Positions 1 to 64,000 of a stretch of DNA of 64,000 nt are shown piece by piece. The position numbers were made by a program, and so were the translations under genes. The notes beneath the pieces are model-generated. The model was given only the letters and a program-made list of their open reading frames with translations. It was not told the origin of the DNA and searched no databases. Position 1 is the first letter of the stretch. The number at the start of each line of letters is the position of its first letter. The DNA comes from Bosea vestrisii (GTDB lineage Bacteria > Pseudomonadota > Alphaproteobacteria > Rhizobiales > Beijerinckiaceae), in contig NZ_CP126307.1 in NCBI RefSeq assembly GCF_030144325.1, positions 459,748 through 523,747 on the forward strand, read 5' to 3'.

Positions 1-405
1 ACCCTGACGCTCTCCAGCCTGCGTGGCGGCACGGTCGCGCTCTACGCCTACCCGCAGGACGACACGCAAAGCTGCACCAATGAGGCCCTCTCCTTCGACG
101 CACTGCGCGAGGAATTCGCCGCCGCGGGCGCGACCGTGATCGGCATCTCGCCGGATTCGGTGAAGCGCCACGACAAGTTCAAACAGAAATACGGGCTGCG
201 ACTCACTCTCGTTTCGGACGAGGAGCGGGCAGCGATCGAAGCTTATGGCCTCTGGGTCCAGAAGCAGATGTATGGACGTCAGTATATGGGTGTCGAGCGC
301 AGCACCTTCCTGATCGATGCGACGGGCAACATCGCTCGCGTCTGGGCCAAGGTCCGGGTCAAGGGCCATGCCGAGGAGGTGCTCGCCGCTGCCCGGGCGC
401 TCTGA
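1..405 (+). CDS. bcp: Thiol peroxidase Bcp (peroxiredoxin, AhpC/TSA family), 5'-partial
   Basis: Frame 1 is open from nt 1 to the stop at 405 and reads ...LYAYPQDDTQSCTNEALSFDALREEFAAAGATVIGISPDSVKRHDKFKQKYGLRLTLVSDEE..., a peroxiredoxin Bcp-like active-site region and C-terminal half. The true start lies upstream of the window. Confidence 0.8.
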   Translation, partial: TLTLSSLRGGTVALYAYPQDDTQSCTNEALSFDALREEFAAAGATVIGISPDSVKRHDKFKQKYGLRLTLVSDEERAAIEAYGLWVQKQMYGRQYMGVERSTFLIDATGNIARVWAKVRVKGHAEEVLAAARAL

Positions 406-500
406 CGCTTATGAGGCCGAAACCCTGCGAAATCGGCCACGGTTTGCGATTGATTAACCCTAACGGGGTCTAATCGAACCATCGCAGCGTTAACTCGGTT

Positions 501-1832
501 TTGCGTATGATTCCCTCGGATTCTCGTGCCCAAGCTCCCGGCCCCGCACTTCCCGTGACGGGTGTCCTGTCCCGCCGCAACTTCACGATCAGCCGCTCCA
601 CCGCATTGTTCGGCCTGAGCCTGCTGGCGCTGACCACCGCTTGGAGCGGTGCGACGAGCTGGTACATCCTGCGCAAGGACGATCTCGCCGCGCGGCTGAT
701 CAGCCGTGAAACCTCGCGCCAATACGCCTATGAGGACCGGATCGCGGTGTTGCGTGCCGATGTCGACCGGCTCGCCAGCCGTGCCTTGCTTGATCAGGAC
801 GGGGTCGAGGCCCGTGTCGGCGAGATCGCCACGCGCCAGGCCGAACTCGAATCGCGGCAGTCCCTGGTCAACGCCGTCGCCGAGAGCCTGCAATCGGCCG
901 GCATCGGGGTGTCGCAAGCGGCGAAGAACCCGCTTCGCCAGCGCATGATCAAGCCCGAGGAGCCGATCCGTGCCTCCGGCGTCACCAGCTTCGCGCCTTT
1001 CGCATCCGGCAAGCCGACACCGGCTCCGGAGACCTTGCCGTTGCGCGGCGCCGACGACCGCCCTGCCCCCTGGCAATCGGGCGAGGCCGAGGAGCCGGTG
1101 CCGCCGGCCAAGCGTGTCGCCGGAGCGCTGATCCAGCTCGATCAATCGATCGAGCGCAGCTCGGCCGCCCAGCTTGCAGCCCTGCGCGACATCGACCAGA
1201 CCCTCGGCGAGACCCAGAAGACGCTGCGCGGCGCGCTCGCGGAAACCAGGCTCGACACCGACAAGCTCGCGGCCGCGAACTCCGTCACAAAGGGCGTCGG
1301 CGGGCCGCTCGTTCCCCTCAACATCGACCCTGCGGCGGGTCCCTTCGAGGCTACGCTAAGCTCGTTGCAGCCGCGCATAGCGGCTGTGTTTGGCTTGCGC
1401 GGCCTCGTCGAGCGGTTGCCGCTGAACAGGCCGCTCGACGGAGAACTCGAGCTGAGCTCCAACTATGGCTACCGCGCCGACCCCTTTACGCGTGGGGCCG
1501 CCCTGCACACCGGGATGGATCTGCGTGCCGAGCACGGCGCGCCGGTGCGCGCCACCGGCCCGGGAAAAGTCGTGACCGCCGAATATTCGGGTGGCTACGG
1601 CAACATGGTCGAGATCGAGCACGCGAACGGCCTCACCACACGCTACGCTCATATGTCGGCGATCCTGGTCAGCCTGGGCCAGACGGTGACCAGCGGGACC
1701 CTCATCGGCCGCGTCGGCTCGACCGGCCGCTCGACCGGGCCGCATCTGCACTACGAAACCCGCCTCGACGGCGATCCTATCGATCCGAACCGTTTCCTGC
1801 GGGCCGGCAACAAGCTCGCCGGGCGGGTTTGA
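501..1832 (+). CDS. M23 family metallopeptidase (LytM/EnvC-like peptidoglycan endopeptidase) with N-terminal TM anchor and coiled coil
   Basis: The C-terminus reads HTGMDLRAEHGAPVRATGPGKVV...GGYGNMVEIEHANGLTTRYAHMS...GSTGRSTGPHLHYE, matching the M23 HxxxD/HxH zinc-ligand motifs. A hydrophobic segment lies near the N-terminus; the start could instead be the ATG at 507. Confidence 0.8.
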   Translation: MRMIPSDSRAQAPGPALPVTGVLSRRNFTISRSTALFGLSLLALTTAWSGATSWYILRKDDLAARLISRETSRQYAYEDRIAVLRADVDRLASRALLDQDGVEARVGEIATRQAELESRQSLVNAVAESLQSAGIGVSQAAKNPLRQRMIKPEEPIRASGVTSFAPFASGKPTPAPETLPLRGADDRPAPWQSGEAEEPVPPAKRVAGALIQLDQSIERSSAAQLAALRDIDQTLGETQKTLRGALAETRLDTDKLAAANSVTKGVGGPLVPLNIDPAAGPFEATLSSLQPRIAAVFGLRGLVERLPLNRPLDGELELSSNYGYRADPFTRGAALHTGMDLRAEHGAPVRATGPGKVVTAEYSGGYGNMVEIEHANGLTTRYAHMSAILVSLGQTVTSGTLIGRVGSTGRSTGPHLHYETRLDGDPIDPNRFLRAGNKLAGRV

Positions 1833-1872
1833 GGCCTGCGCCTTCAGGCGCTCCAGTGGCCACGACAGCTTC

Positions 1873-1910
1873 ACAGATCGCTGTAATATTCACGCACAGC
1901 GATCTGTTTT
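1873..1910. terminator. Bidirectional Rho-independent terminator between convergent genes
   Basis: Perfect 12-bp inverted repeat ACAGATCGCTGT...ACAGCGATCTGT with an 11-nt loop, followed by TTTT. It sits between the M23 stop (1832) and the convergent SGNH stop (1925). Confidence 0.5.
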
Positions 1911-1924
1911 GATTCGATAATCAA

Positions 1925-3034
1925 TCAGCGCAAGGCTTCGGCAATAGCGGCGGCTGCCACCTGATGGCCATACTCGTTCCAGTGAGCATCGGCCTGGAAC
2001 TCGAAGCGTTTGCCGGCCTTGGCCCATTCGGCGGCGAAAACCGGATGCAGGTCAAGGAAGGCGATACCGTGCTTGCCGGCCATCTCGGCGGCGATCCGGT
2101 TGAGCTTCAGCGCCGGGCTGTCGGCCCGGCCGGCATAGATCGCCTCGCGATCGCCATCCATGACGAGTTGGAGCTTTGCCCCGATCGTGTCGGCGCGCGC
2201 CTTCAGCCGGCTGAACAGGTAATCCGTGGCGACGCGGATATCGGCCTCCTGCGCGAGCACACTCGCCACGTCGATATTGGCGGCATAGCCGCCCTCGCCC
2301 GCGGCCCTGGCGGGCCCGAGGATCGCGTCGACCAGCGCCTGTGGCCTGACCTGCCAGCGATAGAGCAGGAAGCGCGCCGTCGCGCTCTGGCGAACGAATT
2401 CGAGCCAACCGGCACGCCAGGGCTCGGGTGCGACCTCACCGACGACCTTGCCGCCTTCGATTTTCAGCTTGAGGAAGCTCGAGGTGTAGCGCCCCGGCTT
2501 GAAGACGAAGCTCTCGTCGAAGTCGTTGTGGACCAGGTTGACCACGATCCGGTCGGGCCGCCGCTGCACGACTTCGCGCTCGATCATCTGCAGATACTGG
2601 CTGAGCGGAGCGCCGGCGACCCCGAAGCGCTGAATCTCGACCGGCCCCACGGCAGCAAGCTTGGCGCCAACCGCTTCGGCAAAGCTCTTGTCGAGCGGCA
2701 CCTGCAGCGCCTCGACGAAGCTGTCGCCGACGAAGGCGATGCGGGCGACACCGGGTTTGCGCTCGACCGGATAATCCGGCAGCGGCGAGTTCCAGCCCTG
2801 CGCGTTGATCTTGAACGGTGCGGCGATCTCGTCGCGCACGCGCCAGACGCCGCTCTGTCCCGGCTGGTAGCGCACGACTTCGTTGACGAAGACGTTGCGC
2901 GGCACGTCGCTCGCCGGCAGCACGAAGCGGAACAGCACCAGCTCGCAGAACAGCAGGAAGACGACGATGCTGCCGACCGAGACCGCGAGATTGATCAGGA
3001 TCTCGCGGCCGCGGGAGCGTTTGGCCTCGCTCAA
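1925..3034 (-). CDS. SGNH/GDSL-like hydrolase family protein with N-terminal TM anchor
   Basis: 369-aa ORF with a TM helix (LINLAVSVGSIVVFLLF) and an SGNH block-I-like motif (ARIAFVGDSFVE). It starts on TTG overlapping the prfB stop. Homology is called by eye only. Confidence 0.55.
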   Translation of the reverse strand: MSEAKRSRGREILINLAVSVGSIVVFLLFCELVLFRFVLPASDVPRNVFVNEVVRYQPGQSGVWRVRDEIAAPFKINAQGWNSPLPDYPVERKPGVARIAFVGDSFVEALQVPLDKSFAEAVGAKLAAVGPVEIQRFGVAGAPLSQYLQMIEREVVQRRPDRIVVNLVHNDFDESFVFKPGRYTSSFLKLKIEGGKVVGEVAPEPWRAGWLEFVRQSATARFLLYRWQVRPQALVDAILGPARAAGEGGYAANIDVASVLAQEADIRVATDYLFSRLKARADTIGAKLQLVMDGDREAIYAGRADSPALKLNRIAAEMAGKHGIAFLDLHPVFAAEWAKAGKRFEFQADAHWNEYGHQVAAAAIAEALR

Positions 3035-4159
3035 TCGAGGTCCTCGACTTCGACGGTCGTGCCATAGACGCGCTGCGCCAGCGACGCCTCCATGAACGGA
3101 TCGAGTTCGCCATCGAGCACGTCGGCCGGTGCCGTCGAGGCGACGCCCGTGCGCAGATCCTTCACCAGCTGATAGGGCTGCAGCACATAGGAGCGGATCT
3201 GGTGGCCCCAGCCGATATCGGTCTTGGAGGCTTGCTCTGCGTTCGCCTTGTCTTCGCGTTTCTTGAGCTCGACCTCGTAGAGGCGGGCGCGCAGCATGTC
3301 CCAGGCCTTGGCCCGGTTCTTGTGCTGCGAGCGCTCCTGCTGGCAGGTCACGGCGATCCCGGTCGGGATATGGGTGATGCGCACCGCCGAATCGGTGGTG
3401 TTGATGTGCTGGCCGCCGGCACCCTGGGCCCGATAGGTGTCGATCCGGCAGTCGGACTCCTTGACGTCGATGACGATACGGTCGTCGACCACTGGATAGA
3501 CCCAGACCGAGGCAAAGGAGGTCTGTCTCCTGGCGTTCGAATCGAACGGCGAAATCCGCACCAGCCGGTGCACGCCGGATTCGGTCTTCAGCCAGCCATA
3601 GGCATTATGCCCCTTGAACTGCAGGGTTGCCGACTTGATGCCGGCCTGGTCGCCGTCCTGATAGTCGAGCGTCTCGACCTTGAACTTCCGCCGCTCGCCC
3701 CAGCGCCGGTACATGCGCAGCAGCATCTCGGCCCAGTCCTGGCTCTCGGTGCCGCCGGCGCCGGGATGGATCTCGACATAGGTGTCGAGCATGTCGGCTT
3801 CGCCCGACAGCAGGGTCTCGACCTGCCGCCGCGCCGCCTCGACCTCGACCGCCTTGATCGCCGCCTCGCCCTCGGAGACGGTCGCCTCGTCGTCTTCCAT
3901 CTCGCCGAGCTCGATCAGCGTCAGCGCATCGTCGAGATCGCGCTCGAGCTTGGCTATGCCGTTGATCTGGTCTTCGAGCGAGGTCCGCTCGCGCATCAGC
4001 TTCTGCGCGTTCTCGGCGTCGTTCCAGAAATCCGGACCTTCGGAAAGCGCGTTCAGCTCCGCCAGGCGTCGTTGTGCGACATCCCAGTCAAAGATGCCTC
4101 CTCAGCAGTCCAATCGACTGCTTGGCGTTGTCGAGCTGCGTCTGAATCTCTGGGCGCAT
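3031..4159 (-). CDS. prfB: Peptide chain release factor 2 (programmed +1 ribosomal frameshift at ~4088-4093)
   Basis: Main ORF 3031..3996 has the GGQ motif (GAGGQHINTTDSAVRI) and the RF2-specific SPF tripeptide (RISPFDSNARRQTSFASV). The upstream ORF MRPEIQTQLDNAKQSIGLLRRHL ends at the canonical AGGAGG-N3-CUU-UGA-C shift site; a +1 slip joins it in frame to ...DWDVAQRRLAELNALSEGPDFWNDAENAQKLMRERTSLED... Confidence 0.9.
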
Positions 4160-4253
4160 GATGCGGGATCGAAGTCCTGTGCAGAGTGCTGTTCGGCGCT
4201 GGCATAGAAAGGATGCGCCGCGCTGTAAATGCCCGGCCTTGCGTGGCCGGCGT

Positions 4254-4475
4254 TCAGAAGCCGCAGGCGAGGCAATGGCGCCCGCCATCGTGGCGATATT
4301 CGGCCTTCCAGTAATGCGGGTCGTTGATGTCCTGGTAGTCGAGCCCCGCCGTCAGCGTGTAGCGCTTGCAAAAGGGCCGTTGGAGGATCACCAGCAGATC
4401 GCAATGCGGAGGCCAGTCGGCGATCTCCGCGATCCGGTTGCCCCGTGCCAGTTCGGCCCGCAGGATATCCCGCAA
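4254..4475 (-). CDS. Hypothetical small Cys/His-containing protein (possible zinc-binding) between mrcA and prfB
   Basis: Minus-frame reading downstream of the mrcA stop: (TTG)RDILRAELARGNRIAEIADWPPHCDLLVILQRPFCKRYTLTAGLDYQDINDPHYWKAEYRHDGGRHCLACGF. The composition is protein-like, unlike neighbouring shadow ORFs. It has no ATG start and I recognise no homolog. Confidence 0.25.
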   Translation of the reverse strand: MRDILRAELARGNRIAEIADWPPHCDLLVILQRPFCKRYTLTAGLDYQDINDPHYWKAEYRHDGGRHCLACGF

Positions 4476-4516
4476 AGGCGCGGCGAGCGCCGCTGCCTTG
4501 GCGGGAATGGGAGGGC

Positions 4517-6964
4517 TCAGTAGAGCCCGCCCGTGCCGGAGCCGACCGAGCGACCGCCCGCCGGGGCAACGCTCATCGCCCCGCCCGTGCCATCGGACGC
4601 GCCGATCACCGAATAGCTGTCCGGCGGCGCCGTGCCCGGCTTGAACGCTTCCAGGATGCCGCCCTCGCCGCCGGCGCGCATGCCGGTACGTGGATCCACC
4701 CGGATCAGCTTGATACCGGGTGGCACGCGGAACGGGGTCGCCGGCTTGTCCTTCAGCGCGACGGTCATGAAGTCGCGGAAGATCGGTGCGGCGTACTGGC
4801 CGGCGGTCGCCGAGTTGCCGAGCGACTTCGGCTTGTCGAAGCCCATATAGACGCCGACGGCGAGATCCGGCGAGAAGCCGACGAACCAGACGTCCTTGGC
4901 GTCGTTGGTGGTTCCGGTCTTGCCGGCGAGCGGCTTGCCGACCGACTTCACCACAGTCGCGGTGCCAGCATTGACGACGCCTTCCAGCATCGAGACCATC
5001 TGGTAGGCGGTCAGCGGGTCGAGCACCTGCTCGCGATTGTCGACCAGGCGCGGCTCGCGCTGGTTCGCCCACTTATCGGCCTCGCAGCCCTCGCAGGTGC
5101 GCTGGTCGTGCTTATAGATCGTCGCGCCCCAGCGATCCTGAATGCGGTCGATCAGGGTCGGCCGGATGCGCTTGCCGCCATTGGCGAGCATCGAATAGGC
5201 CGCGGTCATCCGCATCACCGTGGTCTCGCCGGCGCCGAGCGACATCGAGAGAACCGGCAGCATGTCGTCATAGATGCCGAAGCGGCGGGCATATTCCGCG
5301 ATCAGCGGCATGCCGACATCCTTGGCGAGACGCACCGTCATCAGGTTCTTCGAGAACTGGATGCCGTAGCGCAGCGTCCGCGGGCCGGTGAACTTGCCGT
5401 CATAGTTGCTCGGCGTCCACATGCCGAGGCCACCGCCCTGGTCGACCTCGATCGGCGCGTCGAGCACGATGCTGGACGGGGTGTAGCCATTGTCGAGCGC
5501 CGTCGCATAGACGAAGGGCTTGAACGACGAACCCGGCTGGCGCAGCGCCTGCGTCGACCGGTTGAATTCCGACTGGTCATGCGAGAAGCCGCCGACCATG
5601 GCGAGCACGCGGCCCGAGAACGGGTCCATCACGGTGATCGCGCCATTGACCTCGGGCATCTGGCGCAGGCGGACCTGGCCGGGCTTGCCGTCGAGCGGCT
5701 CGACATAGACGACGTCGCCCGCCGAGACGGCCTGCGAAACGCGAGTACGCCGCGTCCAGCGGATGCCGTCCGGGCCGAGCGTCACCGTCTCGCGCTCCGG
5801 CCGGAGCTGGCCCGATGTCTCGCGAACCGGCTGCAAGCCGAGGCGGGCGCTGTCGCCGGCAACGTCGAGCACGACGGCGAGGCGCCAGGGCTTGACGTCG
5901 CCCAGCACCGGCAATTCGGCGATGGCGAGGCCCCATTCGCGGCTCGACGCATCGATCTTCTGGATCGCGCCACGCCAGCCGCGCGCCTCGTCGAAGCGCA
6001 CGAGACCATCGACCAGCGCCTTGCGCGCCATCAGCTGCATCTTCGGATCGACCGTCGCACGCACCGAGAGCCCGCCCTCGAGCAGCTTCTTCTCGCCATA
6101 GCGATCCTGCAGCTCGCGCCGGATCTCCTCGGCGAAGTAACCTGCGGCGATCTGGTTCGGCGAGACCGTGCGCGGATTGACGCCGAGCGGCTGCTTCTTG
6201 GCAGCCTCGGCATCGGGCCGCTTGAGGAAGCCGTTCTCGGCCATGCGGTCGAGCACGTAATTGCGCCGCTCGATCGCGCGCTCGCGGTTGCGGAACGGGT
6301 GCAGATCGGTCGGCGCCTTCGGCAGAGCCGCGAGATAGGCCGCTTCCTGCGCGTTCAACTCGTGCACCGACTTGCCGAAATAGTTCAGCGCTGCCGCAGC
6401 GACACCGTAGCTGCCCTGCCCCGGCGCCGGCGCACCGAGATAGATTTCGTTCAAATAGAGCTCGAGGATCTTGTCCTTGGAATAGGTCGACTCGATTCGC
6501 AGCGCGATCAGCGCCTCGCGGATCTTGCGCTCGATGCTCTGCTCGGAGCCGACCAGGAAGTTCTTCGCCACCTGCTGGGTGATGGTCGAAGCGCCCTGCG
6601 GGCGGCGGCCGGAGGCACGATTGCGGAAGTTCGAGATCGCGGCGCGGGCGAGGCCCTCGGGATCGACGCCGAAATGCTTGTAGAAGTTCTTGTCCTCGGC
6701 CGAGAGGAAGGCGTCGATGATCAGCTTCGGCACTGCCTGAATCGGCAGGTAAAGCCGGCGCTCCCTGGCGAACTCGGCGATCAGGCTGCCGTCGCCGGCA
6801 TGGACGCGGCTCATCACCGGCGGCTCGTAATTCCGCAGCTGCGCCGAATCGGGCAGGTCCTTGGAGTAGTGCCAGATCACGCCGGCAGCGCCTGCGACAC
6901 CGATGACGAACAGGATCGTACCGGCGGCGAACGCCCATCCGAAAAGGCGCAATATGAACCGCAT
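4517..6964 (-). CDS. mrcA: Penicillin-binding protein 1A (bifunctional transglycosylase/transpeptidase)
   Basis: 815 aa with an N-terminal TM segment, a GT51 transglycosylase region (...DAFLSAEDKNFYKHFGVDPEGLARAAISNF...RKIREALIALRIE...) and a transpeptidase region (...SSFKPFVYATALD..., ...KTGTTND...). Confidence 0.9.
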   Translation of the reverse strand: MRFILRLFGWAFAAGTILFVIGVAGAAGVIWHYSKDLPDSAQLRNYEPPVMSRVHAGDGSLIAEFARERRLYLPIQAVPKLIIDAFLSAEDKNFYKHFGVDPEGLARAAISNFRNRASGRRPQGASTITQQVAKNFLVGSEQSIERKIREALIALRIESTYSKDKILELYLNEIYLGAPAPGQGSYGVAAAALNYFGKSVHELNAQEAAYLAALPKAPTDLHPFRNRERAIERRNYVLDRMAENGFLKRPDAEAAKKQPLGVNPRTVSPNQIAAGYFAEEIRRELQDRYGEKKLLEGGLSVRATVDPKMQLMARKALVDGLVRFDEARGWRGAIQKIDASSREWGLAIAELPVLGDVKPWRLAVVLDVAGDSARLGLQPVRETSGQLRPERETVTLGPDGIRWTRRTRVSQAVSAGDVVYVEPLDGKPGQVRLRQMPEVNGAITVMDPFSGRVLAMVGGFSHDQSEFNRSTQALRQPGSSFKPFVYATALDNGYTPSSIVLDAPIEVDQGGGLGMWTPSNYDGKFTGPRTLRYGIQFSKNLMTVRLAKDVGMPLIAEYARRFGIYDDMLPVLSMSLGAGETTVMRMTAAYSMLANGGKRIRPTLIDRIQDRWGATIYKHDQRTCEGCEADKWANQREPRLVDNREQVLDPLTAYQMVSMLEGVVNAGTATVVKSVGKPLAGKTGTTNDAKDVWFVGFSPDLAVGVYMGFDKPKSLGNSATAGQYAAPIFRDFMTVALKDKPATPFRVPPGIKLIRVDPRTGMRAGGEGGILEAFKPGTAPPDSYSVIGASDGTGGAMSVAPAGGRSVGSGTGGLY

Positions 6965-7118
6965 CGAGAAATTTGACCTCGGCTAGCGGCAGCGGCGGCG
7001 CCCTCCCCTTTGGCGTCGCACCGTGCCCGGCTGATCTTGAACTCGTCTCTATATCATGGCGGACATGGCGGAACCGTGGCTTTACGACCACAAATCGCCA
7101 TCTTCGACCACTCCGCCG

Positions 7119-8351
7119 TCAAGGCTTGCTCTGCGCGGCCTTGCCCGGTGTTTGCAGGCGTTCGAAATACTGATCGACCGCCTGTTGGACAGCCGCCGCG
7201 GCCTGGTTGCGCCAGCCCTCGGAATTCAACAGCTCGGCATCCTTGGGGCTCGACATGTAGCCAAGCTCGATCAGAACCGACGGCACATCGGGAGCGGTCA
7301 ATACGCGAAACCCTGCGGAACGCAACGGAACCTTGTGCATCTTGACCGAGCCGCCGAGCCGCTCGACCAGATTTCGCGCGAAGATCGTCGAGAAGCTGCG
7401 GGTCTCGCGCTTGGCGAGATCCATCAGAATGCCGGCGACGTCATGCACGTCCTCACTCGAATCGAGCCCGGCGACGGCATCGGCCTGGTTTTCCTTCGCC
7501 GCCAGTCGTGCCGCCTCGGCGTCGCTCGCGCGCTCCGAGCCTGTATAGATGGTGGCGCCGCGCACATCCTGCGCCTGCGTCAGCGAATCGGCATGGATCG
7601 AGATGAACAGGCTGGCCTCGACGCCGCGCGCAATACGGACACGATCGCCGAGCGAGATGAAGGTGTCATCCGAGCGGGTCATGATCACCCGATAGCGCCC
7701 CTGCGCCTCGAGCTGCTCTTTCAGCTTCAGCCCGAAGGCGAGCACGACCGCTTTCTCTGCGATCGCGGCAACCTGCGTGCCCGGATCGATGCCGCCATGA
7801 CCGGGGTCGATCACCACGATGCGGCGTAAATCGCCCTCGGCCTTGCGTTCGACCGGAATGCTCGGCAGTTGCGCCTTGGCGGCTTCTTCTCGAGCGAGAG
7901 CGGCGAACTCCTCGCGGCTCGTGCGCTTCAGCTCGATAGTGAGTTCGCCGAAGCCGCCGCGTAGCGGTTTGACCGAGACGCTCTCCACCGCGGCCGGCTG
8001 CGCCAGATCGAGGATGATGCGGGCGCGGTCGGCCATGAACAGGCCATAGCGGAAACCGGAGACGAAGCCGGCCGATTTGCGTCCCTGCTTCGGCTCGATC
8101 TGGAAATTGATCGACGGCAGGTCGACGATGACGCGATCCGGGCCGGCCATCACGGTCGCGCTCGCGGTCACCGGTCGCGATAATGTCAACGTCAACCGGA
8201 CCGTATCGCCCTGAGCTTCGATCCGCGCATCGGTGGCGACGGGAGAATCGCTAGCGCCGCGGCCGCTGTTCGCCGCCACCGCGGTCGCAAGCAGGCAGCC
8301 TAGCGCCGCCGGCAAAACGAAACGCCGGGCCAGCATGGCGATTCGGCCCAT
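7119..8351 (-). CDS. N-acetylmuramoyl-L-alanine amidase (Amidase_3) with N-terminal AMIN domain and signal peptide
   Basis: Catalytic region RIVVIDPGHGGIDPGTQ...IMTRSDDTFISLGDRVRIARGVEASLFISIHADS. Start placed at ATG 8351 (MGRIAMLARRFVLPAALGCLLATAVAANSG, a signal peptide) rather than the longer ORF start at 8531. Confidence 0.85.
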   Translation of the reverse strand: MGRIAMLARRFVLPAALGCLLATAVAANSGRGASDSPVATDARIEAQGDTVRLTLTLSRPVTASATVMAGPDRVIVDLPSINFQIEPKQGRKSAGFVSGFRYGLFMADRARIILDLAQPAAVESVSVKPLRGGFGELTIELKRTSREEFAALAREEAAKAQLPSIPVERKAEGDLRRIVVIDPGHGGIDPGTQVAAIAEKAVVLAFGLKLKEQLEAQGRYRVIMTRSDDTFISLGDRVRIARGVEASLFISIHADSLTQAQDVRGATIYTGSERASDAEAARLAAKENQADAVAGLDSSEDVHDVAGILMDLAKRETRSFSTIFARNLVERLGGSVKMHKVPLRSAGFRVLTAPDVPSVLIELGYMSSPKDAELLNSEGWRNQAAAAVQQAVDQYFERLQTPGKAAQSKP

Positions 8352-8517
8352 GCGCGCCACGGAAAGGCGAAGCCCGTGCAGCAGGAGAAAGCTCCTCGAT
8401 TCGCTCGCTCGACGCTTAACGAAGGTTAACCATAGCGCCGCCATTCGTTGACAACCCGTTACCATGCGGGTGCAGCGCCGGGAACCGCCCGCCAAAACTT
8501 GGCCACTGTTAACGCGC

Positions 8518-8545
8518 TTGCAAAAATGCATCGCCTGTCTGTAAT
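8518..8545 (+). promoter_or_regulatory. Candidate sigma70-type promoter of rne (TTGCAA-N16-TGTAAT)
   Basis: The hexamers sit ~480 nt upstream of the rne ATG in the divergent amidase/rne intergenic region. This would give the long leader expected for an autoregulated rne transcript. Identified by eye only. Confidence 0.2.
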
Positions 8546-9025
8546 GGAGATGGTTGCAACGCGAAGGCTACCGCAGCGCACAAGCTGGGCTATTGGCCCG
8601 CCCGCGCCCTGCGAATTGGCCGAACGACCGGATCGGTAAAACCGATCCGCGCCGGCGCGGAGGCAGCCAACAACGGAATCGTCCGCGGACGAGCCTGCGC
8701 CAGGCAGCAATCGGCGCCGGTCTTCTTGTCCGCGAGCGTGTCAAACGCGGTGTCCCTCGTTCCAGAGGTGCACTGTAGGTCAAAGGTCAGATGTCGGGGC
8801 AAACGACGCCGCTTTCCCTTTCGGTGTTTCGTCGAGACCTTTCAGGTGGCGACGGGCTTTTTGCCCGCCCCGCCGCTCGCTCCCGTCGTCGTCTCTTGAT
8901 CGAATTCCTTCCCCTGCAACATGCCGGCCTCAGCCGGCTTACGCGCGGTGCCCCTGCCCGCGGCCGCGGATTCGCATCCGCAGCCCGGCGGATTGCCAAG
9001 GCCGCCGCGCCAATGGATTTGTCCC

Positions 9026-11764
9026 ATGGCCAACAAGATGCTTATCGATGCCACCCACCCGGAAGAGACCCGGGTCGTGGTGTCCCGCGGCTCGCGCATT
9101 GAAGAATTCGATTTCGAATCTGCCAGCCGCAAGCCGCTCCGCGGCAATATCTACCTGGCGAAGGTGACGCGCGTGGAGCCCTCGCTCCAGGCCGCCTTCG
9201 TCGAATATGGCGGCAACCGCCACGGCTTCCTCGCCTTCTCCGAAATCCATCCGGACTACTATCAGATCCCGATCGCCGACCGGCAGGCGCTGCTCGCCGA
9301 GGATGCCCGCGCCGAGCGCGAGGAAGAGCATGACGAGGAAAAGCGCGAGCGCCGCGGCCGCCGGGGTCGACGCGACCGCGACAATCGCCCCAAGCGCACC
9401 GCCGAGGCCGGCGAGACGGTCAGCGCCGAGGTCGAGGCTCCCAACGGAACTGTCGAGACCGACGGCAAGGAAGCCGCCATGGTCAATGAAGGTGCGCCCG
9501 CCTTCGGCCAGTCCTTTGCGCCTGCCGTCGCCGAATCCGACAGCGAGAACGTCGTCGAGAACGCCGCGCCGCTGACCTTCGAGACCGTTGAGTCTTCCGC
9601 TTCGGAAGACGGTGGCGAAGAGGTGCAGGCCCGTCGCCCGTCGCATGACGACGAGAGCGGCGACGACGAGAATAGCGGCGAGGACGCCCAGGAGGAGCCT
9701 GAGCAGCTCGGCGGCGGCGACGCCCTCGACGACGTTGCCGAACGGCCGCATCGCCATTCGCGTCGCCAGTACAAGATCCAGGAGGTGATCAAGCGCCGCC
9801 AGATCATCCTGGTCCAGGTCGTCAAGGAAGAGCGGGGCAACAAGGGCGCGGCGCTAACCACCTATCTGTCGCTCGCCGGCCGCTATTCCGTGCTGATGCC
9901 GAACACCGGCAAGGGCGGCGGCATCTCGCGCAAGATCACCAATGCCGAAGACCGCAAGCGCCTGAAGGAGATCGCCCAGGAGCTCGAGGTGCCGGAGGGG
10001 ATGGGCATCATCCTGCGTACCGCCGGCGCCTCCCGCACCAAGCCGGAGATCAGGCGCGACTACGAATATCTGATGCGGATGTGGGAGAGCGTCAGGGAGC
10101 TCACCCTCGGCTCGGTCGCCCCGGCGCTGGTCTATGAGGAGGGCAACCTCGTCAAGCGCTCGATCCGCGACCTCTACAACAAGGATATCGACGAGGTTCA
10201 CGTCGCCGGCGAGAGCGCCTATCGCGAGGCGAAGGACTTCATGCGCATGCTCATGCCGAGCCATGCCAAGAGCGTGAAGCCCTATCGCGACCAGACCCCG
10301 CTCTTTGCCGCCTTCGGCGTCGAGAGCCAGCTCGACGCGATGTTCTCGAACACGGTGACGCTGAAGTCGGGCGGTTACATCGTCATCAACCAGACCGAGG
10401 CGCTGGTCGCGATCGACATCAACTCCGGGCGTTCGACCCGCGAGCACAACATCGAGGATACCGCCCTCAAGACCAATATCGAAGCGGCGGAGGAAATCTC
10501 CCGCCAGCTGCGCCTGCGCGACCTTGCCGGCCTCATCGTGATCGACTTCATCGACATGGAGGAGAACCGCAACAATCGCGCCGTCGAGAAGAAGCTCAAG
10601 GACTGCCTGAAGAACGACCGCGCCCGCATCCAGGTCGGCCGCATCTCGGCTTTCGGCCTATTGGAGATGTCGCGCCAGCGCATCCGCACCGGCGTGCTCG
10701 AGAGTTCCTCGGTGCCCTGCGCGCACTGCGCCGGCGCCGGCCTCGTCCGCTCGACATCCTCGATCGCGCTGCAGATCCTGCGCGCGCTCGAGGAGGCGCT
10801 GATCAAGAGCGCCTCGCATAACCTCGAGGTCCGCACCCGGCCGGAGGTCGCGCTCTACGTGCTCAACCAGAAGCGCGCCCATCTGCGCGACCTGGAGGAG
10901 CGTTTCAACATCGCCATCATCGTCTCGGCCGACGCGGCTCTGCTCGGCACCCGCTACTTCGAGGTCGAGCGCGGCGAGTTCGTCGGCAACGAGAACCGCG
11001 TCGTGCCGGGATCGAGCATGCGCGCCGAGGCGATCATCGACGAGCCGGAGGACGACGATATCGTCGAGGCTGAGGCCGATGTCGAGGTTGAAGCTGAGGT
11101 TGCGAGCGAGGTCGAAGGCGAGACCGCGGCCGAGCCGCGCGCTGCTGCCGAGGGCGAAAGCCAGGAGAGCCGCGACGGTCGTCGGCGGCGTCGGCGGCGG
11201 CGTCGGCGGCGTGGTGGCGAGCGCGACGGGCAGGATCCACAGGGCGCTGCCGAGGGCAGCGACCAGGCCGAGGGCGACGATGACGACTCGGACGAGGGCG
11301 CTGCTCCGGCTCCCGTCACGGTTGCCACCGAGGAGGCAAGCCCGGCCGTGACCGAAGCGCCTGCTTCGGAATCCGAGGCCAAGCCGAAGCGCGCGCGCCG
11401 CGGTCGTGCCAAGAAGGCCGAAGCGGAGGCTGAGACCGTCGAAGCCCCCAAGGAAGCTGCAAAGGCAGTCGAAAGCACGGACGAGAGCGTCACCGAACCG
11501 GCCGAGAAGCCGAAGCGCAGCCGCTCGCGCAAGAAGGTCGTGCCGATCACCGAGGACGGCATCGCTGCCGTTCCTGCCGAACCGTCAGCCGCCCCCAAGC
11601 CGACCAAAGCCGCAGCCCCTCAGCCGGAGCCTGTTGCCGAGGAGCAGCCCGCCCCGCCTGCACCACGCATAGTCGAGGAGCCGGTCGCAGTCGTGCTGAC
11701 GCAACCGGATCCGGACCGGCCCAAGCGCGGCGGCTGGTGGAACAAGCTGGCCGGGCGCAAGTAG
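9026..11764 (+). CDS. rne: Ribonuclease E
   Basis: Start MANKMLIDATHPEETRVVVSRGSRIEEFDFESASRKPLRGNIYLAKVTRVEPSLQAAFVEYGG... (S1 domain), then a catalytic domain (...LVAIDINSGRST...). A long acidic insertion sits inside the S1 region. The C-terminal half is Arg/Pro-rich scaffold, including RRRRRRRRRRRGGERDG. Confidence 0.9.
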   Translation: MANKMLIDATHPEETRVVVSRGSRIEEFDFESASRKPLRGNIYLAKVTRVEPSLQAAFVEYGGNRHGFLAFSEIHPDYYQIPIADRQALLAEDARAEREEEHDEEKRERRGRRGRRDRDNRPKRTAEAGETVSAEVEAPNGTVETDGKEAAMVNEGAPAFGQSFAPAVAESDSENVVENAAPLTFETVESSASEDGGEEVQARRPSHDDESGDDENSGEDAQEEPEQLGGGDALDDVAERPHRHSRRQYKIQEVIKRRQIILVQVVKEERGNKGAALTTYLSLAGRYSVLMPNTGKGGGISRKITNAEDRKRLKEIAQELEVPEGMGIILRTAGASRTKPEIRRDYEYLMRMWESVRELTLGSVAPALVYEEGNLVKRSIRDLYNKDIDEVHVAGESAYREAKDFMRMLMPSHAKSVKPYRDQTPLFAAFGVESQLDAMFSNTVTLKSGGYIVINQTEALVAIDINSGRSTREHNIEDTALKTNIEAAEEISRQLRLRDLAGLIVIDFIDMEENRNNRAVEKKLKDCLKNDRARIQVGRISAFGLLEMSRQRIRTGVLESSSVPCAHCAGAGLVRSTSSIALQILRALEEALIKSASHNLEVRTRPEVALYVLNQKRAHLRDLEERFNIAIIVSADAALLGTRYFEVERGEFVGNENRVVPGSSMRAEAIIDEPEDDDIVEAEADVEVEAEVASEVEGETAAEPRAAAEGESQESRDGRRRRRRRRRRRGGERDGQDPQGAAEGSDQAEGDDDDSDEGAAPAPVTVATEEASPAVTEAPASESEAKPKRARRGRAKKAEAEAETVEAPKEAAKAVESTDESVTEPAEKPKRSRSRKKVVPITEDGIAAVPAEPSAAPKPTKAAAPQPEPVAEEQPAPPAPRIVEEPVAVVLTQPDPDRPKRGGWWNKLAGRK

Positions 11765-11770
11765 AATCGG

Positions 11771-11802
11771 GGCCGTCGCGAGCGATCGCGGCGGCCTTTT
11801 TC
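11771..11802 (+). terminator. Rho-independent terminator downstream of rne
   Basis: GGCCGTCGCGA-GCGA-TCGCGGCGGCC hairpin (one mismatch) followed by TTTTT, 7 nt after the rne stop. Confidence 0.5.
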
Positions 11803-11818
11803 ATGTTGGGGAGGAAGG

Positions 11819-12193
11819 ATGCGGCCGCCGCGAAGCCGTGAGCGCCTGGTGGTGAGGACGATCGCCTGCATTGGCCTGCTCAGTCTTGCCTGGCTCGCCC
11901 AGCAGACGATCGGCTGGCTCGGCGTCGGCCTGCTCGGCCTGTTCACCCTCTTCGTCGCGGTGCGCTACGAGTTGGAAGGCAACCTGCCGGTCGGCCCGCA
12001 GATGACGCCCGACCTCTATGCCAGCCAGTTCCACAAGCATGGCCGCGAGCATGAAGTCGAACGCGCCGGCCAGCGCCATGAATGGGCGGGCCAGCTCTCT
12101 GCCGCCCGTCTCGCCGCCGGCATCGGTGCCCTGCTTGCGCTGGTCGGCTTCGGCTTCTTCTTCATGCTGGATTTCGGCCACCAGCCCGGGTGA
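11819..12193 (+). CDS. Hypothetical small membrane protein (2 predicted TM helices)
   Basis: 124-aa ORF preceded by a strong SD (GGGGAGGAAGG) 4 nt upstream. Hydrophobic helices IACIGLLSLAWLAQQTIGWLGVGLLGLFTLFVAV and AAGIGALLALVGFGFFFML. No recognised family. Confidence 0.45.
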   Translation: MRPPRSRERLVVRTIACIGLLSLAWLAQQTIGWLGVGLLGLFTLFVAVRYELEGNLPVGPQMTPDLYASQFHKHGREHEVERAGQRHEWAGQLSAARLAAGIGALLALVGFGFFFMLDFGHQPG

Positions 12194-12214
12194 GCCACTT
12201 GGTCCGGTCGAGTT

Positions 12215-14461
12215 TTACTCCGCCGCCGGCGCGAGCGGGGTCGGCGGCGGCACGGCCGCGATCGCCGCGGCGGCGCTCTTGCCGGCCCCCTCCTTGACCG
12301 TGACCGCATTGGAGGCAAACGGCACCTCCGCCTCGTTCAGTCCGCGATAGACCCGCTTCAGCGCCTCGCGCTGCAGCATCGAGGCCTGGTTCGGCTTGCC
12401 GGTGAACTTCAACCGGATCACGACCGCTGAATCGGTGATGTCGGCGACGCCCTGCATCTTGAGTTGGGTGATGAAATGCGACCCGAACTCGGGATCCTCC
12501 AGCAACGCCAGTCCGATCTTCTTGATCGTCTTGCGCGCCTTCTCGATATCGGCGGAATGGTCGAGGCGAACGTTGAACTTGACCGTCGCCCAGTCGCGGC
12601 TGGCATTGGTCAGCGACTGGACCTGGCCGAACGGGACGGTGTGGATCTGTCCGCTCTGGTGGCGTAGCTGCATCGAACGCAGCGAGATCTTCTCGACCGT
12701 ACCCTTGAGCCGGCCGGTGTCGACATATTCGCCGACACGGAAGGCATCCTCGAGCATGAAGAAGAAGCCGGAGACGATGTCGCGGACCAGCGCCTGCGAA
12801 CCGAAGGAAACAGCGAGGCCGAGGATGCTGAAGGCCGCCAGCAGCGGGCCGATGTCGACGCCGAGGCGCGATAGCAGGACGAGCCCGGTCAGGCCGAACA
12901 CGGCGGTGAGAACCACGCCGCGCAGGATCGGCATCACGGTCGCCAGTCGTGACGGCACATGGTCGTGCGGAACCGCATCCTCATCGGCCGGACCTGCTGC
13001 GGCCGGGCGCGGCGCATAGGCGTCGAAGAAGCTGCGCAGGAAGACGATAGCCACCCAGCCGCCGAAGGCGAGCACCGCGACCCCGCCAGCCTGGCGCATC
13101 AACACGGCGAACTGGTCGGAGCTGACGCCGAACAGAAAGCCGGCCCAGAGCCGCGCCAGCAGGTAGAAGCCGCCGGCCCAGATCGCGCCGCCGGCAGCAG
13201 CTCGCAGGGCATGGCCGATCGCGAGCGAGAGCGGCGCGATCTCGCCCATCGCCGCCGCATGCGCCTGCCGGCAGGCCATCAAGCTGGTGACGCCAACCGC
13301 CAGGATCGGCGCCAGCACGATGATGAACTGCGTCAGTGCGGCAGCTTCCGCCCAGCGCGCCCCACCCTCCATCATCGAGGATGCATTGCCGACCATCCAG
13401 ATCAGCACGGCGAGCGCGGCATAGAGCCAACCCGTCGTCAGGGCGATCACGCGGCGCGCCGGCCGAGGTTCATGCGCGGAATGGAGAATCAATGCCGCGA
13501 GGTCGTGCCGCGCATCGATGAACCACCAGACCTTGAACAAGGTCGAGACAATGCCGACCAAAGCGAACAGCCCGACGACGGCTCCGGGGCCGGTGGCATG
13601 CTGGATCGACACCGTCGCCGTCAGCAGGACGGGCGTGAGAATGCCGAAGAAGATCAGGAATTTGAAGGCCCGCTCGGCCCGCGGCAGCGGCATGACCCGA
13701 CGTTCCGGGGCGCCGGGAGCGAGCAGGAAGCGTCCGAGGACCAGGTATCCGGCGCCAATGGTGAGGCCGTTGGCGATCGTGCGCAGCACCATGTGGGCGA
13801 GGTCGGGCTCCGGCAGCCAGAATCTGCGCACCGCATGCAGCACTGCGAGCCAGAGCCCGAGCGTCGCCAGATCCTGCAGCAAGCCCCAGGAGGACGCGAT
13901 CAGGCGCGGGGTGAACTCCGGCCCTTCCGGCCGCAGCCGGCGTGTGAACCAACTTTTGGTCGCGAATCGGAACAGCCCGGCCACGGCAAACGCGAGTACA
14001 AGGCCTACTGCAAGCCACCAGCCGGCCGAACCATTGCGATTCTGCGCCCAGGCGGTGCGCCAGGCGTCCGGTGTCTGGGCAAGGCGCGGCACTGCGGCGA
14101 GGCCTTGCGACACGCCATCGACGAAATGATCCCAGAATGCCTCGGCCGGGGTTTCATCCTCTGCCGGAGGGCTGCTCGACGATGCCGGCGTCGCCGCACC
14201 TGCCACTGCAGATGCCGGTGCCGCAGGAGCGGAAGCTGCTTCGCCCTTGCCGGCGATCCGGATTTCGACCTTGCGTCCGCCAGTCGACAGGGCATCGACA
14301 AGCTTGCGCACGGTTTCAGGTGTCTCATCGCCGCGCAAGGTCAGCACGGGTGATGAATCCGCCTTGGCATGCTGTGCCGCCACCGGGCGCGGGGCAACGC
14401 CAGCCAACAACGCCGCCCCGCACAGCGCCATGGCTCTCAGCCAATTCCGCATTGCGACCAT
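12215..14461 (-). CDS. Mechanosensitive ion channel, MscS family (MscK/KefA-like large form with periplasmic N-domain)
   Basis: The C-terminal MscS domain reads ...LLAAFSILGLAVSFGSQALVRDIVSGFFFMLEDAFRVGEYVDTGRLKGTVEKISLRSMQLRHQSGQIHTVPFGQV... with multiple TM helices upstream. Start placed at ATG 14461 (MVAMRNWLRAMALCGAALLAGVAPRPVAAQ, a signal peptide). Confidence 0.85.
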   Translation of the reverse strand: MVAMRNWLRAMALCGAALLAGVAPRPVAAQHAKADSSPVLTLRGDETPETVRKLVDALSTGGRKVEIRIAGKGEAASAPAAPASAVAGAATPASSSSPPAEDETPAEAFWDHFVDGVSQGLAAVPRLAQTPDAWRTAWAQNRNGSAGWWLAVGLVLAFAVAGLFRFATKSWFTRRLRPEGPEFTPRLIASSWGLLQDLATLGLWLAVLHAVRRFWLPEPDLAHMVLRTIANGLTIGAGYLVLGRFLLAPGAPERRVMPLPRAERAFKFLIFFGILTPVLLTATVSIQHATGPGAVVGLFALVGIVSTLFKVWWFIDARHDLAALILHSAHEPRPARRVIALTTGWLYAALAVLIWMVGNASSMMEGGARWAEAAALTQFIIVLAPILAVGVTSLMACRQAHAAAMGEIAPLSLAIGHALRAAAGGAIWAGGFYLLARLWAGFLFGVSSDQFAVLMRQAGGVAVLAFGGWVAIVFLRSFFDAYAPRPAAAGPADEDAVPHDHVPSRLATVMPILRGVVLTAVFGLTGLVLLSRLGVDIGPLLAAFSILGLAVSFGSQALVRDIVSGFFFMLEDAFRVGEYVDTGRLKGTVEKISLRSMQLRHQSGQIHTVPFGQVQSLTNASRDWATVKFNVRLDHSADIEKARKTIKKIGLALLEDPEFGSHFITQLKMQGVADITDSAVVIRLKFTGKPNQASMLQREALKRVYRGLNEAEVPFASNAVTVKEGAGKSAAAAIAAVPPPTPLAPAAE

Positions 14462-14520
14462 GTCCTGCCCCCAAGCCGGATCAGATTGAGTCCGCCGCGT
14501 CGCCTTGGCAAGCACTCGCT

Positions 14521-15711
14521 TCAGCGCGTCTTCAGCCAGCGCCCCAGGCGCGCCACCGCCTCCTCGCATTCGGCCAGAGAGCCGGCGAAGGAAAGCCTGA
14601 CGGTCCGCGCCCCGCGCTCCTCGTCGAAATCGAGCCCGGGCGTGATCGCGACGCCGGCATTCTCCAGAGCATCGCGGCAGAAGCTCATGGAATCATTCGA
14701 ATATCGCCCGATGTCCAGATAAATGTAGAAGGCCCCGTCGACGGGGAGGAAGTCGCCGAGCCCGATCTCCGGCAGCGCCTTGAGCAAGTAGGCCCGGTTC
14801 TCGGCGTAGCCAGTCTTGATCGCCTCACATTCCGCGGTCGCATCGAAAGCGGCCTCGCCCGCGACCTGGCTCAGCATCGGCACCGAGATCGAGAAATTCT
14901 GCTGCAGCCGCTCGATCGTACGCACCAGCCGCTCCGGCACCACCAGCCAGCCGACCCGCCAGCCGGTCATGCAATAGTACTTGGAGAAGGAACTGACGAC
15001 GATCGTGTCCGGGTCGGCGGCGAGCGCCGTCGTCGCCGGCCGCTCATAGGTCAGGCCGTGATAGATCTCGTCGGAGATGTACCAGAGTCCGAGCCGCCGG
15101 CATTCGGCCGCGACCGAGGCAATCGCCTCGGGGGCCATCACCACGCTTGTCGGATTGGCCGGGCTCATCGTCAGCACGCCGGCGAGCGGCTTCTCGGCAT
15201 GCGCGCCGGCGATCAGCTCCGGCGTCAACGCATAGCGCGTCTCCGGCCCGACCGGGATCGCGACCGGCTCCAGGCCAAGCGCGATCAGGATGTTGCGATA
15301 GGCCGGATAGCCCGGCGCAGTGATGGCGATGCGCGCTCCCGGTTCGAAACAGGCAAGGAAGCTCAGGATGAAGCCGCCGGAGGAGCCGGTCGTGACGACG
15401 ACGCGCTCGGCCGGCACCTCGACGCCATAGCGCTCGCGATAATGCCGGGCGATCCGAGCCCGGAGCGAGCCGATGCCGAGTGCCTGGGTATAGCCGATGC
15501 GGCCATCCTCCAGCGCCCGTGCCGCGGCCGCCCGGATACTGTCCGGCGTCGCCGCTGAAGGCTGGCCAACCTCCATATGGATGACAGAGCCGCCGCGCTG
15601 CTCGATCGCCTCGGCTGCGTTCATCACGTCCATGACGATGAAGGGCGAAACGGCCTGCGCCCGCTGGGCAGGCTTCGGCGCCGGCGGCAGGCCGGAAGCG
15701 GCGATGGTCAT
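14521..15711 (-). CDS. PLP-dependent aminotransferase, class I/II (aspartate/aromatic aminotransferase-like)
   Basis: ...IVVSSFSKYYCMTGWRVGWLVVPERL... (SxSK PLP-lysine motif) in a fold-type I layout; ~397 aa from ATG 15711. Confidence 0.85.
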   Translation of the reverse strand: MTIAASGLPPAPKPAQRAQAVSPFIVMDVMNAAEAIEQRGGSVIHMEVGQPSAATPDSIRAAAARALEDGRIGYTQALGIGSLRARIARHYRERYGVEVPAERVVVTTGSSGGFILSFLACFEPGARIAITAPGYPAYRNILIALGLEPVAIPVGPETRYALTPELIAGAHAEKPLAGVLTMSPANPTSVVMAPEAIASVAAECRRLGLWYISDEIYHGLTYERPATTALAADPDTIVVSSFSKYYCMTGWRVGWLVVPERLVRTIERLQQNFSISVPMLSQVAGEAAFDATAECEAIKTGYAENRAYLLKALPEIGLGDFLPVDGAFYIYLDIGRYSNDSMSFCRDALENAGVAITPGLDFDEERGARTVRLSFAGSLAECEEAVARLGRWLKTR

Positions 15712-15775
15712 GGCATCCTCGGGTCGCAATCGCATTTCCTGAGCCATGCCCCGCGAGCACGCCGACCGCAAGCCG

Positions 15776-16342
15776 CTAGAGATCGAGACCAGCTTGTCGC
15801 AAAGGCAGGGCCCGTGCGCTCTCGCCGGATCTCAGCTCGCTATGACGCACGATCGCGGCGCTCATGCTGACCCGGTAGCGCTCGCTCAGCGCGGTCGCGT
15901 CGAGCTCACGTACCACCGGCGTATCCGGAATCAGGAACGCCGCCGCATAGCGCCGCGCCTGATATTCCATCGACCGGAGCCGCGCCGAAACCCGCTCGGC
16001 TCGTCCGCCAGCCGGTGCACGGTTGAGATTGCCGTCATGGCCGAGCAGTGCGTGGCCGACCTCGTGTGCGACCGTCATCAGCGCCCTGCCCCCGCCGCGA
16101 TCGGCGGCCTGGAGCACGCTTTCCGGGATCAGCAGGCGCTTCCCCAGCGAATCCCACTGCGCCTCGGCCTCGCCAAGCGAACCATCGGGCACCTGCTCGT
16201 AGGAGAACTCCGGGTAGCGCGCCTTTAGCCTGGCCAGCAGCGTCATGGCATCGACGGCCTGATCGTCAGAAAAGCCGAGTCCGCGCCGATGCGCCAGGGC
16301 GCGGGCGTCGATCTGGGCGTCGGTGAGGAAGGCATGGCGCAT
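15776..16342 (-). CDS. ImmA/IrrE family metallo-endopeptidase (COG2856-like), stand-alone
   Basis: HEXXH motif in VAHEVGHALLGH with a downstream EYQARRYAAAFLIP, the COG2856 E...A.FA..LL.P motif. Start ATG 16342 is preceded by an AGGAGG SD. No adjacent XRE/HTH partner gene. Confidence 0.65.
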   Translation of the reverse strand: MRHAFLTDAQIDARALAHRRGLGFSDDQAVDAMTLLARLKARYPEFSYEQVPDGSLGEAEAQWDSLGKRLLIPESVLQAADRGGGRALMTVAHEVGHALLGHDGNLNRAPAGGRAERVSARLRSMEYQARRYAAAFLIPDTPVVRELDATALSERYRVSMSAAIVRHSELRSGESARALPLRQAGLDL

Positions 16343-16462
16343 CGGCAGGCCTCCTGAGCCCACCGATCATAGCCCTCCTGCCATGTCGCCTCAATGAAGG
16401 CAGCGCGCCTTGCGTTCAGACGGGTTGGTTGAACGACAAGGAGCCGCGCCAATCAGGAGACG

Positions 16463-17431
16463 TCAGCTCGCCAGGATCGCCTCGACGATCTCCTGCACGT
16501 TGAGCGCCTCTTCCAGCGTCGCCAGCTGATGCGCCTCTCCGCGCGCAAGCTTCGCCACGCCTTCAAGCTGCCGCTTCAGCGCGACCGGCCGTGCCTCAAG
16601 CTGTGTCAACGCATCGGGAGCGCGCTGCCAGGCCCCGTCCGGCTGGCGCTGCTCGGCCAGCGACCAGTCACACAGCCGGACCGCTCCGCCCGCGCCTTCC
16701 AGCATCCAGATGTTGTGATCGTCCTTCTGGGTTGTGCCGACGTTGCCGGTGAGCGTCACCGGGATATCGCCGGCCATCAGGCGCGCCTCGATCCGGCGCT
16801 CCGACTTGCCCGCCTCCGGGAAGGAGGCGCTCGCCTGCAGGCCATGCAGCGCCCCGCCGAGCCGGCGGCTCAGGAAGAGGAAGTGCGAGACGACCTCGCG
16901 GGTGAAACCGCCCTGCTCGCGCCGGTCGAGCCAGCCGGCCGCATCGGCCTGCCAGGAGCGCGGCCAGGTCGCGAAGGCGACCTCGATCGAAATCCGACGA
17001 TTTTTGTCGACAACCCCGGCCTCGATCCAATCCTGCAATTGCGCAATCGCAGGCGACGAGGCGAAGGGGAAATTGACTGCGCCGCGCGCTCCCGCCTCGG
17101 CGACGAAAGCGCGGGAATCGGCGACGTCGATCGCGAGCGGCTTCTCGCAGAAGATTGTTCTGCCGGCCGCGAGCGAGGCGCGCGCATGGCCGAGATGCGA
17201 AGCCGGCGGCGAGGCTATATAGACGCAGTCGCTCGCCGCGATCACCGCGGCGGCGTCGGCCAATCGCGCGACCTGCGGCAGCTCCTGCGCGATGCGGGCC
17301 ATGGCCTGCCCTGATGGGTCCCAGATCCCGGTGGCGCGCACGAGCTCGGGCGATTGCGCCAGGATCGCGCGCAGCATGCGCTCACCCATGATGCCGGCGC
17401 CGATCAGGCCGATGGAAACGGGTTCGGACAT
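16463..17431 (-). CDS. Gfo/Idh/MocA family oxidoreductase
   Basis: N-terminal Rossmann motif SIGLIGAGIMGERMLRAIL with the typical ~320-aa layout; start at ATG 17431. Confidence 0.8.
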   Translation of the reverse strand: MSEPVSIGLIGAGIMGERMLRAILAQSPELVRATGIWDPSGQAMARIAQELPQVARLADAAAVIAASDCVYIASPPASHLGHARASLAAGRTIFCEKPLAIDVADSRAFVAEAGARGAVNFPFASSPAIAQLQDWIEAGVVDKNRRISIEVAFATWPRSWQADAAGWLDRREQGGFTREVVSHFLFLSRRLGGALHGLQASASFPEAGKSERRIEARLMAGDIPVTLTGNVGTTQKDDHNIWMLEGAGGAVRLCDWSLAEQRQPDGAWQRAPDALTQLEARPVALKRQLEGVAKLARGEAHQLATLEEALNVQEIVEAILAS

Positions 17432-17489
17432 GGAAGTTCTCTCATCGCGAAGGACGGAGTGCCGCATAGCAGCTCACCGGCGGACGCGG

Positions 17490-18716
17490 CTAGCCCGCCA
17501 GACGCTCGCCGCTCTCGCCTAACTCGACCCGGTTCCGGCCCGAGGCCTTGCCGGCGTAGAGCGCCGCATCGGCACGCCGATAGAGATCGACGGCCGTCTC
17601 CTTCCCGTCGAAGCCGACGGCCCCCATGCTGACGGTGATGTATTGCGCCGTCGGCGAGGCCGCGTGCTCGATCCTGAGCTCGGCGATCGCCTGCGCCACC
17701 TGCTCCAGCCGCTCCTGCGCCTTCTCCGGCGTGGTGTCGTAGAGGAACAGGCCGAATTCCTCGCCGCCCAGCCGCCCGACCATATCCATCGGCCGGCGCA
17801 GCGTGCCGTCGACGGCGCGGGCGATCAGCGCCAGCGCGATGTCGCCGGCCTGATGTCCGTAACGGTCATTGTAGCGCTTGAAATGGTCGACATCGAGCAC
17901 CGCGAAGACAACCGGCACGCGGTCGCGCCGCGCCTGCAGGAGCGCCATGGCGACATGCTCCTCGAAGCCGCGCCGGTTGGCGATTCCGGTCAGCGCATCC
18001 GACATCGCCCGGCTGTGCAGCATGCGGCGCAGCAGGAACTGGTCGCGCTCTGCCCGTTCTCGCAACCAGGCGCCGACCGCGCTGACGAAGACAGCGAAGA
18101 ACAGCAGGATCGACAGCCGGCCATGTTCGGCCAGTTGCAACGGCTCGAGCATGACGAAGCCGAGCGCGGCGGTGAACATGGCGATCAGCAAGGCAACGCC
18201 GAGGCTCTGCAGGAAGGTCAGCCCGACGGGCAAGAACACCGCGGCGATGATCACGAGCTGGGCGATGTCCGCCTGCGGCAGGCCGCGCAGCTTGTACATG
18301 TTGGCGATGAAGGCGCAGGTTACGCCGATCAGCGCCAGCGCCAGCATGGTGAGATGGTGAAAGGAGCGCGCTTGCCGGTTGCGGCGCACGATCCAGACCA
18401 GCCGCAGGATCACGGCGAGCGTACCGAGCCGGAGCGCGATGCCGATCACGACCGAACCGTCTCCGCTTGCTATCGTGGCGAGATCGTCCAGCCGCGTCAG
18501 GTCGAGCCCGATGAAGGTCAGCCAGATGCCGAGCGCCGTGATCAGGCAGACCAGCGTGCTGCTGCGCTGGCCGGCGCGCATGTGCTGCCGATACTCACGT
18601 TCCAGCGTCGGCTCGAAACAGAGGCCGTCGAAACGACGCGCTGGCGCCGCGCTGCTCGGCGCTTCGCTCGCCGGTTCGGCGTGCCTGGAGATCGGATCGT
18701 GGCGTAGGGCGTGCAC
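17490..18716 (-). CDS. Diguanylate cyclase (GGDEF domain) with N-terminal multi-TM sensor region
   Basis: C-terminal ...ALTGIANRRGFEEHV...VFAVLDVDHFKRYNDRYGHQAGDIALALIARAV...RLGGEEFGLFL... (active-site GGEEF). Five to six hydrophobic helices lie upstream. Confidence 0.85.
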   Translation of the reverse strand: MHALRHDPISRHAEPASEAPSSAAPARRFDGLCFEPTLEREYRQHMRAGQRSSTLVCLITALGIWLTFIGLDLTRLDDLATIASGDGSVVIGIALRLGTLAVILRLVWIVRRNRQARSFHHLTMLALALIGVTCAFIANMYKLRGLPQADIAQLVIIAAVFLPVGLTFLQSLGVALLIAMFTAALGFVMLEPLQLAEHGRLSILLFFAVFVSAVGAWLRERAERDQFLLRRMLHSRAMSDALTGIANRRGFEEHVAMALLQARRDRVPVVFAVLDVDHFKRYNDRYGHQAGDIALALIARAVDGTLRRPMDMVGRLGGEEFGLFLYDTTPEKAQERLEQVAQAIAELRIEHAASPTAQYITVSMGAVGFDGKETAVDLYRRADAALYAGKASGRNRVELGESGERLAG

Positions 18717-18887
18717 GCGCAGGAAGATGGCTGCGACACACTAATTTCGCTTTGACGCATCACCCGCGACACACAGCTTTCGCCGCACAGGGTTTCGCAT
18801 CCCTGTTTGGAATCCAGTGCATTTGAATCAGCCCACGGCCGTAGGGGCGCTTGACCCTCCATCAGGTGGAGACGCTAGGACGGTTCC

Positions 18888-19808
18888 ATGACCACGACCG
18901 ACCAGCGCTACACCATCGGCGAGCTCGCCCGCCTCTGCGGCGTGCCCGTGCGCCGCATCCGCTTCTATTCCGACAAGGGGCTGCTGCCGCCGGCGACCCG
19001 CACCATGGCGAACTACCGCGTCTACTCCGACGCCGACGCGGCGCGCCTCGACCTGATCCAGGCGCTGCGTGCGATGGGCACGAGCCTCGCCGCGATCCAG
19101 GGCATCCTCGCCCGAAAGGGCTCACTCGCCGAGCTGTTGGCGCTGCGCCTCTCGGCGCTCGAGGCCGAGATCGCCGGCAAGCGCCGTATCGCCGCGACCC
19201 TGCGGGCCGCCTTGCGCAATCCCGAACCCACCACTGACGACATCAGGAGATTATGGACCATGACCAATCTGTCCAATGCCGACATGCGCGCTTTGACCGA
19301 GCGCTTCTACGACGAGGTCACCGGCGACAGGATGAACCCGGATTGGCGGCAGAAGGCGATCGAGGCCGGCGCGCCCGAGCTGCCCGATGATCCGACGCCG
19401 GAGCAGATCGACGCCTTCGCCGAGCTCAGAGCGATGCTGAGCGACGAAGCGGTGATCGCCAGCGCCAAGGCCGATGCCGCCGCGATGTGGACGCCTGAGT
19501 TCGACCCCGCCGCCTATCATGCCGCCGCCGAACGCATCTTCGCTCAAGTTGGCGAGGCGATGGCGGCCGGAGAAGCTCCTGACTCGCAAGCGGGCCGTGC
19601 CATCGCCCAGGACTGGCTCGATGCCTCGGCCACAGCGATGAAGCGCGAACCTGACGAGAGTTTCCGCGCTTGGCATCTCGATCAGCACCGCCGGCACCAT
19701 GACCGCTCGCTGCGCTATCAGCAGCTGCTCGCGACCCTGCGGGGCGAGGACGCGCCCGGCCGTGAATGGTGGTGGATCAACGAGGCGATGAAAGCGCTCG
19801 TGCTGTGA
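18888..19808 (+). CDS. MerR family transcriptional regulator with extended C-terminal effector domain
   Basis: N-terminal HTH YTIGELARLCGVPVRRIRFYSDKGLLPPATRTMANYRVYSDADAARLDLIQALRAMG (MerR signature) plus a ~200-aa C-terminal region. Confidence 0.85.
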   Translation: MTTTDQRYTIGELARLCGVPVRRIRFYSDKGLLPPATRTMANYRVYSDADAARLDLIQALRAMGTSLAAIQGILARKGSLAELLALRLSALEAEIAGKRRIAATLRAALRNPEPTTDDIRRLWTMTNLSNADMRALTERFYDEVTGDRMNPDWRQKAIEAGAPELPDDPTPEQIDAFAELRAMLSDEAVIASAKADAAAMWTPEFDPAAYHAAAERIFAQVGEAMAAGEAPDSQAGRAIAQDWLDASATAMKREPDESFRAWHLDQHRRHHDRSLRYQQLLATLRGEDAPGREWWWINEAMKALVL

Positions 19809-19898
19809 CAGCAGATCGCCGCGCACCCGACCCGGCTTCCGCTCGGCCTTCGCTGCGCTAAGACTGCAGCCGCCGAGCTGAGTCGCGAGAGGAAGGCC

Positions 19899-20576
19899 GT
19901 GGACATCTTCGACAGGTTGAAAACCGCTGCCGCACCCGCTTGGGCGTCCTATGTCGAGCATGATTTCGTGCGGCAGATGGGCGACGGCTCGCTCCCCGAG
20001 GCCGCGTTCCGGACCTATCTCGTCCAGGACTATCTCTTCCTCATCCAGTTCGCCCGCGCCTATGCGCTGGCGACCTATAAGAGCCGCAATCTCGCCGACA
20101 TGCGTGCCGCCAAGGCCGGCCTCTCCGCCATCCTCGACCTCGAGATGGACCTGCACGTCCGGCTCTGCGGCCGCTGGGGCCTCTCGCCGGAACAGCTGGA
20201 AGCTGCGCCCGAACATCAGGCGACGGTCGCCTATACCCGCTTCGTGCTCGATTGCGGGCAGGCTGGCGACCTGCTCGACCTTCACGTAGCGCTCGCGCCC
20301 TGCGTCGTCGGCTATGCCGAGATCGGTGCCCGCCTCGCCGCCGGGCTGGGACCGGCGCTAGCGACCCATCCCTATCGCGACTGGATCGGCGAATATGCCG
20401 GCGCGCCTTACCAGCAGGTCGCCCGCGACGCCCGCCGACATCTCGATGCCCTCGCCGCGCGGGCCATGACCGAAGCGCGCTTCAGCGAGCTCGCGGCATT
20501 GTTCGGCCTGGCCTCAAGACTGGAGGCCGATTTCTGGCAGATGGGACTGGAGGCGGTCGCCCTGGCTGCGAGGTAG
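19899..20576 (+). CDS. tenA: TenA family thiaminase II / aminopyrimidine aminohydrolase
   Basis: ...SYVEHDFVRQMGDGSLPEAAFRTYLVQDYLFLIQFARAYALATYKS... is characteristic of the TenA/THI-4 family. Confidence 0.75.
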   Translation: MDIFDRLKTAAAPAWASYVEHDFVRQMGDGSLPEAAFRTYLVQDYLFLIQFARAYALATYKSRNLADMRAAKAGLSAILDLEMDLHVRLCGRWGLSPEQLEAAPEHQATVAYTRFVLDCGQAGDLLDLHVALAPCVVGYAEIGARLAAGLGPALATHPYRDWIGEYAGAPYQQVARDARRHLDALAARAMTEARFSELAALFGLASRLEADFWQMGLEAVALAAR

Positions 20577-20815
20577 CGGCGAAGGTCTATACGGCGGCCG
20601 CCCACGTTCCAGCCCGCCTTGCAGCCAAACTCGAACGAGATCAAAGGGCAATAAGACCAACTGCCCCATGCGCCCGATGCAGGCCCGTCAGCCCATCGCC
20701 GGCCTCGACGGCTGTCCTGCATTGCCGGAAGACCAGTCCAACGCCGCGATCCCTTGGCTCCGTCTGTTCGGATGCCAAAGGGCATAGACACGTCGACGAG
20801 GCTGGGGGACCTGGT

Positions 20816-22033
20816 TTGAAGCTGCCGTTATGGGGGAGCGCCCTGAGCGCGACTCTCCTTGTGCAAGTCGTGAGTTCGTTCGCCGCTGCCGCGATCCCGC
20901 TGCTTGGGCCGATCCTGACGCTGCGTTGGGGCCTGGCGCCTGAAAACATCGGCTATGTTTCGGCCGTCGTCTCGGTCGGGATCTGCTGGTTTCTGGCCTG
21001 TGGCGGCCCGATGCTCGATCACCACGGCCCCATCCGCACGTTGCAACTCGGCCTGATCTTCGTCGTCGCGGGCCTGGCGCTCCTGTCGCAGCCGGCCATT
21101 TCGCTCGGGCTCGCCGGAGCGCTGCTCGTGGGTCTGGGGCTGGCGCCTAACACACCCGCCGGTAGCCAGGTCCTGATGCGCACCGCGCCGGCCGGACATC
21201 GCACGCTGATCTTCTCGATCAAGCAGGCGGGCGTGCCGCTCGGAGGGGCGATCGCCGGCATTACAGTCGCGCCTTTGGTCCTGGCGTTCGGCTTCATCGG
21301 CGCGGTTTCGACCATCATCGCCGTCGTGCTTGCCTGCACCGTGCTGGTCCAGGCCTTTCAGCCGCGGCTCGATACGGAACGGGGCCCCCGAAACCGGGGC
21401 TGGCCACGCCTGTTCCTGTCGCCATCGTCGCTGACGAGAGCAGCCCGCATCATCAACGCCCATCCGGGGTTGCCGATGCTCACCGCGATCGGGATTTCGT
21501 TCTCGATCACGCAAGCCTGCATCACGGCCTTCACCGCGACCTACATGGTCGTCCAGCATGGCGCGAGCCTGGCCCAGGCCGGGCTCTATATGTCGGTGCT
21601 GCTTGCGACGAGCACGGTCGCACGCATCGTCTTCGGATGGCTGGCGGACCGGTTGGGATCGGGCCTTCTGCTCCTGTCGGTCCTGGCGCTGGCCGCGGGC
21701 AGCGCAATCCTGCTGCTGGTGTGGTCGGCAACGGCAAGCCCCTGGCTGGTCTATGGCTGCATGGCGCTGGTCGGGGCGACATCGATGGGCTGGAACGGGG
21801 TTCACATGGCCGAGCTCGCGAGGGTTTCGCCGCTTGCGATCATTGGCGATGTGACGTCGAGCGCCAGCATGTTCGGCTTCATCGGCTCGATCTGCGGACC
21901 GTTGGTGTTCGCCATGATTGCCAGCAAGACCGGAAGCTTCACCTGGCCCTTCGTTCTTGTCGCTGGTCAGCTAATCGCCTTCGGGGCGTTCGCTCTCGTC
22001 ATCGGGCGGTTCGTCTCCCGATCGCATCGATGA
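20816..22033 (+). CDS. MFS transporter
   Basis: About 12 TM helices (LSATLLVQVVSSFAAAAIPLLGPIL..., ...GWLADRLGSGLLLLSVLALAAGSAILLL...). The long ORF from 20252 overlaps tenA, so the start is placed at the in-frame TTG 20816, which follows a GGGGGA SD. Start is uncertain. Confidence 0.65.
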   Translation: MKLPLWGSALSATLLVQVVSSFAAAAIPLLGPILTLRWGLAPENIGYVSAVVSVGICWFLACGGPMLDHHGPIRTLQLGLIFVVAGLALLSQPAISLGLAGALLVGLGLAPNTPAGSQVLMRTAPAGHRTLIFSIKQAGVPLGGAIAGITVAPLVLAFGFIGAVSTIIAVVLACTVLVQAFQPRLDTERGPRNRGWPRLFLSPSSLTRAARIINAHPGLPMLTAIGISFSITQACITAFTATYMVVQHGASLAQAGLYMSVLLATSTVARIVFGWLADRLGSGLLLLSVLALAAGSAILLLVWSATASPWLVYGCMALVGATSMGWNGVHMAELARVSPLAIIGDVTSSASMFGFIGSICGPLVFAMIASKTGSFTWPFVLVAGQLIAFGAFALVIGRFVSRSHR

Positions 22034-22268
22034 GAGGCGCATCGCGCCCGGTACGCCCCGGGATAGTCCACGCGATTCCGACGGCTAAGGTTCGGTAGCT
22101 TCCCGAGCGGGAGCCTTTCGCCAGCGAAAAGCAGACCCTCGGCAATATCTACGACCTTGGCAGTAGACCGGCCTGTGCTAGCCTAGATTTAGAGCGGAAC
22201 AAAAATCCGCCATCGGCTCCGCCGTTGGAAACCTTCGGCGCGGTCGGCCACGCAGGGAGGTGAATGCA

Positions 22269-23519
22269 ATGCGGAAGGCACTTATGGCCGCCGTTGCGGT
22301 CGGCGCTTTGATTGCGGCCGGTGGGACCGGCCAGGCTCAGGAAAAGCTCAAGATCGGCATGCTGGCGACGCTTTCGGGCGCGCTGACGTCGGGTGGCGAG
22401 GACGGTGTACGCGGTGCTCAGGTCGCCCTGAAGCAGCGTGGCGGCAAGATCGCCGGCCGCGAGGTCGAGTTCATCATCGCAGCGACCGACGCCAGCCCGG
22501 ACTCTGCGCTTCGGGCCGCGCGCAAGCTCGTCGAGCAGGACAAGGTCCAGCTCATCCTCGGCCCACTTTCGGGCTCCGAGGGCATCGCGATGCGCGACTA
22601 CTCGAAGACGGTTCCTAACGTCACTGTCGTCGACGCATCGTCGGGAGCGCTCGAGACCACCTACGTCAATCCATCGCCGAACTATTTCCGCTTCAACAGC
22701 AACGGCGCCATGTGGATGGCAGGTCTCGGCGACTACGTATTCAAGGACAAGGGCTACAAGAAGCTTGCGGTCATCGGCGAGGACTACTCCTTCCCCTATA
22801 CGCAGGTCTTCGGCTTCGCGCTCGGCTACTGCAAGGCCGGCGGCCAGATCGTGCAGCGTCAGTGGGTGCCGCTCGGCACCAAGGATTTTGGCTCGGTGAT
22901 CGCCAATATCCCCGATGACGTCGACGCCGTCTTCCTCGCGCTCGGCGGCGGCGACTCCGTCAACTTCCTCAACCAGTACGGTCAGACCGGCGGCAAGGCG
23001 AAGTTCGTCGGCGGCTCGATCATGGTCGACCAGACCGTGCTGTCGTCGCGCGGTAACGCCAAGCGCCTGCTCGTCGGCACGCCCTCCTCGGGCGGCGTCG
23101 CCGATGCCTGGGACGATCCGAAATGGAAGGCCTGGGTCAAGGCCTACCAAGACGCATTCCCGGCGGATAAGCGCTTTGCCAGCCCGTCCCTGTTCGCGAC
23201 CAATTATTACAATGCCTTCAACGGCATGGCGACAGGCCTTGAGAAGGTCAACGCCGACCTCTCCGATGGCGGGACCAAGCTTCGGGCCGAACTCGCCAAG
23301 GTCGAGCTTGATGCCCCGAACGGCCCGATCAAGCTCGACGACAACCGGCAGGCGATCGCCACGACATTCATCACCGAAGTCGTCGAGGCGGCCAATGGCG
23401 ACCTCACCAACAAGTTCGTCAAGACGGTGCCGAACGTCTCGCAGACGCTCGGCCTCTCCGCCGAGGCGTTCAAGGCCGTCGGGCTTCCGTCCCGGACCAA
23501 TCCGGAATGCAAGCCCTGA
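22269..23519 (+). CDS. ABC transporter substrate-binding protein, branched-chain amino acid (LivK/Peripla_BP_6) family
   Basis: A signal peptide (MRKALMAAVAVGALIAAGGTGQAQ) and a periplasmic-binding-protein type I fold (...KIGMLATLSGALTSGGEDGVRGAQVALKQ...). GGGAGG SD lies 8 nt upstream of ATG 22269. Confidence 0.85.
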   Translation: MRKALMAAVAVGALIAAGGTGQAQEKLKIGMLATLSGALTSGGEDGVRGAQVALKQRGGKIAGREVEFIIAATDASPDSALRAARKLVEQDKVQLILGPLSGSEGIAMRDYSKTVPNVTVVDASSGALETTYVNPSPNYFRFNSNGAMWMAGLGDYVFKDKGYKKLAVIGEDYSFPYTQVFGFALGYCKAGGQIVQRQWVPLGTKDFGSVIANIPDDVDAVFLALGGGDSVNFLNQYGQTGGKAKFVGGSIMVDQTVLSSRGNAKRLLVGTPSSGGVADAWDDPKWKAWVKAYQDAFPADKRFASPSLFATNYYNAFNGMATGLEKVNADLSDGGTKLRAELAKVELDAPNGPIKLDDNRQAIATTFITEVVEAANGDLTNKFVKTVPNVSQTLGLSAEAFKAVGLPSRTNPECKP

Positions 23520-23541
23520 TCGCTTCCACTGACTGACTCTC

Positions 23542-23577
23542 CGGGAAGGGACGCAACAGGAAACGCGCCCCTTCCCG
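23542..23577 (+). terminator. Stem-loop downstream of the SBP gene (possible terminator or attenuator; no T-run)
   Basis: CGGGAAGGG-N18-CCCTTCCCG inverted repeat 23 nt after the SBP stop. It lacks a U tract, so intrinsic termination is uncertain. Confidence 0.25.
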
Positions 23578-23689
23578 CCTACCGTCCCGCTCCGGTCAAC
23601 GACGTCGCGCGCGATCCGCCTGCGCCGTCGGGCGAAGGCTCACCTGATGAGGCCGCCTTGCGCCACCGGGCATTGCTACGCGAGGAGCC

Positions 23690-24544
23690 ATGAGTCGCGC
23701 AGTCGCGGTCTGCCACGGTCCGTTCGGACGGGTATCGATCTACGATCTCGATCGCCCGATGGTGGTGCATGCGCATCGCGAAGCGCATCTGATCTTCTTC
23801 CTCGAGGGCTCACAGGGCCTGGTTACGGTCAACGACCAGACCGTGCGCGTCGACCCTTTCATGGGCGTTGCCGTCAACCCCTGGGAACCGCACAATTTCC
23901 AGCCGGAACAACCCGGCTCGTTCGGCCTATTCCTCGTCGTCTATCTCAAGCCGGAATGGCTGGCCAAGCAGACCATGTCGGCGCCCGGCTCGCTGGTTTT
24001 TCCGTCCTCCGAACTGGTCGTGACCCGCGAGCTCGAGGCCTGGCGCGATCAGGCCATCGACATGCTGCTGTCCCGGCATAGCGAGCTCAACCTCGCCCCG
24101 GTGCTCATGGCGCTGGCGCTGGCGTCGAGCGAACCGATCGAGTCCCATCTCGCCTCCTCGCTGCTGCATCTCACGTCGGAGTCCGCACTCGACCGGCGCG
24201 TGCTGCGCGCCCGCCGGCTGTTGGAACAGTATCCCTCCCATGAGGGCGCACTTGTCCGCGTGGCGCGCGAGGCCGGGCTGTCGCGCGCCCATTTCTTCAA
24301 GCTCTTCCGCGAGCAGGTCGGCGTCACCCCGACGATCTTCGCCAATACGGTCCGGCTCGATGCGGCGCTCGACCGGATCGTTCTCTCGAACGATCCGGTG
24401 ACCAGCATCAGCCACAGCCTCGGCTTCTCCGGCCAGAGCGTGTTCACGCGCTTCTTCACCGCCCATATGGGCATGGCGCCACGCGACTACCGGCGGGTGC
24501 TGCGGACGGTGGGCCTGCCGCAATCGCAGGCGAGCCATGTCTGA
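23690..24544 (+). CDS. AraC family transcriptional regulator (cupin-like N-domain + AraC HTH)
   Basis: C-terminal ...LVRVAREAGLSRAHFFKLFREQVGVTPTIFANTVRLDAALDRIVLSNDPVTSISHSLGFSGQSVFTRFFTAHMGMAP... is the AraC-type double HTH. Confidence 0.85.
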   Translation: MSRAVAVCHGPFGRVSIYDLDRPMVVHAHREAHLIFFLEGSQGLVTVNDQTVRVDPFMGVAVNPWEPHNFQPEQPGSFGLFLVVYLKPEWLAKQTMSAPGSLVFPSSELVVTRELEAWRDQAIDMLLSRHSELNLAPVLMALALASSEPIESHLASSLLHLTSESALDRRVLRARRLLEQYPSHEGALVRVAREAGLSRAHFFKLFREQVGVTPTIFANTVRLDAALDRIVLSNDPVTSISHSLGFSGQSVFTRFFTAHMGMAPRDYRRVLRTVGLPQSQASHV

Positions 24545-25550
24545 TTTCATCGGCCGCCGCCCGATCTGGTCGCTGGTCATCCTGATCGCGATCGCCCTCC
24601 TCGCCTTCCTGGTCTTCGCGGTCTGGACGCCGTGGATGGAGCTGACCTTCGGCAGGAAGCGCGTCTTCCTGAGCGCGCTCTTCAACGGCATCACGCTCGG
24701 CGGGCTCTATTTCCTCGTCGCCAGCGGCTTCACGCTGATCTTCGGCCTGATGCGCAACGTCAATCTGGCGCATGGCTCGCTTTATCTGTTCGGCGGCTAT
24801 GTCGGCTACAGCATCGGCAACCTGACCGGCTCCTGGTTCGCCGCGCTCATCGGCGCCTTCGTCATCGTCGCTTTGGCCGGCATGCTGATGCAGGTGCTGC
24901 TCTTCCGCTGGATGGAAGGCCAGGACCTGCGCCAGACGCTGGTCACGATCGGCCTCTCGATCATCGTCGCCGACCTTCTGCTCTGGAGCTATGGCGGCGA
25001 CACCTTCCAGGTGACGACGCCGGACTGGCTCTCCGGACCGATCCAGCTGCCTTTCGTCGTCGCGCTGCGCAGCAATGGCGAGGCGGTGATGATGATGTAC
25101 CCGCTGGTCCGCATCGCGATCCTGATCGGCGCGATCATCCTTGGCGTCGCGATGTGGCTCGTGCTCAACCGCACCCGCATCGGCATGCTGGTGCGCGCCG
25201 GCGTCGACGACCGCGACATGCTCTCCGCCACCGGCGTGCGCGTGCAGCTCGTCTTCATCATGGTCTTCGCCTTCGGGGCCGGGCTCGCCGGTCTCGCCGG
25301 CGTCGTCGGCGGCACCTTCCAGTCGCTCCAGCCCGGCGAGGATACCAAGATTCTGCTGTCCTCGCTCGTCGTCGTCATCGTCGGCGGCATGGGCTCGATC
25401 CCAGGCGCGGCGATGGGTGCGCTCATCGTCGGCCTCGCCGAGCAGTTCGGCTCGGTCTACATGCCGACCTATGCGGTGATGCTGACCTTCGTCATCATGG
25501 TCGTGGTGCTGGCGATCCGGCCGCAAGGCCTGGCAGCGGTGAGGCGCTAA
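24537..25550 (+). CDS. Branched-chain amino acid ABC transporter permease (LivH-like)
   Basis: ...ALFNGITLGGLYFLVASGFTLIFGLMRNVNLAHGSLYLFGGYVGYSIG... The start overlaps the AraC stop by 8 nt; the alternative start MELTFG at 24633 removes an extra N-terminal TM. Confidence 0.8.
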   Translation: MSDFIGRRPIWSLVILIAIALLAFLVFAVWTPWMELTFGRKRVFLSALFNGITLGGLYFLVASGFTLIFGLMRNVNLAHGSLYLFGGYVGYSIGNLTGSWFAALIGAFVIVALAGMLMQVLLFRWMEGQDLRQTLVTIGLSIIVADLLLWSYGGDTFQVTTPDWLSGPIQLPFVVALRSNGEAVMMMYPLVRIAILIGAIILGVAMWLVLNRTRIGMLVRAGVDDRDMLSATGVRVQLVFIMVFAFGAGLAGLAGVVGGTFQSLQPGEDTKILLSSLVVVIVGGMGSIPGAAMGALIVGLAEQFGSVYMPTYAVMLTFVIMVVVLAIRPQGLAAVRR

Positions 25551-25552
25551 AG

Positions 25553-26641
25553 ATGGCGCTCGCAGAACCCCGCCTCGCAATTGCGACTCCGCGCCAGCGC
25601 GAAGGGCTCAGCGAGGTGATCGCCCGGCAGGGCACGGCCTTCTGGATTGTCGCAGCCCTGCTGCTGATGATGCCGCTGATCGCGAACCCGTTCTGGCTCG
25701 TCCAGATCCTCGCCTACGCGATGATCCTCGGCATGATCGCGCTCAGCCTGATGTTCCTTGCCGGCTATGGCGGCATCGTCAGCCTGATCCAGATGACGGT
25801 CGCGGCCTTCGCCGCCTATCTCGTCGCCATCTTCGGCGACAGCGCCATCACCCAGATCAGCCTGAAATGGCCGTGGTGGACGGCGGTGCCGGTCGCGATC
25901 CTGCTCGCCACTTTGTTCGGCACGCTGGGCGGCGCACTCTCGGTCAGGACCGAGGGCATCTACACGATCATGATCACGCTCGCGATCGGCTCGGCATTCT
26001 ACTACCTGACGCTGCAGAACTACACGATCTTCAATGGTTTCAGCGGCTTCAACGGGGTTCTTCCTCCGGTCTTCCTCGGGGTCGACTGGGGCAGCACCGT
26101 GCCGTTCTATTACCTTGCGCTCGGCTGCGCCGCCCTCGCTTATGCGGTCGTCGTCTATGTCTCGCGGGCGCCCTTCGGCCTTGCCTTGCAGGGCACGCGC
26201 GACAATCCCAGGCGCATGGCGGCGCTCGGCTTCGACGTCGTCGCCCATCGCATCGCCGCCTATGCCTTTGCCTCGGTGATCGCCGCGTTCGCCGGTGTGC
26301 TGCTGGTCTGGTATCAGCGCCAGGTCTCGCCCGGGACGGGCGGTGTCGGGCCGGTGGTCGACATGCTGATCATCGCCGTGGTCGGTGGATTGAGCCGCCC
26401 GATCGGCCCGTTCATCGGCGCGCTCGTCTATGTGCTGCTGCGGACCTTCGCGCTCGACCTGCTCGAAGCGGTCGGGTTCGAGGGCAAGCGCTATCAGCTG
26501 CTCATCGGCCTCGGCTTCCTCGTCATCGTGCTGTTCTCGCCGGACGGGCTGATCGGCATCTGGCAGCGCCTGCGCGAGCGCTATCGTCGCGGCCGCGAGA
26601 CGCAGGCAGCACAGATGCGCGTCGGCGGAGGCTCGCCATGA
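25553..26641 (+). CDS. Branched-chain amino acid ABC transporter permease (LivM-like)
   Basis: The second BPD_transp_2-type permease (...LAYAMILGMIALSLMFLAGYGGIVSLIQMTVAAFAAY...). ATG 25553 lies 3 nt after the LivH-like stop. Confidence 0.85.
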   Translation: MALAEPRLAIATPRQREGLSEVIARQGTAFWIVAALLLMMPLIANPFWLVQILAYAMILGMIALSLMFLAGYGGIVSLIQMTVAAFAAYLVAIFGDSAITQISLKWPWWTAVPVAILLATLFGTLGGALSVRTEGIYTIMITLAIGSAFYYLTLQNYTIFNGFSGFNGVLPPVFLGVDWGSTVPFYYLALGCAALAYAVVVYVSRAPFGLALQGTRDNPRRMAALGFDVVAHRIAAYAFASVIAAFAGVLLVWYQRQVSPGTGGVGPVVDMLIIAVVGGLSRPIGPFIGALVYVLLRTFALDLLEAVGFEGKRYQLLIGLGFLVIVLFSPDGLIGIWQRLRERYRRGRETQAAQMRVGGGSP

Positions 26642-27426
26642 GCGCCGTGCCGAGCCTGGAGCGGCTGAGCACTGCCAGCTCGGGCAATGCGCTCGAACTG
26701 CGCGGCGTCTCGCGCCTGTTCGGTGCGCTCGCGGCCCTGTCCGACGTCACGCTGTCGGTCCGGCCCGGCGAGCGGCGCGCCGTGCTCGGCTCGAACGGGG
26801 CCGGCAAGACCACGCTGTTCAACTGCGTCACCGGCGATTTCACGCCGAGCTCCGGCGTCATCCGCTTCTTCGGCGAGGATGTTACGACATTCCCGCCGCA
26901 TGAGCGCATCCGCCGCGGGCTCAGGCGCACCTACCAGATCTCGTCGCTCTTCGCCGGGCTGACGGTGGTCGACAATGTCTACCTCGCCTGCCGCGGCGTC
27001 TCGCGGAACCGTTTCTCGCTGCGGCGGCCGCGCCGTGACGACACGCTCCAGCATGCTGCCGAGAGCCTGGTCGATGCCGTCCATCTCACGGCCGTCAAGG
27101 ACAGGCTGGTCGGAGAGCTTGCCTATGGCCAGCAGCGCCAGCTCGAGATCGCCCTCGCCCTCTCGGGCGCACCGCGCTTCATCCTGTTCGACGAGCCGGC
27201 GGCGGGCCTGTCGCCGACCGAGCGGCAGGATCTCGTCCGGATCCTGACCTCGCTGCCGGCCCATATCGGCTACATCATCATCGAGCACGACATGGACGTG
27301 GCGCTACGCGTCGTCGAGAGCGTGACGATGATGCACAACGGCCGCATCTTCAAGGAAGGACGGCCCGACGAGATCGAGTCCGATCCCGAAGTGCAGGAAC
27401 TCTATCTCGGGGGCGGTCATGGCTGA
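26638..27426 (+). CDS. ABC transporter ATP-binding protein (LivG-like)
   Basis: Walker A GSNGAGKTT, signature YGQQRQLEIALAL and Walker B ILFDEPAAGL. ATGA overlap with the upstream permease. Confidence 0.85.
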   Translation: MSAVPSLERLSTASSGNALELRGVSRLFGALAALSDVTLSVRPGERRAVLGSNGAGKTTLFNCVTGDFTPSSGVIRFFGEDVTTFPPHERIRRGLRRTYQISSLFAGLTVVDNVYLACRGVSRNRFSLRRPRRDDTLQHAAESLVDAVHLTAVKDRLVGELAYGQQRQLEIALALSGAPRFILFDEPAAGLSPTERQDLVRILTSLPAHIGYIIIEHDMDVALRVVESVTMMHNGRIFKEGRPDEIESDPEVQELYLGGGHG

Positions 27427-29662
27427 GCGCCTGAAAGCCCCACCCGCCGCCGGCGTTCCGATCCTGCAGATCGCGGGCTTGAATGTCTTCTACGGCCGCT
27501 CGCACGCCGTCCAGGGTGTCGACCTCACGCTGCAGCACGGCGTCCTCTCCGTCGTCGGTCGCAATGGCATGGGCAAGACGACCATGTGCAAGGCGATCAT
27601 GGGGCTGGTCCCGATCGCATCGGGCTCGATCCGCTTCTTCGGCGAGGAGATCGCCGGCCGCTCGCCGGCCGAGGTGGCGCGACTCGGCATCGGCTATGTG
27701 CCGCAAGGCCGCCGGCTCTGGCGCTCGCTGACGGTCGACGAGCATTTGCGGCTGATGCAGCGCGGCAAGCGCGGCGCCTGGACGCCGGAGCGCATCTACG
27801 AGGTCTTCCCGCGCCTGGCCGAGCGCCGCAGCAATGGCGGCGGCCAGCTCTCCGGCGGCGAGCAGCAGATGCTGGCGATCAGCCGGGCGCTGCTGCTCAA
27901 TCCCCGCTTGCTGGTCATGGACGAGCCGACCGAGGGGTTGGCGCCGGTCATCGTCGCCCATGTCGAGGAGATGCTGGTCCGGCTCGCCGACCAGGGCGAT
28001 GTCGCGATCCTGGTGATCGAGCAGAACATCGGCGTCGCCACGCAGATGTCCGACCCCGTCGCGATCATGGTCAACGGCCGGATCAACCGCATCATCGCCT
28101 CGGCGACGCTCGCCGGCGACCGCGAGCTGCAGCAGCGCCTGCTCGGCGTCGGCCGCCACGGCCATGACGATACCGATGCGGCCTTGGACACCGCGCGTCC
28201 CGGCACGGCCGCAGAGGCCGCCTCCCCCGCCCCGACCGGACCGATCCGCGTCTATGTCTCGAACCCGGTTATCCCGAACCGCTGGTCACAAGCCGTGCCG
28301 GCCGCCCGTATCGAGGCTCAGGCCCGCACCATCTCGCGCCCGACGCTGGCGACCCGCGATGGCCAGCCGATCGGCGGGGTCCGGCCGCTCGCGGCTGCGG
28401 CGAACAGCGAGCCCTATGTGGTCGTCGCCGGCACGCTCGACACCAAGGGCGAGGAGCTGCGTTTCATCCGCGACCTGATCCGGGCCGAGGGGTTGCGCAC
28501 CCGTCTCGTCGATCTGTCGACATCCGGCCGCAGTGCCGGGGGTGACGTCACCCCGCAAGAGGTCGCCCTCGCCCATCCGAAAGGCTCGGCCGGCATCTCC
28601 TCAGGCGATCGCGGCACGGCGGTCGCGGCGATGACCGAGGCGTTCAAAGCCTGGCTGCCGCGCCAGCAGGGCCTGCTCGGCATCATCTCGGCCGGCGGCT
28701 CGGGCGCCACCGCGATGGTAACGCCGGCGATGCAGGCGCTGCCGGTCGGCCTGCCCAAGTTGATGATCTCGACCATGGCGTCGGGCGATGTCCGCGCCTA
28801 TGTCGGCGCCACCGACATCGCGATGCTGCACGCCGTCACCGATGTGCAGGGCATCAACCGTGTCTCGCGCCTCGTGCTCGGCAATGGTGCGCACGCCATC
28901 GCCGCCATGGCCAAGGCCCGCCTCGCCGAGCTCAAGCCCGAAGGGCCGCGCCGCCGGGAGCCCGAGAAGCCGCTGGTCGGGCTCACCATGTTCGGCGTGA
29001 CCACGCCTTGCGTCCAGCAAGTCTCCAGGCTCCTCGCCGCGGAATGGGAACCGCTCGTCTTCCACGCCACCGGCACCGGTGGCCGCTCGCTGGAGAAGCT
29101 GGTCGATTCCGAGCTCGTCAGCGCGGTGATCGACGTCTCGACCACTGAGATCTGCGACATGCTGATGGGCGGCATCCTGCCGGCGACGGAGGACCGTTTC
29201 GGCGCGATCATCCGCACCCGCATCCCCTATGTCGGCTCGGTCGGCGCGCTCGACATGGTGAACTTCGCCGCGCCCGAGAGCGTGCCCGAGCGCTATCGCG
29301 GCCGCCTCCTCTATCCGCACAACCCGCAGATCACCCTGATGCGGACCACGTCGGAGGAGAACACGCGTATGGGCCGCTGGATCGGCGAGCGGCTGAACCA
29401 GATGGAAGGGCCGGTCCGCTTCCTGATCCCCGAGCTCGGCGTCTCCGCCCTGGATGCACCCGGCCAGCCTTTCCACGACCCGTCCGCCGATGCGGCGTTG
29501 TTCCAGGCGCTGGAGCAGACGGTGCGCACCAGTTCGAACCGGCAGCTCATCCGCCTGCCGCTCCACATCAACGACCCCGCCTTCGCCTCGGCATTGGTGC
29601 AGCAGTTCCGCACCCTGCACGCCGGGAGGCGGCGCGAGCGGGCCGGCGGAGGCAGGTCATGA
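27419..29662 (+). CDS. ABC transporter ATP-binding protein (LivF-like, aa 1-~245) continuing in frame into a UPF0261/Tm-1-like domain (aa ~330-747); possible fusion
   Basis: N-terminal GRNGMGKTT...[16 protein letters not shown]...[13 protein letters not shown] is a LivF-like ATPase, normally ~240 aa ending about ...[10 protein letters not shown]. There is no stop for another 1.5 kb. After an Ala/Pro-rich ~85-aa linker comes ...[24 protein letters not shown]...[21 protein letters not shown]...[12 protein letters not shown]..., a UPF0261 (PF06792) domain. An in-frame GTG at 28418 ([13 protein letters not shown]) could be an independent UPF0261 start. Confidence 0.55.
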
Positions 29663-30540
29663 CGAGCTTCGACAAGAAGGCCCTGCTGAAACGCTTCCGG
29701 GCGATGATCGCCAGGGGCGAGCCGATTGTCGGCGGCGGCGCCGGCACGGGCCTGTCCGCCAAATGCGAAGAGGCCGGCGGGATCGACCTGATCGTGATCT
29801 ACAATTCCGGCCGCTACCGCATGGCCGGCCGCGGCTCGCTCTCCGGGCTGATGCCCTATGGCGACGCCAACGCCATCGTCATGGAGATGGCGGCCGAAGT
29901 GCTGCCGGTCGTGAAGACAACGCCGGTGATCGCCGGCGTCTGCGGCACCGATCCGTTCCGGCGCATGGATGTCTTTCTCGACGAGGTGAAGCGCATCGGC
30001 TTTGCCGGCGTGCAGAACTTCCCGACCGTTGGCCTGATCGACGGCACCTTCCGCGCCAATCTCGAAGAGACCGGCATGGGCTTTGGGTTGGAGGTCGAGA
30101 TGATCGCCCTTGCCAACGCCAAGGGCCTGCTGACCACACCTTACGTCTTCTGCGAGGACGACGCCCGCGCGATGGCAAAAGCCGGCGCCGACATCATCGT
30201 CTGCCATCTCGGTCTCACCACCGGCGGCTCGATCGGCGCCGAAACGGCGCTCAAGCTCAAGGACTGCCCGGCGCTGGTCGAGCGCTGGGCGAAGGCTGCG
30301 CTCGCCGTGAAGAAGGATGCGATCATCCTCGTCCATGGCGGGCCTGTCGCCGAGCCGGCCGACGCCGACTTCATCATGAAGAACACGGTCAACTGCCACG
30401 GCTTCTACGGCGCGTCCTCGATGGAGCGCCTGCCGGTCGAGGTCGCGATCCGCGACCAGACCCGTGCCTTCAAGCAGATCGGCCGCGCAGCCAAAGCCAG
30501 CAAGCCGGCACGCAAGCCCGACAAAGGCACGAAACCATGA
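29659..30540 (+). CDS. Phosphoenolpyruvate hydrolase-like TIM-barrel protein (PF09370; homolog of the Tm-1 C-terminal domain)
   Basis: ...[61 protein letters not shown]...VCGTDPFR... is the characteristic PF09370 N-terminus. ATGA overlap with the preceding ORF and a GGAGG SD. Confidence 0.8.
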
Positions 30541-30551
30541 GCATTCGGCTC

Positions 30552-30680
30552 ACCCTCAGCCCTCATCCTGAGGAGCCGCGAAGCGGCGTCTCGAAGGATG
30601 ATCCAGGAGACTCCGGAACCATCTGGAGCATCCTTCGAGACGCGCCTGCGGCGCTCCTCAGGATGAGGGCTGAAGGGGAA
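30552..30680. repeat. Nested palindromic REP/MITE-like element (20-bp perfect outer inverted repeat + 13-bp inner inverted repeat)
   Basis: Outer arms CAGCCCTCATCCTGAGGAGC / GCTCCTCAGGATGAGGGCTG; inner arms GTCTCGAAGGATG / CATCCTTCGAGAC. Spurious translations read ...HPEEPRSGVSKDD...ILRDAPAALLRMRAEG..., a pattern I recall from a widespread alphaproteobacterial intergenic repeat family. Confidence 0.5.
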
Positions 30681-30715
30681 GGCGCGAACGCGGCGCTGGC
30701 GGGGAGAACATCACC

Positions 30716-33471
30716 ATGACGGGGCAACTGATCGGATCGCTGATCCTCTGGCTGATCGTGGCGGTGATCATCATCGCCATCGTCGTCTATCTGGTGAACT
30801 GGCTCTACCGCCGGTCCTCGAAGGAGGTCTCCTTCGTCCGCACCGGCCTGTTCGGCGAAAAGGTGGTGATCAATGGCGGCGCCTTCGTGCTGCCGATCAT
30901 CCACGACGTCACGCCGGTCAACATGAACGTGCTGCAGCTCGCGGTGACGCGGGCGAGCAACGATGCGCTCATCACCCGCGACCGGATGCGCGTCGACATC
31001 GACGCCGAATTCTATGTCCGAGTGAAGCCGGAGCGGCAGTCGGTCTCCATCGCAGCCGCCACGCTCGGCCGGCGCACCCTGCAGCCGGACCAGCTCCATG
31101 CCCTCCTGTCCGGCAAGTTCATCTCCGCTCTCAGGACGGTCGCCTCCGAGATGACGATGGAGGAGATGCACGAGCAGCGCGGCGCCTATGTCCAGCGCGT
31201 CAAGGATGCCGCCGCCGAGGCGCTCGACCAGAACGGCCTCCTGCTGGAATCGGTTGCGCTCACCGATCTCGACCAGACCGACCTGCAATACTTCAACCCG
31301 TCCAACCGCTTCGACGCCGCCGGTCTGACGCGGATCATCGAGGAGATCGAGGACAAGCGGAAGCTTCGCAACGACATCGAGCAGGACTCGATGATCCGCA
31401 TCCGCACCCGCAACCTCGAAGCCGAACGCCAGGCGCTCGACATCGAACGCGAGAGCGAGACGGCGCGTCTCGAGCAGCAGCGCGAAATCGAGATCAAGCG
31501 CGCCATGCAGCGCACCGAGGTCGCCCGCGAGCGCGCCATCCGCGACACCGAGGCGGAGCAGGCCCAGATCACCTCGCGCGAAGAGATCGAGAAATCACGC
31601 ATCGCCAATGAGCGCGGGATCAGCGAAGCACGCATCGCTTCGGAGCGCGACATCCGCCAGCAGGAGATCGCCCGGACGCAGGCCGTCGAGGAGGCGGAGA
31701 TCGCCGCGCGCGAGCATGTCGAGAAGGCGCGCATCGCCAACGAGCAGACGATCAATGCCGTCCGCATCGCCTCCGAACGCGAGATCAGGCAGCAGGAGAT
31801 CGAGCGCACCAGGGTGCTGGAAGCAGCCGAGATCGAAGCGCGCGAGTCGACCGAGAAGGCGCGCATCCTGCAGGAAACCGCGGTGAGTGCCGAGCGCATC
31901 ACCCGCGAGCAGGAGATCCGCAATCGCGAGATCGAGCGCACCCGCACGCTCGACCAGGAAGACATCGCGGCGCGCGAGGCGGTCGAAACCTCCCGCATCG
32001 GCCAGGAAGAGCGCGTGCGCGCCCTCCAGATCGCCCGCAACAGAGCGCTGGACGAGGCTGAGATCAGCGCGCGTGAAGCGGTCGAGAAGGCAAGGATTGC
32101 CCAGGAGGACGCGATCACGGCCGACCGGATCGCCCTAGACCAGCGCAAGAGCCTGCTCGAGATCGGGCGTACCGAAGCGATCGACACCGCCGAAATCTCG
32201 GCCCGCGAAGCGACCGAAGCCGCCCGCATCGGCCAGGAGAAAGCCGTCGCGGCCGGTCGCATCGCCGCCGAACTCGCGACTAAGGGGCTCGAGATCAAGC
32301 GCAATGCCGAGCTCGACACCGCCGAGCTGAAGCGCCGCGACGCGGTCGAGCGCCAGCGGATCGCAACCGAGCTCGGTCTCGACGAAGAGCGGATCAATTC
32401 GAGCAAGACCCGCGAGATGCTGCAGATCGCCCAGAAGAAGGCGGTCGAGGTCGCCGAGGAAGAGCGCGCTATCGTGCTCGCCGCCAAGAAGGTCGAACGC
32501 GCCGACGCCGACAAGACACTGCGCCAGGCCGAGATCACCGCGCGCCAGCATGTCGAGACCGTCGACATCGCCCGCGAGCAGGCGCTGGAAGCGGTGCGGA
32601 TCGAGCGTCGCCGCGCGCTTGAGCAATTGGAAATCGCGCGCAATCAGGCGCTGCAGGAGGCGCAGATCGTCTCGAACGAGGAAGTCGAGCGGGCGCGTAT
32701 CTCCTCCGATCGCGGCCTCGACGAGGCCCGTATCGGTCGCCAGCGCGAGCTGCGCAAGCTCGAGATCGGGCGCGAACGCGAGGTCGAGGCGGCCGCCATG
32801 GACAAGGCGATCGCGCTCTACGCCAAGTCGCTGGAGGAATCGGCGGCGCAGGTCAGTGCCGAGATTGCCCGCGCCAAGGCGGTCGAGGCCGAGGAAAAGG
32901 TCAAGACCGTCCGCGAGAGGAGAGCGCGCAGCGGCGCAAGACCGTCGAGATCCTGCTCGCCGAGAAGGCCGCCGAAGAATCCCGCATTGCGTCCGAGGCC
33001 GAGAAGGTGCGCCGCGCCGTCGATGCCGAGGCGCAGAAGCTGCTCTACGAGGCCGAGAACGTGCTCAGCGACGGCGCCCGCTACGGGCTGTTCCGGCGGC
33101 GCCTGCTCGACAAGATCGAGGGCATCGTCCGCGAGAGCGTCAAGCCGATGGAGAAGATCGAAGGCATCCGCATCCTTCATGTCGATGGGCTCGCCGGTGC
33201 GGCCAGCGGCGCCGGTGGCGCCGCACGCTCGCCCACCGACGAGGTCATGGAGTCGGCGCTGCGCTACCGGGTCCAGGCGCCGATGATCGACCAGGTGCTG
33301 AAGGAGATCGGCATCGAGGGCGGCAATCTCGCCAAGATGGGCGGGCTCATGCGCGAGGCCTCGGACATGCAGCGCGTCGCCAAGGAAGCGCAGCCGGCCA
33401 AGCCGAAGGACAGTGGCGGTGAACCTGCCCCCGAAGGTGGCGGTCGCTCCGGCCCCCGCAAGAAATCGTGA
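30716..33471 (+). pseudogene. Flotillin-like SPFH/band-7 protein (YqiK-like) with long coiled-coil tandem repeats; single frameshift near 32915-32925
   Basis: N-terminal TM plus SPFH (...VSFVRTGLFGEKVVINGGAFVLPIIHDVTPVNMNVLQLAV...), then ~10 imperfect ~44-aa repeats (EAEIAAREHVEKARIANEQTINAVRIASEREIRQQEIERTRVL...). The frame-1 tail after ...KVKTVRE is Arg/Ser/Pro garbage. The true C-terminus (QRRKTVEILLAEKAAEESRIASEAEKVRRAVDAEAQKLLYEAENV...ILHVDGLAGAASG...) continues in the +2 frame to 33471. Confidence 0.65.
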
Positions 33472-33482
33472 GGCGCTGACCG

Positions 33483-33920
33483 ATGGCCCGCGTCTACGTT
33501 TCCAGCGTCATCGCCGCTCCCGCCGTCAAGGTCTGGGCCCGGGTGCGCGACTTCAACGGCCTGCCGAACTGGCACCCCCGCATCGCCGAAAGCCGGATCG
33601 AGAACGGCGAGCCGGCCGACAAGGTCGGCTGCATCCGCGCCTTCTCGCTGCGCAGCGGCGACCGGCTGCGAGAGCAGCTGCTCGGCCTCTCCGACTACGA
33701 TATGTTCTGCACCTATGCGATCCTCGACTCGCCGATGCCGCTGACGAACTACGTCGCGACGCTCAGGCTGACGCCGATCACCGACCAGGAGCGGACCTTC
33801 ATCGAGTGGTCGGCCGATTTCGACTGCGCGCCGGAGCGCGAGGCCGAGCTCGTCGCCGGCATAGGCACCAATGTCTTCCAGGGCGGTTTCGACGCCCTCA
33901 AGCGCGCCTTTGGGGGATAG
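33483..33920 (+). CDS. SRPBCC (Bet v1-like) family protein, CoxG-like
   Basis: 145 aa: ...SVIAAPAVKVWARVRDFNGLPNWHP...TLRLTPITDQERTFIEWSADFDC... is a polyketide-cyclase/CoxG-type fold. It lies immediately upstream of the Cox-like subunits. Confidence 0.7.
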   Translation: MARVYVSSVIAAPAVKVWARVRDFNGLPNWHPRIAESRIENGEPADKVGCIRAFSLRSGDRLREQLLGLSDYDMFCTYAILDSPMPLTNYVATLRLTPITDQERTFIEWSADFDCAPEREAELVAGIGTNVFQGGFDALKRAFGG

Positions 33921-33922
33921 CC

Positions 33923-34375
33923 ATGCCCCATGTTGTCCGCAGCACGATCATCGATACGCCGGCGGACCGGCTCTGGTCGGTCCTGCGCGACTTCAACGGA
34001 CACGACAAATGGCACCCCATCGTGGTGCGGAGCGAGATCGAACGCGCCTACCCGGCCGACCGGGTCGGCTGCGTCAGGCGCTTCGTCCTGCGCGACGGCA
34101 GCGAATTGCGCGAGCAGCTGCTTACGCTCTCCGATCTCGAGATGACCTTCAGCTACTGCCTGCTCGATACGCCGATCCCGCTGTTCAACTACGTCGCCCA
34201 TGTCCGGCTGCTGCCGGTGACCGACGGCAATCGCAGCTTCTGGCACTGGGAAAGCCGCTTCACCACGCCACCCGGGCGGGAGGCGGAACTCGCCAGACTC
34301 GTCGGCGACGAGGTCTACACCAACGGCATCGAGGCGGTCCGCCGCCTGCCCGCGATCGTCGGCGAGGAGGTCTGA
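33923..34375 (+). CDS. SRPBCC (Bet v1-like) family protein, CoxG-like paralog
   Basis: 150 aa: ...STIIDTPADRLWSVLRDFNGHDKWHP...HVRLLPVTDGNRSFWHWESRFTT... It is clearly paralogous to the preceding gene. Confidence 0.7.
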   Translation: MPHVVRSTIIDTPADRLWSVLRDFNGHDKWHPIVVRSEIERAYPADRVGCVRRFVLRDGSELREQLLTLSDLEMTFSYCLLDTPIPLFNYVAHVRLLPVTDGNRSFWHWESRFTTPPGREAELARLVGDEVYTNGIEAVRRLPAIVGEEV

Positions 34376-34376
34376 C

Positions 34377-35198
34377 ATGCTCGATCTGAGAACCTGCGCG
34401 AGCCTGTCGGAAGCCGCCGGCATCGTCTCCGGCGATCGCCAGGCGCTGCTGATCGGCGGCGGCACCCTGGTGATGCGTGAGGTCAACGAGGGCCGGCTGA
34501 CCGAGGGCACGCTCGTGCGCGTCACTGATCCGGCCTTCCGCCAGATCAGCGCCGGCGGCGCCCGCGTCGAGCTCGGTGCCGGCGTGACCATGGCGATGGT
34601 GCTGGCCAACCGCGAGCTCGCCTGTCTGCATGCGCCTGCACGCGGCATCGGCGGGCCGGCGGTCCGGACGATGGCGACGATCGGCGGCAATCTTTTCGCC
34701 GCTGCGCCCTATGGCGACTTCACCGTGGCGCTGCTGGCGCTCGATGCGCAGGTCGTGCTGCAATCCGGCTATGGCTCGGGCCGGGCGGTATCGCTGGAGG
34801 ATTTCCTGAGCGCGCGCGAACGCGGCGGCCAGGGCCTGGTCACCGCCGTTCAGTTCGCCAGGCCGCAGAACCCGCCCGAGCTCCACTTCCGCAAGATCAG
34901 CCGGGTCAAGCCGAAGGGCATCTCGGTGCTCTCGATCGCGGCCTATTTGCCGCTCTCGGGTGGCCGCGTCACGCAGGCGCGCGTCGCCTATGGCGCGATG
35001 GCGCCGACCCCGATCCGCGCCCGCGGCGTCGAGCGCGCCCTCGACGGCAAGCCGCTCGACCAGGCGGCGATCCAGGCGGCAAAGCAGGCGGCGCTCGAAG
35101 GCTGCCGGCCGGCGACCGACGCAATCGCGAGCGAGTGGTACCGGCGCGAGATCCTCCCCGTCCATCTCGGCCGGCTCCTGGCCGGCGAACCCCGCTGA
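34377..35198 (+). CDS. Xanthine dehydrogenase family FAD-binding subunit (CoxM-like medium subunit)
   Basis: ...ALLIGGGTLVMREVNEGRL... and ...MATIGGNLFAAAPYGDFTVALLALDAQVVLQSGYG... match the FAD_binding_5 plus CO_deh_flav_C layout. Confidence 0.85.
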   Translation: MLDLRTCASLSEAAGIVSGDRQALLIGGGTLVMREVNEGRLTEGTLVRVTDPAFRQISAGGARVELGAGVTMAMVLANRELACLHAPARGIGGPAVRTMATIGGNLFAAAPYGDFTVALLALDAQVVLQSGYGSGRAVSLEDFLSARERGGQGLVTAVQFARPQNPPELHFRKISRVKPKGISVLSIAAYLPLSGGRVTQARVAYGAMAPTPIRARGVERALDGKPLDQAAIQAAKQAALEGCRPATDAIASEWYRREILPVHLGRLLAGEPR

Positions 35199-35209
35199 GG
35201 AGGCGCGCC

Positions 35210-35692
35210 ATGGCCAAGCTCCCGGTCCAGTTCCGCCTCAATGGCAGCGATCGCGCCACCTTCGTCGACCCGGCGAGCAATCTGCTCGATACGCTCCGCC
35301 GCGGGCTCGGCGACTTCGGCCCGAAATATGGCTGCGGCCAGGGCACCTGCGGCGTCTGCACCGTGCTGGTCGACGGCGAGCCGCAACTCGCCTGCCTGAC
35401 GCTCGCGGCCTCCTGCGAGGGCCGCCAGATCGAGACCACCTCCGGGATGGCTGATGGCCCCGAGCTGCATCCGCTGCAGGCCGCCTTCATGGACCATTTC
35501 GCCGCGCAATGCGGCTTCTGCACGCCGGGCATGCTGACCGCCGCGCGGGCGCTGCTGGCAAAGAACCCGCATCCAAGCCGGGACGAGGTCGTCGAGGCGA
35601 TCAGCGGCAACATCTGTCGCTGCACCGGTTACGAGCCGATCATCGCCGCCATTCTCGCCGCAGCGGACGCGCCCGGCGCGCGCCGGGCCTGA
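35210..35692 (+). CDS. (2Fe-2S)-binding small subunit of xanthine dehydrogenase family (CoxS-like)
   Basis: Plant-type ferredoxin cysteines GCGQGTCGVCTVLVDG and a second cluster motif CGFCTPGML...[18 protein letters not shown] upstream. Confidence 0.85.
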   Translation: MAKLPVQFRLNGSDRATFVDPASNLLDTLRRGLGDFGPKYGCGQGTCGVCTVLVDGEPQLACLTLAASCEGRQIETTSGMADGPELHPLQAAFMDHFAAQCGFCTPGMLTAARALLAKNPHPSRDEVVEAISGNICRCTGYEPIIAAILAAADAPGARRA

Positions 35693-35706
35693 AGAAGGAA
35701 CCCGCC

Positions 35707-37470
35707 ATGCTCGAGATGCGCAAGGACCTGTTCGCCGACGAGCGCGACGACAATCTCAACGTCGTCGGCAAAGGCGTGCAGCGCCAGGATATGCCCGGCC
35801 ATGTCACGGCACGCACCCGCTTCTTCGACGACCACGCCTTCGACGGCATGCTGCATCTCAAGGTGGTACGCAGCCCGCATCATCATGCCCGCATTCGTTC
35901 GATCGACGTCTCGGCCGCCGAGCGTGCACCCGGCGTCAAGCGTGTGCTGCGCGGCGCCGATGTGCCCGTGAACAAGAACACGCTGCTCAGCCTGATCAAT
36001 TTCGGCAAGGACGACGAGCCTTCGCTGGCGGTGAACAAGGTCTGCTACAAGGGCGAGCCGGTCGTGGCGATCCTCGCCGACAGCGAGGCGCAGGCGCAGG
36101 CCGCCTGCAAACTCGTCCGGATCGACTACGATCCGCTGCCGGCGGTGTTCGACGTCGAGGAGACTCTGAAAGCCGGCGCGCCGGTGGTCAACGAGACCTA
36201 TCCCGGCAACTACTTCGAATATCACGAGCGCTTCGACCATCAGAAGCTGCGCTTCGGCGATGTCGAGCGCGGTTTTTCCGGCGCCGACATCGTGATGGAG
36301 CATCGCTACCAGATGTCCCCGATCGAGCATGCGCCGACCGAGACCAATGGCTCGATCGCCGCGCCCGAGCAGAATGGCCGCTTCGTCGTGCACTCCTGCG
36401 CCCAGGGCCTGTTCTTCGCGCTGGGAACGACTGCCAAGATCGTCAATGTCGAGTCGAACCAGCTGCATTTCATCGGCGGCACCGTTGGTGGCGGCTTCGG
36501 CGGCAAGGTCGACTCCCTGACCGAGCCGCTCGCCGTGCTCGGCGCCATGCTGACCGGCCGGCCGGTGCGCTTCGTCCTCGATCGCGAGGAGGAGATGCTC
36601 TACGGCTCGCCGCGCGGCGCCGAGCGCATCTACATCAAGGACGGATTGATGCGCGACGGGCGGATCGTCGCCCGCCATATCCGCAGCTATTTCGACGCCG
36701 GCGCCTATACTCGCCTGTCGAGCTACGCGGCGATCAAATGCACGGCGCATGTGCCGGGACCGTACTGGATCCCGAACGTCACCTCCGACATCTATGTCGC
36801 CTATACCAATCGCTGCCCGTCTACCGCCATGCGCGGCTTCGGCGTCACCGCGGTCGATTTCGCGCTCGAGGTCCAGATGGATCGCCTTGCCGAAGCCGCG
36901 AACATGGACCCGATGGAGCTGCGCATCCTCAACGCCTATCGCGATGGCGATATGAAACCGCATCGGCGCGCCGCCAAGAACACGGCGCTGGTCGAATGCG
37001 TGCAGGTCGCGGCCGGGAAGGCGAACTGGCCACTATCCGAGCAGGCGAAGCGGGCGTCCTCGCTGATCGGCGGCGGCGCCGGCGAGCGCGCGCAGATCCC
37101 GGCGACCCAGCTCGACGCCCGCGGCCAGATCGGCCGGCCCGACACGCGCAGCGGGCCCGTGACGCAGGTTCTGCCCGCCGGCACGACCCGGATCGCGCCG
37201 AGCAAGCAGCCGGTGATGGAAGGCGCTCGCGACGGGCGCGCGACGCCGACGCAGGTGCCGCGCTACGAGCCGCCACGGCCAGCGACCGGGGTACCGCCTT
37301 CCCCCTATCAGCCAGCGCCGCCGCCATCCTACCAGCCGGCCGGTTCGCATCCGGCACCGCCCGCCTACCAGCCGCCGCCCGCTCCCGCTGCCCCGCCGCC
37401 GGCTGCGCCGGCGCAGACGCAGCACGGCGCGGTGCGGTTCTCTTCCGTCTTCGGCACGAGGAGGCGCTGA
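35707..37470 (+). CDS. Xanthine dehydrogenase family molybdopterin-binding subunit, N-terminal two-thirds (CoxL-like), with C-terminal Pro/Gln-rich tail
   Basis: Ald_Xan_dh_C hammerhead plus the start of the MoCo domain (...HLKVVRSPHHHARIRSIDVS..., ...YVAYTNRCPSTAMRGFGVT..., resembling the XDH PSNTAFRGFG loop). Ends with ...PSPYQPAPPPSYQPAGSHPAPPAYQPPPAPAAPPP... before the stop. Confidence 0.8.
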   Translation: MLEMRKDLFADERDDNLNVVGKGVQRQDMPGHVTARTRFFDDHAFDGMLHLKVVRSPHHHARIRSIDVSAAERAPGVKRVLRGADVPVNKNTLLSLINFGKDDEPSLAVNKVCYKGEPVVAILADSEAQAQAACKLVRIDYDPLPAVFDVEETLKAGAPVVNETYPGNYFEYHERFDHQKLRFGDVERGFSGADIVMEHRYQMSPIEHAPTETNGSIAAPEQNGRFVVHSCAQGLFFALGTTAKIVNVESNQLHFIGGTVGGGFGGKVDSLTEPLAVLGAMLTGRPVRFVLDREEEMLYGSPRGAERIYIKDGLMRDGRIVARHIRSYFDAGAYTRLSSYAAIKCTAHVPGPYWIPNVTSDIYVAYTNRCPSTAMRGFGVTAVDFALEVQMDRLAEAANMDPMELRILNAYRDGDMKPHRRAAKNTALVECVQVAAGKANWPLSEQAKRASSLIGGGAGERAQIPATQLDARGQIGRPDTRSGPVTQVLPAGTTRIAPSKQPVMEGARDGRATPTQVPRYEPPRPATGVPPSPYQPAPPPSYQPAGSHPAPPAYQPPPAPAAPPPAAPAQTQHGAVRFSSVFGTRRR

Positions 37471-37471
37471 C

Positions 37472-38515
37472 ATGGCCCGTCACGAAGGCAGGGGCATGGC
37501 CTCGGTCAACTACCCGATCGGCATGAATCTCGGCGGCGATCCGAGCCAGGCCCTGATCCACTCCAACCCGGACGGCAAATTCACCGTCGCGCTCTCGGCG
37601 ATCGATCTCGGCCAGGGCATGAAGCAGGTCTCGCGCCAGATCGCGGCCGAGACGCTCGGCGTTCCCGTCGAGGACGTCTATGTCGACACCGCCGACAGCG
37701 ACACCGGCCCGCACGACATGGGCTCCTTCGCCTCGCGCGGCACCCATCGCATGGGCAACGCCATCATCGTCGCCGCCCGCGAGGCGCGCGGCGTGCTGCT
37801 CGAAGCCGCAGCCGAGGAGCTCGAGGTCAACGCCGCCGACCTCGTCACCGACGGGCTCGGCAACATCCATGTCCGCGGCGCGCCCTCGCGCAGCATCACG
37901 GTCAAGGCGACGGCGCAGGCGGCGCAGTTCAAGCAGGGCAAGACCATCGCCGGGCGCGGCATCTTCCTGATTCCGCTCTCGGCCGTCGATGCCGAGACCG
38001 GCGAGATGAACCCGAACACCGCCTTCGCCCATGCCTGCCTCGTCGCCGATGTCGCCGTCGATGACGAGACCGGCGAGGTCGAGGTGCTCAGGATGACCAG
38101 CGCCTACGAGCTCGGCCGCGTCATCAACCCGCGCATGGTCGAGCAGCAGCTCGTCGGCGGCGCCTGGATGGGGATCAGCCACGCGCTCTATGAGACGCCG
38201 GAGCCGTACTATCCCAATCCCGAGCACGGCCCGCGCGACTTCAACGAATATTTGATGCCGGGACCGGGCGACATCGCGCCCTATCACGTCACCGTGCTGG
38301 AGCGACCGGCGCCGGACGGCCCGTTTGGCGGCAAGGGCCCGGGCGAGATGTGCGCCAATCCGGTGCTGCCGGCGGTCGCCAATGCCGTCTACAACGCCAT
38401 CGGCGTCCGGGTCGACGAATTGCCGATCACGCCGGAGAAGATCCTGCGGGCTATCCGGGCCAATGGCGGCGTCAAACCGGGGCCTCGTCGCGGCGGCCCG
38501 GTGAACTGGCGGTGA
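37472..38515 (+). CDS. Xanthine dehydrogenase family molybdopterin-binding subunit, C-terminal third (separate ORF)
   Basis: Starts 1 nt after the previous stop, in the +1 frame, with an AGGAGG SD 7 nt upstream. ...ALSAIDLGQGMKQVSRQIAAETLGVPVEDVYVDTADSDTGPHDMGSFASRGT... and ...YELGRVINPRMVEQQLVGGAWMGISHAL... complete the MoCo domain. Confidence 0.75.
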   Translation: MARHEGRGMASVNYPIGMNLGGDPSQALIHSNPDGKFTVALSAIDLGQGMKQVSRQIAAETLGVPVEDVYVDTADSDTGPHDMGSFASRGTHRMGNAIIVAAREARGVLLEAAAEELEVNAADLVTDGLGNIHVRGAPSRSITVKATAQAAQFKQGKTIAGRGIFLIPLSAVDAETGEMNPNTAFAHACLVADVAVDDETGEVEVLRMTSAYELGRVINPRMVEQQLVGGAWMGISHALYETPEPYYPNPEHGPRDFNEYLMPGPGDIAPYHVTVLERPAPDGPFGGKGPGEMCANPVLPAVANAVYNAIGVRVDELPITPEKILRAIRANGGVKPGPRRGGPVNWR

Positions 38516-38519
38516 CGGC

Positions 38520-39404
38520 ATGGCGCTGAGGACGACCGTCGCTGGCATTTCGAGCCCGGAGGACCTCGCCGAGGCCCTGCAGGCGGCGATGTATCTCGCC
38601 GATGACGGCATCGCCACGGCCGGCTACCTCTCGCTCGCGCTCGGCAAGCCGCTGCTGCTCGAAGGCGCGCCCGGCGTCGGCAAGACCGAGGCGGCGAAAG
38701 CGCTCGCCGGCATTCTCGGGCGCCAGCTCATTCGTCTCCAGTGTTTCGAAGGCATCGACGCGGCGGCTGCCCTCTATGAGTGGAACTATCCGCGCCAGAT
38801 GCTCGCCATCCGCCAGGCGAAGGAAGGCGAGCAGCTCGACATCTACCGCGACGACTTCCTGATTGAGCGGCCGATGCTGACGACGCTACGGCGGCCGGAA
38901 TCGACCGTGCTGCTGATCGACGAGATCGACCGCTCCGACCATGAATTCGAGGCCTTCCTGCTCGAATTCCTCTCGGATTTCTCGATCTCGATCCCCGAGC
39001 GCGGCACGTTGCGCGCCGCCGAGCGGCCGGTCGTGATCCTGACCTCGAACCGGACGCGCGAGCTGCACGAGGCGCTCAGGCGCCGCTGCGTCTACCACTA
39101 TATCGCCTATCCCGAGCCGGAGCGCGAGGCGCAGATCATCATGCTGCGCTCCTCCGCCGTCGCCGAGAGCACGGCGCGGGCCGTCGTCCAGGCCGTCGGA
39201 TTGTTGCGGCAGGAGCCGCTCGCCAAGCCACCGGGCGTCGCCGAGGCAGTCGACTGGGCCGAGGCCGCGACGGCGCTCGCGCAGACCGGCGCACCCTGGC
39301 CGGAGGCCTTCCGCCGCTCGCTCGGCGCCGCGATCAAGGACGAGGAAGACCTCGTCCATCTGCGGCCGCGCCTGCCGCTCTTCATCCCGGGGCTGGCGGC
39401 ATGA
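38520..39404 (+). CDS. MoxR family AAA+ ATPase (CoxD-like)
   Basis: Walker A LLEGAPGVGKTEAAKALA and Walker B VLLIDEIDRSD, with the AAA_5 layout. Confidence 0.85.
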   Translation: MALRTTVAGISSPEDLAEALQAAMYLADDGIATAGYLSLALGKPLLLEGAPGVGKTEAAKALAGILGRQLIRLQCFEGIDAAAALYEWNYPRQMLAIRQAKEGEQLDIYRDDFLIERPMLTTLRRPESTVLLIDEIDRSDHEFEAFLLEFLSDFSISIPERGTLRAAERPVVILTSNRTRELHEALRRRCVYHYIAYPEPEREAQIIMLRSSAVAESTARAVVQAVGLLRQEPLAKPPGVAEAVDWAEAATALAQTGAPWPEAFRRSLGAAIKDEEDLVHLRPRLPLFIPGLAA

Positions 39405-39713
39405 GGATTTCAACGTCATTGCGAGCGAAGCGAAGCAATCAAGGGGGACGTGGAGCCCTGCCGCCCCCGGATTGCTTCATCGCTTCGCGCCTCGCAATGA
39501 CGGACGCTGCAAACGCGTTCCCTTCCCCCTTGTGGGGAAGGGTTAGGGATGGGGGCGAACGACCGGGTACAAGACAACTCGTAAAAGCGGATCTGTCTAT
39601 TTCCCAGCGAATTTGCCCCGACTTTCCGCCCCCCACCCCTGCCCCTCCCCACAAGGGGGAGGGGTTCTCCGCGCCTCTCCGCCTTTCGCAAATGGAGAAA
39701 GGAGGTACGCGCC
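39405..39713. repeat. Cluster of palindromic REP/MITE-like repeats between the MoxR and VWA genes
   Basis: Inverted pair TCATTGCGAGCGAAGCGAAGCAATC ... GATTGCTTCATCGCTTCGCGCCTCGCAATGA, plus two G/C palindromes CCTTCCCC-TTGT-GGGGAAGG and CCCCTCCCC-ACAA-GGGGGAGGGG. Spurious translations read SLRAKRSNQ...DCFIASRLAMTD...PSPLWGRV, which I recall as typical of known alphaproteobacterial repeat families. Confidence 0.5.
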
Positions 39714-40829
39714 ATGATCGCGCCACTCCCCGCCGCCATCAGGCTCTTCGTCGCCTTCCCGGCGCTGCTGCGCGAGCACGGTATCGCGGCTGCCCCAGAG
39801 CAGGCGACCAGCTTTTTGATGGCGATCAAGCTGCTCGGTCCGCGCAGCATCGCTGATATCCGCAAGGCGGCGATCGCGACGCTTAGCCCCCATCCCGAAC
39901 AGCGCGAACGCTTCGACGCGCTGTTCGACATGCATTTCCTCGGTGGCGCATTCGCCGAACCAGGCGATGACGACTTCGCCCCTGACGAGGACATCTCCGT
40001 CCAGGAGGACACCGGCTCGCGCGAGGTGCTGATCGGCGAGGAAGCCAACGAGACCGGCCAGGTCGCGACCGGCGCCGAGGCCCTGTCGATCCGGCAGCTG
40101 AAGACGCTCGACGACAGCGAGACCTTGCGCCGTTTCGGCCGGGCGCTGCCGGCCGCCCTGCCCCGCCGCCGCGGCTATCGTCATCGCACGGCGCGGCGCG
40201 GACCGATGGTCGACCTCGCCCGCAGCCTCAAGGACGCGATCCGTCATGACGGCGAGGTGATGAGCCTGAAGCGGCTCCGGCGGGTGACGCGGCCGCGACC
40301 GATCCTGCTGCTGATCGATGTCTCAGGCTCGATGAAGCAGCGCAGCGACGCCAATCTCGCGCTGGCGCATACGATCGTGCAAGCGACGCAGCGGGTCGAG
40401 GTCTTCACCTTCGGTACCCGCCTCACCCGCGTCACGCGGGCGCTGCGGCGCAAGCGGCGCGAGCAGGCGCTGGCCGAAGCCTCCGGCCTCGTCGCCGACT
40501 GGGATGGCGGCACGCGCATCGGCGATGCGCTGCAGGCCTTCCTCGCCGTGCCCCGCTTCGCGCCCTACGCCCGTGGCGCGGTCGTCGTCGTGCTTTCGGA
40601 TGGTCTCGAACGCGGCGATCCATCGGCTCTGGTCGGCGCCGTCGCTCGGCTGGCACAGCGCGCCCATCGCATCGACTGGCTGACGCCGCTCGCCGCCGAT
40701 CCCGGCTACCGGCCCGAGACCGAAGCGCTTCGGCTGATCGCGCCGCGCCTCGCCAGCCTCTCGGATGGCGCCAGCACGGCGCGGATTTGCCGGCACATCC
40801 TGTCACTCGGAGGCTCGCTAGCCGCATGA
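39714..40829 (+). CDS. VWA domain-containing protein (CoxE-like)
   Basis: ...RPILLLIDVSGSMKQRSDANLALAHTIV... (MIDAS DxSxS) sits in the C-terminal half. This is the typical partner of a MoxR ATPase in cox/xdh clusters. Confidence 0.8.
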   Translation: MIAPLPAAIRLFVAFPALLREHGIAAAPEQATSFLMAIKLLGPRSIADIRKAAIATLSPHPEQRERFDALFDMHFLGGAFAEPGDDDFAPDEDISVQEDTGSREVLIGEEANETGQVATGAEALSIRQLKTLDDSETLRRFGRALPAALPRRRGYRHRTARRGPMVDLARSLKDAIRHDGEVMSLKRLRRVTRPRPILLLIDVSGSMKQRSDANLALAHTIVQATQRVEVFTFGTRLTRVTRALRRKRREQALAEASGLVADWDGGTRIGDALQAFLAVPRFAPYARGAVVVVLSDGLERGDPSALVGAVARLAQRAHRIDWLTPLAADPGYRPETEALRLIAPRLASLSDGASTARICRHILSLGGSLAA

Positions 40830-41707
40830 TCGGCATCATCGATTCCCATTTCCACATCTGGCGGCAGGCCGACCTGCCTTGGCTGCTCGGCCCGATGCAA
40901 CCGCGCATCTTCGGGCCTTACGAGCCGATCCGGCGCGATTACCCGATCACCGAATATCTCGGCGATTGCCGCCCGGCAGGCGTGACCGAAGCCGTCTATG
41001 TCCAGGCCAATTGGGCGGTCGAGCGCTATCTCGACGAGGTGACTTACGTCTCGCAGGCCTCGGAGGAAGCCGGTTTCCCGATCGCCATCGTCGCCTATGC
41101 CGACATGCTCGCCGGCGATGTCCGCCCACAGCTCGACCAGCTTGCGCGCAACGCCCGTGTGCGCGGCGTGCGCATGCAATTGCACTGGCACGAGAACACG
41201 CTCTACCGCTTCGCCAGCGGGCCTGACCTCGCGCGCGATCCGCGGCTGATCGCCAATGTCGGGCGGCTGGCGGAGTACGGCTTCAGCTTCGACCTCCAGG
41301 TCTTCGCCGGTCAGATGGCGGGCGCCGCCGAGCTCGCCGCCGCCTGCCCGGGCGTGACCTTCGTGCTCCAGCATGCCGGCATGCTGGAGAACCTTTCCCC
41401 AGAAGGCATCGCCGCCTGGCAAGCGGGCATGAATCTGCTCGCAGGCCAGCCCAACATCGCCAGCAAGCTGTCGGGTCTCGGCACTTTCCTCCGCCGCAAC
41501 GATCCCGAGACAATTGCCTTCATCGCCGGCGAGACGCTCAGCCTGTTCGGCGCCGCGCGCTGCCTGTTCGGCTCCAATTTCCCGATCGAGAAGCTCTGGA
41601 CGACCTACGCCGAGCTGATCGAGGCGCATCGCGCCGCCGTGCCCGAAACGGCGCAGGCCGCCGTGTTCAATGAGACTGCAAGGCGGGTCTACCGCCTCGA
41701 CCAATAA
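40826..41707 (+). CDS. Amidohydrolase family protein (amidohydrolase-2/PF04909-like TIM-barrel metal-dependent hydrolase)
   Basis: MIGIIDSHFHIW... (HxH metal site at the N-terminus), ...VLQHAGM... and ...LFGSNFP... follow the LigI/ACMSD-like pattern. ATGA overlap with the VWA gene. Confidence 0.75.
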   Translation: MIGIIDSHFHIWRQADLPWLLGPMQPRIFGPYEPIRRDYPITEYLGDCRPAGVTEAVYVQANWAVERYLDEVTYVSQASEEAGFPIAIVAYADMLAGDVRPQLDQLARNARVRGVRMQLHWHENTLYRFASGPDLARDPRLIANVGRLAEYGFSFDLQVFAGQMAGAAELAAACPGVTFVLQHAGMLENLSPEGIAAWQAGMNLLAGQPNIASKLSGLGTFLRRNDPETIAFIAGETLSLFGAARCLFGSNFPIEKLWTTYAELIEAHRAAVPETAQAAVFNETARRVYRLDQ

Positions 41708-41724
41708 TCAAGGGGAGGACGTTC

Positions 41725-42573
41725 ATGGCCCTCGAAATCAAGATCCTCGACTATGGCGATATCGAGCTGGAATCGAGCTTCCTCGTTCTCGGCCGCGATT
41801 GCGGCCGCACAAGGCGCGTGCCGACCTATGGCTTCCTGATCCTCGGCGGTCCCTGGCCGGTCGTGGTCGATACCGGCTACCGCCACAACCAGATCATGGA
41901 GAGCCTCGGTATGCGCGGCCTCCAGTTCCATGAAAACATGATCGAGAACCAGCTCTCGAGGCACGGCGTGCGGATGGGCGATGTGCGCTATGTCATGCAC
42001 ACCCATCTCCATATCGACCATGCCGGCAAGGACGAGCTCTTCCCGATGAACACCACGGTGCTCGTCAACCGGCGCGAGCTCGAATACTCCGTCTCCGGGC
42101 TGATGCACCCGCAATATCCGGCGCCCGACATCAAGCACCTGATCGACCGGCTCCATACGCGCGACGCGCTGCGCTTCGAGGATCTCGAACTCTCGGGGAT
42201 GATCGAGCTCTTCCCCGGCTGCTATCTCGAAGCCGCCGGCGCCCACACCGAAGGCTCGATGAACGTCCATGTCGACACCAATGAGGGCCGCGCCATCATC
42301 TGCGGCGACGTGATCTACGACTTCAACGACCAGATCGTCACGCCCTTCCACGAGCTCCACGCCAACGAGCCGCGCACCACCGGCAATCACGGTGTCTCCA
42401 AGCGCGAGGAGAAGGCGGCGATCAAGAAGCTGCTCTCGGCCGGTGCGTTCCTGCTGCCGGTGCACGACAAGCCGGCCAAGATCGCCCATGGCCAGGTCGT
42501 CGGCCGCATGGACATGGCCGTGCCCGGCCCGGTGGTGCAGTCGCTGCCGGCGCGAAACTGGTTCGCGGCCTGA
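41725..42573 (+). CDS. MBL-fold metallo-hydrolase (N-acyl homoserine lactonase/AttM-AiiB-like)
   Basis: HTHLHIDHAG (HxHxDH) plus downstream His/Asp ligands (...GAHTEGSMNVHVD..., ...CGDVIYDF...). Confidence 0.8.
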   Translation: MALEIKILDYGDIELESSFLVLGRDCGRTRRVPTYGFLILGGPWPVVVDTGYRHNQIMESLGMRGLQFHENMIENQLSRHGVRMGDVRYVMHTHLHIDHAGKDELFPMNTTVLVNRRELEYSVSGLMHPQYPAPDIKHLIDRLHTRDALRFEDLELSGMIELFPGCYLEAAGAHTEGSMNVHVDTNEGRAIICGDVIYDFNDQIVTPFHELHANEPRTTGNHGVSKREEKAAIKKLLSAGAFLLPVHDKPAKIAHGQVVGRMDMAVPGPVVQSLPARNWFAA

Positions 42574-42587
42574 CGGGGCCCGCCAGC

Positions 42588-44204
42588 ATGACCACGCATC
42601 TCGCCGTCCAGCCCGGCTTCGCCGACCTGATCGACCTCTGGGCGCCGGTGCGCCAGCTCGGCACGGGCTTCGAGTTCGGCGAGGGCCCAATCTGGCATCC
42701 GCACGAGCAGCACCTGCTGTTCTCGGACATGCCGGGCGATGTCCGCCGCCGCTGGGACAAAAGCGGCGTCCGCGAGGTCAGGCGGCCGGCGAACAAGTGC
42801 AACGGCATGACCTATGACGCCGCGCTCGACCTCATCGTCTGCGAGCACGCGACCTCGGCGCTGGTGCGCGAGCGGCCGGACGGGCAGCACGAGACCATCG
42901 CCTCGCATTTCGAGGGCATGGAGCTCAACAGCCCCAACGACGTCGTCGTGAAGTCGGACGGGGCGATCTATTTTTCCGATCCCTGGTATGGCCGCATGCC
43001 GGTCTTTGGCGTCGAGCGGCCGCGCCAGCTCGGCTTTCAGGGGGTCTACCGCGTTCCGCCAGAGGGTGGAGCGCCGCAGCCCCTGGTCGACCGCTATCTC
43101 TTCGACCAGCCAAACGGGCTCTGCTTCTGCCCGAGCGAGGACCGGCTCTTCGTCAACGACACCGTCCAGCACAATATCCGCGTCTTCGACGTCAAGCCGG
43201 ATGGCCGGCTCGGCCCCGGCCGCATCTTCGCCTCCGGCATCGTCGGCTCCGAGCCCGGCGTCCCCGACGGGATGAAATGCGATGCGCAGGGCAATATCTG
43301 GGTCACCGGACCGGGCGGCGTCTGGGTCTATTCGATCAAGGGCGAGCTGATCGGCAAGCTGCGCGTGCCCGAGCTCGTCGGCAACCTCACCTGGGGCGGG
43401 GCGGACTGGCGCACGCTCTTCCTCACCGCGAGCCATTCGCTCTACGCTGTCGAGACCAAGGTCGGGCCGCGCCGTGAGCCCTACATGAAGGCGGCCGCCC
43501 AGCAACTGGGCCGCAGCGCCGCGGCGGAGCGCCCACTCGCCGACGCCAGCCCCGCTGCCTCCGTCTCGGCAAACGGCACGAAGAAGGCCGCATCCGGCTA
43601 CCGGCTCGATCCGTCGCGCTGCGCCCTGATCATCCAGGACATGCAGAACGACGTCGTCATGGAGGGCGGCGCCTTTGCCAGCTCGGGCTCGCCGGAGCAT
43701 TGCCGGCAGCAGAACGCGATCGCCAATGGCGCGCGGCTGGCGCAGGTGGCGCGGGCGCGCGGCATTCCGGTGATCCATGTCTGGTTTGTCGTCGAGGCCG
43801 GCGCGCCCGGCGTCACCATGAACGCGCCATTGTTCGAAGGCCTGGCCGATGCCAAGGCGCTGGTGCGCGGCAGTTGGGGCGCAGCGCCCGTGCCGGGCCT
43901 CGAGGCGCAGAGCGGCGACCATATCGTCGAGAAGCAGCGCATGAGCGCCTGGGAAGGCACGCGGCTCGAAACCGTACTCAAGGCGCGCGGCCGCGACATC
44001 GTCATCGTCACCGGTGCCTGGACCAACATGTCGATCGAGCACACCGCCCGCACCGGCGCCGACAAAGGCTATTTCATGGTGGTGCCGGAGGATGCCTGCT
44101 CGACGATGAACGCCGAATGGCACACCGCGTCTGTCAACTACGCGCTGCAGAATGTCGGCGTCGTCACCGATGTCGACGCCGTCATCGCCGCGACCGGTGC
44201 GTGA
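42588..44204 (+). CDS. Two-domain protein: SMP-30/gluconolactonase/LRE-like beta-propeller (aa 1-~300) fused to isochorismatase-family cysteine hydrolase (aa ~345-538)
   Basis: N-terminal ...GFEFGEGPIWHPHEQHLLFSDMPGDVRRRWDKSG...GMELNSPNDVVVKSDGAIYFSDPWYG...PNGLCFCPSEDRLFVNDT...DGMKCDAQGNIWVT... (SGL, PF08450). C-terminal ...ALIIQDMQNDVV...IPVIHVWFVVEAG...IVIVTGAWTNMSIEHTARTGADKGYFMVVPEDACS... is the isochorismatase fold with a catalytic Cys. No stop separates the two domains. Confidence 0.7.
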   Translation: MTTHLAVQPGFADLIDLWAPVRQLGTGFEFGEGPIWHPHEQHLLFSDMPGDVRRRWDKSGVREVRRPANKCNGMTYDAALDLIVCEHATSALVRERPDGQHETIASHFEGMELNSPNDVVVKSDGAIYFSDPWYGRMPVFGVERPRQLGFQGVYRVPPEGGAPQPLVDRYLFDQPNGLCFCPSEDRLFVNDTVQHNIRVFDVKPDGRLGPGRIFASGIVGSEPGVPDGMKCDAQGNIWVTGPGGVWVYSIKGELIGKLRVPELVGNLTWGGADWRTLFLTASHSLYAVETKVGPRREPYMKAAAQQLGRSAAAERPLADASPAASVSANGTKKAASGYRLDPSRCALIIQDMQNDVVMEGGAFASSGSPEHCRQQNAIANGARLAQVARARGIPVIHVWFVVEAGAPGVTMNAPLFEGLADAKALVRGSWGAAPVPGLEAQSGDHIVEKQRMSAWEGTRLETVLKARGRDIVIVTGAWTNMSIEHTARTGADKGYFMVVPEDACSTMNAEWHTASVNYALQNVGVVTDVDAVIAATGA

Positions 44205-44303
44205 GCGCTCAAGCGTCGCATGACCGGCAGTGCGGAACTCGGGCCGTGTGATGGCGCGCCCGGCATGGTCTCCGCACCGATCGGACAAGACCGGCCTCGC
44301 GCA

Positions 44304-44960
44304 TCAGCCGATGCGCATGGACAATTCGACGTCCTCGGCAAAGGGGACGGACAGGTAGCCGCTGCCGGGTGCGCGCACCCGCTGCAAGTATTCCGGGCAG
44401 TCATCGGCGTTGTCCGCGACGACGAGCGAACCAGGACGGAGGGCGCCCTCCACCAGGTCGAGGACATCAGGGTAAAGCGACTTGGCGCCGTCCAGCAGCA
44501 GCAGATCGATCGTTTCAGGAAGACCTGCACCGAGCGTCTTCAGCGCATCGCCCTGCCTGATCTCGACGAGGTCGGCGAGGCCGCCGGCGTTGAGGTGCTC
44601 GCGAGCCCGCGCCACCTTGGCGGGCTCGAACTCGGTGGTGATCAATCGTCCGCCGCCATTGTCCCGCAGGGCCGCGGCGAGGTGCAGGGTAGAGATGCCG
44701 AAGGAGGTGCCGAACTCGACGATCGTCCGGGCCCGGCTGCTGCGCGCCAGCATGTAGAGCAACACGCCCGTCTCCCGCGAAACCGGAAGCCAGAGATCCT
44801 TCAGGCGGCCATAGAGGTCGAGATACTCGGTCTTGCTGCGCATCAGGCGCTCGCGTTCCTCGCGAGAGAAGTCCGGAAGCGCAGGGCTGGGAGCCGCGCT
44901 CGCCTGCTCGAAAAGGTGGTCCAGAAGAGGCGCGAGCGGCGCCGTTGCCAGGGTCGTCAT
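44304..44960 (-). CDS. Class I SAM-dependent O-methyltransferase (family 3, caffeoyl-CoA OMT-like)
   Basis: ...RTIVEFGTSFGISTLHLAAAL... (SAM motif I), ...LLLLDGAKSLYPDVLDL..., ...GSLVVADN... Confidence 0.8.
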   Translation of the reverse strand: MTTLATAPLAPLLDHLFEQASAAPSPALPDFSREERERLMRSKTEYLDLYGRLKDLWLPVSRETGVLLYMLARSSRARTIVEFGTSFGISTLHLAAALRDNGGGRLITTEFEPAKVARAREHLNAGGLADLVEIRQGDALKTLGAGLPETIDLLLLDGAKSLYPDVLDLVEGALRPGSLVVADNADDCPEYLQRVRAPGSGYLSVPFAEDVELSMRIG

Positions 44961-45056
44961 GGGATTTGCTCCGATCGGAAGGCGGTGGGTTCTTGTCTCG
45001 GAGTAGAAAATACGAATAATTCGTCGCGTTTCCTATTCGCATTGCCGGAGCACGAT

Positions 45057-45695
45057 GTGGCCGATCAGCCAACCTCCCGAATTTCCTCGCGAAAAACGCC
45101 GAAACAGACGCGCTCAGCGGAGCTGGTCTCGGCCATATTGGAAGCCGCTGTTCAGGTTCTGGCGCAGGAAGGTGCTCAGCGCTTCACCACGGCCCGCGTG
45201 GCCGAGAGGGCCGGCGTCAGCGTCGGCTCGCTCTACCAGTATTTCCCGAACAAGGCGGCCATCCTGTTCCGGCTGCAGAGCGACGAATGGCGGCAGACCA
45301 ACGCGATGCTGACCGGTATCCTCGGCGATGCCACCAAGCCGCCGCTCGCCCGCCTGAGAATGCTGGTCCATGCCTTCATCCGGTCCGAATGCGACGAGGC
45401 CACAGTGCGCGTCGCGCTCAGCGATGCGGCCCCGCTCTACCGTGACGCGCCTGAAGCGAAGGAGGCCCGCGCGGCTGGCAGCCGGCTTTTCGAGACGTTC
45501 ATGACAGCTGCGCTGCCAGCTGCGTCGGCAGGGGAACGCATGCTGGCCAAGGATCTGATCACCATGACGCTGAGCGCCGTCGGCAAGCAGTTCTCGGCAA
45601 CGGCGAGGACCGATGCCGAAATCCAGGCCTATTCCGACGCTCTCGCCGACATGTTTTGCGCCTATCTGCGCCATTTAGGGCAAGGCCGCGGATGA
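45057..45695 (+). CDS. TetR/AcrR family transcriptional regulator
   Basis: HTH ...TRSAELVSAILEAAVQVLAQEGAQRFTTARVAERAGVSVGSLYQYFPNKAAIL... The start is GTG 45057 or TTG 45042, as there is no in-frame ATG. It is divergent from the methyltransferase, and a 13-bp palindrome sits in the shared promoter region. Confidence 0.75.
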   Translation: MADQPTSRISSRKTPKQTRSAELVSAILEAAVQVLAQEGAQRFTTARVAERAGVSVGSLYQYFPNKAAILFRLQSDEWRQTNAMLTGILGDATKPPLARLRMLVHAFIRSECDEATVRVALSDAAPLYRDAPEAKEARAAGSRLFETFMTAALPAASAGERMLAKDLITMTLSAVGKQFSATARTDAEIQAYSDALADMFCAYLRHLGQGRG

Positions 45696-45960
45696 GCACG
45701 GCGATCGGAACGGGCAGCGCGCCTACGGTTTTGAGCAGTCCGTCATTCTCTATCGTCATGATGGGCGCGCTTATCGGGCAGGCAACCCGACCAGCACCGC
45801 TACGCCGATCAACATCGCACCTGCAACACCCCACAACGTCCAGAGACCCCGCACCCTGCATTCGAGCACGGCAAGTGCGCTCGACGCCACCCTCGCAGCA
45901 GTCGTTCTCGTCGTCGCTGGCGGCCCGGCGCTCGCAGCCGAGCAGGCCGCCAAGCTCTTC

Positions 45961-46212
45961 ATGGTCGTGACCGAGAAGGATGAGACTGTCGTGGCGCTCA
46001 CAAAAGAAGATACCTCGCTGACGGCCGATGCCACGGCAATCAGCAAGGCCCTGGGCGAGCGTGGTTCGCTGACCGTCTGGCGCTATGCGGTTCGCAAAGC
46101 AAAGGACGGCGAACTTGAGCAAGCTCCGTGGGGCAAGATCAGTGTGCAGGCTCAAGGGGTTCTGCGCGTCGAGCCCTATCGAACGCCCCTTCGCGTCGTA
46201 GCCGCAGAATGA
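45961..46212 (+). CDS. Hypothetical small protein (possibly secreted; N-terminus uncertain)
   Basis: ATG-initiated 83 aa: MVVTEKDETVVALTKEDTSLTADATAISKALGERGSLTVWRYAVRKAKDGELEQAPWGKISVQAQGVLRVEPYRTPLRVVAAE. The same frame is open for ~240 nt upstream and encodes a signal-peptide-like ...LDATLAAVVLVVAGGPALAAEQAAKLF but has no canonical start. Confidence 0.3.
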   Translation: MVVTEKDETVVALTKEDTSLTADATAISKALGERGSLTVWRYAVRKAKDGELEQAPWGKISVQAQGVLRVEPYRTPLRVVAAE

Positions 46213-46414
46213 AGCCCTCTGTAGCGTCGCGGTTTGTTCGTAGGACATGACGGTCAGCTGGCCTTGGCCGCCTTGCGCGCGATGGCGTCTTCCTCCGCTG
46301 TTGGCCAAGGCCCATTTTCTTGGCCAACGTCGAGCGAGCCTCTGCACAAGCGGCGCAATCATCGGATAGTCAGCCGGCAGATTCCGACCTGCACGATATT
46401 GATCCGGCGACATG

Positions 46415-46722
46415 TCATAGGCCCTTCTCACGGGCACAAGCCGGAAGCGCGGTCGCTCCAGAAGGACATGCTTGCCCGCCGCGAGGCCGCCATGGCCTTG
46501 CCCCCGGCGCGGCAGGGGCGGCGTGCACAGGCGAAGGCGTCGATCTCGGGCGCCTGCGCCAGCAACTCCTCCAGCGTCGCGTAGTGCGCGATCGCTTCGG
46601 GGCTGGCGTTGCGACTGGCGATCGCCGCCAGTTCGATGCCGGCCGTCGCCGCGATGGCCGGAACACGCTAATCGCGGGCGATCTTGCCCAGACCGACTAT
46701 AGCGAGACGGGTTGGCGACATC
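46415..46722 (-). pseudogene. Gfo/Idh/MocA oxidoreductase N-terminal remnant (premature TAG and frameshift)
   Basis: The minus strand reads MSPTRLAIVGLGKIARD-TAG-RVPAIAATAGIELAAIASRNASPEAIAHYATLEELLAQAPEIDAF..., a typical Rossmann N-terminus. It is interrupted by an in-frame stop and then loses frame (...LCTPP...GKHVLLE appear in other frames). Confidence 0.35.
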
Positions 46723-46753
46723 GGCTGGATACCTACGAGGCGGCCTGCGAAGC

Positions 46754-48051
46754 TCAGGCTGCATCCTTCCATTTCGGCAGGGCATCGCCATGGGCGGCGA
46801 TGAGCTCGTCGACCATGCGCCGCGTCTCCTGCAGCGACAGCACGCTCGCCGCATGGCGGTCGAGCGCCGCGGCCCGGTGGACGCGCTCGCGGTCGCCATC
46901 GAGCGCCGCGCGCACCGTCAGATCCTGGACGAAGACATGGGGGCGCAATGCGCCGCCAACTCCGGCGGCAGCGTGCCGGCATGGCAGGGGCGCAGGCCGT
47001 TGCGATCGACGATGACCGGCACCTCGACGCAGCAACCCTCGGGCAGGTTGTCGATCAGCCGGGTGTTCTCGACATTGCCGTAGATCACGGTCGGCTCGCC
47101 GGTCACCATGGCGCGGATGATCAGGGAGCCGTACTCGTCGCTGCGTTCCAGCGGGAAGGCTTCGCCGGCCAGGAGCTTGCGGCGCGTCTCGGTATAGCGG
47201 CCGAGATTGCGGACGCTGCGGCGGACATATTCATCGACCGGCACGTCGTATTCGGCGATCTGGTCGTCGCGGCGCAGGAAATACGGGGTGTATTCGGCAT
47301 TGTGCTCGCTGGATTCGCTGACGAACCAGCCGAGCGTCCGCATCAGCTCGAAGCGGACCTTGTCCCTGGCGTAGATCTCCGGATCGGCCATCGCCTTGCG
47401 TAGCGCCGGATAGGCGTCCTTGCCATCAATCTGGAGCTTGAGGAACCAGGTCATGTGGTTGATGCCGGCACAGTCATAGCTCAGCCGCGACTGCTCGACG
47501 CCGAGATAGCTCGCAAGATCGCGCGCCGTGTGCTGGACGTTGTGGCAAAGACCGACGACCCGCTGCTCGGGATAGGCCTTGTAGACCGCCCAGGTCAGGA
47601 TGCTCATCGGGTTGGTGTAGTTCAGCAGGACGGCGTCGGGGCAGAGCTCGCGCATGTCGGCGACGAGGTTGAGCATGAAGGGGATGGTGCGCAGGCCCCG
47701 GAAGATGCCGCCTATGCCGACCGTGTCGGCGATCGTCTGCTTCAACCCGTATTTCCGCGGGATGTCGAAGTCGAGCAAAGTCGCCTCGTGCATGCCGATC
47801 TGGACCATGTTGATGACAAAGTCGCAGCCCTCGAGCGCGCGCCGGCGATCGAGATGCTCCTCGATCACCGCATCGGCGCCGAATTGCTGGGCGGTCCAGC
47901 GCGCCATCATGCCACCGGTCTCGAGCCGCTCGGGATCGATGTCGTGCAGCGAGATCACGATGCGGCCGAGCTCGGTGAAGTTCAGGATGTCGGTCAACAG
48001 GTTCTTGACGAAGACGGCGCTGCCCGCGCCCATCATGGCAATCTTGACCAC
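46754..48051 (-). pseudogene. Glycoside hydrolase family 4 (NAD/Mn-dependent alpha-glucosidase/galactosidase-like), frameshifted near 46945-46960
   Basis: MVKIAMMGAGSAVFVKNLLTDIL... (the GH4 Rossmann start) ...CHNVQHT...NHMTWF... The main frame ends ...LPPELAAHCAPMSSSRI*. The conserved C-terminus (...ALRPHVFVQDLTVRAALDGDRERVHRAAALDRHAASVLSLQETRRMVDELIAAH) continues in the +1 frame to 46754, consistent with a 1-nt deletion. Confidence 0.65.
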
Positions 48052-48108
48052 CGGTCTTTCCCTTTCGAAACGTCGATGCTGGTTGGCCCGCGCCCATGCG
48101 CGAGCCGG

Positions 48109-48954
48109 TCACTTGAGGCCCGAGCCAGAGATGCCCTGGACGAAATAGCGCTGGAAGAAGGTGAAGATGATCAGCATCGGCACCAGCGAAAGCAGTGCGA
48201 TCGCCATGATCATCGTCCACTCGGTGTTGAACTGGCCGCGCAGGAGGTTGAGGCCGAGCTGCACGGTGTACATCTCCTGCTTCATCATTATCACCAGCGG
48301 CAGGGCGAAGTCGTTCCAGCGCCACATGAAGGTAAAGATCACCAGCACGGCGATGATCGGCTTCGAGAGCGGCACGACGATCTTGAAGAATATCTTCAAC
48401 TCGCTGGCGCCGTCGATACGCGCCGCCTCGAGCAGTTCATCGGGGATCGAGACCATGAACTGGCGCACCATGAAGATGCCGAAGGCCTCGGCCGCGCGCG
48501 GCAGGATCACGCCCCAGTAGTCGCTGAGCAGGCCAAGCTCGGAGACCACCAGGAAGAGCGGCACGATGATGACCTGGAACGGGATCATCAGCGCCGACAG
48601 CACCGCAAGGAAGAGGATGTCGCGGCCGGCGAAGCGGAACTTGGCGAAGGCATAGCCGCACAGCAGGTTGATCGTCACGGTGATCACCACCGCGACCACG
48701 GTGATGACCAACGAGTTCGCCGCCCAATTCAGGAACGGCACCCGCCCGATCGCGTCGGCGAAGTTCTGCCAGACGAAGCTCGACGGGATCAGCCCGGCAG
48801 CGCCGCTGAAGACCTCGTCCTTCGGCCGCACCGCAGTCGCGAACATCCAGTAGACCGGGAAGAACATGATCCCGGCTCCCGCCACCAGCAGGAGCCAGAT
48901 GCCGGAACTCTCCAGGCGTCGGCTCCAGGCGCGGTCGCTCGATCCCGCTATCAT
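48109..48954 (-). CDS. Carbohydrate ABC transporter permease (MalG/AglG-like)
   Basis: BPD_transp_1 EAA-loop ...EAARIDGASELKIFFKIVVPLSKP... and six TM helices. Confidence 0.85.
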   Translation of the reverse strand: MIAGSSDRAWSRRLESSGIWLLLVAGAGIMFFPVYWMFATAVRPKDEVFSGAAGLIPSSFVWQNFADAIGRVPFLNWAANSLVITVVAVVITVTINLLCGYAFAKFRFAGRDILFLAVLSALMIPFQVIIVPLFLVVSELGLLSDYWGVILPRAAEAFGIFMVRQFMVSIPDELLEAARIDGASELKIFFKIVVPLSKPIIAVLVIFTFMWRWNDFALPLVIMMKQEMYTVQLGLNLLRGQFNTEWTMIMAIALLSLVPMLIIFTFFQRYFVQGISGSGLK

Positions 48955-48964
48955 GGCTGCCTCC

Positions 48965-49918
48965 TCATGCGACGTCCTCGACCCGCCGGTTCACCCGCCA
49001 TTGCATCAGGGTGAAGAGCAGGATCATCACGAACAGAACCATGCCCATGGCGCTGGCATAGCCCATCTCCGAACTGACGAAGGCGGCCTGGTAGATGTAC
49101 TGGACGATCATCGTCGTCGAGAAACCGGGGCCGCCACCGGTCATGACGTAGATCAGGTCGAAGACCTGGAACGAGTAGATCACGCCGAGGATCAGCAGCA
49201 GGAAGGTCGCCGGCCTGAGCAGCGGCCAGGTGATGTAGCGGAATTGCTGCCAGCGGGTGGCGCCGTCCATCTTGGCGGCGTCGTAATAGGTCGGCGAGAT
49301 CGATTGCAGCGCGGCGAGATAGACCACCATGCAAAAGCCGATGCGAACCCAGAGCGTGGTGACGATCAGCGAGAATAGCGCCCAACGCGGTGAGGACAGC
49401 CAGGCGACGGGGCCGAGGCCGATCCGTTGCAGCAGCGTGTTGATGACGCCGTAATTGTCGTTGAAGAGCCAGGCTGCGATCACCGCCGTGGCGACGTTCG
49501 AGATCACCACCGGCAGGAAGTAGATGCTACGGAGCAGGGTGCGGCCGACGAGGTCGCGGTTCAGCGCCACCGCCAGCAGGAGGCCAATCGCAAGGCTCAT
49601 CGGCACGGTCGCGACGGAGAAGACCAGCGTGTTGCGCAGCGACTGCCAGAACAGCGCGTCATTGGCCAGTCGGACGTAGTTCTCCAGCCCGATATAGCGC
49701 GGCGTGTCGATCAGGCTCCATTCTCGCAGGCTGATGTAGAGCGCATAGAGCAGCGGGAAGAAGACGAAGACCGAGAACAGCGCCATGTTCGGTGCGATGA
49801 ACATGTAGGGCGTCAGCTGGTTGCGCTTGGCTTGCAGCCAATAGCGCCGAGCATCGGCGGCCGAGGGCCGGCCGGCGGCGGGCCCTCTCAGGTTTTCTGC
49901 GATCGCCATCATCGCCAT
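48965..49918 (-). CDS. Carbohydrate ABC transporter permease (MalF/AglF-like)
   Basis: ...AAKMDGATRWQQFRYITWPLLRP... EAA-loop, 317 aa. Confidence 0.85.
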   Translation of the reverse strand: MAMMAIAENLRGPAAGRPSAADARRYWLQAKRNQLTPYMFIAPNMALFSVFVFFPLLYALYISLREWSLIDTPRYIGLENYVRLANDALFWQSLRNTLVFSVATVPMSLAIGLLLAVALNRDLVGRTLLRSIYFLPVVISNVATAVIAAWLFNDNYGVINTLLQRIGLGPVAWLSSPRWALFSLIVTTLWVRIGFCMVVYLAALQSISPTYYDAAKMDGATRWQQFRYITWPLLRPATFLLLILGVIYSFQVFDLIYVMTGGGPGFSTTMIVQYIYQAAFVSSEMGYASAMGMVLFVMILLFTLMQWRVNRRVEDVA

Positions 49919-49922
49919 GCCG

Positions 49923-51206
49923 TCAGACCAGCAGCGTGGAACGCACGTGCTTTTCTATGTTCGCGACGGTCGCTGTGGGCGATTGGCCGGAGGTGAAGGC
50001 GAGCTCGAGCTCGTCGGCCAGCTTGGCGTTGAAGCGGTCCCAGGTCGGCCTGACGATGGTGCTGACGAGGTGTTCCGGGACGGTCGCCGACTGCTCGAGG
50101 AAGACCTTCATCTCCTCGTTGCGGATGTCATAGACGAGGCCTTTGTCCTTCAGCGATTTGCGCACCGGCAGGAACTGCGCCTTGGTGACGAAGCTGCGCA
50201 TCGACTCCTCTTCGACCATGAACTTGACGAAGTCGGCCGCCACGTCGGGGCTCTTGCTGTCACGCGAGACCGCCAGGGCGTTGCCACCGAGATCAGCCGC
50301 CATCGCGACATCGCGCGGCAGATAGGTGACGCCCCATTTGAACTTGGCCTGGTCCTGGATGAAGGGGATTTGCCAGTCACCATGCAGCAGCATGGCGATC
50401 TTGCCGGTGGCGAACAGGTTCTGCACCGGCTCGGAACTCTTCAGCGAGGTGTTGGGCGGAACGAGCCCATCCTTGAACCAGCTCTGGGTCCAGGCGACGG
50501 TCTCTGCCGCCTCCTTCGTATTGACCTGCGGACCCTTGAGCTCGTTGTCGAGCAGCTGGCCGCCATGCTGGTAGAGATACATCAGCCAGCGATAGGCGTT
50601 GGAGTTCTGCCAGTTCATCGCGAAGGCGTAGTTCAGGCCGGCCTTCTCCTTCACCAGCTTGGCGGCGCTGATGAATTTCTGCCAGCTCCAGCTCTTGTCG
50701 AGGCTCCTGGGCGCCTCGATGCCGAGCTTCTCGAAGATCTCGGCGTTGTAGAACAGCGCGAAGGTGTCGGTGTGATGCGGCAAGGCGTGGGGCTTGCCTT
50801 TGAAGGTCGAGGCACGCCAGACCGAGGGCAGGAAGTCCTGGCCGAACCCGGCATCGAGATATTGCGACAAGTCGATCGCCGCGCCGCTCTGCCCGTAGCG
50901 CCCGATCCGCTGATACTGGGCGCGGAAGATGTCCGGGGCCTGCTTGCCGGCGAAGCGGGTGTCGAGCTGCTGGTAGTACTGGCCGCTGGGCACGACCTCG
51001 AGCTTGATGGCGACGTTGGGATTGCGGGCCTTGTACTGCTCGATCAGGGCATTGAAGGCGGCGACCTCGGCGGGCGACCCCCAGGAGGTCATGCTCAGCG
51101 ACGCGGCCTTCTGGGCGCTCGCTGCGCCCCAGTACATGCCGGCCCCGGCGCCGATACCGGCGCACAGCCCGGTTTTGAGGAAACTGCGCTTGGTGATGGT
51201 CGTCAT
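49923..51206 (-). CDS. ABC transporter substrate-binding protein (sugar-binding, SBP family 1), Tat/Sec-type signal
   Basis: MTTITKRSFLKTGLCAGIGAGAGMYWGAASAQ is a Tat-like signal peptide, followed by an SBP_bac_1-like fold. It sits in an operon with the two permeases and the GH4 gene. Confidence 0.85.
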   Translation of the reverse strand: MTTITKRSFLKTGLCAGIGAGAGMYWGAASAQKAASLSMTSWGSPAEVAAFNALIEQYKARNPNVAIKLEVVPSGQYYQQLDTRFAGKQAPDIFRAQYQRIGRYGQSGAAIDLSQYLDAGFGQDFLPSVWRASTFKGKPHALPHHTDTFALFYNAEIFEKLGIEAPRSLDKSWSWQKFISAAKLVKEKAGLNYAFAMNWQNSNAYRWLMYLYQHGGQLLDNELKGPQVNTKEAAETVAWTQSWFKDGLVPPNTSLKSSEPVQNLFATGKIAMLLHGDWQIPFIQDQAKFKWGVTYLPRDVAMAADLGGNALAVSRDSKSPDVAADFVKFMVEEESMRSFVTKAQFLPVRKSLKDKGLVYDIRNEEMKVFLEQSATVPEHLVSTIVRPTWDRFNAKLADELELAFTSGQSPTATVANIEKHVRSTLLV

Positions 51207-51257
51207 GGTTTCGATCTCCCTTTTGTCTTTTTTATCGTTGGAACGCGGTAGGCTCTT

Positions 51258-52336
51258 TCAGGCTCCTTCCCGGTCGATAGCGGCGCGAGCGCCGCCGCAG
51301 GATTCGCGCACCAGCAGGCGCACCGGCAGCACCTGCTCGCGGGGCGGCGGCTCGGCCTCGCCTTCCAGCCGGCCGATCACCGCCTCGACGGCGAGCCGGC
51401 CGATATCGGCGCGGGAATAGTCGACCGTGGTCAGTTCCGGCGTAACGAAGCCACCGAGTGCGATGCCGTCGAAGCCGACGACCGCCATCTCCTCCGGCAC
51501 GCGCACGCCGTGCTGGCGCAGCGCATGCAGCACGCCGATCGCCATCTGGTCGCTGTAGACGAAGACGGCGCTCGGCCGTTCGTCCTGTGCCAGCAGCTCT
51601 TCCATTGCCGAGAAACCGCCGGCGAGACTTGGCTCCGCCATCGCGACCAGGTGCGGGTCCACGGCGATACCGGCTTCCTGCAGCGCCCGCGCATAACCGT
51701 CCGAGCGCTCGCGGCGCTTCAGCAGGCGCTGTGACGTGCTGCCGATATGGGCGATGCGGAGATGGCCGAGATCGATCAGGTGGCGAGTCGCGACATAGCC
51801 ACCCCCTCCAGGTCGACACGCACAGCCTGGATTGCCGGATCGGGGCTGTGGTGCTGCATGACCACGATCGGCATGCCGTTGTCGGCGAGCTTCTTCAGGT
51901 CGGCAGCGAGGTCGGCGGGGGGAGCAGCGACGATCACGCCGTCGGCGACCCCGCCGGAGAGCAGCGCATAGGCCCGCCGCTGCACCTCGTCGAACTTCGC
52001 CGACATGATGTTCAGCGAGTAGCCACGCTCGAGCGCGGCAGCATGGGCGGCGCCGATGATCTCGGCATTGTAGAAACTGTCCAGCGTATAAAGCAGCAGC
52101 GCGATGACGTTGGTGCGCCAACGCCGCAGCGAACGCGCAGCATGGCTCGGCTGATAGCTCAGTCGGGCGGCTGCATCGGCGACGCGCGCCCGCGTCTCGG
52201 CCGAGATACCGAGCTCGCCGCCGCGATCATTGAGAACGAGGGAGACAGTGGTCCGCGAGACGCCGGCGAGCTTGGCCACCTCCGCGCTGGTGGCGCGGCG
52301 ACTGGTTCGCTCGAGCGGAAGCGCGCGCTTCGCCAA
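51258..52336 (-). pseudogene. LacI family transcriptional regulator, frameshifted in a G-run at ~51804-51808
   Basis: HTH ...RRATSAEVAKLAGVSRTTVSLVLND... plus the N-terminal sugar-binding half end ...AVRVDLEGVAMSRLAT*. The remainder (...GGGGYVATRHLIDLGHLRIAHIG...VFVYSDQMAIGVLHALRQHGVRVPEEMAVVGFDG...) lies in the +1 frame to 51258, with the junction inside GAGGGGGTGG. TTG start with a GGAGGG SD. Confidence 0.65.
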
Positions 52337-52852
52337 AGCTCATCCCTCCATAGATTACTATCTAACACGATTTAGGAAGAGGCTAGATGCGAACTCACCC
52401 TCCTGTCAAGGCTTACGGGATGGGCGCTTTCGCTGCTGCGGAGAATTCCAGGGCGCACATTACAGGGCAGCTTGTTCGATGTGCGCGATCAAATCGGTGG
52501 AGGTTTGGCCCCGATCAATGCCTGTATCGTCGACGGCTCCCCCTCCCCTAAAGAACGGAGCGATCTACCGGATCAGGCTAGCCAATCAGCAGATCGGAAT
52601 GCCTCGGTTGGATCGTCGGCGCGGCGACTAGTCCGGGGTGGCGGCTATGCCGGACGACCTTGAGCAGATCGATGCACCGGCCGCGAACTTGTGGGCAATT
52701 GAAAGCTCCGCCGGAGGCGTACGGGGGCTGACCGCGAAGAGCCCTCCGAGCTCGGCGCCATTTACGCTGGTCGCAAAAGACAGCGAGTTCTTGCGAGGAA
52801 TGGCACCGCAGGAACCGGACCGAACATCCCGCGATGAATTGCGGCCTCTTTG

Positions 52853-53629
52853 CTATTCCGCCGCGCTTTTCTGCGCGTAGCCGAGGCGCTGGTTGAGCTC
52901 TTCCAGCAGCTTCTCGGCGGCGTCGGCGATGACGGTGCCGGGTGGGAAGATCGCGCTGGCGCCGGCCTCGATCAGCGCGTCGAAATCCTGTGGCGGGATC
53001 ACGCCGCCGACGACGATCATGATGTCGGGTCGCCCAGCCTTGGCGAGCGCCGCCTTCAGCTCGGGCACCAGCGTCAAATGGCCGGCAGCCAGCGACGAGA
53101 CGCCGACGATATGGACGTCGTTCTCGACGCCCTGCCGCGCCGCCTCGTCGGGCGTGGCGAAGAGCGGTCCGATATCGACGTCGAAGCCGAGATCGGCGAA
53201 GGCCGAGGCGATCACCTTCTGGCCGCGGTCGTGGCCGTCCTGGCCCATCTTGGCGACAAGGATGCGCGGGCGGCGCCCGTCCGCCTCCTCGAAGGCCTCG
53301 CACATCAATTGCACGCGCGTCACCGCAGGGTTCATCTCGCCGACCTCCCGCTTGTAGACGCCCGAGATCGACTTGATCTCGGCCCGGTGGCGCCCGAAGA
53401 CCTGCTCCATCGCCAGCGAGATCTCGCCGACGGTCGCCTTCGCCCGCGCCGCCTTGACCGCAAGGTCGAGCAGATTGGCCTTGCCTTGCGCGCCATGGGT
53501 CAGCGCGGTGAGGGCCGCCTGGCTCAAGCGACGTCGGTCTTCAACGTCCTGAGGTCGACATATTGCCGCCCCATGCGTCGGCTGCGGCCGCCACAAGGGC
53601 GACCGTCCCGAGCCTCTGCTACAAATCAT
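52853..53629 (-). pseudogene. Methylmalonyl-CoA mutase family protein, 3' fragment only (linker + B12-binding domain); 5' catalytic domain absent
   Basis: ...LSQAALTALTHGAQGKANLLDLAVKAARAKATVGEISLAMEQVFGRH... matches the end of the mutase TIM-barrel/linker. RPRILVAKMGQDGHDRGQKVIASAFADLGFDVDIGPLF...VHIVGVSSLAAGHLTLVPEL...IMIVVGGVIP is the cobalamin-binding domain (DxHxxG). The ORF begins 6 nt from the autotransporter stop, so ~450 aa of N-terminal sequence are missing. Confidence 0.6.
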
Positions 53630-53635
53630 CTGCCC

Positions 53636-56600
53636 TTAGAAGCTGACCCTAAGCTGGGCCGATCCGCCGATGCGGCTGCTATTGGCGGAGAGCTCGCTGT
53701 CGAGGCTGAGGCCGAGCGTGACGCGCTCGCTGAGCCTGGCCATGGCGCCGACGCCGACGAGGGCGCTGTTGCGGTCGGCTTGGGCGCCAGTCGCGGTGAA
53801 GCTCGCGCCGGGCAGTCCGATCAGGTTCGCGGTCAGGTCGGCATCACGCCGAAAATAGTGCGCCCAGGCCACCCGGACATAGCCGGTGACGGCAACACCG
53901 CCGAGCACGGTATCGGCATCAAGCTGCAGGCCGAGCTCGCTGCGGGCGGTGACATCGCCGCGCTTGGCCAGCGCGAGCGCCCCGGCATTGGCTCCTGCCC
54001 AGTTCGCCTCGATCAGGGCTGGGCTGCGCGCCCGCGTCGCCTGGATCGCTGCTAGCGGCGAGAGCGAGAGCCCGTTCCAATTCAGCAGCGCGGCGCTTGC
54101 CTGCAGCCGCCCGCTCCACGCTGTCGTCGCATAGGAGGATGACAGGCTCGAGCCCAGCACCGGAATGCTGCGGCGGATGTCGTTCTCGAGTCTGGCGTAG
54201 CTCAGCGCTGCGCCGAGCCTGACCGGGCCGAGCTGCGTCACGCCGTAGAGGCCTGCCTGGAATACCTCCGCATCGACCTTGCCGATCACGCCCGGCAGCG
54301 AAGCCCGCGCCTTGCCGCCCGAAAGCGCGACACCCGCGACCGTCCCCGGCTGCAGCCGGACATCGATGCCCGTCGCCAGATGCGCGTCGTCGATCGTGCG
54401 CCTGGCCGAGCCGATATAGGCACTACCGTCGGTGCGGCCATGGGAGCCATAGGCCGAGCCCCAGACCGAATAGAACGGCAGGTCGAGACGCGAGGGGCCA
54501 GCAGGTCGATCCGCGCCCTTGCGCGCGAGACCGGAGAACGCCGCCGCGCCTGGCCCAGCCGCCCCGGCATCGCCGAGCCGACCCATGGCCGTCGGATCGA
54601 GCATCACCCGCAAGAACTGGTCGGACGCGGCATTCGCCATTGCAGGTGCAGCGGTGTGCACCTCGCCCGACAGGCTGTTCACCGCAGCCGGAATCGATGC
54701 CGCCGGCAGATTGTAGATCCCGAACAGTGAGGACGGATCGGCACCATCCGCCACCGCTCGGTCGATGGCCCTGCCAATGGCGTAGGCATTCTTCGGCCCC
54801 GTCACCCCGATAAAGCCTGGGCCGGGAGACATCACCGGTGGATCGACAGGCGTCAGCGGCTTCGGCGTCAGCGTCAGCTGCACGTCATTGCTCGTGTAGC
54901 TCACTGTCGTGGTGACGCCATCGCCAAAGCTGCCTGTCGTATCGACCGGGCTGAAGGTGCCGGTCCGGCCCCCGGTCGCCGAGAGCAGCGTGTAGGGCGA
55001 GGAGAAGGTATAGGCGCCGCCGAGCGGCACGATCCGCAACGTTCCCGCCAGCGAAGCCGTGCCGGAGACATCGACCCGGTCGGCATTCGCACCCTGCACC
55101 TCGGCGAGATAGGTCGAGCCCGCGTTGAGGGTCAGGTCTCCCCGCACAGTCAGCGTGCCCGGCGAGTTGCCGGGCGACAGCGTGCCGCCATTGATCACCG
55201 TCGTTGGAACCACGCCCGCACCACCGAGCGTCGCGCCGGCCGCAACCGTCACACTGGAGGACGCCGCAATCGAGCCGTTCACGATCAGCGAGCCGGCATT
55301 GACCAGCGTCGCGCCCTCGTATGTGTTCACTCCGTTCAGGGTGAAGCTGCCAGTGCCGACCTTGGTCAGGGAGCCATCACCGAAAATGCTGCCAATGGTG
55401 CCGCTGAAGATGGTGCTCGTGTTGTTCGCACCCGTTGTCAGCACTACTCCCGGGCTGAGGATCACGTTCGTATCTGCCCCACCAGCAAGCGAGCCGATCC
55501 GCTGGTCGAATAGCGTCTCAAACTGCGAACCGGCCCCCGTCAGGCTGACCGCCCCCGTGGATGACAGGGCGTTGGGCTCGAAAACGACGAACCGAGCGCC
55601 GTTGGAGATGTTGATCGCGGTCGAGTTGAGGATGGACCCGCCCTGGCCAATTCTCAGTGTCCCACCCGCGACACTGGTTGGGCCGGAATAGGTGTTGGTC
55701 CCAAAGATATTGAGACCGGCCGATCCCGTCTTGGTCAGACCGCCCGAGCCGGAAATATCGCCCCTGAAGACAAAAAAGGCGCTGTTGTCGATGGTCAATA
55801 TCGCCGCGCCCAGTTTGATCGCCGTGCCGGGGGCGTTTCCTTCCAATCTCTTGACGGTTTGATCGTAGCCGTTGAGGTCCCAGGTGCTGCTGCCCTGAAG
55901 GATGATACCGGCAGAAGAGGTCAGGGCATTGGCCGTACCCATCCGCAGCGTACCTGCCGAGATCGTCGTATCTCCGGTGTAGCTTTGCACCCCGGCCAGG
56001 GTGAGGGTGCCGGTGTTCGTCTTCGTGAAACTGCCATCGCCCGAGATGGTCCCGGAATAGGTGCCGTCGCTTCCCTGGTTGAAAACGACGGCGCGCGTTC
56101 CAGGGCCCGTCGCAAAAGTCAGGTTGCCGGCCATGCTGGCCGTGCTGCCGCTGAGCGTCCCTTCCCGGACCGTCCAGTTCTGGCTGCCGGCTCCCGCCAG
56201 CGCCCAGGTCGACGTGCCCGTCTTTTCGAAAGCCGTGAAGCCGGTATGGCTACTCGTCAAGTTCGAAAGGTCGACAGAGCCATTCGTGGCTCCGCCGAGC
56301 GCCAGAACATTGTTGGTGCCGCCGGGCGCAACCACGACATTGCCGTTAGTTACTGACCCGGCCCACATCTCGAAACGATTGTCGCTACCGAAGAGCTCGA
56401 CCGCATTGGCGCGCACGCCGTCGCCGGAAAGCCCACCCGAGATCGATCCGGAATTGATGATCGAGATGCCGCCGCTCGCCGCGCCGACGATGCCGACGCC
56501 GCCGGGGCCAAAATTGCTGCCGGCAACGACCGTGCCGCCAGTACCGCCTGAAATCGTCCCGGCATTGCTCAGGCTCGCGGTCTGGCCGTCCCGGAACACC

Positions 56601-57685
56601 ACGCCAGCCCCACCGGCGCCTGCAGCATAAACCGGGTTGGCCGAGATCTGGTTGCCGCCAGCGCCGCCCGAGATGACGCCGGTCGCCGTGTTGGCAACGG
56701 TGCCGCCCCAGGCTTCCAGGCCCGCACCGCCCGATCTTCGAGCGGGCACCGTATGGCCCGCATTTGCGTCGCCGCTGCGGCCGCCGGTGATGGTGGCCCG
56801 GTTGTCGATGGCGCCCTGATTGCTCAGAACGCCCGCGCCGCCGTGGCCGGCGTATTGGCCCGATCCACCCGCCCCGCCTGTGATGGTGCCGGCCTGATGG
56901 GACAAGGTGCCGCCATTATACAGGAGCAGCCCGGCGCCGCCGTCCCCGGATTCCCCGCCACCACCGCCCTGTCCGCCGGTAATGGCGCTGGTGCCACCCG
57001 CTCCGGTCGCGACAGTGATCGTGCCGCCATCGAGCAGCACCAGCCCCGCGCCACCGCCACCGCCACCGCGGCTCCCGCCACCGCCAGAGCCGCCCGTCAC
57101 GTTGAACCCGCTCGTGTCGAGCATGGCGCCGGCGCCGGCCAGGACAAGGCCGCCAGCGCCGCCGCCGTTACCACCTCTATCAGCCAGGCCACCCGTGCCA
57201 GCCAAGCCAGCCGCTCCAGCTCCGCCGCCATGGTCTGCGCCAAATTGGAAGGGACCAGTCGTACCGAGGACAGTACCGCTGCCTCCGGCTCCGCCCGCTC
57301 CGCCATCGCCGGGACTTGCGGAGTCAAAACTGCCGATACCACCACCGCCGCCACCACCGGCAGCAAGATCATTGGGCGTCCCGGGGGCCCGCCTGCGCCG
57401 CCGCCCCCCAGCGCCATTATCTCCGGTTCCGCCCGGCGAGGCGGAGCCGCCGGGAGCCTGCGCCGCCGAGCCGCCAGCCCCTGTCAATCCAAATGCCCCG
57501 CCGCCGGCCCCGCCCCCGCCACCTGCGATGCCGCCAGCTCCATCGGTCGCGCCAATGCCACCACTATTGCCACCACCAGTGCCGCCACCCTGAGTGATCT
57601 GCTGCGCAGCAGCCGGGTGGGGCAACAGCAACAGCCCCGCGCCGAGCGACAATCCGAGCGAAAGGCAGGTCCAGGAGGTCGTCAT
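53636..57685 (-). CDS. Autotransporter (type Va) with Gly-rich beta-helical passenger carrying PATR repeats and C-terminal beta-barrel
   Basis: Signal peptide [29 protein letters not shown]. The passenger is dominated by GGxGG repeats and autotransporter-associated beta-strand repeats (...[25 protein letters not shown]..., ...[26 protein letters not shown]...). The C-terminal barrel ends ...[25 protein letters not shown]. The ORF is open to 58024; start placed at ATG 57685. Confidence 0.8.
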
Positions 57686-58088
57686 GCGCAGGTTTTTCCG
57701 CCGCCGCGAAACAGCGCCCGGATGCGCCTGAACTCCCGCACCATCCGCATCACCGCAACCACCAGAAAAGGCAGGGGCGATAGATCCTGACAGGGCAGGC
57801 ATCGATCTCATCGGTGCCGTAGCGTATGAAAGCGCAAGCGGGCGCATCAGCGACTGGCGTCCGCAGACCGTCATAGAAATCCCCCTCCTGTGCCGCGAGC
57901 GGGCCGACGACCCTTTCAGCACCGCTCCGATCCCGCGCTCCTTTCCGGAGCGCCGCGTCCTGCGTTGCAGCTGGGTCGGCTCAAATGCGTCCGCCCGCAC
58001 CTGAAACCGCAGCAACGTCATCATTCCGTCAGGCGAACAGCGAGGCGGATTGGGATCAGGATAAATCCCCCGTTCCCGACAACGCCAT

Positions 58089-58366
58089 CAATCAATTCTG
58101 CTGAATTCTGACCAATTCTTGCAGGACTTTCGCGGAGCAGCGAAGATATAGACCGCTATGCTTCTCGTGCGGCTTTTACGCGGATTAACCACGGCCGCCG
58201 CCTACCGGAATGGGCAATATCGCTCCGTTACCCACCTGGCGCAGGGGCTCCGGAATTGCCGCGCGCCGCCTTTTTTCTCAGCGCGCCCAAAGCAGTATTT
58301 CGGATGCATATTTTAATCGTGGGCGACTTCTCTACCAATGAGAGCCAATCAATTCTGACAAATTCT
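58089..58366. promoter_or_regulatory. AT-rich intergenic region with phased AATTCTG direct repeats (candidate response-regulator binding sites)
   Basis: CAATCAATTCTG-CTGAATTCTG-ACCAATTCTTG has three AATTCT units at 10-bp phasing (58094/58104/58114), and a second pair lies in GCCAATCAATTCTGACAAATTCTTACG (58351/58361). GC content drops to ~45% between the divergent autotransporter and the two-component genes. Confidence 0.3.
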
Positions 58367-58449
58367 TACGATTCCGGATCGCTCTTGCACGACTCCTCAA
58401 CTCCTGCGAAGTGTAAGCTTACAGATATTGCTCATGAAGCCGCATAAGG

Positions 58450-59898
58450 ATGCTTGATCTCAAAACCGTTCTGGTTGTGGCGCTGGCGACGGCCAGCTTG
58501 CAGGCCGTCGCCTGGGTCTTCGTGTGGCGGGCCTGGCGCCATTTCTACGAGCTTAAATTCCTGGCAGCAGGTTTTGGAGCCATTGCCGTCGGCCTCCTCC
58601 TGATGCTCGTTCGTGGCGCGGAGCCGGCCGCTTTAGCCATCGTCTTGCACAACACGGTCATCAAGCTTGGACTCGTGCTGCTCGCTGAAGGGCTCGCGCG
58701 CTTCCTGGGGCAGCCGCGCTACACATGGATCGGCGTCTCGCTCCTCGTCTTCCAGATCGTCGTCTGGAGCGCGGCCGTGGTGATCGACCCCGACAACCTC
58801 GCGATCCGCATTCACAGCTCGACCGTCTTCACCGTGATCATGATGTCGGTGATGTGCTTGGGCCTCGCGCGAGACAGGACGCAGCCTCCGCTCCTGCGCT
58901 GGATCACCATTGGTCTCCTCGCTGAGTACATGGCGGCCAGTTTCCTGCAGAGCGTCATCGAGTATCGCCTGCCGGCCGAGTTCGACAGTGGCCCGATTCT
59001 GGCGGACCGCAATGCCTGGTATCTGTTGCAGGGCACCCTCTTCCTGATCGCGCTTTTCGCCTGCCTGCTCTTCATGGTCAGCGCGAGGCTCTCCACCGAC
59101 CTGCGCAAAAACCACGATGCTCTGCTGCGGGAAGTGGAGGAACGGCGAAGGCTCGAGAGCCGGCTCAGCGCCAGCCTGGAGGCCGAGCGTGCCTTGCGCG
59201 ACGAGCAGGCGGACTTCATGCGCGTCGTCAGCCATGAGTTCCGCACGCCGCTCGCGATCATTCGCAACGCCGCCGACATGATCGGCCTTGTCGGCGACAG
59301 ATCGCCCGACGCGACCCGAGAGCGCCTCTCCGGCATCGGCGAGGCGCTCAACCGCCTCTTTTCCCTGATCGACAGGTTCATGGCGGATGATCGAGAGAAT
59401 GGCTTTCAGCCGGAGCCGCTTCAGCTCGGCTCCCTGATAGGAGACGTGCGGCTGCATTTCGAGATGACTGCACGCGGCGAGCGCCTGCAGTTCATCATGG
59501 AAGACGAAACAGTCTCTTTCGACGCCGACCCGGACATGCTCGCGACAGTCATCATCAACCTGATCGACAACGCCTTGAAATATTCGCCGGACGACCTGCC
59601 GATCCGCATAGCGACCTGGGCGGAGCACGGATTCGTCGTGATCCAGGTCCAGGATCGCGGCATCGGCATTCCCGGTGCCGAGCTCAGCAAGATCGGACGT
59701 CGCTTCTTCCGAGCATCCAATGCCAAGGCCAGTACCGGTACCGGTCTTGGGCTCTACTCGGCGCGCAAGCTCCTAGCCTACCACGGAGGGACGCTGCAGC
59801 TGCTTCCCAACGATGAAGGGGGAACGACAGCCATCGTGCGCCTGCCTTCGTCGGGCGAGGTATCCAGCGCTGAGTTGCCTGAGGAGACGACGGCGTGA
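58450..59898 (+). CDS. Sensor histidine kinase (multi-TM sensor + HisKA + HATPase_c)
   Basis: Six hydrophobic helices, then the H-box ...FMRVVSHEFRTPLAIIRNAADMI... and the ATPase blocks ...INLIDNALKYSP... and ...VQDRGIGIPGAELSKIGRRFFRA...GTGLGLY... Confidence 0.85.
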   Translation: MLDLKTVLVVALATASLQAVAWVFVWRAWRHFYELKFLAAGFGAIAVGLLLMLVRGAEPAALAIVLHNTVIKLGLVLLAEGLARFLGQPRYTWIGVSLLVFQIVVWSAAVVIDPDNLAIRIHSSTVFTVIMMSVMCLGLARDRTQPPLLRWITIGLLAEYMAASFLQSVIEYRLPAEFDSGPILADRNAWYLLQGTLFLIALFACLLFMVSARLSTDLRKNHDALLREVEERRRLESRLSASLEAERALRDEQADFMRVVSHEFRTPLAIIRNAADMIGLVGDRSPDATRERLSGIGEALNRLFSLIDRFMADDRENGFQPEPLQLGSLIGDVRLHFEMTARGERLQFIMEDETVSFDADPDMLATVIINLIDNALKYSPDDLPIRIATWAEHGFVVIQVQDRGIGIPGAELSKIGRRFFRASNAKASTGTGLGLYSARKLLAYHGGTLQLLPNDEGGTTAIVRLPSSGEVSSAELPEETTA

Positions 59899-60587
59899 CG
59901 CAGATTCTGATCGTCGAGGACGAAACGAGGTTGCGCAAGGATCTGGCCGATTTTCTCGGCCTATGCGGATTCACGGCCAGTGGGGTCGCAACAGCGCATG
60001 AGCTGCGTCAGGCACTCGCGGATGGCCATTCACCAGACGTGATCATTCTCGATGTCGGCTTGCCGGACGGCAATGGCTTTGAGCTCGCAAGCCAGATTCG
60101 TGAAACCCACCGCTGCGGCATCATCATGCTGACGGCGCTCGGCGACAGTGACGACCGCATCCGGGGCTTCGAGAGCGGCGCTGACATTTACCTCGTCAAG
60201 CACAGCACACTGCGCGAGATCGAAGCGGCAATTCGCAGCCTGCTGCGACGGAGCGGAAACCTGCCCAGCTCTGCAAACGGCGGTGATCAGTGGGTGCTGG
60301 ATGGCACGAATTGGATGCTGGTCGCGCCCAATCACCGTTCGCTCAAGCTAACGGCGACTGAATTCGCCTTCATGAGCGTGTTGTGCAGCAATGGTGGCGA
60401 CATCTGTCAGCGCGAGGATCTGATGGAGACGCTCGCCCGCCCCAGATCAAATTTCGGCAACCGTCATCTCGACGCCATCGTCAGCCGCTTGCGCCGCAAG
60501 ATCGAGGAACGCACCAGCCTGCCAGCGCCAATCAAGGTCGTCTATGGCGTCGGATACACCTTCACAGGCGCTGCGGCGATGCAATGA
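59895..60587 (+). CDS. Response regulator, OmpR/PhoB-type winged-helix DNA-binding
   Basis: REC domain ...ILIVEDETRLRKDLADFL...DVIILDVGLPDGNG...DIYLVKHSTLREIEAAI..., then a trans_reg_C domain ...LKLTATEFAFMSVLCSNGGDICQREDLMETL...RHLDAIVSRLRRKIE...VYGVGYTF. GTGA overlap with the kinase. Confidence 0.85.
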   Translation: MTQILIVEDETRLRKDLADFLGLCGFTASGVATAHELRQALADGHSPDVIILDVGLPDGNGFELASQIRETHRCGIIMLTALGDSDDRIRGFESGADIYLVKHSTLREIEAAIRSLLRRSGNLPSSANGGDQWVLDGTNWMLVAPNHRSLKLTATEFAFMSVLCSNGGDICQREDLMETLARPRSNFGNRHLDAIVSRLRRKIEERTSLPAPIKVVYGVGYTFTGAAAMQ

Positions 60588-60607
60588 GCATCCGTTGAAC
60601 GATTGCT

Positions 60608-60823
60608 TTGGCTTTCCGCGCAGCGCGCTGTTCGCTTCGGCAGACCCCCCACAGCTGGACCGCGCCAGAAACCGACACTCGGAAGCGGACGCACGGACCG
60701 GCGAGCGTCCCGATGCCGGTCCACGTCCTCTACGCTTCGACGCGTTACCTGGATCCGAAAGTTCGCGGCTTCGTGGATTGGTGCCGGGATGCCTTCACGG
60801 CCGGCGCCGACAACTCGGATTGA
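60608..60823 (+). pseudogene. LysR family regulator, extreme C-terminal remnant (~35 aa recognisable)
   Basis: ...PMPVHVLYASTRYLDPKVRGFVDWCRDAFT... matches the conserved LysR C-terminal tail (PVH.VYPS.R.L.PKVRAF.DFL). No HTH or co-inducer domain lies upstream. Confidence 0.35.
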
Positions 60824-61029
60824 GAGAGGCGACAGGGCGCCACTAGCACACGTCGCAGTTCACCGACCGGGTTCACGGTGCGGCAGCCGCCCGCCAGAAT
60901 TCGCAGGCGCCTGTGACCCATGCGCCTCCGAGCCTTCAGCCATGGCCGCCACCGCGACGGCACAGCCGCCCTCCGTGAAACGCGCAGAGCCACTTGCCAG
61001 CGCGCTCCTACCGAACAGACCTTTTCGTC

Positions 61030-61275
61030 TCAGCGACGGTTGCTTGAAACCCGGCCCTGATGCCCACTGGAGAGGAACTGCATGAAAGCCGGCGGGATCT
61101 CAATGAAGCTGAGAGCTTCCTGGCGGATATCGAAGTCCGCGATAGCCTCGGTTAGCATCTCGAATTCCCGCTCACCGTCAGAGCCCCTCAAGGATGAGAT
61201 TAGCTGTGCAGCTCGCAGTACAGCAGCCTTCCGCTGTTCATAAGACGAGATCATCACGGCGTCGGCGTTGGGCAT
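61030..61275 (-). CDS. Hypothetical protein (low-GC ORF, doubtful)
   Basis: 81-aa ATG ORF MPNADAVMISSYEQRKAAVLRAAQLISSLRGSDGEREFEMLTEAIADFDIRQEALSFIEIPPAF... in a ~52% GC patch. It has protein-like composition but no recognised family. Confidence 0.2.
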   Translation of the reverse strand: MPNADAVMISSYEQRKAAVLRAAQLISSLRGSDGEREFEMLTEAIADFDIRQEALSFIEIPPAFMQFLSSGHQGRVSSNRR

Positions 61276-61568
61276 GACACCACCTCATCGCTACGCAACT
61301 CACACCCACTACGTTAGCGATCCAATCGTTGGAATACGAGTCGCTCATACGAGATTGCTCGGCATCTAGCCGCAGACGCCTAAAATGGGGTTAGCTGACG
61401 GCCCGCGTTCGGAGACGTGGGCCGTCGTAGCGCGCCAGGAGCAGACACTGAGCCGCCACTGGAACCGGACATTCGTTTTTCCTTATCGGAGCTGCAGATG
61501 TTCAAATGGACTTGATTGGCGAGTGAGCAGACGGGCCACGGCGTTCATGCGCCGTGGCCCGTCGGAGG

Positions 61569-61939
61569 CTATCGTGCCGCTTCTTCGATCAGCCCCGCGA
61601 CGAGCTGAGGCTGGGAGACCATTACGACATGCGATGCGCCGTTCACCACGACCGTGCGCTTGGACCGCGCGCGCTCGGCCATGTATGCGAGCGCCTTGGC
61701 CGGGATGTTTTTGTCCCCCTCGCCATAGACGAAGTAGGACGGCTGGCTTGATCAATGTAGAGGTCGACGCCGCCGCCGGTGAGCTTGACCGGAGGCGCGA
61801 GCGCCTCGCCGAGCGTCCCGCCCGGGTACTTGCCGGCGAGATCAGCCGCCGCCTCGCCGGCATCCGGCGCGAACGCCGCCACATAGACCAGCGACTTGAC
61901 GTTGTCGTGGCCCTTCGCCGCGTTCGAAATGACCTGGCC
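61569..61939 (-). pseudogene. Alpha/beta-fold hydrolase, C-terminal fragment with internal frameshift
   Basis: ...GQVISNAAKGHDNVKSLVYVAAFAPDAGEAAADLAGKYPGGTLGEALAPPVKLTGGGVDLYIDQ is followed by a frameshift near 61745-61760, then ...SQPSYFVYGEGDKNIPAKALAYMAERARSKRTVVVNGASHVVMVSQPQLVAGLIEEAAR* (stop ~61569), the typical alpha/beta hydrolase C-terminal His region. No nucleophile-elbow N-terminal half is present. Confidence 0.4.
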
Positions 61940-62303
61940 GCACGCCGCGGTCCTTGATGACCGGAAACGCCTCCTTGCCGTGATGCTCGAAGGTAGGCGC
62001 CATGTCCTCATGGCTTTCGGGCAAGGCCAACCAGGTCTGGATGCCAAATAGGCTGTTCGGCCCGCTTCGGCTGGCTGCGGAGGTACGCTCCGAGTGGGAC
62101 ACGCCACGCCCGGCGACCATCCAGTTCAACGCGCCGGGGCGGATGATCTGGTCGGCCCCGGTACTGTCCCGATGATGAAAATCGCCGCGGAAGAGATAGG
62201 TCACGGTGCCGAGACCGATGTGCGGGTGCGGCCGGACGTCGATGCCCTGGCCGGTCAGCAGCTCGGCCGGCCCGGCCTGATCGAAGAAGATGAACGGCCC
62301 GAC
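61934..62303 (-). pseudogene. Pirin family (cupin) protein, N-terminal domain fragment
   Basis: ...VGPFIFFDQAGPAELLTGQGIDVRPHPHIGLGTVTYLFRGDFHHRDSTGADQIIRPGALNWMVAGRGVSHSE...LFGIQTWLALPESHEDMAPTFEHHGKEAFPV... matches the pirin N-terminal cupin. The C-terminal cupin is absent and the frame runs into the hydrolase fragment. Confidence 0.4.
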
Positions 62304-62389
62304 CATTTGCCGCTTCGGCGCCGGCAAGGCGCAGGATGGCGAATACGCCCACATCGGCGGGGCTGCGGCTCTCCGGCCAGGTCGAGCTG

Positions 62390-62719
62390 GCATCGGTCGA
62401 TGCGCCGCCGAACTGGAACCGCGTCGATGTCCTGACCGCCCATGCGCGCACGACCTATGCGGCGCTGGCCGGGATGCAGCAGCTGACCGTCGACAAATGG
62501 ATGGGACATCGGCCGTCGACGCCGGACGGGCTTCCTGTGATCGGCCGGTCCTCGCTGTCGCCGGATGTCTTCTACGCATTCGGGCATGGCCATGTCGGCT
62601 TCGCCGCGGGCCCGGCGACAGGGCGCATCGTCGCCGAGCATGTCGCCGGCCTGGCAGACGCCTCCGACATCGAAGCCTATTCGCCGCGGCGCTTCAGGCT
62701 CGGCCGGCTTCTGTCATGA
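62390..62719 (+). pseudogene. FAD-dependent oxidoreductase (DAO/DadA family), C-terminal fragment
   Basis: ...ALAGMQQLTVDKWMGHRPSTPDGLPVIGRSSLSPDVFYAFGHGHVGFAAGPATGRIVAEHVAGL... matches the C-terminal 100 aa of D-amino-acid/glycine oxidase family enzymes. No N-terminal FAD-binding GxGxxG region lies upstream. Confidence 0.4.
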
Positions 62720-62832
62720 GTGCCGGGAGCGAGCCATTCCCAAGCCGAAAGCCGCACCCTGCGCGCCCGGTCTCCGGACGTGGTGCGCCGCTGCTGGATT
62801 CGTCGATCCCCAAGCCTTGTAGGAGATGAAGA

Positions 62833-64000
62833 ATGCGTGGCGCAGATATCCTGGTCGAGATGCTGATCGGCTACGGCGTGGAGGTCGTCTTCGGCGTGCC
62901 GGGCGATACGAACGTGCCGTTCTATGAAGCGCTGCAACTATGCGGATTTCCCTTCATGTCGAAGATGAGTGCAAGGAGTTTCCGGCCTATCCAACGCTCC
63001 TTTCCCCGGAAAAGCTCGACACGCTGATCTCGCTGCTCACCGGCAGCAAGCGCCCGCTGATCGTCTCGGGCGGCGGGGTTAATCGCTCCTGCGCAGGTCC
63101 GCAGGTAACGGAGCTGGCGGAGCGCCTGAACATCCCGGTCTGCACGACGATGACCGGGCAAGGCACCATGCCTGACGACCATCGCCTGGCGGTCGGCGTC
63201 GTTGGCGACAACGGCTTTCACCCGCACGCCAACTGGGCGCTGGAACATGCCGATTTCGTGCTCTTCGTCGGCTCTCGAATGGGCTCTGTGGTGACGATTG
63301 GCTGGACTTTCCCGAAGATCACGCTGAACAAGCGCGTCGCCCAGATCGATATCGACCCGGAGATCATGGCGAACAACTACGAGAACGTGGTGTCGGTCCA
63401 GGGAGATGCCGGCCTGGTCCTCCAGCGCCTGATCGACATGGTTGCTGCCGACAGAGATGCCGGACGAACGCGGGAATGGGTCGACGAGCTCAACGATCTG
63501 CGCGCGAATTTCTGGGCGAATGCCGAGGTTCTGTTGAATTCGGAAGCAACGCCTCTGCGACCGGAGCGAGCCGTACGCTGCTTCAACGAGGCTCTGGAGC
63601 TCTATGGCAGGCCTGCCCATATCTATTCGGACGCCGGTACGCCGACGCCCCATATGACGCGCTTTCTCACGCTCAAGGATCGCAGGACGCGCCTTGCGAT
63701 TCCGCGTGCCTTCGGCGGCCTCGGTTCGGCGCTGCCCGCCACGGCCGGGGCGTGGTTCGCGGACAAGGAGCGCCGGCCCATCGGCATGTTCGGCGATGGT
63801 TCATTCGGGATGTCGCTCGGCGAACTGGAGACGCTCGTCCGCCTGCAGGTGCTGGCCATCCTCCTGCTGTTCGACAACGGCACGTTCGGATGGATCAAAG
63901 GCCTGCATCGGCTGAAGGGCCATAATCAATGTTTCGGCGTTGATTTCACGCCTCCCCGCGGCCAGGCGATCGCTGAGGCTTTCGATGTGAGAGCCTGGAC
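62833..64000 (+). pseudogene. Thiamine-diphosphate-dependent enzyme (acetolactate synthase-like) with internal deletion/frame break at ~62920-63000; 3'-partial
   Basis: N-terminal MRGADILVEMLIGYGVEVVFGVPGDTNVPFYEALQ breaks into garbage. A second frame resumes at ...LDTLISLLTGSKRPLIVSGGGVNRSCAGPQVTELAERLNIPVCTTMTGQGTMPDDHRLAVGVVGDNG... and continues through the TPP-binding region (...GMFGDGSFGMSLGELETLVRLQVLAILLLFDNGTFGWIKG...). About 130 aa of the pyrimidine-binding domain are missing, replaced by a ~78-nt low-GC stretch. The gene continues beyond the window. Confidence 0.5.

Follow-up and report, generated by a model that had tools for sequence, protein, structure and literature searches.

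The window, that is, the whole 64,000-nucleotide stretch of Bosea vestrisii DNA that was analyzed, appears to encode a molybdenum hydroxylase that is intact, belongs to the xanthine oxidase family, and is of the four-subunit NdhF/S/L/M type. The molybdenum cofactor subunit of this enzyme would be made as two polypeptides, L (hammerhead and MoCoBD_1 domains) and M (MoCoBD_2 domain with the catalytic Glu), and in one Hyphomicrobiales clade, L would later have acquired a ~138-aa C-terminal extension consisting of a conserved block, a disordered spacer, and a terminal tip. The explanation that best accounts for these features jointly, and that we consider quite probable, is an intact split enzyme of this type with a later-acquired L tail that serves as a tether with a docking tip; the tether and docking part is what we infer. 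A molybdenum subunit encoded by two genes is an already known architecture, and the tail is the new part and the only unusual feature.

The L gene (35707..37470, forward strand; 587 aa) starts with an ATG at 35707 and ends with a TGA at 37468-37470. A single nucleotide, C at 37471, separates this stop codon from the ATG at 37472 of the M gene (37472..38515, forward strand; 347 aa; stop codon at 38513-38515), which is in the +1 frame. The Shine-Dalgarno sequence of M, AGGAGG (37459..37464, forward strand), is located within the last L codons, 7 nt upstream of the M start, where it overlaps the codons for T-R-R-R, and the TGA, the C, and the ATG follow. In all these respects, the sequence is as the initial, sequence-only reading had described it. 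No promoter or terminator was detected in a scan between L and M, and the two genes are apparently translationally coupled, given the position of the M AGGAGG in the last L codons and the 1-nt distance between stop and start. Pfam searches identified Ald_Xan_dh_C (residues 34-145) and MoCoBD_1 (residues 178-409) in L, which corresponds to the N-terminal half of the molybdopterin subunit (NdhL-like) followed by the clade-specific extension, and MoCoBD_2 (residues 5-268) in M, the C-terminal, NdhM-like half that contains the GxGE catalytic-Glu motif.

The best PDB matches of the two proteins are NdhL (3hrd_A; query residues 18-439 aligned with residues 6-415 of the 425-residue chain, E = 3e-56) and NdhM (3hrd_B; query residues 4-330 aligned with residues 3-327 of 330, E = 4e-48). 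The break point coincides with the NdhL/NdhM position in Eubacterium barkeri nicotinate dehydrogenase (PDB 3HRD), with the same domain assignment (hammerhead and MoCoBD_1 in L, MoCoBD_2 in M) and zero residues lost. In the residue-by-residue alignment to 3hrd_A and 3hrd_B, the GGGFGGK and A(M/F)RGFG motifs are intact in L, and GKGPGE is intact in M. The order of the subunit genes, F-S-L-M (FAD, FeS, L, M), is also that of E. barkeri, where ndhF, S, L, and M are four coupled genes (PMC10331938). The two systems differ in several respects: E. barkeri NdhL is a 425-aa protein that has no extension, whereas the window L has ~138 more C-terminal residues; the E. barkeri enzyme is Se dependent and comes from an anaerobe; and the window cluster additionally includes flotillin, SRPBCC, MoxR, and VWA genes. 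The genes around the window cluster presumably differ from those of the E. barkeri nic cluster as well. The NCBIfam search gave no equivalog above the cutoff for the window enzyme, and hence no substrate was assigned.

All 75 related loci from Hyphomicrobiales in which the junction could be read, spanning many genera, have the two-gene arrangement. In 67 of these loci, the genes are separated as stop-N-ATG, in 6 as stop-NN-start, and in 2, a repeat element lies between them; the junction GGAGGcgnTGAnATG is retained in 67/75. Across the orthologous loci, M is 79-99% identical, the L orthologs are 560-623 aa long, and dN/dS is 0.10 at the sampled end of the L core (residues 401-440). Judging from these comparisons, the L/M split is shown to be ancient and conserved. 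Adjacent ORFs in different frames, within a family in which most characterized members are single ~770-aa chains, would fit a single large-subunit gene recently broken by a frameshift or nonsense mutation, with the cluster left inactive. The sequence-only reading had raised this possibility, starting from the assumption that a single protein of ~750-800 aa is the norm for this subunit, an assumption that overlooked the known split NdhL/NdhM form. Such inactivation is contradicted by the data and extremely improbable because the break is at the NdhL/NdhM position, nothing is missing, and all the loci have two genes; furthermore, the motifs are intact, M has a dedicated Shine-Dalgarno sequence, dN/dS ranges from 0.10 to 0.33, and the stop and start are conserved. 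Thus, the alignment to homologs proposed by that reading, which covered both NdhL and NdhM without any residues missing at the junction, and the proposed ortholog check, in which the split was retained in all 75 readable loci and 76 tails were aligned, favor the other possibility that it had named, a large subunit genuinely made of two polypeptides, with a Pro-rich tether. As far as can be judged from these data, neither lineage-specific disruption nor lost residues nor relaxed selection is apparent. The locus should not be annotated as a frameshifted pseudogene: a two-gene molybdenum subunit is a legitimate, old architecture in the xanthine oxidase family, common to the solved nicotinate dehydrogenase. 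A fused L-M polypeptide with the tail as a linker, produced by readthrough or by a programmed +1 frameshift like that of prfB (Shine-Dalgarno sequence, codon, UGA-C), is just as improbable. At first sight, AGGAGG-CGC-UGA-C is similar to the RF2 frameshift site, but the P-site codon is CGN, and CGC-U does not provide a slippery context; the post-stop base varies (G, C, or A); and M is in the +2 frame in six loci and is separated from L by 128-255 nt in two. The prfB-like mechanism was rejected on the grounds that both spacing and frame vary among the loci.

The extension was measured against NdhL, the closest solved homolog, and its conserved regions were defined from the alignment of the 76 tails. 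It comprises a conserved block (residues 450-527; 37054..37287, forward strand), a Pro/Ala/Gln spacer (residues 528-569; 37288..37413, forward strand) that is uncharged and hypervariable and contains P(S/A)YQP-like motifs, and the C-terminal tip QHGAVRFSSVFGTRRR (residues 572-587; 37420..37467, forward strand). Beyond residue 450, the composition is 21.7% Pro, 15.2% Ala, 10.1% Gly, and 8.0% Gln, compared to 5.1% Pro in the core. The tail had initially been described as ~100 aa of low-complexity sequence; low complexity is indeed present, but the extension is longer, and the true low-complexity spacer accounts for only ~42 aa, whereas conserved sequence makes up residues 450-527 and the 16 C-terminal residues. 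The block conforms to the pattern SSLxGGGxGERxQIPATxxDxrGqIGRPxtR...TQtLPAGTxRI...KQPxmEG...VPrYEP, the first part of which (GGxxERAxIPxTxxDxxGxIG) is retained even in the distant P0121 and P0212, and dN/dS for residues 441-527 is 0.33. The spacer is 30-76 aa long in 73 orthologs (median, 46), with a net charge of 0; its indels are short, and the frame is kept in all 75 loci with a readable L stop. In 68 loci, the 12-residue tip QHGAxRFSSVFG is nearly invariant, and synonymous codons vary freely (for example, one tip Ser is encoded by TCT in 10 loci, TCG in 30, TCA in 6, and TCC in 22), with a dN/dS of 0.16. The exception is the final Arg-Arg pair, which is encoded almost without variation by AGG AGG, the ribosome-binding site of M. 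These patterns show that the tip is held by selection at the protein level and that purifying selection acts on both block and tip. Throughout the tail, GC3 in the L frame is 0.77-1.0. In the L part of a fused L+M AF2 model built with an alignment, pLDDT is >90 for the core, 83 for residues 461-470, and 48-60 for residues 471-500; from residue 476 on, most of the tail is below 50, with short stretches at 50-60, and the spacer is below 50. The same fusion modeled as a single sequence without an alignment yielded a mean pLDDT of 36.9. The spacer thus looks like a linker, variable in length and sequence, kept in frame, and predicted to be disordered, that ends in a conserved terminal peptide.

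The L and M genes belong to a larger cluster encoded on the forward strand. Upstream are a flotillin gene (30716..33471; N-terminal membrane segment, SPFH domain, long repeat coiled coil, and Flot domain; Pfam Band_7 and Flot), two tandem SRPBCC genes (33483..34375, consisting of 33483-33920 and 33923-34375; Pfam Polyketide_cyc2; syntenic in 70 loci), and the genes for the FAD-binding subunit (34377..35198; NdhF/CoxM-like; Pfam FAD_binding_5 and CO_deh_flav_C) and the [2Fe-2S] subunit (35210..35692; NdhS/CoxS-like; Pfam Fer2 and Fer2_2). Downstream of M are genes for a MoxR-type AAA+ ATPase (38520..39404; CoxD-like; Pfam AAA/AAA_5, with an NCBIfam MadB-like match below the cutoff) and a VWA protein (39714..40829; CoxE-like; Pfam VWA_CoxE), followed by conserved hydrolase genes (40826..44201) that encode an Amidohydro_2 protein, an MBL-fold lactonase-like protein, and an SGL-isochorismatase fusion. 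A gene for an AraC-type regulator is also in the neighborhood. The entire order from flotillin to the hydrolases is syntenic in almost every tailed locus with flanks long enough to show it, L083 (58-66% identical) among them. In particular, flotillin is directly upstream in nearly all tailed loci with sufficient upstream flank (flotN in 65, flotC in 69). An Rfam scan of the whole window yielded no match, and the composition profile gave no foreign-island signal, with a GC content of 0.60-0.70 throughout the window. The aerobic CO dehydrogenase CoxMSL, together with CoxD (MoxR), CoxE (VWA), and CoxG, is similar in enzyme family, in the presence of MoxR and VWA_CoxE genes downstream, and in having SRPBCC-type accessory proteins. 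It differs in that CoxL is a single ~800-aa chain without a tail, and in that membrane recruitment is ascribed to CoxG rather than to a tail; furthermore, the CoxL-specific active-site loop and CoxF were not seen in the window.

From this anatomy, it appears most likely that the spacer is a flexible tether and the tip a docking peptide offered to a protein partner. As an analogy only, FtsZ, with its C-terminal linker and C-terminal peptide, and SSB, with its disordered linker and acidic tip, also combine a folded core, a variable low-complexity linker, and an invariant terminal peptide; these proteins are unrelated to L, and the window tip is basic and Ser rich, not acidic. To our knowledge, no described member of the enzyme family combines a disordered tether with a terminal peptide whose protein sequence is conserved. 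The most divergent member of the tailed group, L078, has a degenerate tip, HGAHRSSSISGMRRR, an observation that runs against docking. The best candidate partners are products of the conserved cluster, namely, flotillin or the MoxR/VWA pair, and co-occurrence cannot pick between them because the tail, flotillin, and MoxR/VWA are found together in one and the same clade.

Were flotillin, a membrane protein, the partner, the enzyme would be kept at the membrane for electron transfer. Specifically, the tip could be a client-recognition peptide for the giant flotillin at the operon head, which would recruit the enzyme, a cytoplasmic molybdo-flavo-iron-sulfur complex of ~300 kDa, to a membrane microdomain so that its electrons could pass to the respiratory chain. 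CO dehydrogenase, which functions at the inner face of the membrane, is a precedent for recruiting such an enzyme there (PMC4240915). We regard this version as rather unlikely; if true, it would represent a genetically hard-wired flotillin-client pair in bacteria and provide a handle on client recognition by bacterial flotillins. In the window itself, the flotillin gene is interrupted by an apparent 1-nt deletion near 32919 that shifts the frame, an observation that speaks against a flotillin partner. A special case of docking that is doubtful but somewhat easier to entertain is that the co-encoded MoxR AAA+ ATPase and VWA protein, a putative maturation pair, grip the tail as a handle on apo-L during active-site maturation. 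AAA+ machines often engage disordered termini, and the MoxR and VWA genes immediately follow M in almost every tailed locus with sufficient downstream flank. Conversely, as far as we know, other CoxD/CoxE-dependent enzymes, CO dehydrogenase among them, function without such a tail. CoxD and CoxE act on folded apo-CO dehydrogenase (PMC4240915), which is compatible with a handle of this kind. Docking to MoxR/VWA would offer a handle on how MoxR-type chaperones grip molybdoenzymes.

Other readings of the tail dispense with a partner encoded in the cluster. The third possibility raised by the sequence-only reading, a repeat-like insertion, would in its simplest form be a neutral, slippage-prone insertion at a surface junction, tolerated and without function. 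The hypervariability of the spacer in both length and sequence, its P(S/A)YQP-like motifs, the short imperfect direct repeats of 12-23 nt that are the only ones in the tail DNA, and the existence of relatives without a tail are all consistent with such an origin. However, the frame survives every indel in the 75 loci with a readable L stop, no tandem DNA repeat was found in the tail, the dN/dS values for the block and the tip are those of constrained sequence, and the tip is nearly invariant despite free synonymous change. The insertion idea therefore holds, at most, for the ~42-aa spacer with its short in-frame indels and not for the flanking block and the tip; as an account of the entire tail, it is improbable. 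Slightly less credible still is direct lipid binding by the tip as an amphipathic membrane-targeting helix similar to those of MinD and FtsA, notwithstanding that the inner face of the membrane is where CO dehydrogenase works and that the basic C terminus of the tip, with its Phe and Val, resembles MinD C termini. The hydrophobic moment of the tip, 0.20-0.39, is not above that of shuffled sequences (a fraction of 0.48-0.81 of the shuffles reach the value), on which grounds the MinD-like helix was rejected, and the hydrophobic residues are lost in L078; the near-invariant Ser, Gly, and His residues argue instead for specific recognition by a protein. Finally, an enzyme followed by a disordered linker and a short conserved C-terminal peptide is the architecture of encapsulin cargo, but a role of the tail in loading cargo into an encapsulin or a microcompartment is highly improbable. 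In L081 and L083, the 10 kb flanking each side contain no shell gene, the tip presumably does not match the known GSL-type encapsulin motifs, and a six-frame regular expression search of the window and 81 loci (~1.1 Mb) found the tip only in L genes and on no other protein. A tblastn search of the last 30 L residues against plasmids gave no match, and the tip sequence had no hits in a full-text search of the literature.

The tether with a docking tip, the preferred reading, appears to be a late addition to an old enzyme. The nearest relatives of the window protein are split L/M enzymes without a tail from metagenomes and genomes (P0123, P0128, P0131, P0135, and P0137-139; loci L085-L088), which share the split and the F-S-L-M order and are 38-52% identical to it. 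Their L subunits, 433-463 aa long, end right after the "...SS/TS...GGR" segment, and, unlike the tailed loci, they have no flotillin or MoxR/VWA neighbors where context is available (P0123, P0128, and P0132, on contigs too short for this purpose, were left out). Among single-chain relatives, a similar tail was present in 0/6 unusually long or short representatives inspected; these six resemble domain fusions or poor-quality sequence. In the neighbor-joining tree, the split L subunits form one clade, in which the tailed clade is nested as the sister to the untailed P0123, which implies that the split is older than the tail. The sister group without a tail, P0123 and P0132, is 52-57% identical. 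In the data analyzed here, the tail is clade specific; genomes of the tailed clade include those of Bosea sp. RAC05 and B. vaviloviae. The tailed cluster occurs widely among soil Hyphomicrobiales, with Bosea, Bradyrhizobium, Pseudolabrys, Methylobacterium, and Phreatobacter among the genera that have it.

In the window, the molybdopterin subunit is encoded by two ORFs on the forward strand. ORF1 (L; 587 aa) extends from the ATG at 35707 to the TGA at 37468-37470, and ORF2 (M; 347 aa) from the ATG at 37472 to 38515, in the +1 frame relative to ORF1. The single base C 37471 separates the ORF1 stop from the ORF2 ATG, and AGGAGG at 37459-37464 lies within the final ORF1 codons, ACG AGG AGG CGC (TRRR), in agreement with how the sequence-only reading had described the split. 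An ATG at 35509 opens the longest ORF containing the L gene, the additional stretch of which (35509-35706) runs into the FeS gene; homologs and an upstream GAAGGA support the start at 35707 adopted in that reading. L contains the Pfam domains Ald_Xan_dh_C (residues 34-145) and MoCoBD_1 (178-409), and M contains MoCoBD_2 (residues 5-268). Upstream of L lie the genes for the FAD-binding (F; 34377-35198, forward strand) and [2Fe-2S] (S; 35210-35692, forward strand) subunits.

Among all PDB chains, the best match of each ORF is a subunit of the Eubacterium barkeri nicotinate dehydrogenase: residues 18-439 of ORF1 align with residues 6-415 of 3hrd_A, the 425-aa “large molybdopterin subunit” NdhL (E = 3e-56), and residues 4-330 of ORF2 with residues 3-327 of 3hrd_B, the 330-aa “medium molybdopterin subunit” NdhM (E = 4e-48). 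In the aligned regions, L has the Moco motif GGGFGGK as well as AMRGFG as its active-site loop (AFRGFG in NdhL), and M has GKGPGE (GAKGVGE in NdhM). The ends of L and M in these alignments coincide with the polypeptide ends of the solved split enzyme, and no residues are missing at the junction. In E. barkeri, the four coupled genes are arranged in the order F-S-L-M (PMC10331938), the same order as in the window cluster.

A scan of one genome per species yielded 80 orthologous loci, all from Hyphomicrobiales or labeled as such, in genera including Bosea, Pseudolabrys, Bradyrhizobium, Phreatobacter, Methylobacterium, Microvirga, Enterovirga, Aquabacter, Rhabdaerophilum, and Chelatococcus; Bosea sp. 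Tri-44 is 97-98.6% identical to the window. The L stop is followed by M in all 75 loci in which the end of L lies on the contig. The junction reads stop-N-ATG in 67 of the 75 and stop-NN-ATG/GTG in 6, which places M in the +2 frame; in two loci (L003 and L018), a 128- or 255-nt GC-rich palindromic repeat element is located precisely between L and M. This variable frame relation and the inserts separating the genes show that translation of M is independent and exclude a frameshift fusion of L and M. Identity across the loci is 79-99% for M and 74-99% for the L core, pairwise dN/dS is 0.10 over residues 401-440, where the end of the core was sampled, and all 120 database homologs among the matches listed are 574-623 aa long with only the two L domains. 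The presence of two genes in every one of the 75 loci, the intact motifs, and purifying selection refute a recent frameshift or nonsense pseudogenization, one of three explanations offered in the sequence-only reading. Another of the three, a genuine two-polypeptide subunit with a tether, proved to be the right one: at the level of sequence, L and M are shown to be a translationally coupled pair that is subject to purifying selection and makes up a molybdenum subunit of the NdhL/NdhM kind.

The remaining explanation, insertion of repeat-like sequence, concerns the C-terminal tail of L. Past residue 450, ORF1 consists of 21.7% Pro, 15.2% Ala, 10.1% Gly, and 8.0% Gln, compared with 5.1% Pro in the core. 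GC3 in the ORF1 frame stays at 0.77-1.0 along the whole tail, indicating that it is read in a normal coding frame. No tandem DNA repeat was found in the tail, the DNA of which contains only three pairs of short imperfect direct repeats. Alignment of 76 tails delineated three parts. The conserved block (residues ~450-527) has the consensus SSLxGGGxGERxQIPATxxDxrGqIGRPxtR..TQtLPAGTxRI..KQPxmEG....VPrYEP, the first part of which, GGxxERAxIPxTxxDxxGxIG, is retained even in the L homologs P0121 and P0212. The spacer (window residues 528-569) lacks charged residues, contains P(S/A)YQP-like motifs, and varies from 30 to 76 aa (median, 46; 73 orthologs) without ever going out of frame. The tip, QHGAxRFSSVFGTRRR, comprises the last 16 residues. 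Across 68 loci, the amino acids at tip positions 1-12 are nearly invariant and their codons vary freely (for example, TCT 10, TCG 30, TCA 6, and TCC 22 for one Ser; CGG 29, CGC 28, CGT 10, and CGA 1 for one Arg), so that the tip is kept by protein-level selection. The pair of Arg codons just before the last codon is nearly always AGG AGG, the Shine-Dalgarno sequence of M, so that the ribosome-binding site at least partly maintains the terminal Arg-Arg. Residues 441-527, which span the block and the final core residues, have a dN/dS of 0.33; the tip has 0.16, and the spacer, which does not align reliably, about 0.30. In an AF2 model of fused L and M (90-row alignment), which is usable for L and not for M or docking, pLDDT is above 90 for the L core to about residue 470 and, from residue 476, mostly below 50 with short stretches of 50-60. 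A repeat-like insertion accounts at most for the spacer.

The split is older than the tail. In an exhaustive HMMER search (representatives clustered at 50% identity), the nearest relative is the tailed P0121 (623 aa, 58% identity), followed by the untailed split L proteins P0123 (455 aa, 52%), P0128 (450 aa, 45%), and P0131 (463 aa, 43%), and further by P0135 and P0137-139 (433-439 aa, 38-40%); single-chain proteins of about 770 aa rank below the split ones (≤40% identity). The untailed proteins stop a few residues past the segment aligning to window residues ~445-460, and their contigs have the F-S-L-M order with an M gene of 333-364 aa. In a neighbor-joining tree of the L region, built without support values, all split L proteins form one clade with the tailed group nested within it as the sister to P0123, so that the tail was gained later, in one lineage. 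In the metagenomic P0145, from the untailed sister group, L continues into M in one frame (...NGRRLAMARLRGTGIAAVNYP...) and the sequence then degenerates, reflecting either a natural re-fusion or a low-quality read.

L and M belong to a cluster kept across genera (window ~26638-44201, ~17.5 kb, about 26.6-44.2 kb) that consists of ABC transporter genes, a UPF0261 fusion, a PEP-hydrolase-like gene, a giant flotillin, two SRPBCC genes, F, S, L, M, a MoxR-type ATPase, a VWA_CoxE protein, Amidohydro_2, an MBL-fold protein, and an SGL-isochorismatase fusion; in locus L083, an AraC-type regulator comes next. GC content is uniform over the cluster and thus gives no hint that it is a foreign island. 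NCBIfam yielded no equivalog above its cutoff and hence no substrate assignment. The flotillin-to-MBL block is syntenic in nearly all tailed loci with sufficiently long flanks, including L083 (L 58% identical over its full length, 66% in the core) and L078 (74% in the core). Neither flotillin nor MoxR/VWA was found near the untailed split homologs for which context was available.

The most likely working of the tail is that the uncharged Pro/Ala/Gln segment would act as a flexible spacer, or tether, and the invariant tip as a short motif that docks onto a protein partner. FtsZ combines a linker with a C-terminal peptide, and SSB combines a linker with a tip; the L tail resembles both in this logic, as an analogy only. 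One candidate partner is the co-encoded flotillin, which would keep the enzyme at the membrane; another is the MoxR/VWA pair, for which the tail could serve as a handle in active-site maturation. In the related CO dehydrogenase, electron transfer requires membrane contact, and recruitment of the enzyme is attributed to CoxG (PMC4240915). Tail, flotillin, and MoxR/VWA all occur together in one single clade, so that the two candidates are not separable. Direct lipid binding through an amphipathic helix at the tip is unsupported, the hydrophobic moment (0.20-0.39) being no better than that of shuffled sequences. A cargo-loading role is likewise unsupported locally: the 10-kb flanks in L081 and L083 contain no shell gene, and the tip occurs on no other protein in the window, the compared loci, or plasmids. 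The split architecture itself is already known and is not damage; the tail with its conserved tip and constant flotillin and MoxR/VWA association, of which no description was found in the literature, is apparently new and would gain in interest should the tip turn out to be a peptide by which a flotillin or a chaperone recognizes its client.

The flotillin gene (30716-33471, forward strand) encodes Band_7 (64.6 bits) and Flot (118.7 bits) domains, an N-terminal hydrophobic segment, and a long repeat coiled coil, and is the sole disrupted gene in the window cluster. A 1-nt deletion near 32919 (GAGAG-GAGAGC versus GAGAGCGAGAGC in the ten closest Bosea loci) puts the SPFH and Flot domains in different frames; the intact 965-aa homolog in locus L081 matches window frame 2 through 32917 and frame 1 beginning at 32920. 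Either the gene is a genuine pseudogene or the deletion is a sequencing error. In a comparison of window 30716-32917 with L081:4684-7581 and L083:4651-7845, the central region of the flotillin consists of a variable number of ~44-aa coiled-coil repeats. With the frameshift repaired, the window product would be about 918 aa; it lacks about 44 aa relative to the 965-aa L081 protein, and the L083 protein has 1064 aa.

A GC-rich nested-palindrome repeat element, with the core CCCCTTGTGGGGAGGGG and its complement, occupies the MoxR-VWA intergenic gap (39404-39714); gene spacing suggests that it is absent from this gap in some Bosea loci, such as L001. The same kind of element is inserted precisely between the stop codon of L and the start codon of M at L003:7762-7889 and L018:7771-8025; in L003, M is again preceded by an SD-like GGAG and a TGAgATG junction, both re-created.

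Follow-up and report, generated by a model that had tools for sequence, protein, structure and literature searches.

What happened to the last 3.4 kb (60600-64000) of this Bosea vestrisii chromosome window, by which we mean the whole 64-kb stretch of DNA that was analysed? A sequence-only reading had taken the region for a mosaic of gene fragments on both strands, and homologs and Pfam matches support each remnant: a LysR regulator, a secreted alpha/beta hydrolase, a pirin, and the tail of a DAO-TPP catabolic operon. All five families (LysR, hydrolase, pirin, DAO and TPP) are truncated or frameshifted relative to full-length homologs. We think it probable that the mosaic is the product of recent deletions by illegitimate recombination, in dispensable accessory DNA on either side of a block of genes that was retained. 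The region is ordinary genome decay of a known kind, not a new system.

The features, with strand where one was assigned, are as follows.

53522-60666: autotransporter (-), histidine kinase (+) and OmpR-type response regulator (+) block, 7.1 kb, conserved in Bosea
60667-60694: 28-bp spacer (junction J1); homology to L003 and L056 stops at 60666, and LysR homology starts at 60695
60695-60823 (+): remnant of a LysR-family regulator (LysR´), last ~42 codons and stop, from BLASTP, plasmid nucleotide matches and a partial Pfam match
60824-60978: 155-bp GC-rich segment between LysR´ and the orf81 module
60979-61470 (-): orf81 module, with an 81-aa CDS at 61030-61275, the ribosome-binding site GAGGTG and, upstream, about 150-195 bp of conserved sequence
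61471-61514: 44-bp spacer separating the orf81 module from the hydrolase 3´ flank, between two blocks of pNBC550 homology
61515-61568 (-): the hydrolase gene's own 3´ flank, homologous to DNA past the pNBC550 hydrolase stop; contains a perfect 14-bp hairpin (61530-61563)
61569-61743 (-): hydrolase C-terminal piece, 57 codons and stop; 87% nucleotide and 85-87% amino-acid identity to pNBC550
61744-61941 (-): hydrolase middle piece, residues ~92-157; 94% nucleotide and 95% amino-acid identity to pNBC550
61942-62332 (-): pirin remnant, codons ~38-167, N-terminal cupin (PF02678, E 2.7e-30, positions 10-108 of 108)
62333-62719 (+): remnant of a DAO-family FAD-dependent oxidoreductase (DAO´), last ~128 of 426 codons and stop (PF01266)
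62720-62832 (+): native DAO-TPP intergenic spacer with the ribosome-binding site AGGAGA, from alignment to L051
62833-62939 (+): TPP enzyme from its native start to codon 36, pyrimidine-binding domain (PF02776 positions 1-40, E 4.3e-8)
62940-62942 (+): internal TPP deletion junction, 406 bp replaced by 3 bp (net -403 bp)
62943-64000 (+): TPP remnant with linker, middle and PP-binding domains, aa 171-523 of 584; matches L051 10514-11571

Together, these features account for all of the mosaic except 28, 155 and 44 bp (227 bp). The 155-bp segment has no match in plasmids, in the fetched loci or in the window itself, and its GC content by codon position is flat, without coding periodicity.

A conserved block with variable flanks

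The autotransporter block is 88.6% identical in nucleotides to L056 over 7.18 kb, with homology ending at 53522 and 60666. Homology to L003 has the same right end, 60666, and in all the block is conserved in 10 Bosea genomes besides this one. Synteny with 10 Bosea genomes stops between about 60589 and 60666, in agreement with the earlier suggestion of a possible boundary next to the autotransporter genes, and the mosaic begins 28 bp beyond the block's right end. The context of the block differs in every Bosea genome whose flanks were compared; in L003, L004, L006 and L056, the flanking DNA has no match at any other Bosea locus. Here, its left flank is a truncated methylmalonyl-CoA mutase (mutB´), reduced to its last ~221 aa and cut at 53522. 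Tested for inverted repeats, the block ends gave a marginal signal in one genome and none in two.

LysR remnant and orf81

Of the regulator closest to the block, only the C-terminus is left. LysR´ is identical at 26 of 34 residues (76%) to positions 284-317 of a 321-aa LysR protein by BLASTP, has 75-81% nucleotide identity with LysR gene 3´ ends from plasmids of Agrobacterium and Rhizobium, and overlies the 3´ end of an annotated LysR gene in an Agrobacterium plasmid. It matches positions 176-208 of 209 of PF03466 (E 6.6e-4, below the curated cutoff), and the helix-turn-helix (PF00126) and most of the substrate-binding domain (PF03466) of a full regulator are missing.

The low-GC ORF at 61030-61275 on the minus strand, previously considered doubtful, deserves more credit: it has a ribosome-binding site, lies in a block 87% identical to the Bosea plasmid pNBC550, and has matches at E ≤ 1e-3 to 13 cluster representatives, mostly 59-116 aa in length. 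Over the module as a whole, identity to pNBC550 is 83-87%, in a different context there. The homologs that were aligned begin where orf81 does and have the motif ERKAAVLRAAQL...EREFEMLT in common with it. Annotated as a hypothetical protein (WID97157.1), orf81 matched no Pfam, NCBIfam or PHROG family. On this evidence, it is probably a real, intact small gene spared within the mosaic.

Hydrolase and pirin remnants

The hydrolase remnant (61569-61941, minus strand) is 87-94% identical in nucleotides to the gene for a 255-aa hydrolase on pNBC550. What had been read as an internal frameshift is, in the alignment to pNBC550, a 124-bp internal deletion at 61743|61744 that shifts the frame and costs about 41 residues. 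Residues 1-91 are missing, among them the nucleophile motif GHSYGG (G-x-S-x-G); the remnant begins one residue past it (GQVISNAA...). Neither the nucleophile elbow nor the continuous fold of an alpha/beta hydrolase is present. On pNBC550, the orf81 and hydrolase blocks occur in the opposite order, about 12 kb apart.

At 61941|61942 the hydrolase piece is fused out of frame to the pirin remnant, which lacks a start codon and the first ~37 codons found in L053, L055 and P0121. No match to the C-terminal cupin (PF05726, Pirin_C) of a bicupin was found. Nucleotide identity is 90% to L053 and 77% to L045, both alignments ending at 62332, and amino-acid identity to the Sinorhizobium plasmid pBSY16_2 is 91.5%. 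The LysR-pirin pair in L053, L055 and pBSY16_2 resembles this locus in that the window's pirin remnant is an ortholog; it differs in that the window lacks the partner LysR gene and the first 37 pirin codons, with DAO´ in their place. That partner is not the source of LysR´ at 60695, which comes from another LysR gene. On pBSY16_2, hydrolase and pirin have the opposite relative orientation.

The tail of a catabolic operon

DAO´ meets the pirin remnant at 62331-62333 without filler. It matches PF01266 at profile positions 259-352 of 353 (E 1.1e-16), and homology to intact DAO genes (L001, L047 and L051) starts at 62331, about codon 299; the N-terminal FAD-binding Rossmann part of the profile, which a working oxidoreductase would have, is missing. 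It is annotated as a 127-aa "NAD(P)/FAD-dependent oxidoreductase" (WP_347975745.1).

DAO and TPP had been treated as separate pieces, which put the count of independent fragments too high: they are collinear through their spacer with an intact operon elsewhere and together form one operon tail. That operon (LysR, ABC transporter, SDR, MR/MLE enolase, DAO, TPP) is found on the Shinella plasmid paSHIWSC3 and in the metagenome contigs L047 and L051, and window positions 62331-64000 are collinear with its last 1.3 genes plus spacer at 77-86% nucleotide identity. A single blastn match of 611 columns joins 62331-62939 to L051 9517-10107. DAO´, spacer and TPP stand in the ancestral order, as in Shinella and two metagenome contigs; compared with the intact operon, the window has lost everything upstream of DAO codon ~299, and from its TPP gene aa 37-170 are missing, with a shift of frame.

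The TPP gene itself was said to have lost its N-terminal ~130 aa. Residues 37-170 are indeed gone, yet the ribosome-binding site, the ATG at 62833 and 36 codons are kept, with all 36 residues identical to L051. The further claim that no piece has a plausible start thus holds only in part, failing for TPP and for orf81. The frame from ATG 62833 reaches a stop at 63025-63027, and the resulting 64-aa ORF is annotated as "thiamine pyrophosphate-binding protein" (WP_347975747.1). A supposed 78-nt low-GC scar (62920-63000) is not foreign DNA: 62943-63000 encode the gene's own inter-domain linker RISLHVEDECKEFPAYP, with about 86% nucleotide identity to intact homologs. The ATG at 62940 is a fortuitous start made by the deletion junction, and direct reading of the sequence reveals no recognisable ribosome-binding site for it.

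Downstream, the remnant runs 61 codons past the window end. It is 100% identical to P0001 (WID97158.1, 414 aa, B. vestrisii), in which PF00205 and PF02775 are present and PF02776 is absent, and 91% identical in amino acids to intact 584-aa homologs over 353 residues. The middle (PF00205) and PP-binding (PF02775) domains are thus retained, and of the PYR domain (PF02776) only profile positions 1-40 of 119 remain, with no complete in-frame copy. No intact TPP copy more than 92% identical was found in the protein database.

Nature of the joins and age of the damage

Seven abrupt joins lie within 3.4 kb. At each, homology to the parent gene stops sharply, with apparent microhomology of 0-4 bp, these lengths being approximate since the parent references are only 77-94% identical. 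At the hydrolase deletion we see apparent microhomology of GGC/TGGC (the reference being a homolog and the parent sequence inferred); about 1-3 nt at the hydrolase/pirin and pirin/DAO joins, and possibly CG at the TPP deletion, were likewise read against parents inferred from homologs of 77-94% identity. The limits agree between references, with pirin homology ending at 62332 in two, DAO homology starting at 62331 in three, and hydrolase homology ending at 61941. These features fit the illegitimate recombination or deletion suggested from the sequence.

Mobile elements left no trace. As first noted, there is no IS or transposase remnant: IS, Rfam and significant repeat signals are lacking in the region, no tRNA occurs in the whole 64-kb window, and none of the seven joins has a repeat. 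Transposase Pfam matches and inverted repeats, as would be expected at the joins after IS-mediated adjacent deletion, were not found; with only 227 bp unassigned, there is no room for an IS remnant. A synteny break against close relatives, as at a genomic island, is present; a tRNA target, an integrase or recombinase, and flanking direct repeats were not found in the window, which ends at 64000.

The region had been called old and decaying, and here our data point the other way. There is no internal stop or small indel in ~870 remnant codons (~810 inside the window). The TPP remnant has a dN/dS of 0.083, compared with 0.08-0.15 for pairs of intact genes, and the values for pirin (0.10), hydrolase piece a (0.11) and DAO (0.20; control 0.22) are similarly low. 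On the other side stand the higher values for hydrolase piece b (0.51) and orf81 (near 0.5). Lineage-unique amino-acid changes number 12 versus 10 for TPP, 6 versus 7 for pirin and 9 versus 4 for DAO, and relative-rate tests found no excess of amino-acid change in this lineage. Signs of relaxed selection (raised dN/dS, stops, small indels) are therefore absent from TPP, pirin, DAO and hydrolase piece a, and with dN/dS as in intact genes and no rate excess, the damage is young. We read the low dN/dS as a mark of recent inactivation, not of continued function.

Alternative explanations

The pieces could instead have been captured, as short unrelated fragments of genome or plasmid DNA ligated into a break as filler, and so not be the stumps of deletions. 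Their nearest homologs are indeed scattered over replicons and lineages (Bosea pNBC550; Shinella, Agrobacterium and Azospirillum plasmids; Paracoccus and Sinorhizobium plasmids), their order and orientation match no reference locus compared, microhomology at the joins is slight or absent, without filler, and the pieces have a lower GC3 (0.77-0.86) than the left-flank core genes (0.87-0.92). However, DAO´, spacer and TPP are collinear with an intact operon over 1.7 kb save for one TPP deletion, which argues for the stump of a resident operon; the hydrolase retains its own terminator flank and LysR´ its own stop; the protein database contains no intact TPP copy above 92% identity; and the two internal deletions, in hydrolase and TPP, are plainly deletions. 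We therefore consider capture unlikely. Very unlikely, in our view, is an artefact of assembly or consensus, in which the deposited genome would contain, for instance, collapsed reads or chimeric joins. Only one assembly has the exact remnant proteins, and a junction 24-mer was found neither in a second, independent assembly nor in metagenome contigs. Against this, none of the seven abrupt joins in 3.4 kb lies at a repeat, and the same pirin family is independently truncated in other genomes, so such lesions are biologically real. Mis-assembly of the region is unlikely given a source that consists of one 5.93-Mb contig and the intact long ORFs in the rest of the window, with flanking genes of up to 1462 aa and ~81% of the window in long high-GC3 ORFs.

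Some remnants might also be functional new genes, the candidates being the 127-aa DAO piece and the 414-aa TPP protein from ATG 62940. The latter has an open frame and a protein entry in GenBank and RefSeq, and its dN/dS shows no relaxed constraint; a very recent lesion predicts a low dN/dS equally well. The active site of thiamine-diphosphate enzymes requires both a PYR and a PP domain, contributed by different subunits, and the TPP remnant lacks PF02776 but for 36 out-of-frame codons. Its start is a product of the deletion junction with no recognisable ribosome-binding site, and in the DAO piece the entire FAD-binding N-terminal portion of the profile is missing. New function thus seems highly improbable, and we would expect a working product from no remnant other than orf81.

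Discussion

To return to the preferred reading, at least five RecA-independent, microhomology-level deletion joins would recently have trimmed the accessory DNA to the right of the block, leaving debris without function that stems from four or more transcription units. The hydrolase debris has neither signal peptide nor catalytic serine, besides its 124-bp internal deletion, and an amino-acid-type catabolic operon would have been cut down to DAO´ and a TPP gene without its pyrimidine-binding domain. What each remnant is and how far it extends, where the joins lie, the lack of mobile-element signatures and of point-mutational decay, and the break in synteny are direct observations. Because the intact ancestral arrangement turned up in no relative, we infer, rather than observe, that the joins are deletions in situ and not insertions. 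Rearrangement may have contributed besides deletion, since the order and distance on pNBC550 and the orientation on pBSY16_2 differ. Such joins were presumably tolerated because the cargo was dispensable and the neighbouring block was under selection. It is also conceivable, if quite unlikely, that all joins, including those at mutB´ (53522) and LysR´ (60695), stem from the repair of many breaks at once, a local "shattering" whose pieces were re-ligated by end-joining of the Ku/LigD type; this would explain the equally pristine fragments and the joins without homology.

Bacterial pseudogene clusters reportedly arise through deletional bias. The mosaic resembles them in consisting of truncated or frameshifted remnants of dispensable genes, formed by deletion rather than point mutation, and in lying in accessory DNA that adjoins a retained functional module. 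Unlike them, it has an unusual density of seven joins in 3.4 kb, no detectable point decay and no IS; the lack of point decay suggests that the events were very recent or possibly concerted. The sharp synteny break at 60666 against the closest relatives, with strain-specific, plasmid-like genes beyond it and GC3 slightly below that of the left-flank core genes, also recalls the boundary of a genome-plasticity region or island. In contrast to such a boundary, neither a tRNA nor an integrase was found, nor were direct repeats or any att-like sequence, and what is conserved is the 7.1-kb block itself, whose flanks vary wherever compared.

The main value of the finding is practical. Three debris pieces hold GenBank or RefSeq protein accessions (WID97158.1, "TPP-dependent enzyme"; WP_347975745.1; WP_347975747.1), and such entries can spread into databases and metabolic reconstructions. 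On the biological side, the mosaic marks the edge of the 7.1-kb autotransporter/two-component block, and the region offers a clean, datable case in which accessory DNA beside a retained module has been lost by homology-independent deletion, not point decay.

The mosaic and its joins

Six-frame translation, Pfam and nucleotide comparisons bear out the sequence-only reading of the 60.6-64.0 kb region as a mosaic of gene fragments lying on both strands. It adjoins a block encoding an autotransporter (-), a histidine kinase (+) and an OmpR-type response regulator (+), and is made up as follows.

Features of the mosaic (window positions; strand where assigned)
up to 60587, +: end of the response-regulator gene, the block's last gene
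60588-60666: response-regulator 3´ flank, with homology to other Bosea still present
60667-60694: 28-bp segment, no assignment
60695-60823, +: LysR regulator, final ~42 codons
60824-60978: 155-bp segment, no assignment, coding periodicity absent
60979-61470, -: orf81 module
61471-61514: 44-bp segment, no assignment
61515-61568, -: hydrolase 3´ flank with a perfect 14-bp hairpin
61569-61743 and 61744-61941, -: alpha/beta hydrolase, two pieces
61942-62332, -: pirin N-terminal cupin
62333-62719, +: DAO C-terminus
62720-62832, +: native spacer with AGGAGA
62833-62939, +: thiamine-diphosphate (TPP) enzyme, opening 36 codons
62940-62942, +: TPP deletion junction, 3 bp
62943-64000+, +: TPP enzyme, remaining part

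The response regulator and orf81 are deposited as WID97156.1 and WID97157.1. The LysR remnant, in which 26 of 34 residues match positions 284-317 of a 321-aa LysR, falls at the 3´ terminus of a gene annotated as LysR.

At the joins, parental homology breaks off abruptly, and independent references place each break at an identical base. Pirin homology stops at 62332 against two comparison loci, L053 (90% nucleotide identity) and L045 (77%), DAO homology begins at 62331 against three others (L001, L047 and L051), and hydrolase homology stops at 61941. When the window is set beside the parental sequences, GGC/TGGC is shared at the hydrolase-deletion join, ~1-3 nt at each of the hydrolase/pirin and pirin/DAO joins, and CG, uncertainly, at the TPP-deletion join; all these lengths are approximate, the references being 77-94% identical. 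A search of the mosaic for repeats (direct or inverted), IS remnants, tRNAs and Rfam families was negative, in agreement with the earlier failure to see an IS or transposase remnant, and the mere 227 bp lacking an assignment are too few to conceal an element. A motif (CGGACATTCGT) that three relatives carry near the block's left end, and the window at 61466, occurs at chance level, and its longer alignment is not significant. The pirin/DAO junction 24-mer had 0 matches in metagenome contigs and a degenerate pattern for the LysR remnant peptide (YLDPKVRGFVDW) likewise had 0; neither search revealed a further assembly sharing these joins.

The DAO-TPP operon tail

The DAO and TPP pieces had been taken for separate fragments, but they form a single remnant, with the order and spacer of an intact operon found on a Shinella plasmid and two long metagenome contigs: LysR(-) / solute-binding protein, permease, ATPase, SDR, MR/MLE enolase, DAO (426 aa), TPP (584 aa). 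Window 62331-62939 aligns to positions 9517-10107 of comparison locus L051, and window 62943-64000 to 10514-11571, such that 406 bp were exchanged for 3 bp within TPP, removing aa 37-170 of 584 and shifting the frame. The view that no fragment has a plausible start fails here, since TPP retains its ribosome binding site, ATG and 36 codons, with a protein sequence identical to that of the intact homolog. What had looked like a 78-nt low-GC scar is, by comparison with homologs, the native linker joining the first domain to the middle one (RISLHVEDECKEFPAYP in the window, RISLHVESECIEFPAYP in intact homologs). A terminator-like match at 62932-62945 was no better than chance expectation. The 414-aa frame from the ATG at 62940 is 100% identical to WID97158.1 / WP_284170150.1, a B. 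vestrisii "thiamine pyrophosphate-dependent enzyme" encoded on one 5,934,299-bp contig, which places the window in a finished B. vestrisii chromosome; the next best protein match to the TPP remnant has only 92% identity.

The hydrolase remnant and orf81

A 255-aa hydrolase on the Bosea plasmid pNBC550 matches the two hydrolase pieces with 87-94% nucleotide identity, and relative to it the lesion is a 124-bp internal deletion and not a one-base frameshift. The first residue of the remnant is the one that follows the GHSYGG nucleophile motif; signal peptide and catalytic serine are therefore lost. On pNBC550 the intact hydrolase adjoins genes for an IS110 transposase and the small subunit of a phage terminase, in a mobile-element-rich neighborhood (L002 6108-8013).

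The 81-aa ORF dismissed as a doubtful low-GC ORF is probably a real gene, as indicated by its ribosome binding site (GAGGTG), a conserved pNBC550 block and 13 relatives. The block, 420-490 bp spanning orf81 and the DNA upstream, matches pNBC550 at 83-87% identity; on the plasmid its context is unrelated and the homolog adjoins sbcCD. The relatives, most of 59-116 aa, came from a search of 1.84 billion cluster representatives; those aligned share the same start and a conserved core, ERKAAVLRAAQL...EREFEMLT..AI..FDI. One comparison locus, L046, holds a member of the family.

orf81-family locus pair
window 61030-61275, -
L046 6001-6267, -

No described family in Pfam, NCBIfam or PHROG matched orf81, and its AlphaFold model (pLDDT 67, pTM 0.31), with three helices at modest confidence, was too weak for a fold search. 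orf81 is a member of a small, undescribed family.

The block boundary and its flanks

Related loci were collected through the kinase (42 fetched), and a closer one, in the Bosea locus L056, was found afterwards. Window 53522-60666 is 88.6% identical to L056 across 7.18 kb, and eight more Bosea genomes (L003-L004, L006-L011) match it at 73-84% identity; in L005 the two-component genes also matched. The autotransporter, histidine kinase and response regulator form a discrete unit of 7.1 kb that 10 other Bosea genomes share. Right-end homology stops between ~60589 and 60666 throughout, and exactly at 60666 in L003 and L056. Relatives of LysR, pirin, the hydrolase, DAO or TPP were not found downstream of the regulator in any of the compared Bosea genomes, and the flanks of L003, L004, L006 and L056 had no match among the other Bosea loci. 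At 64-80% amino acid identity, the kinase-regulator pair is also found beyond Bosea, in Mesorhizobium, Labrys and Sphingopyxis among others.

On the left, window 52853-53522 (-) holds a stump of the methylmalonyl-CoA mutase large subunit gene, mutB, with the last ~221 of ~715 aa (linker and B12-binding domain), cut exactly at the onset of block homology. Gene stumps therefore lie on both block flanks in B. vestrisii. We considered replacement of a divergent mutB/LysR pair by the block and found no support for it, given that intact mutB elsewhere lies in a mutA-mutB operon with no LysR near. Terminal inverted repeats on the block were rejected: for L056, shuffled sequence attained the score in 16 of 500 trials, and L003 and L004 gave no signal. 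The suggestion of an island boundary beside the autotransporter block is upheld as far as the synteny break goes, but the classical marks of an island (tRNA, integrase, repeats) are absent. GC3 falls from 0.87-0.92 in core genes of the left flank to 0.73-0.81 in the block and stands at 0.77-0.86 in the remnants, a profile that fits accessory DNA, and the families represented by the remnants are typically carried on rhizobial plasmids and chromids.

Further left, a LacI-family regulator (51258-52350, -) has its HTH (ATSAEVAKLAGVSRTTVSLVLND) in frame but preceded by no ATG, GTG or TTG, and initiation at the first canonical start (52121) would leave the HTH out. This could reflect start-codon loss or an unusual start.

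Search for an ancestral locus

No genome with an intact ancestral locus was found among the loci compared, and where pirin or the DAO-TPP operon is intact, the other remnant families are absent within 10 kb. Fragment families co-occur on pBSY16_2, a Sinorhizobium plasmid with a LysR-pirin pair, in an orientation that differs from the window. The LysR remnant was tried as a partner of pirin or of the operon, and no similarity was found. For pirin and mutB, short and partial entries predominated in the protein-search listings, so that an intact paralog of either could still exist elsewhere in B. vestrisii.

The orthologous pirin is itself broken at two other loci. In L053 10001-13239 (OZ176275.1) it is truncated at ~120 aa, with fragments of LigD (its C-terminus, 89 aa) and of an autotransporter (85 aa) nearby, and in L055 10001-10959 a frameshift splits it; each of the two genomes has an intact, co-oriented LysR immediately upstream of the pirin. 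Breakage at these loci is independent of that in the window.

Age of the damage

All remnants, ~870 codons in total and ~810 within the window, are free of internal stops and small indels. dN/dS is 0.083 for the TPP remnant (0.080-0.146 among intact genes), 0.10 for pirin, 0.11 for hydrolase piece a, 0.20-0.30 for DAO (control 0.22), and ~0.5 for both hydrolase piece b and orf81. Three-way relative-rate counts (TPP 12 v 10, pirin 6 v 7, DAO 9 v 4) gave the window lineage no excess. The dN/dS and relative-rate results imply lesions that are young relative to divergence from any available relative, and we roughly infer an age below ~1% neutral divergence. The description of the region as an old, decaying junkyard is thus wrong: the region is fresh debris, left by deletions and not by point decay.

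Discussion

Probably, several homology-independent deletions, possibly with some rearrangement, recently trimmed dispensable, plasmid-like accessory DNA to the edges of a retained autotransporter/two-component module. That a single multi-break end-joining event made all joins, including those on the block's other side, seems quite improbable. The fragments could also have been captured as filler, as their scattered affinities and an order and orientation unlike those of pNBC550 and pBSY16_2 would suggest, but DAO, spacer and TPP are collinear with the intact operon across 1.7 kb, bar one internal deletion, and the remnants keep their own stop or terminator flanks; we regard capture as unlikely. 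An assembly artefact is very unlikely, given seven joins of which none is at repeats, a single-contig genome, long intact ORFs around the mosaic, and the same pirin independently truncated or frameshifted in two other genomes.

Deletion debris of this kind is expected, from the domains that the sequence retains, to be nonfunctional. The PYR domain supplies half of every thiamine-diphosphate active site, and the TPP remnant, which lacks it, should not work; nor should the hydrolase without its nucleophile, pirin as a single cupin without a start, DAO without its FAD-binding part or LysR without its DNA-binding domain. With required domains missing, functional truncated proteins are a most improbable alternative. 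Expression may be confined to orf81. Three pseudogene pieces have protein accessions in public databases.

Accessions of pseudogene pieces (accession; length; window position)
WP_347975745.1; 127 aa; 62336-62719
WP_347975747.1; 64 aa; 62833-63027
WID97158.1 / WP_284170150.1; 414 aa; 62940-64000+

The mosaic is real but ordinary, a young deletion-remnant cluster at a variable locus, of a kind already known.
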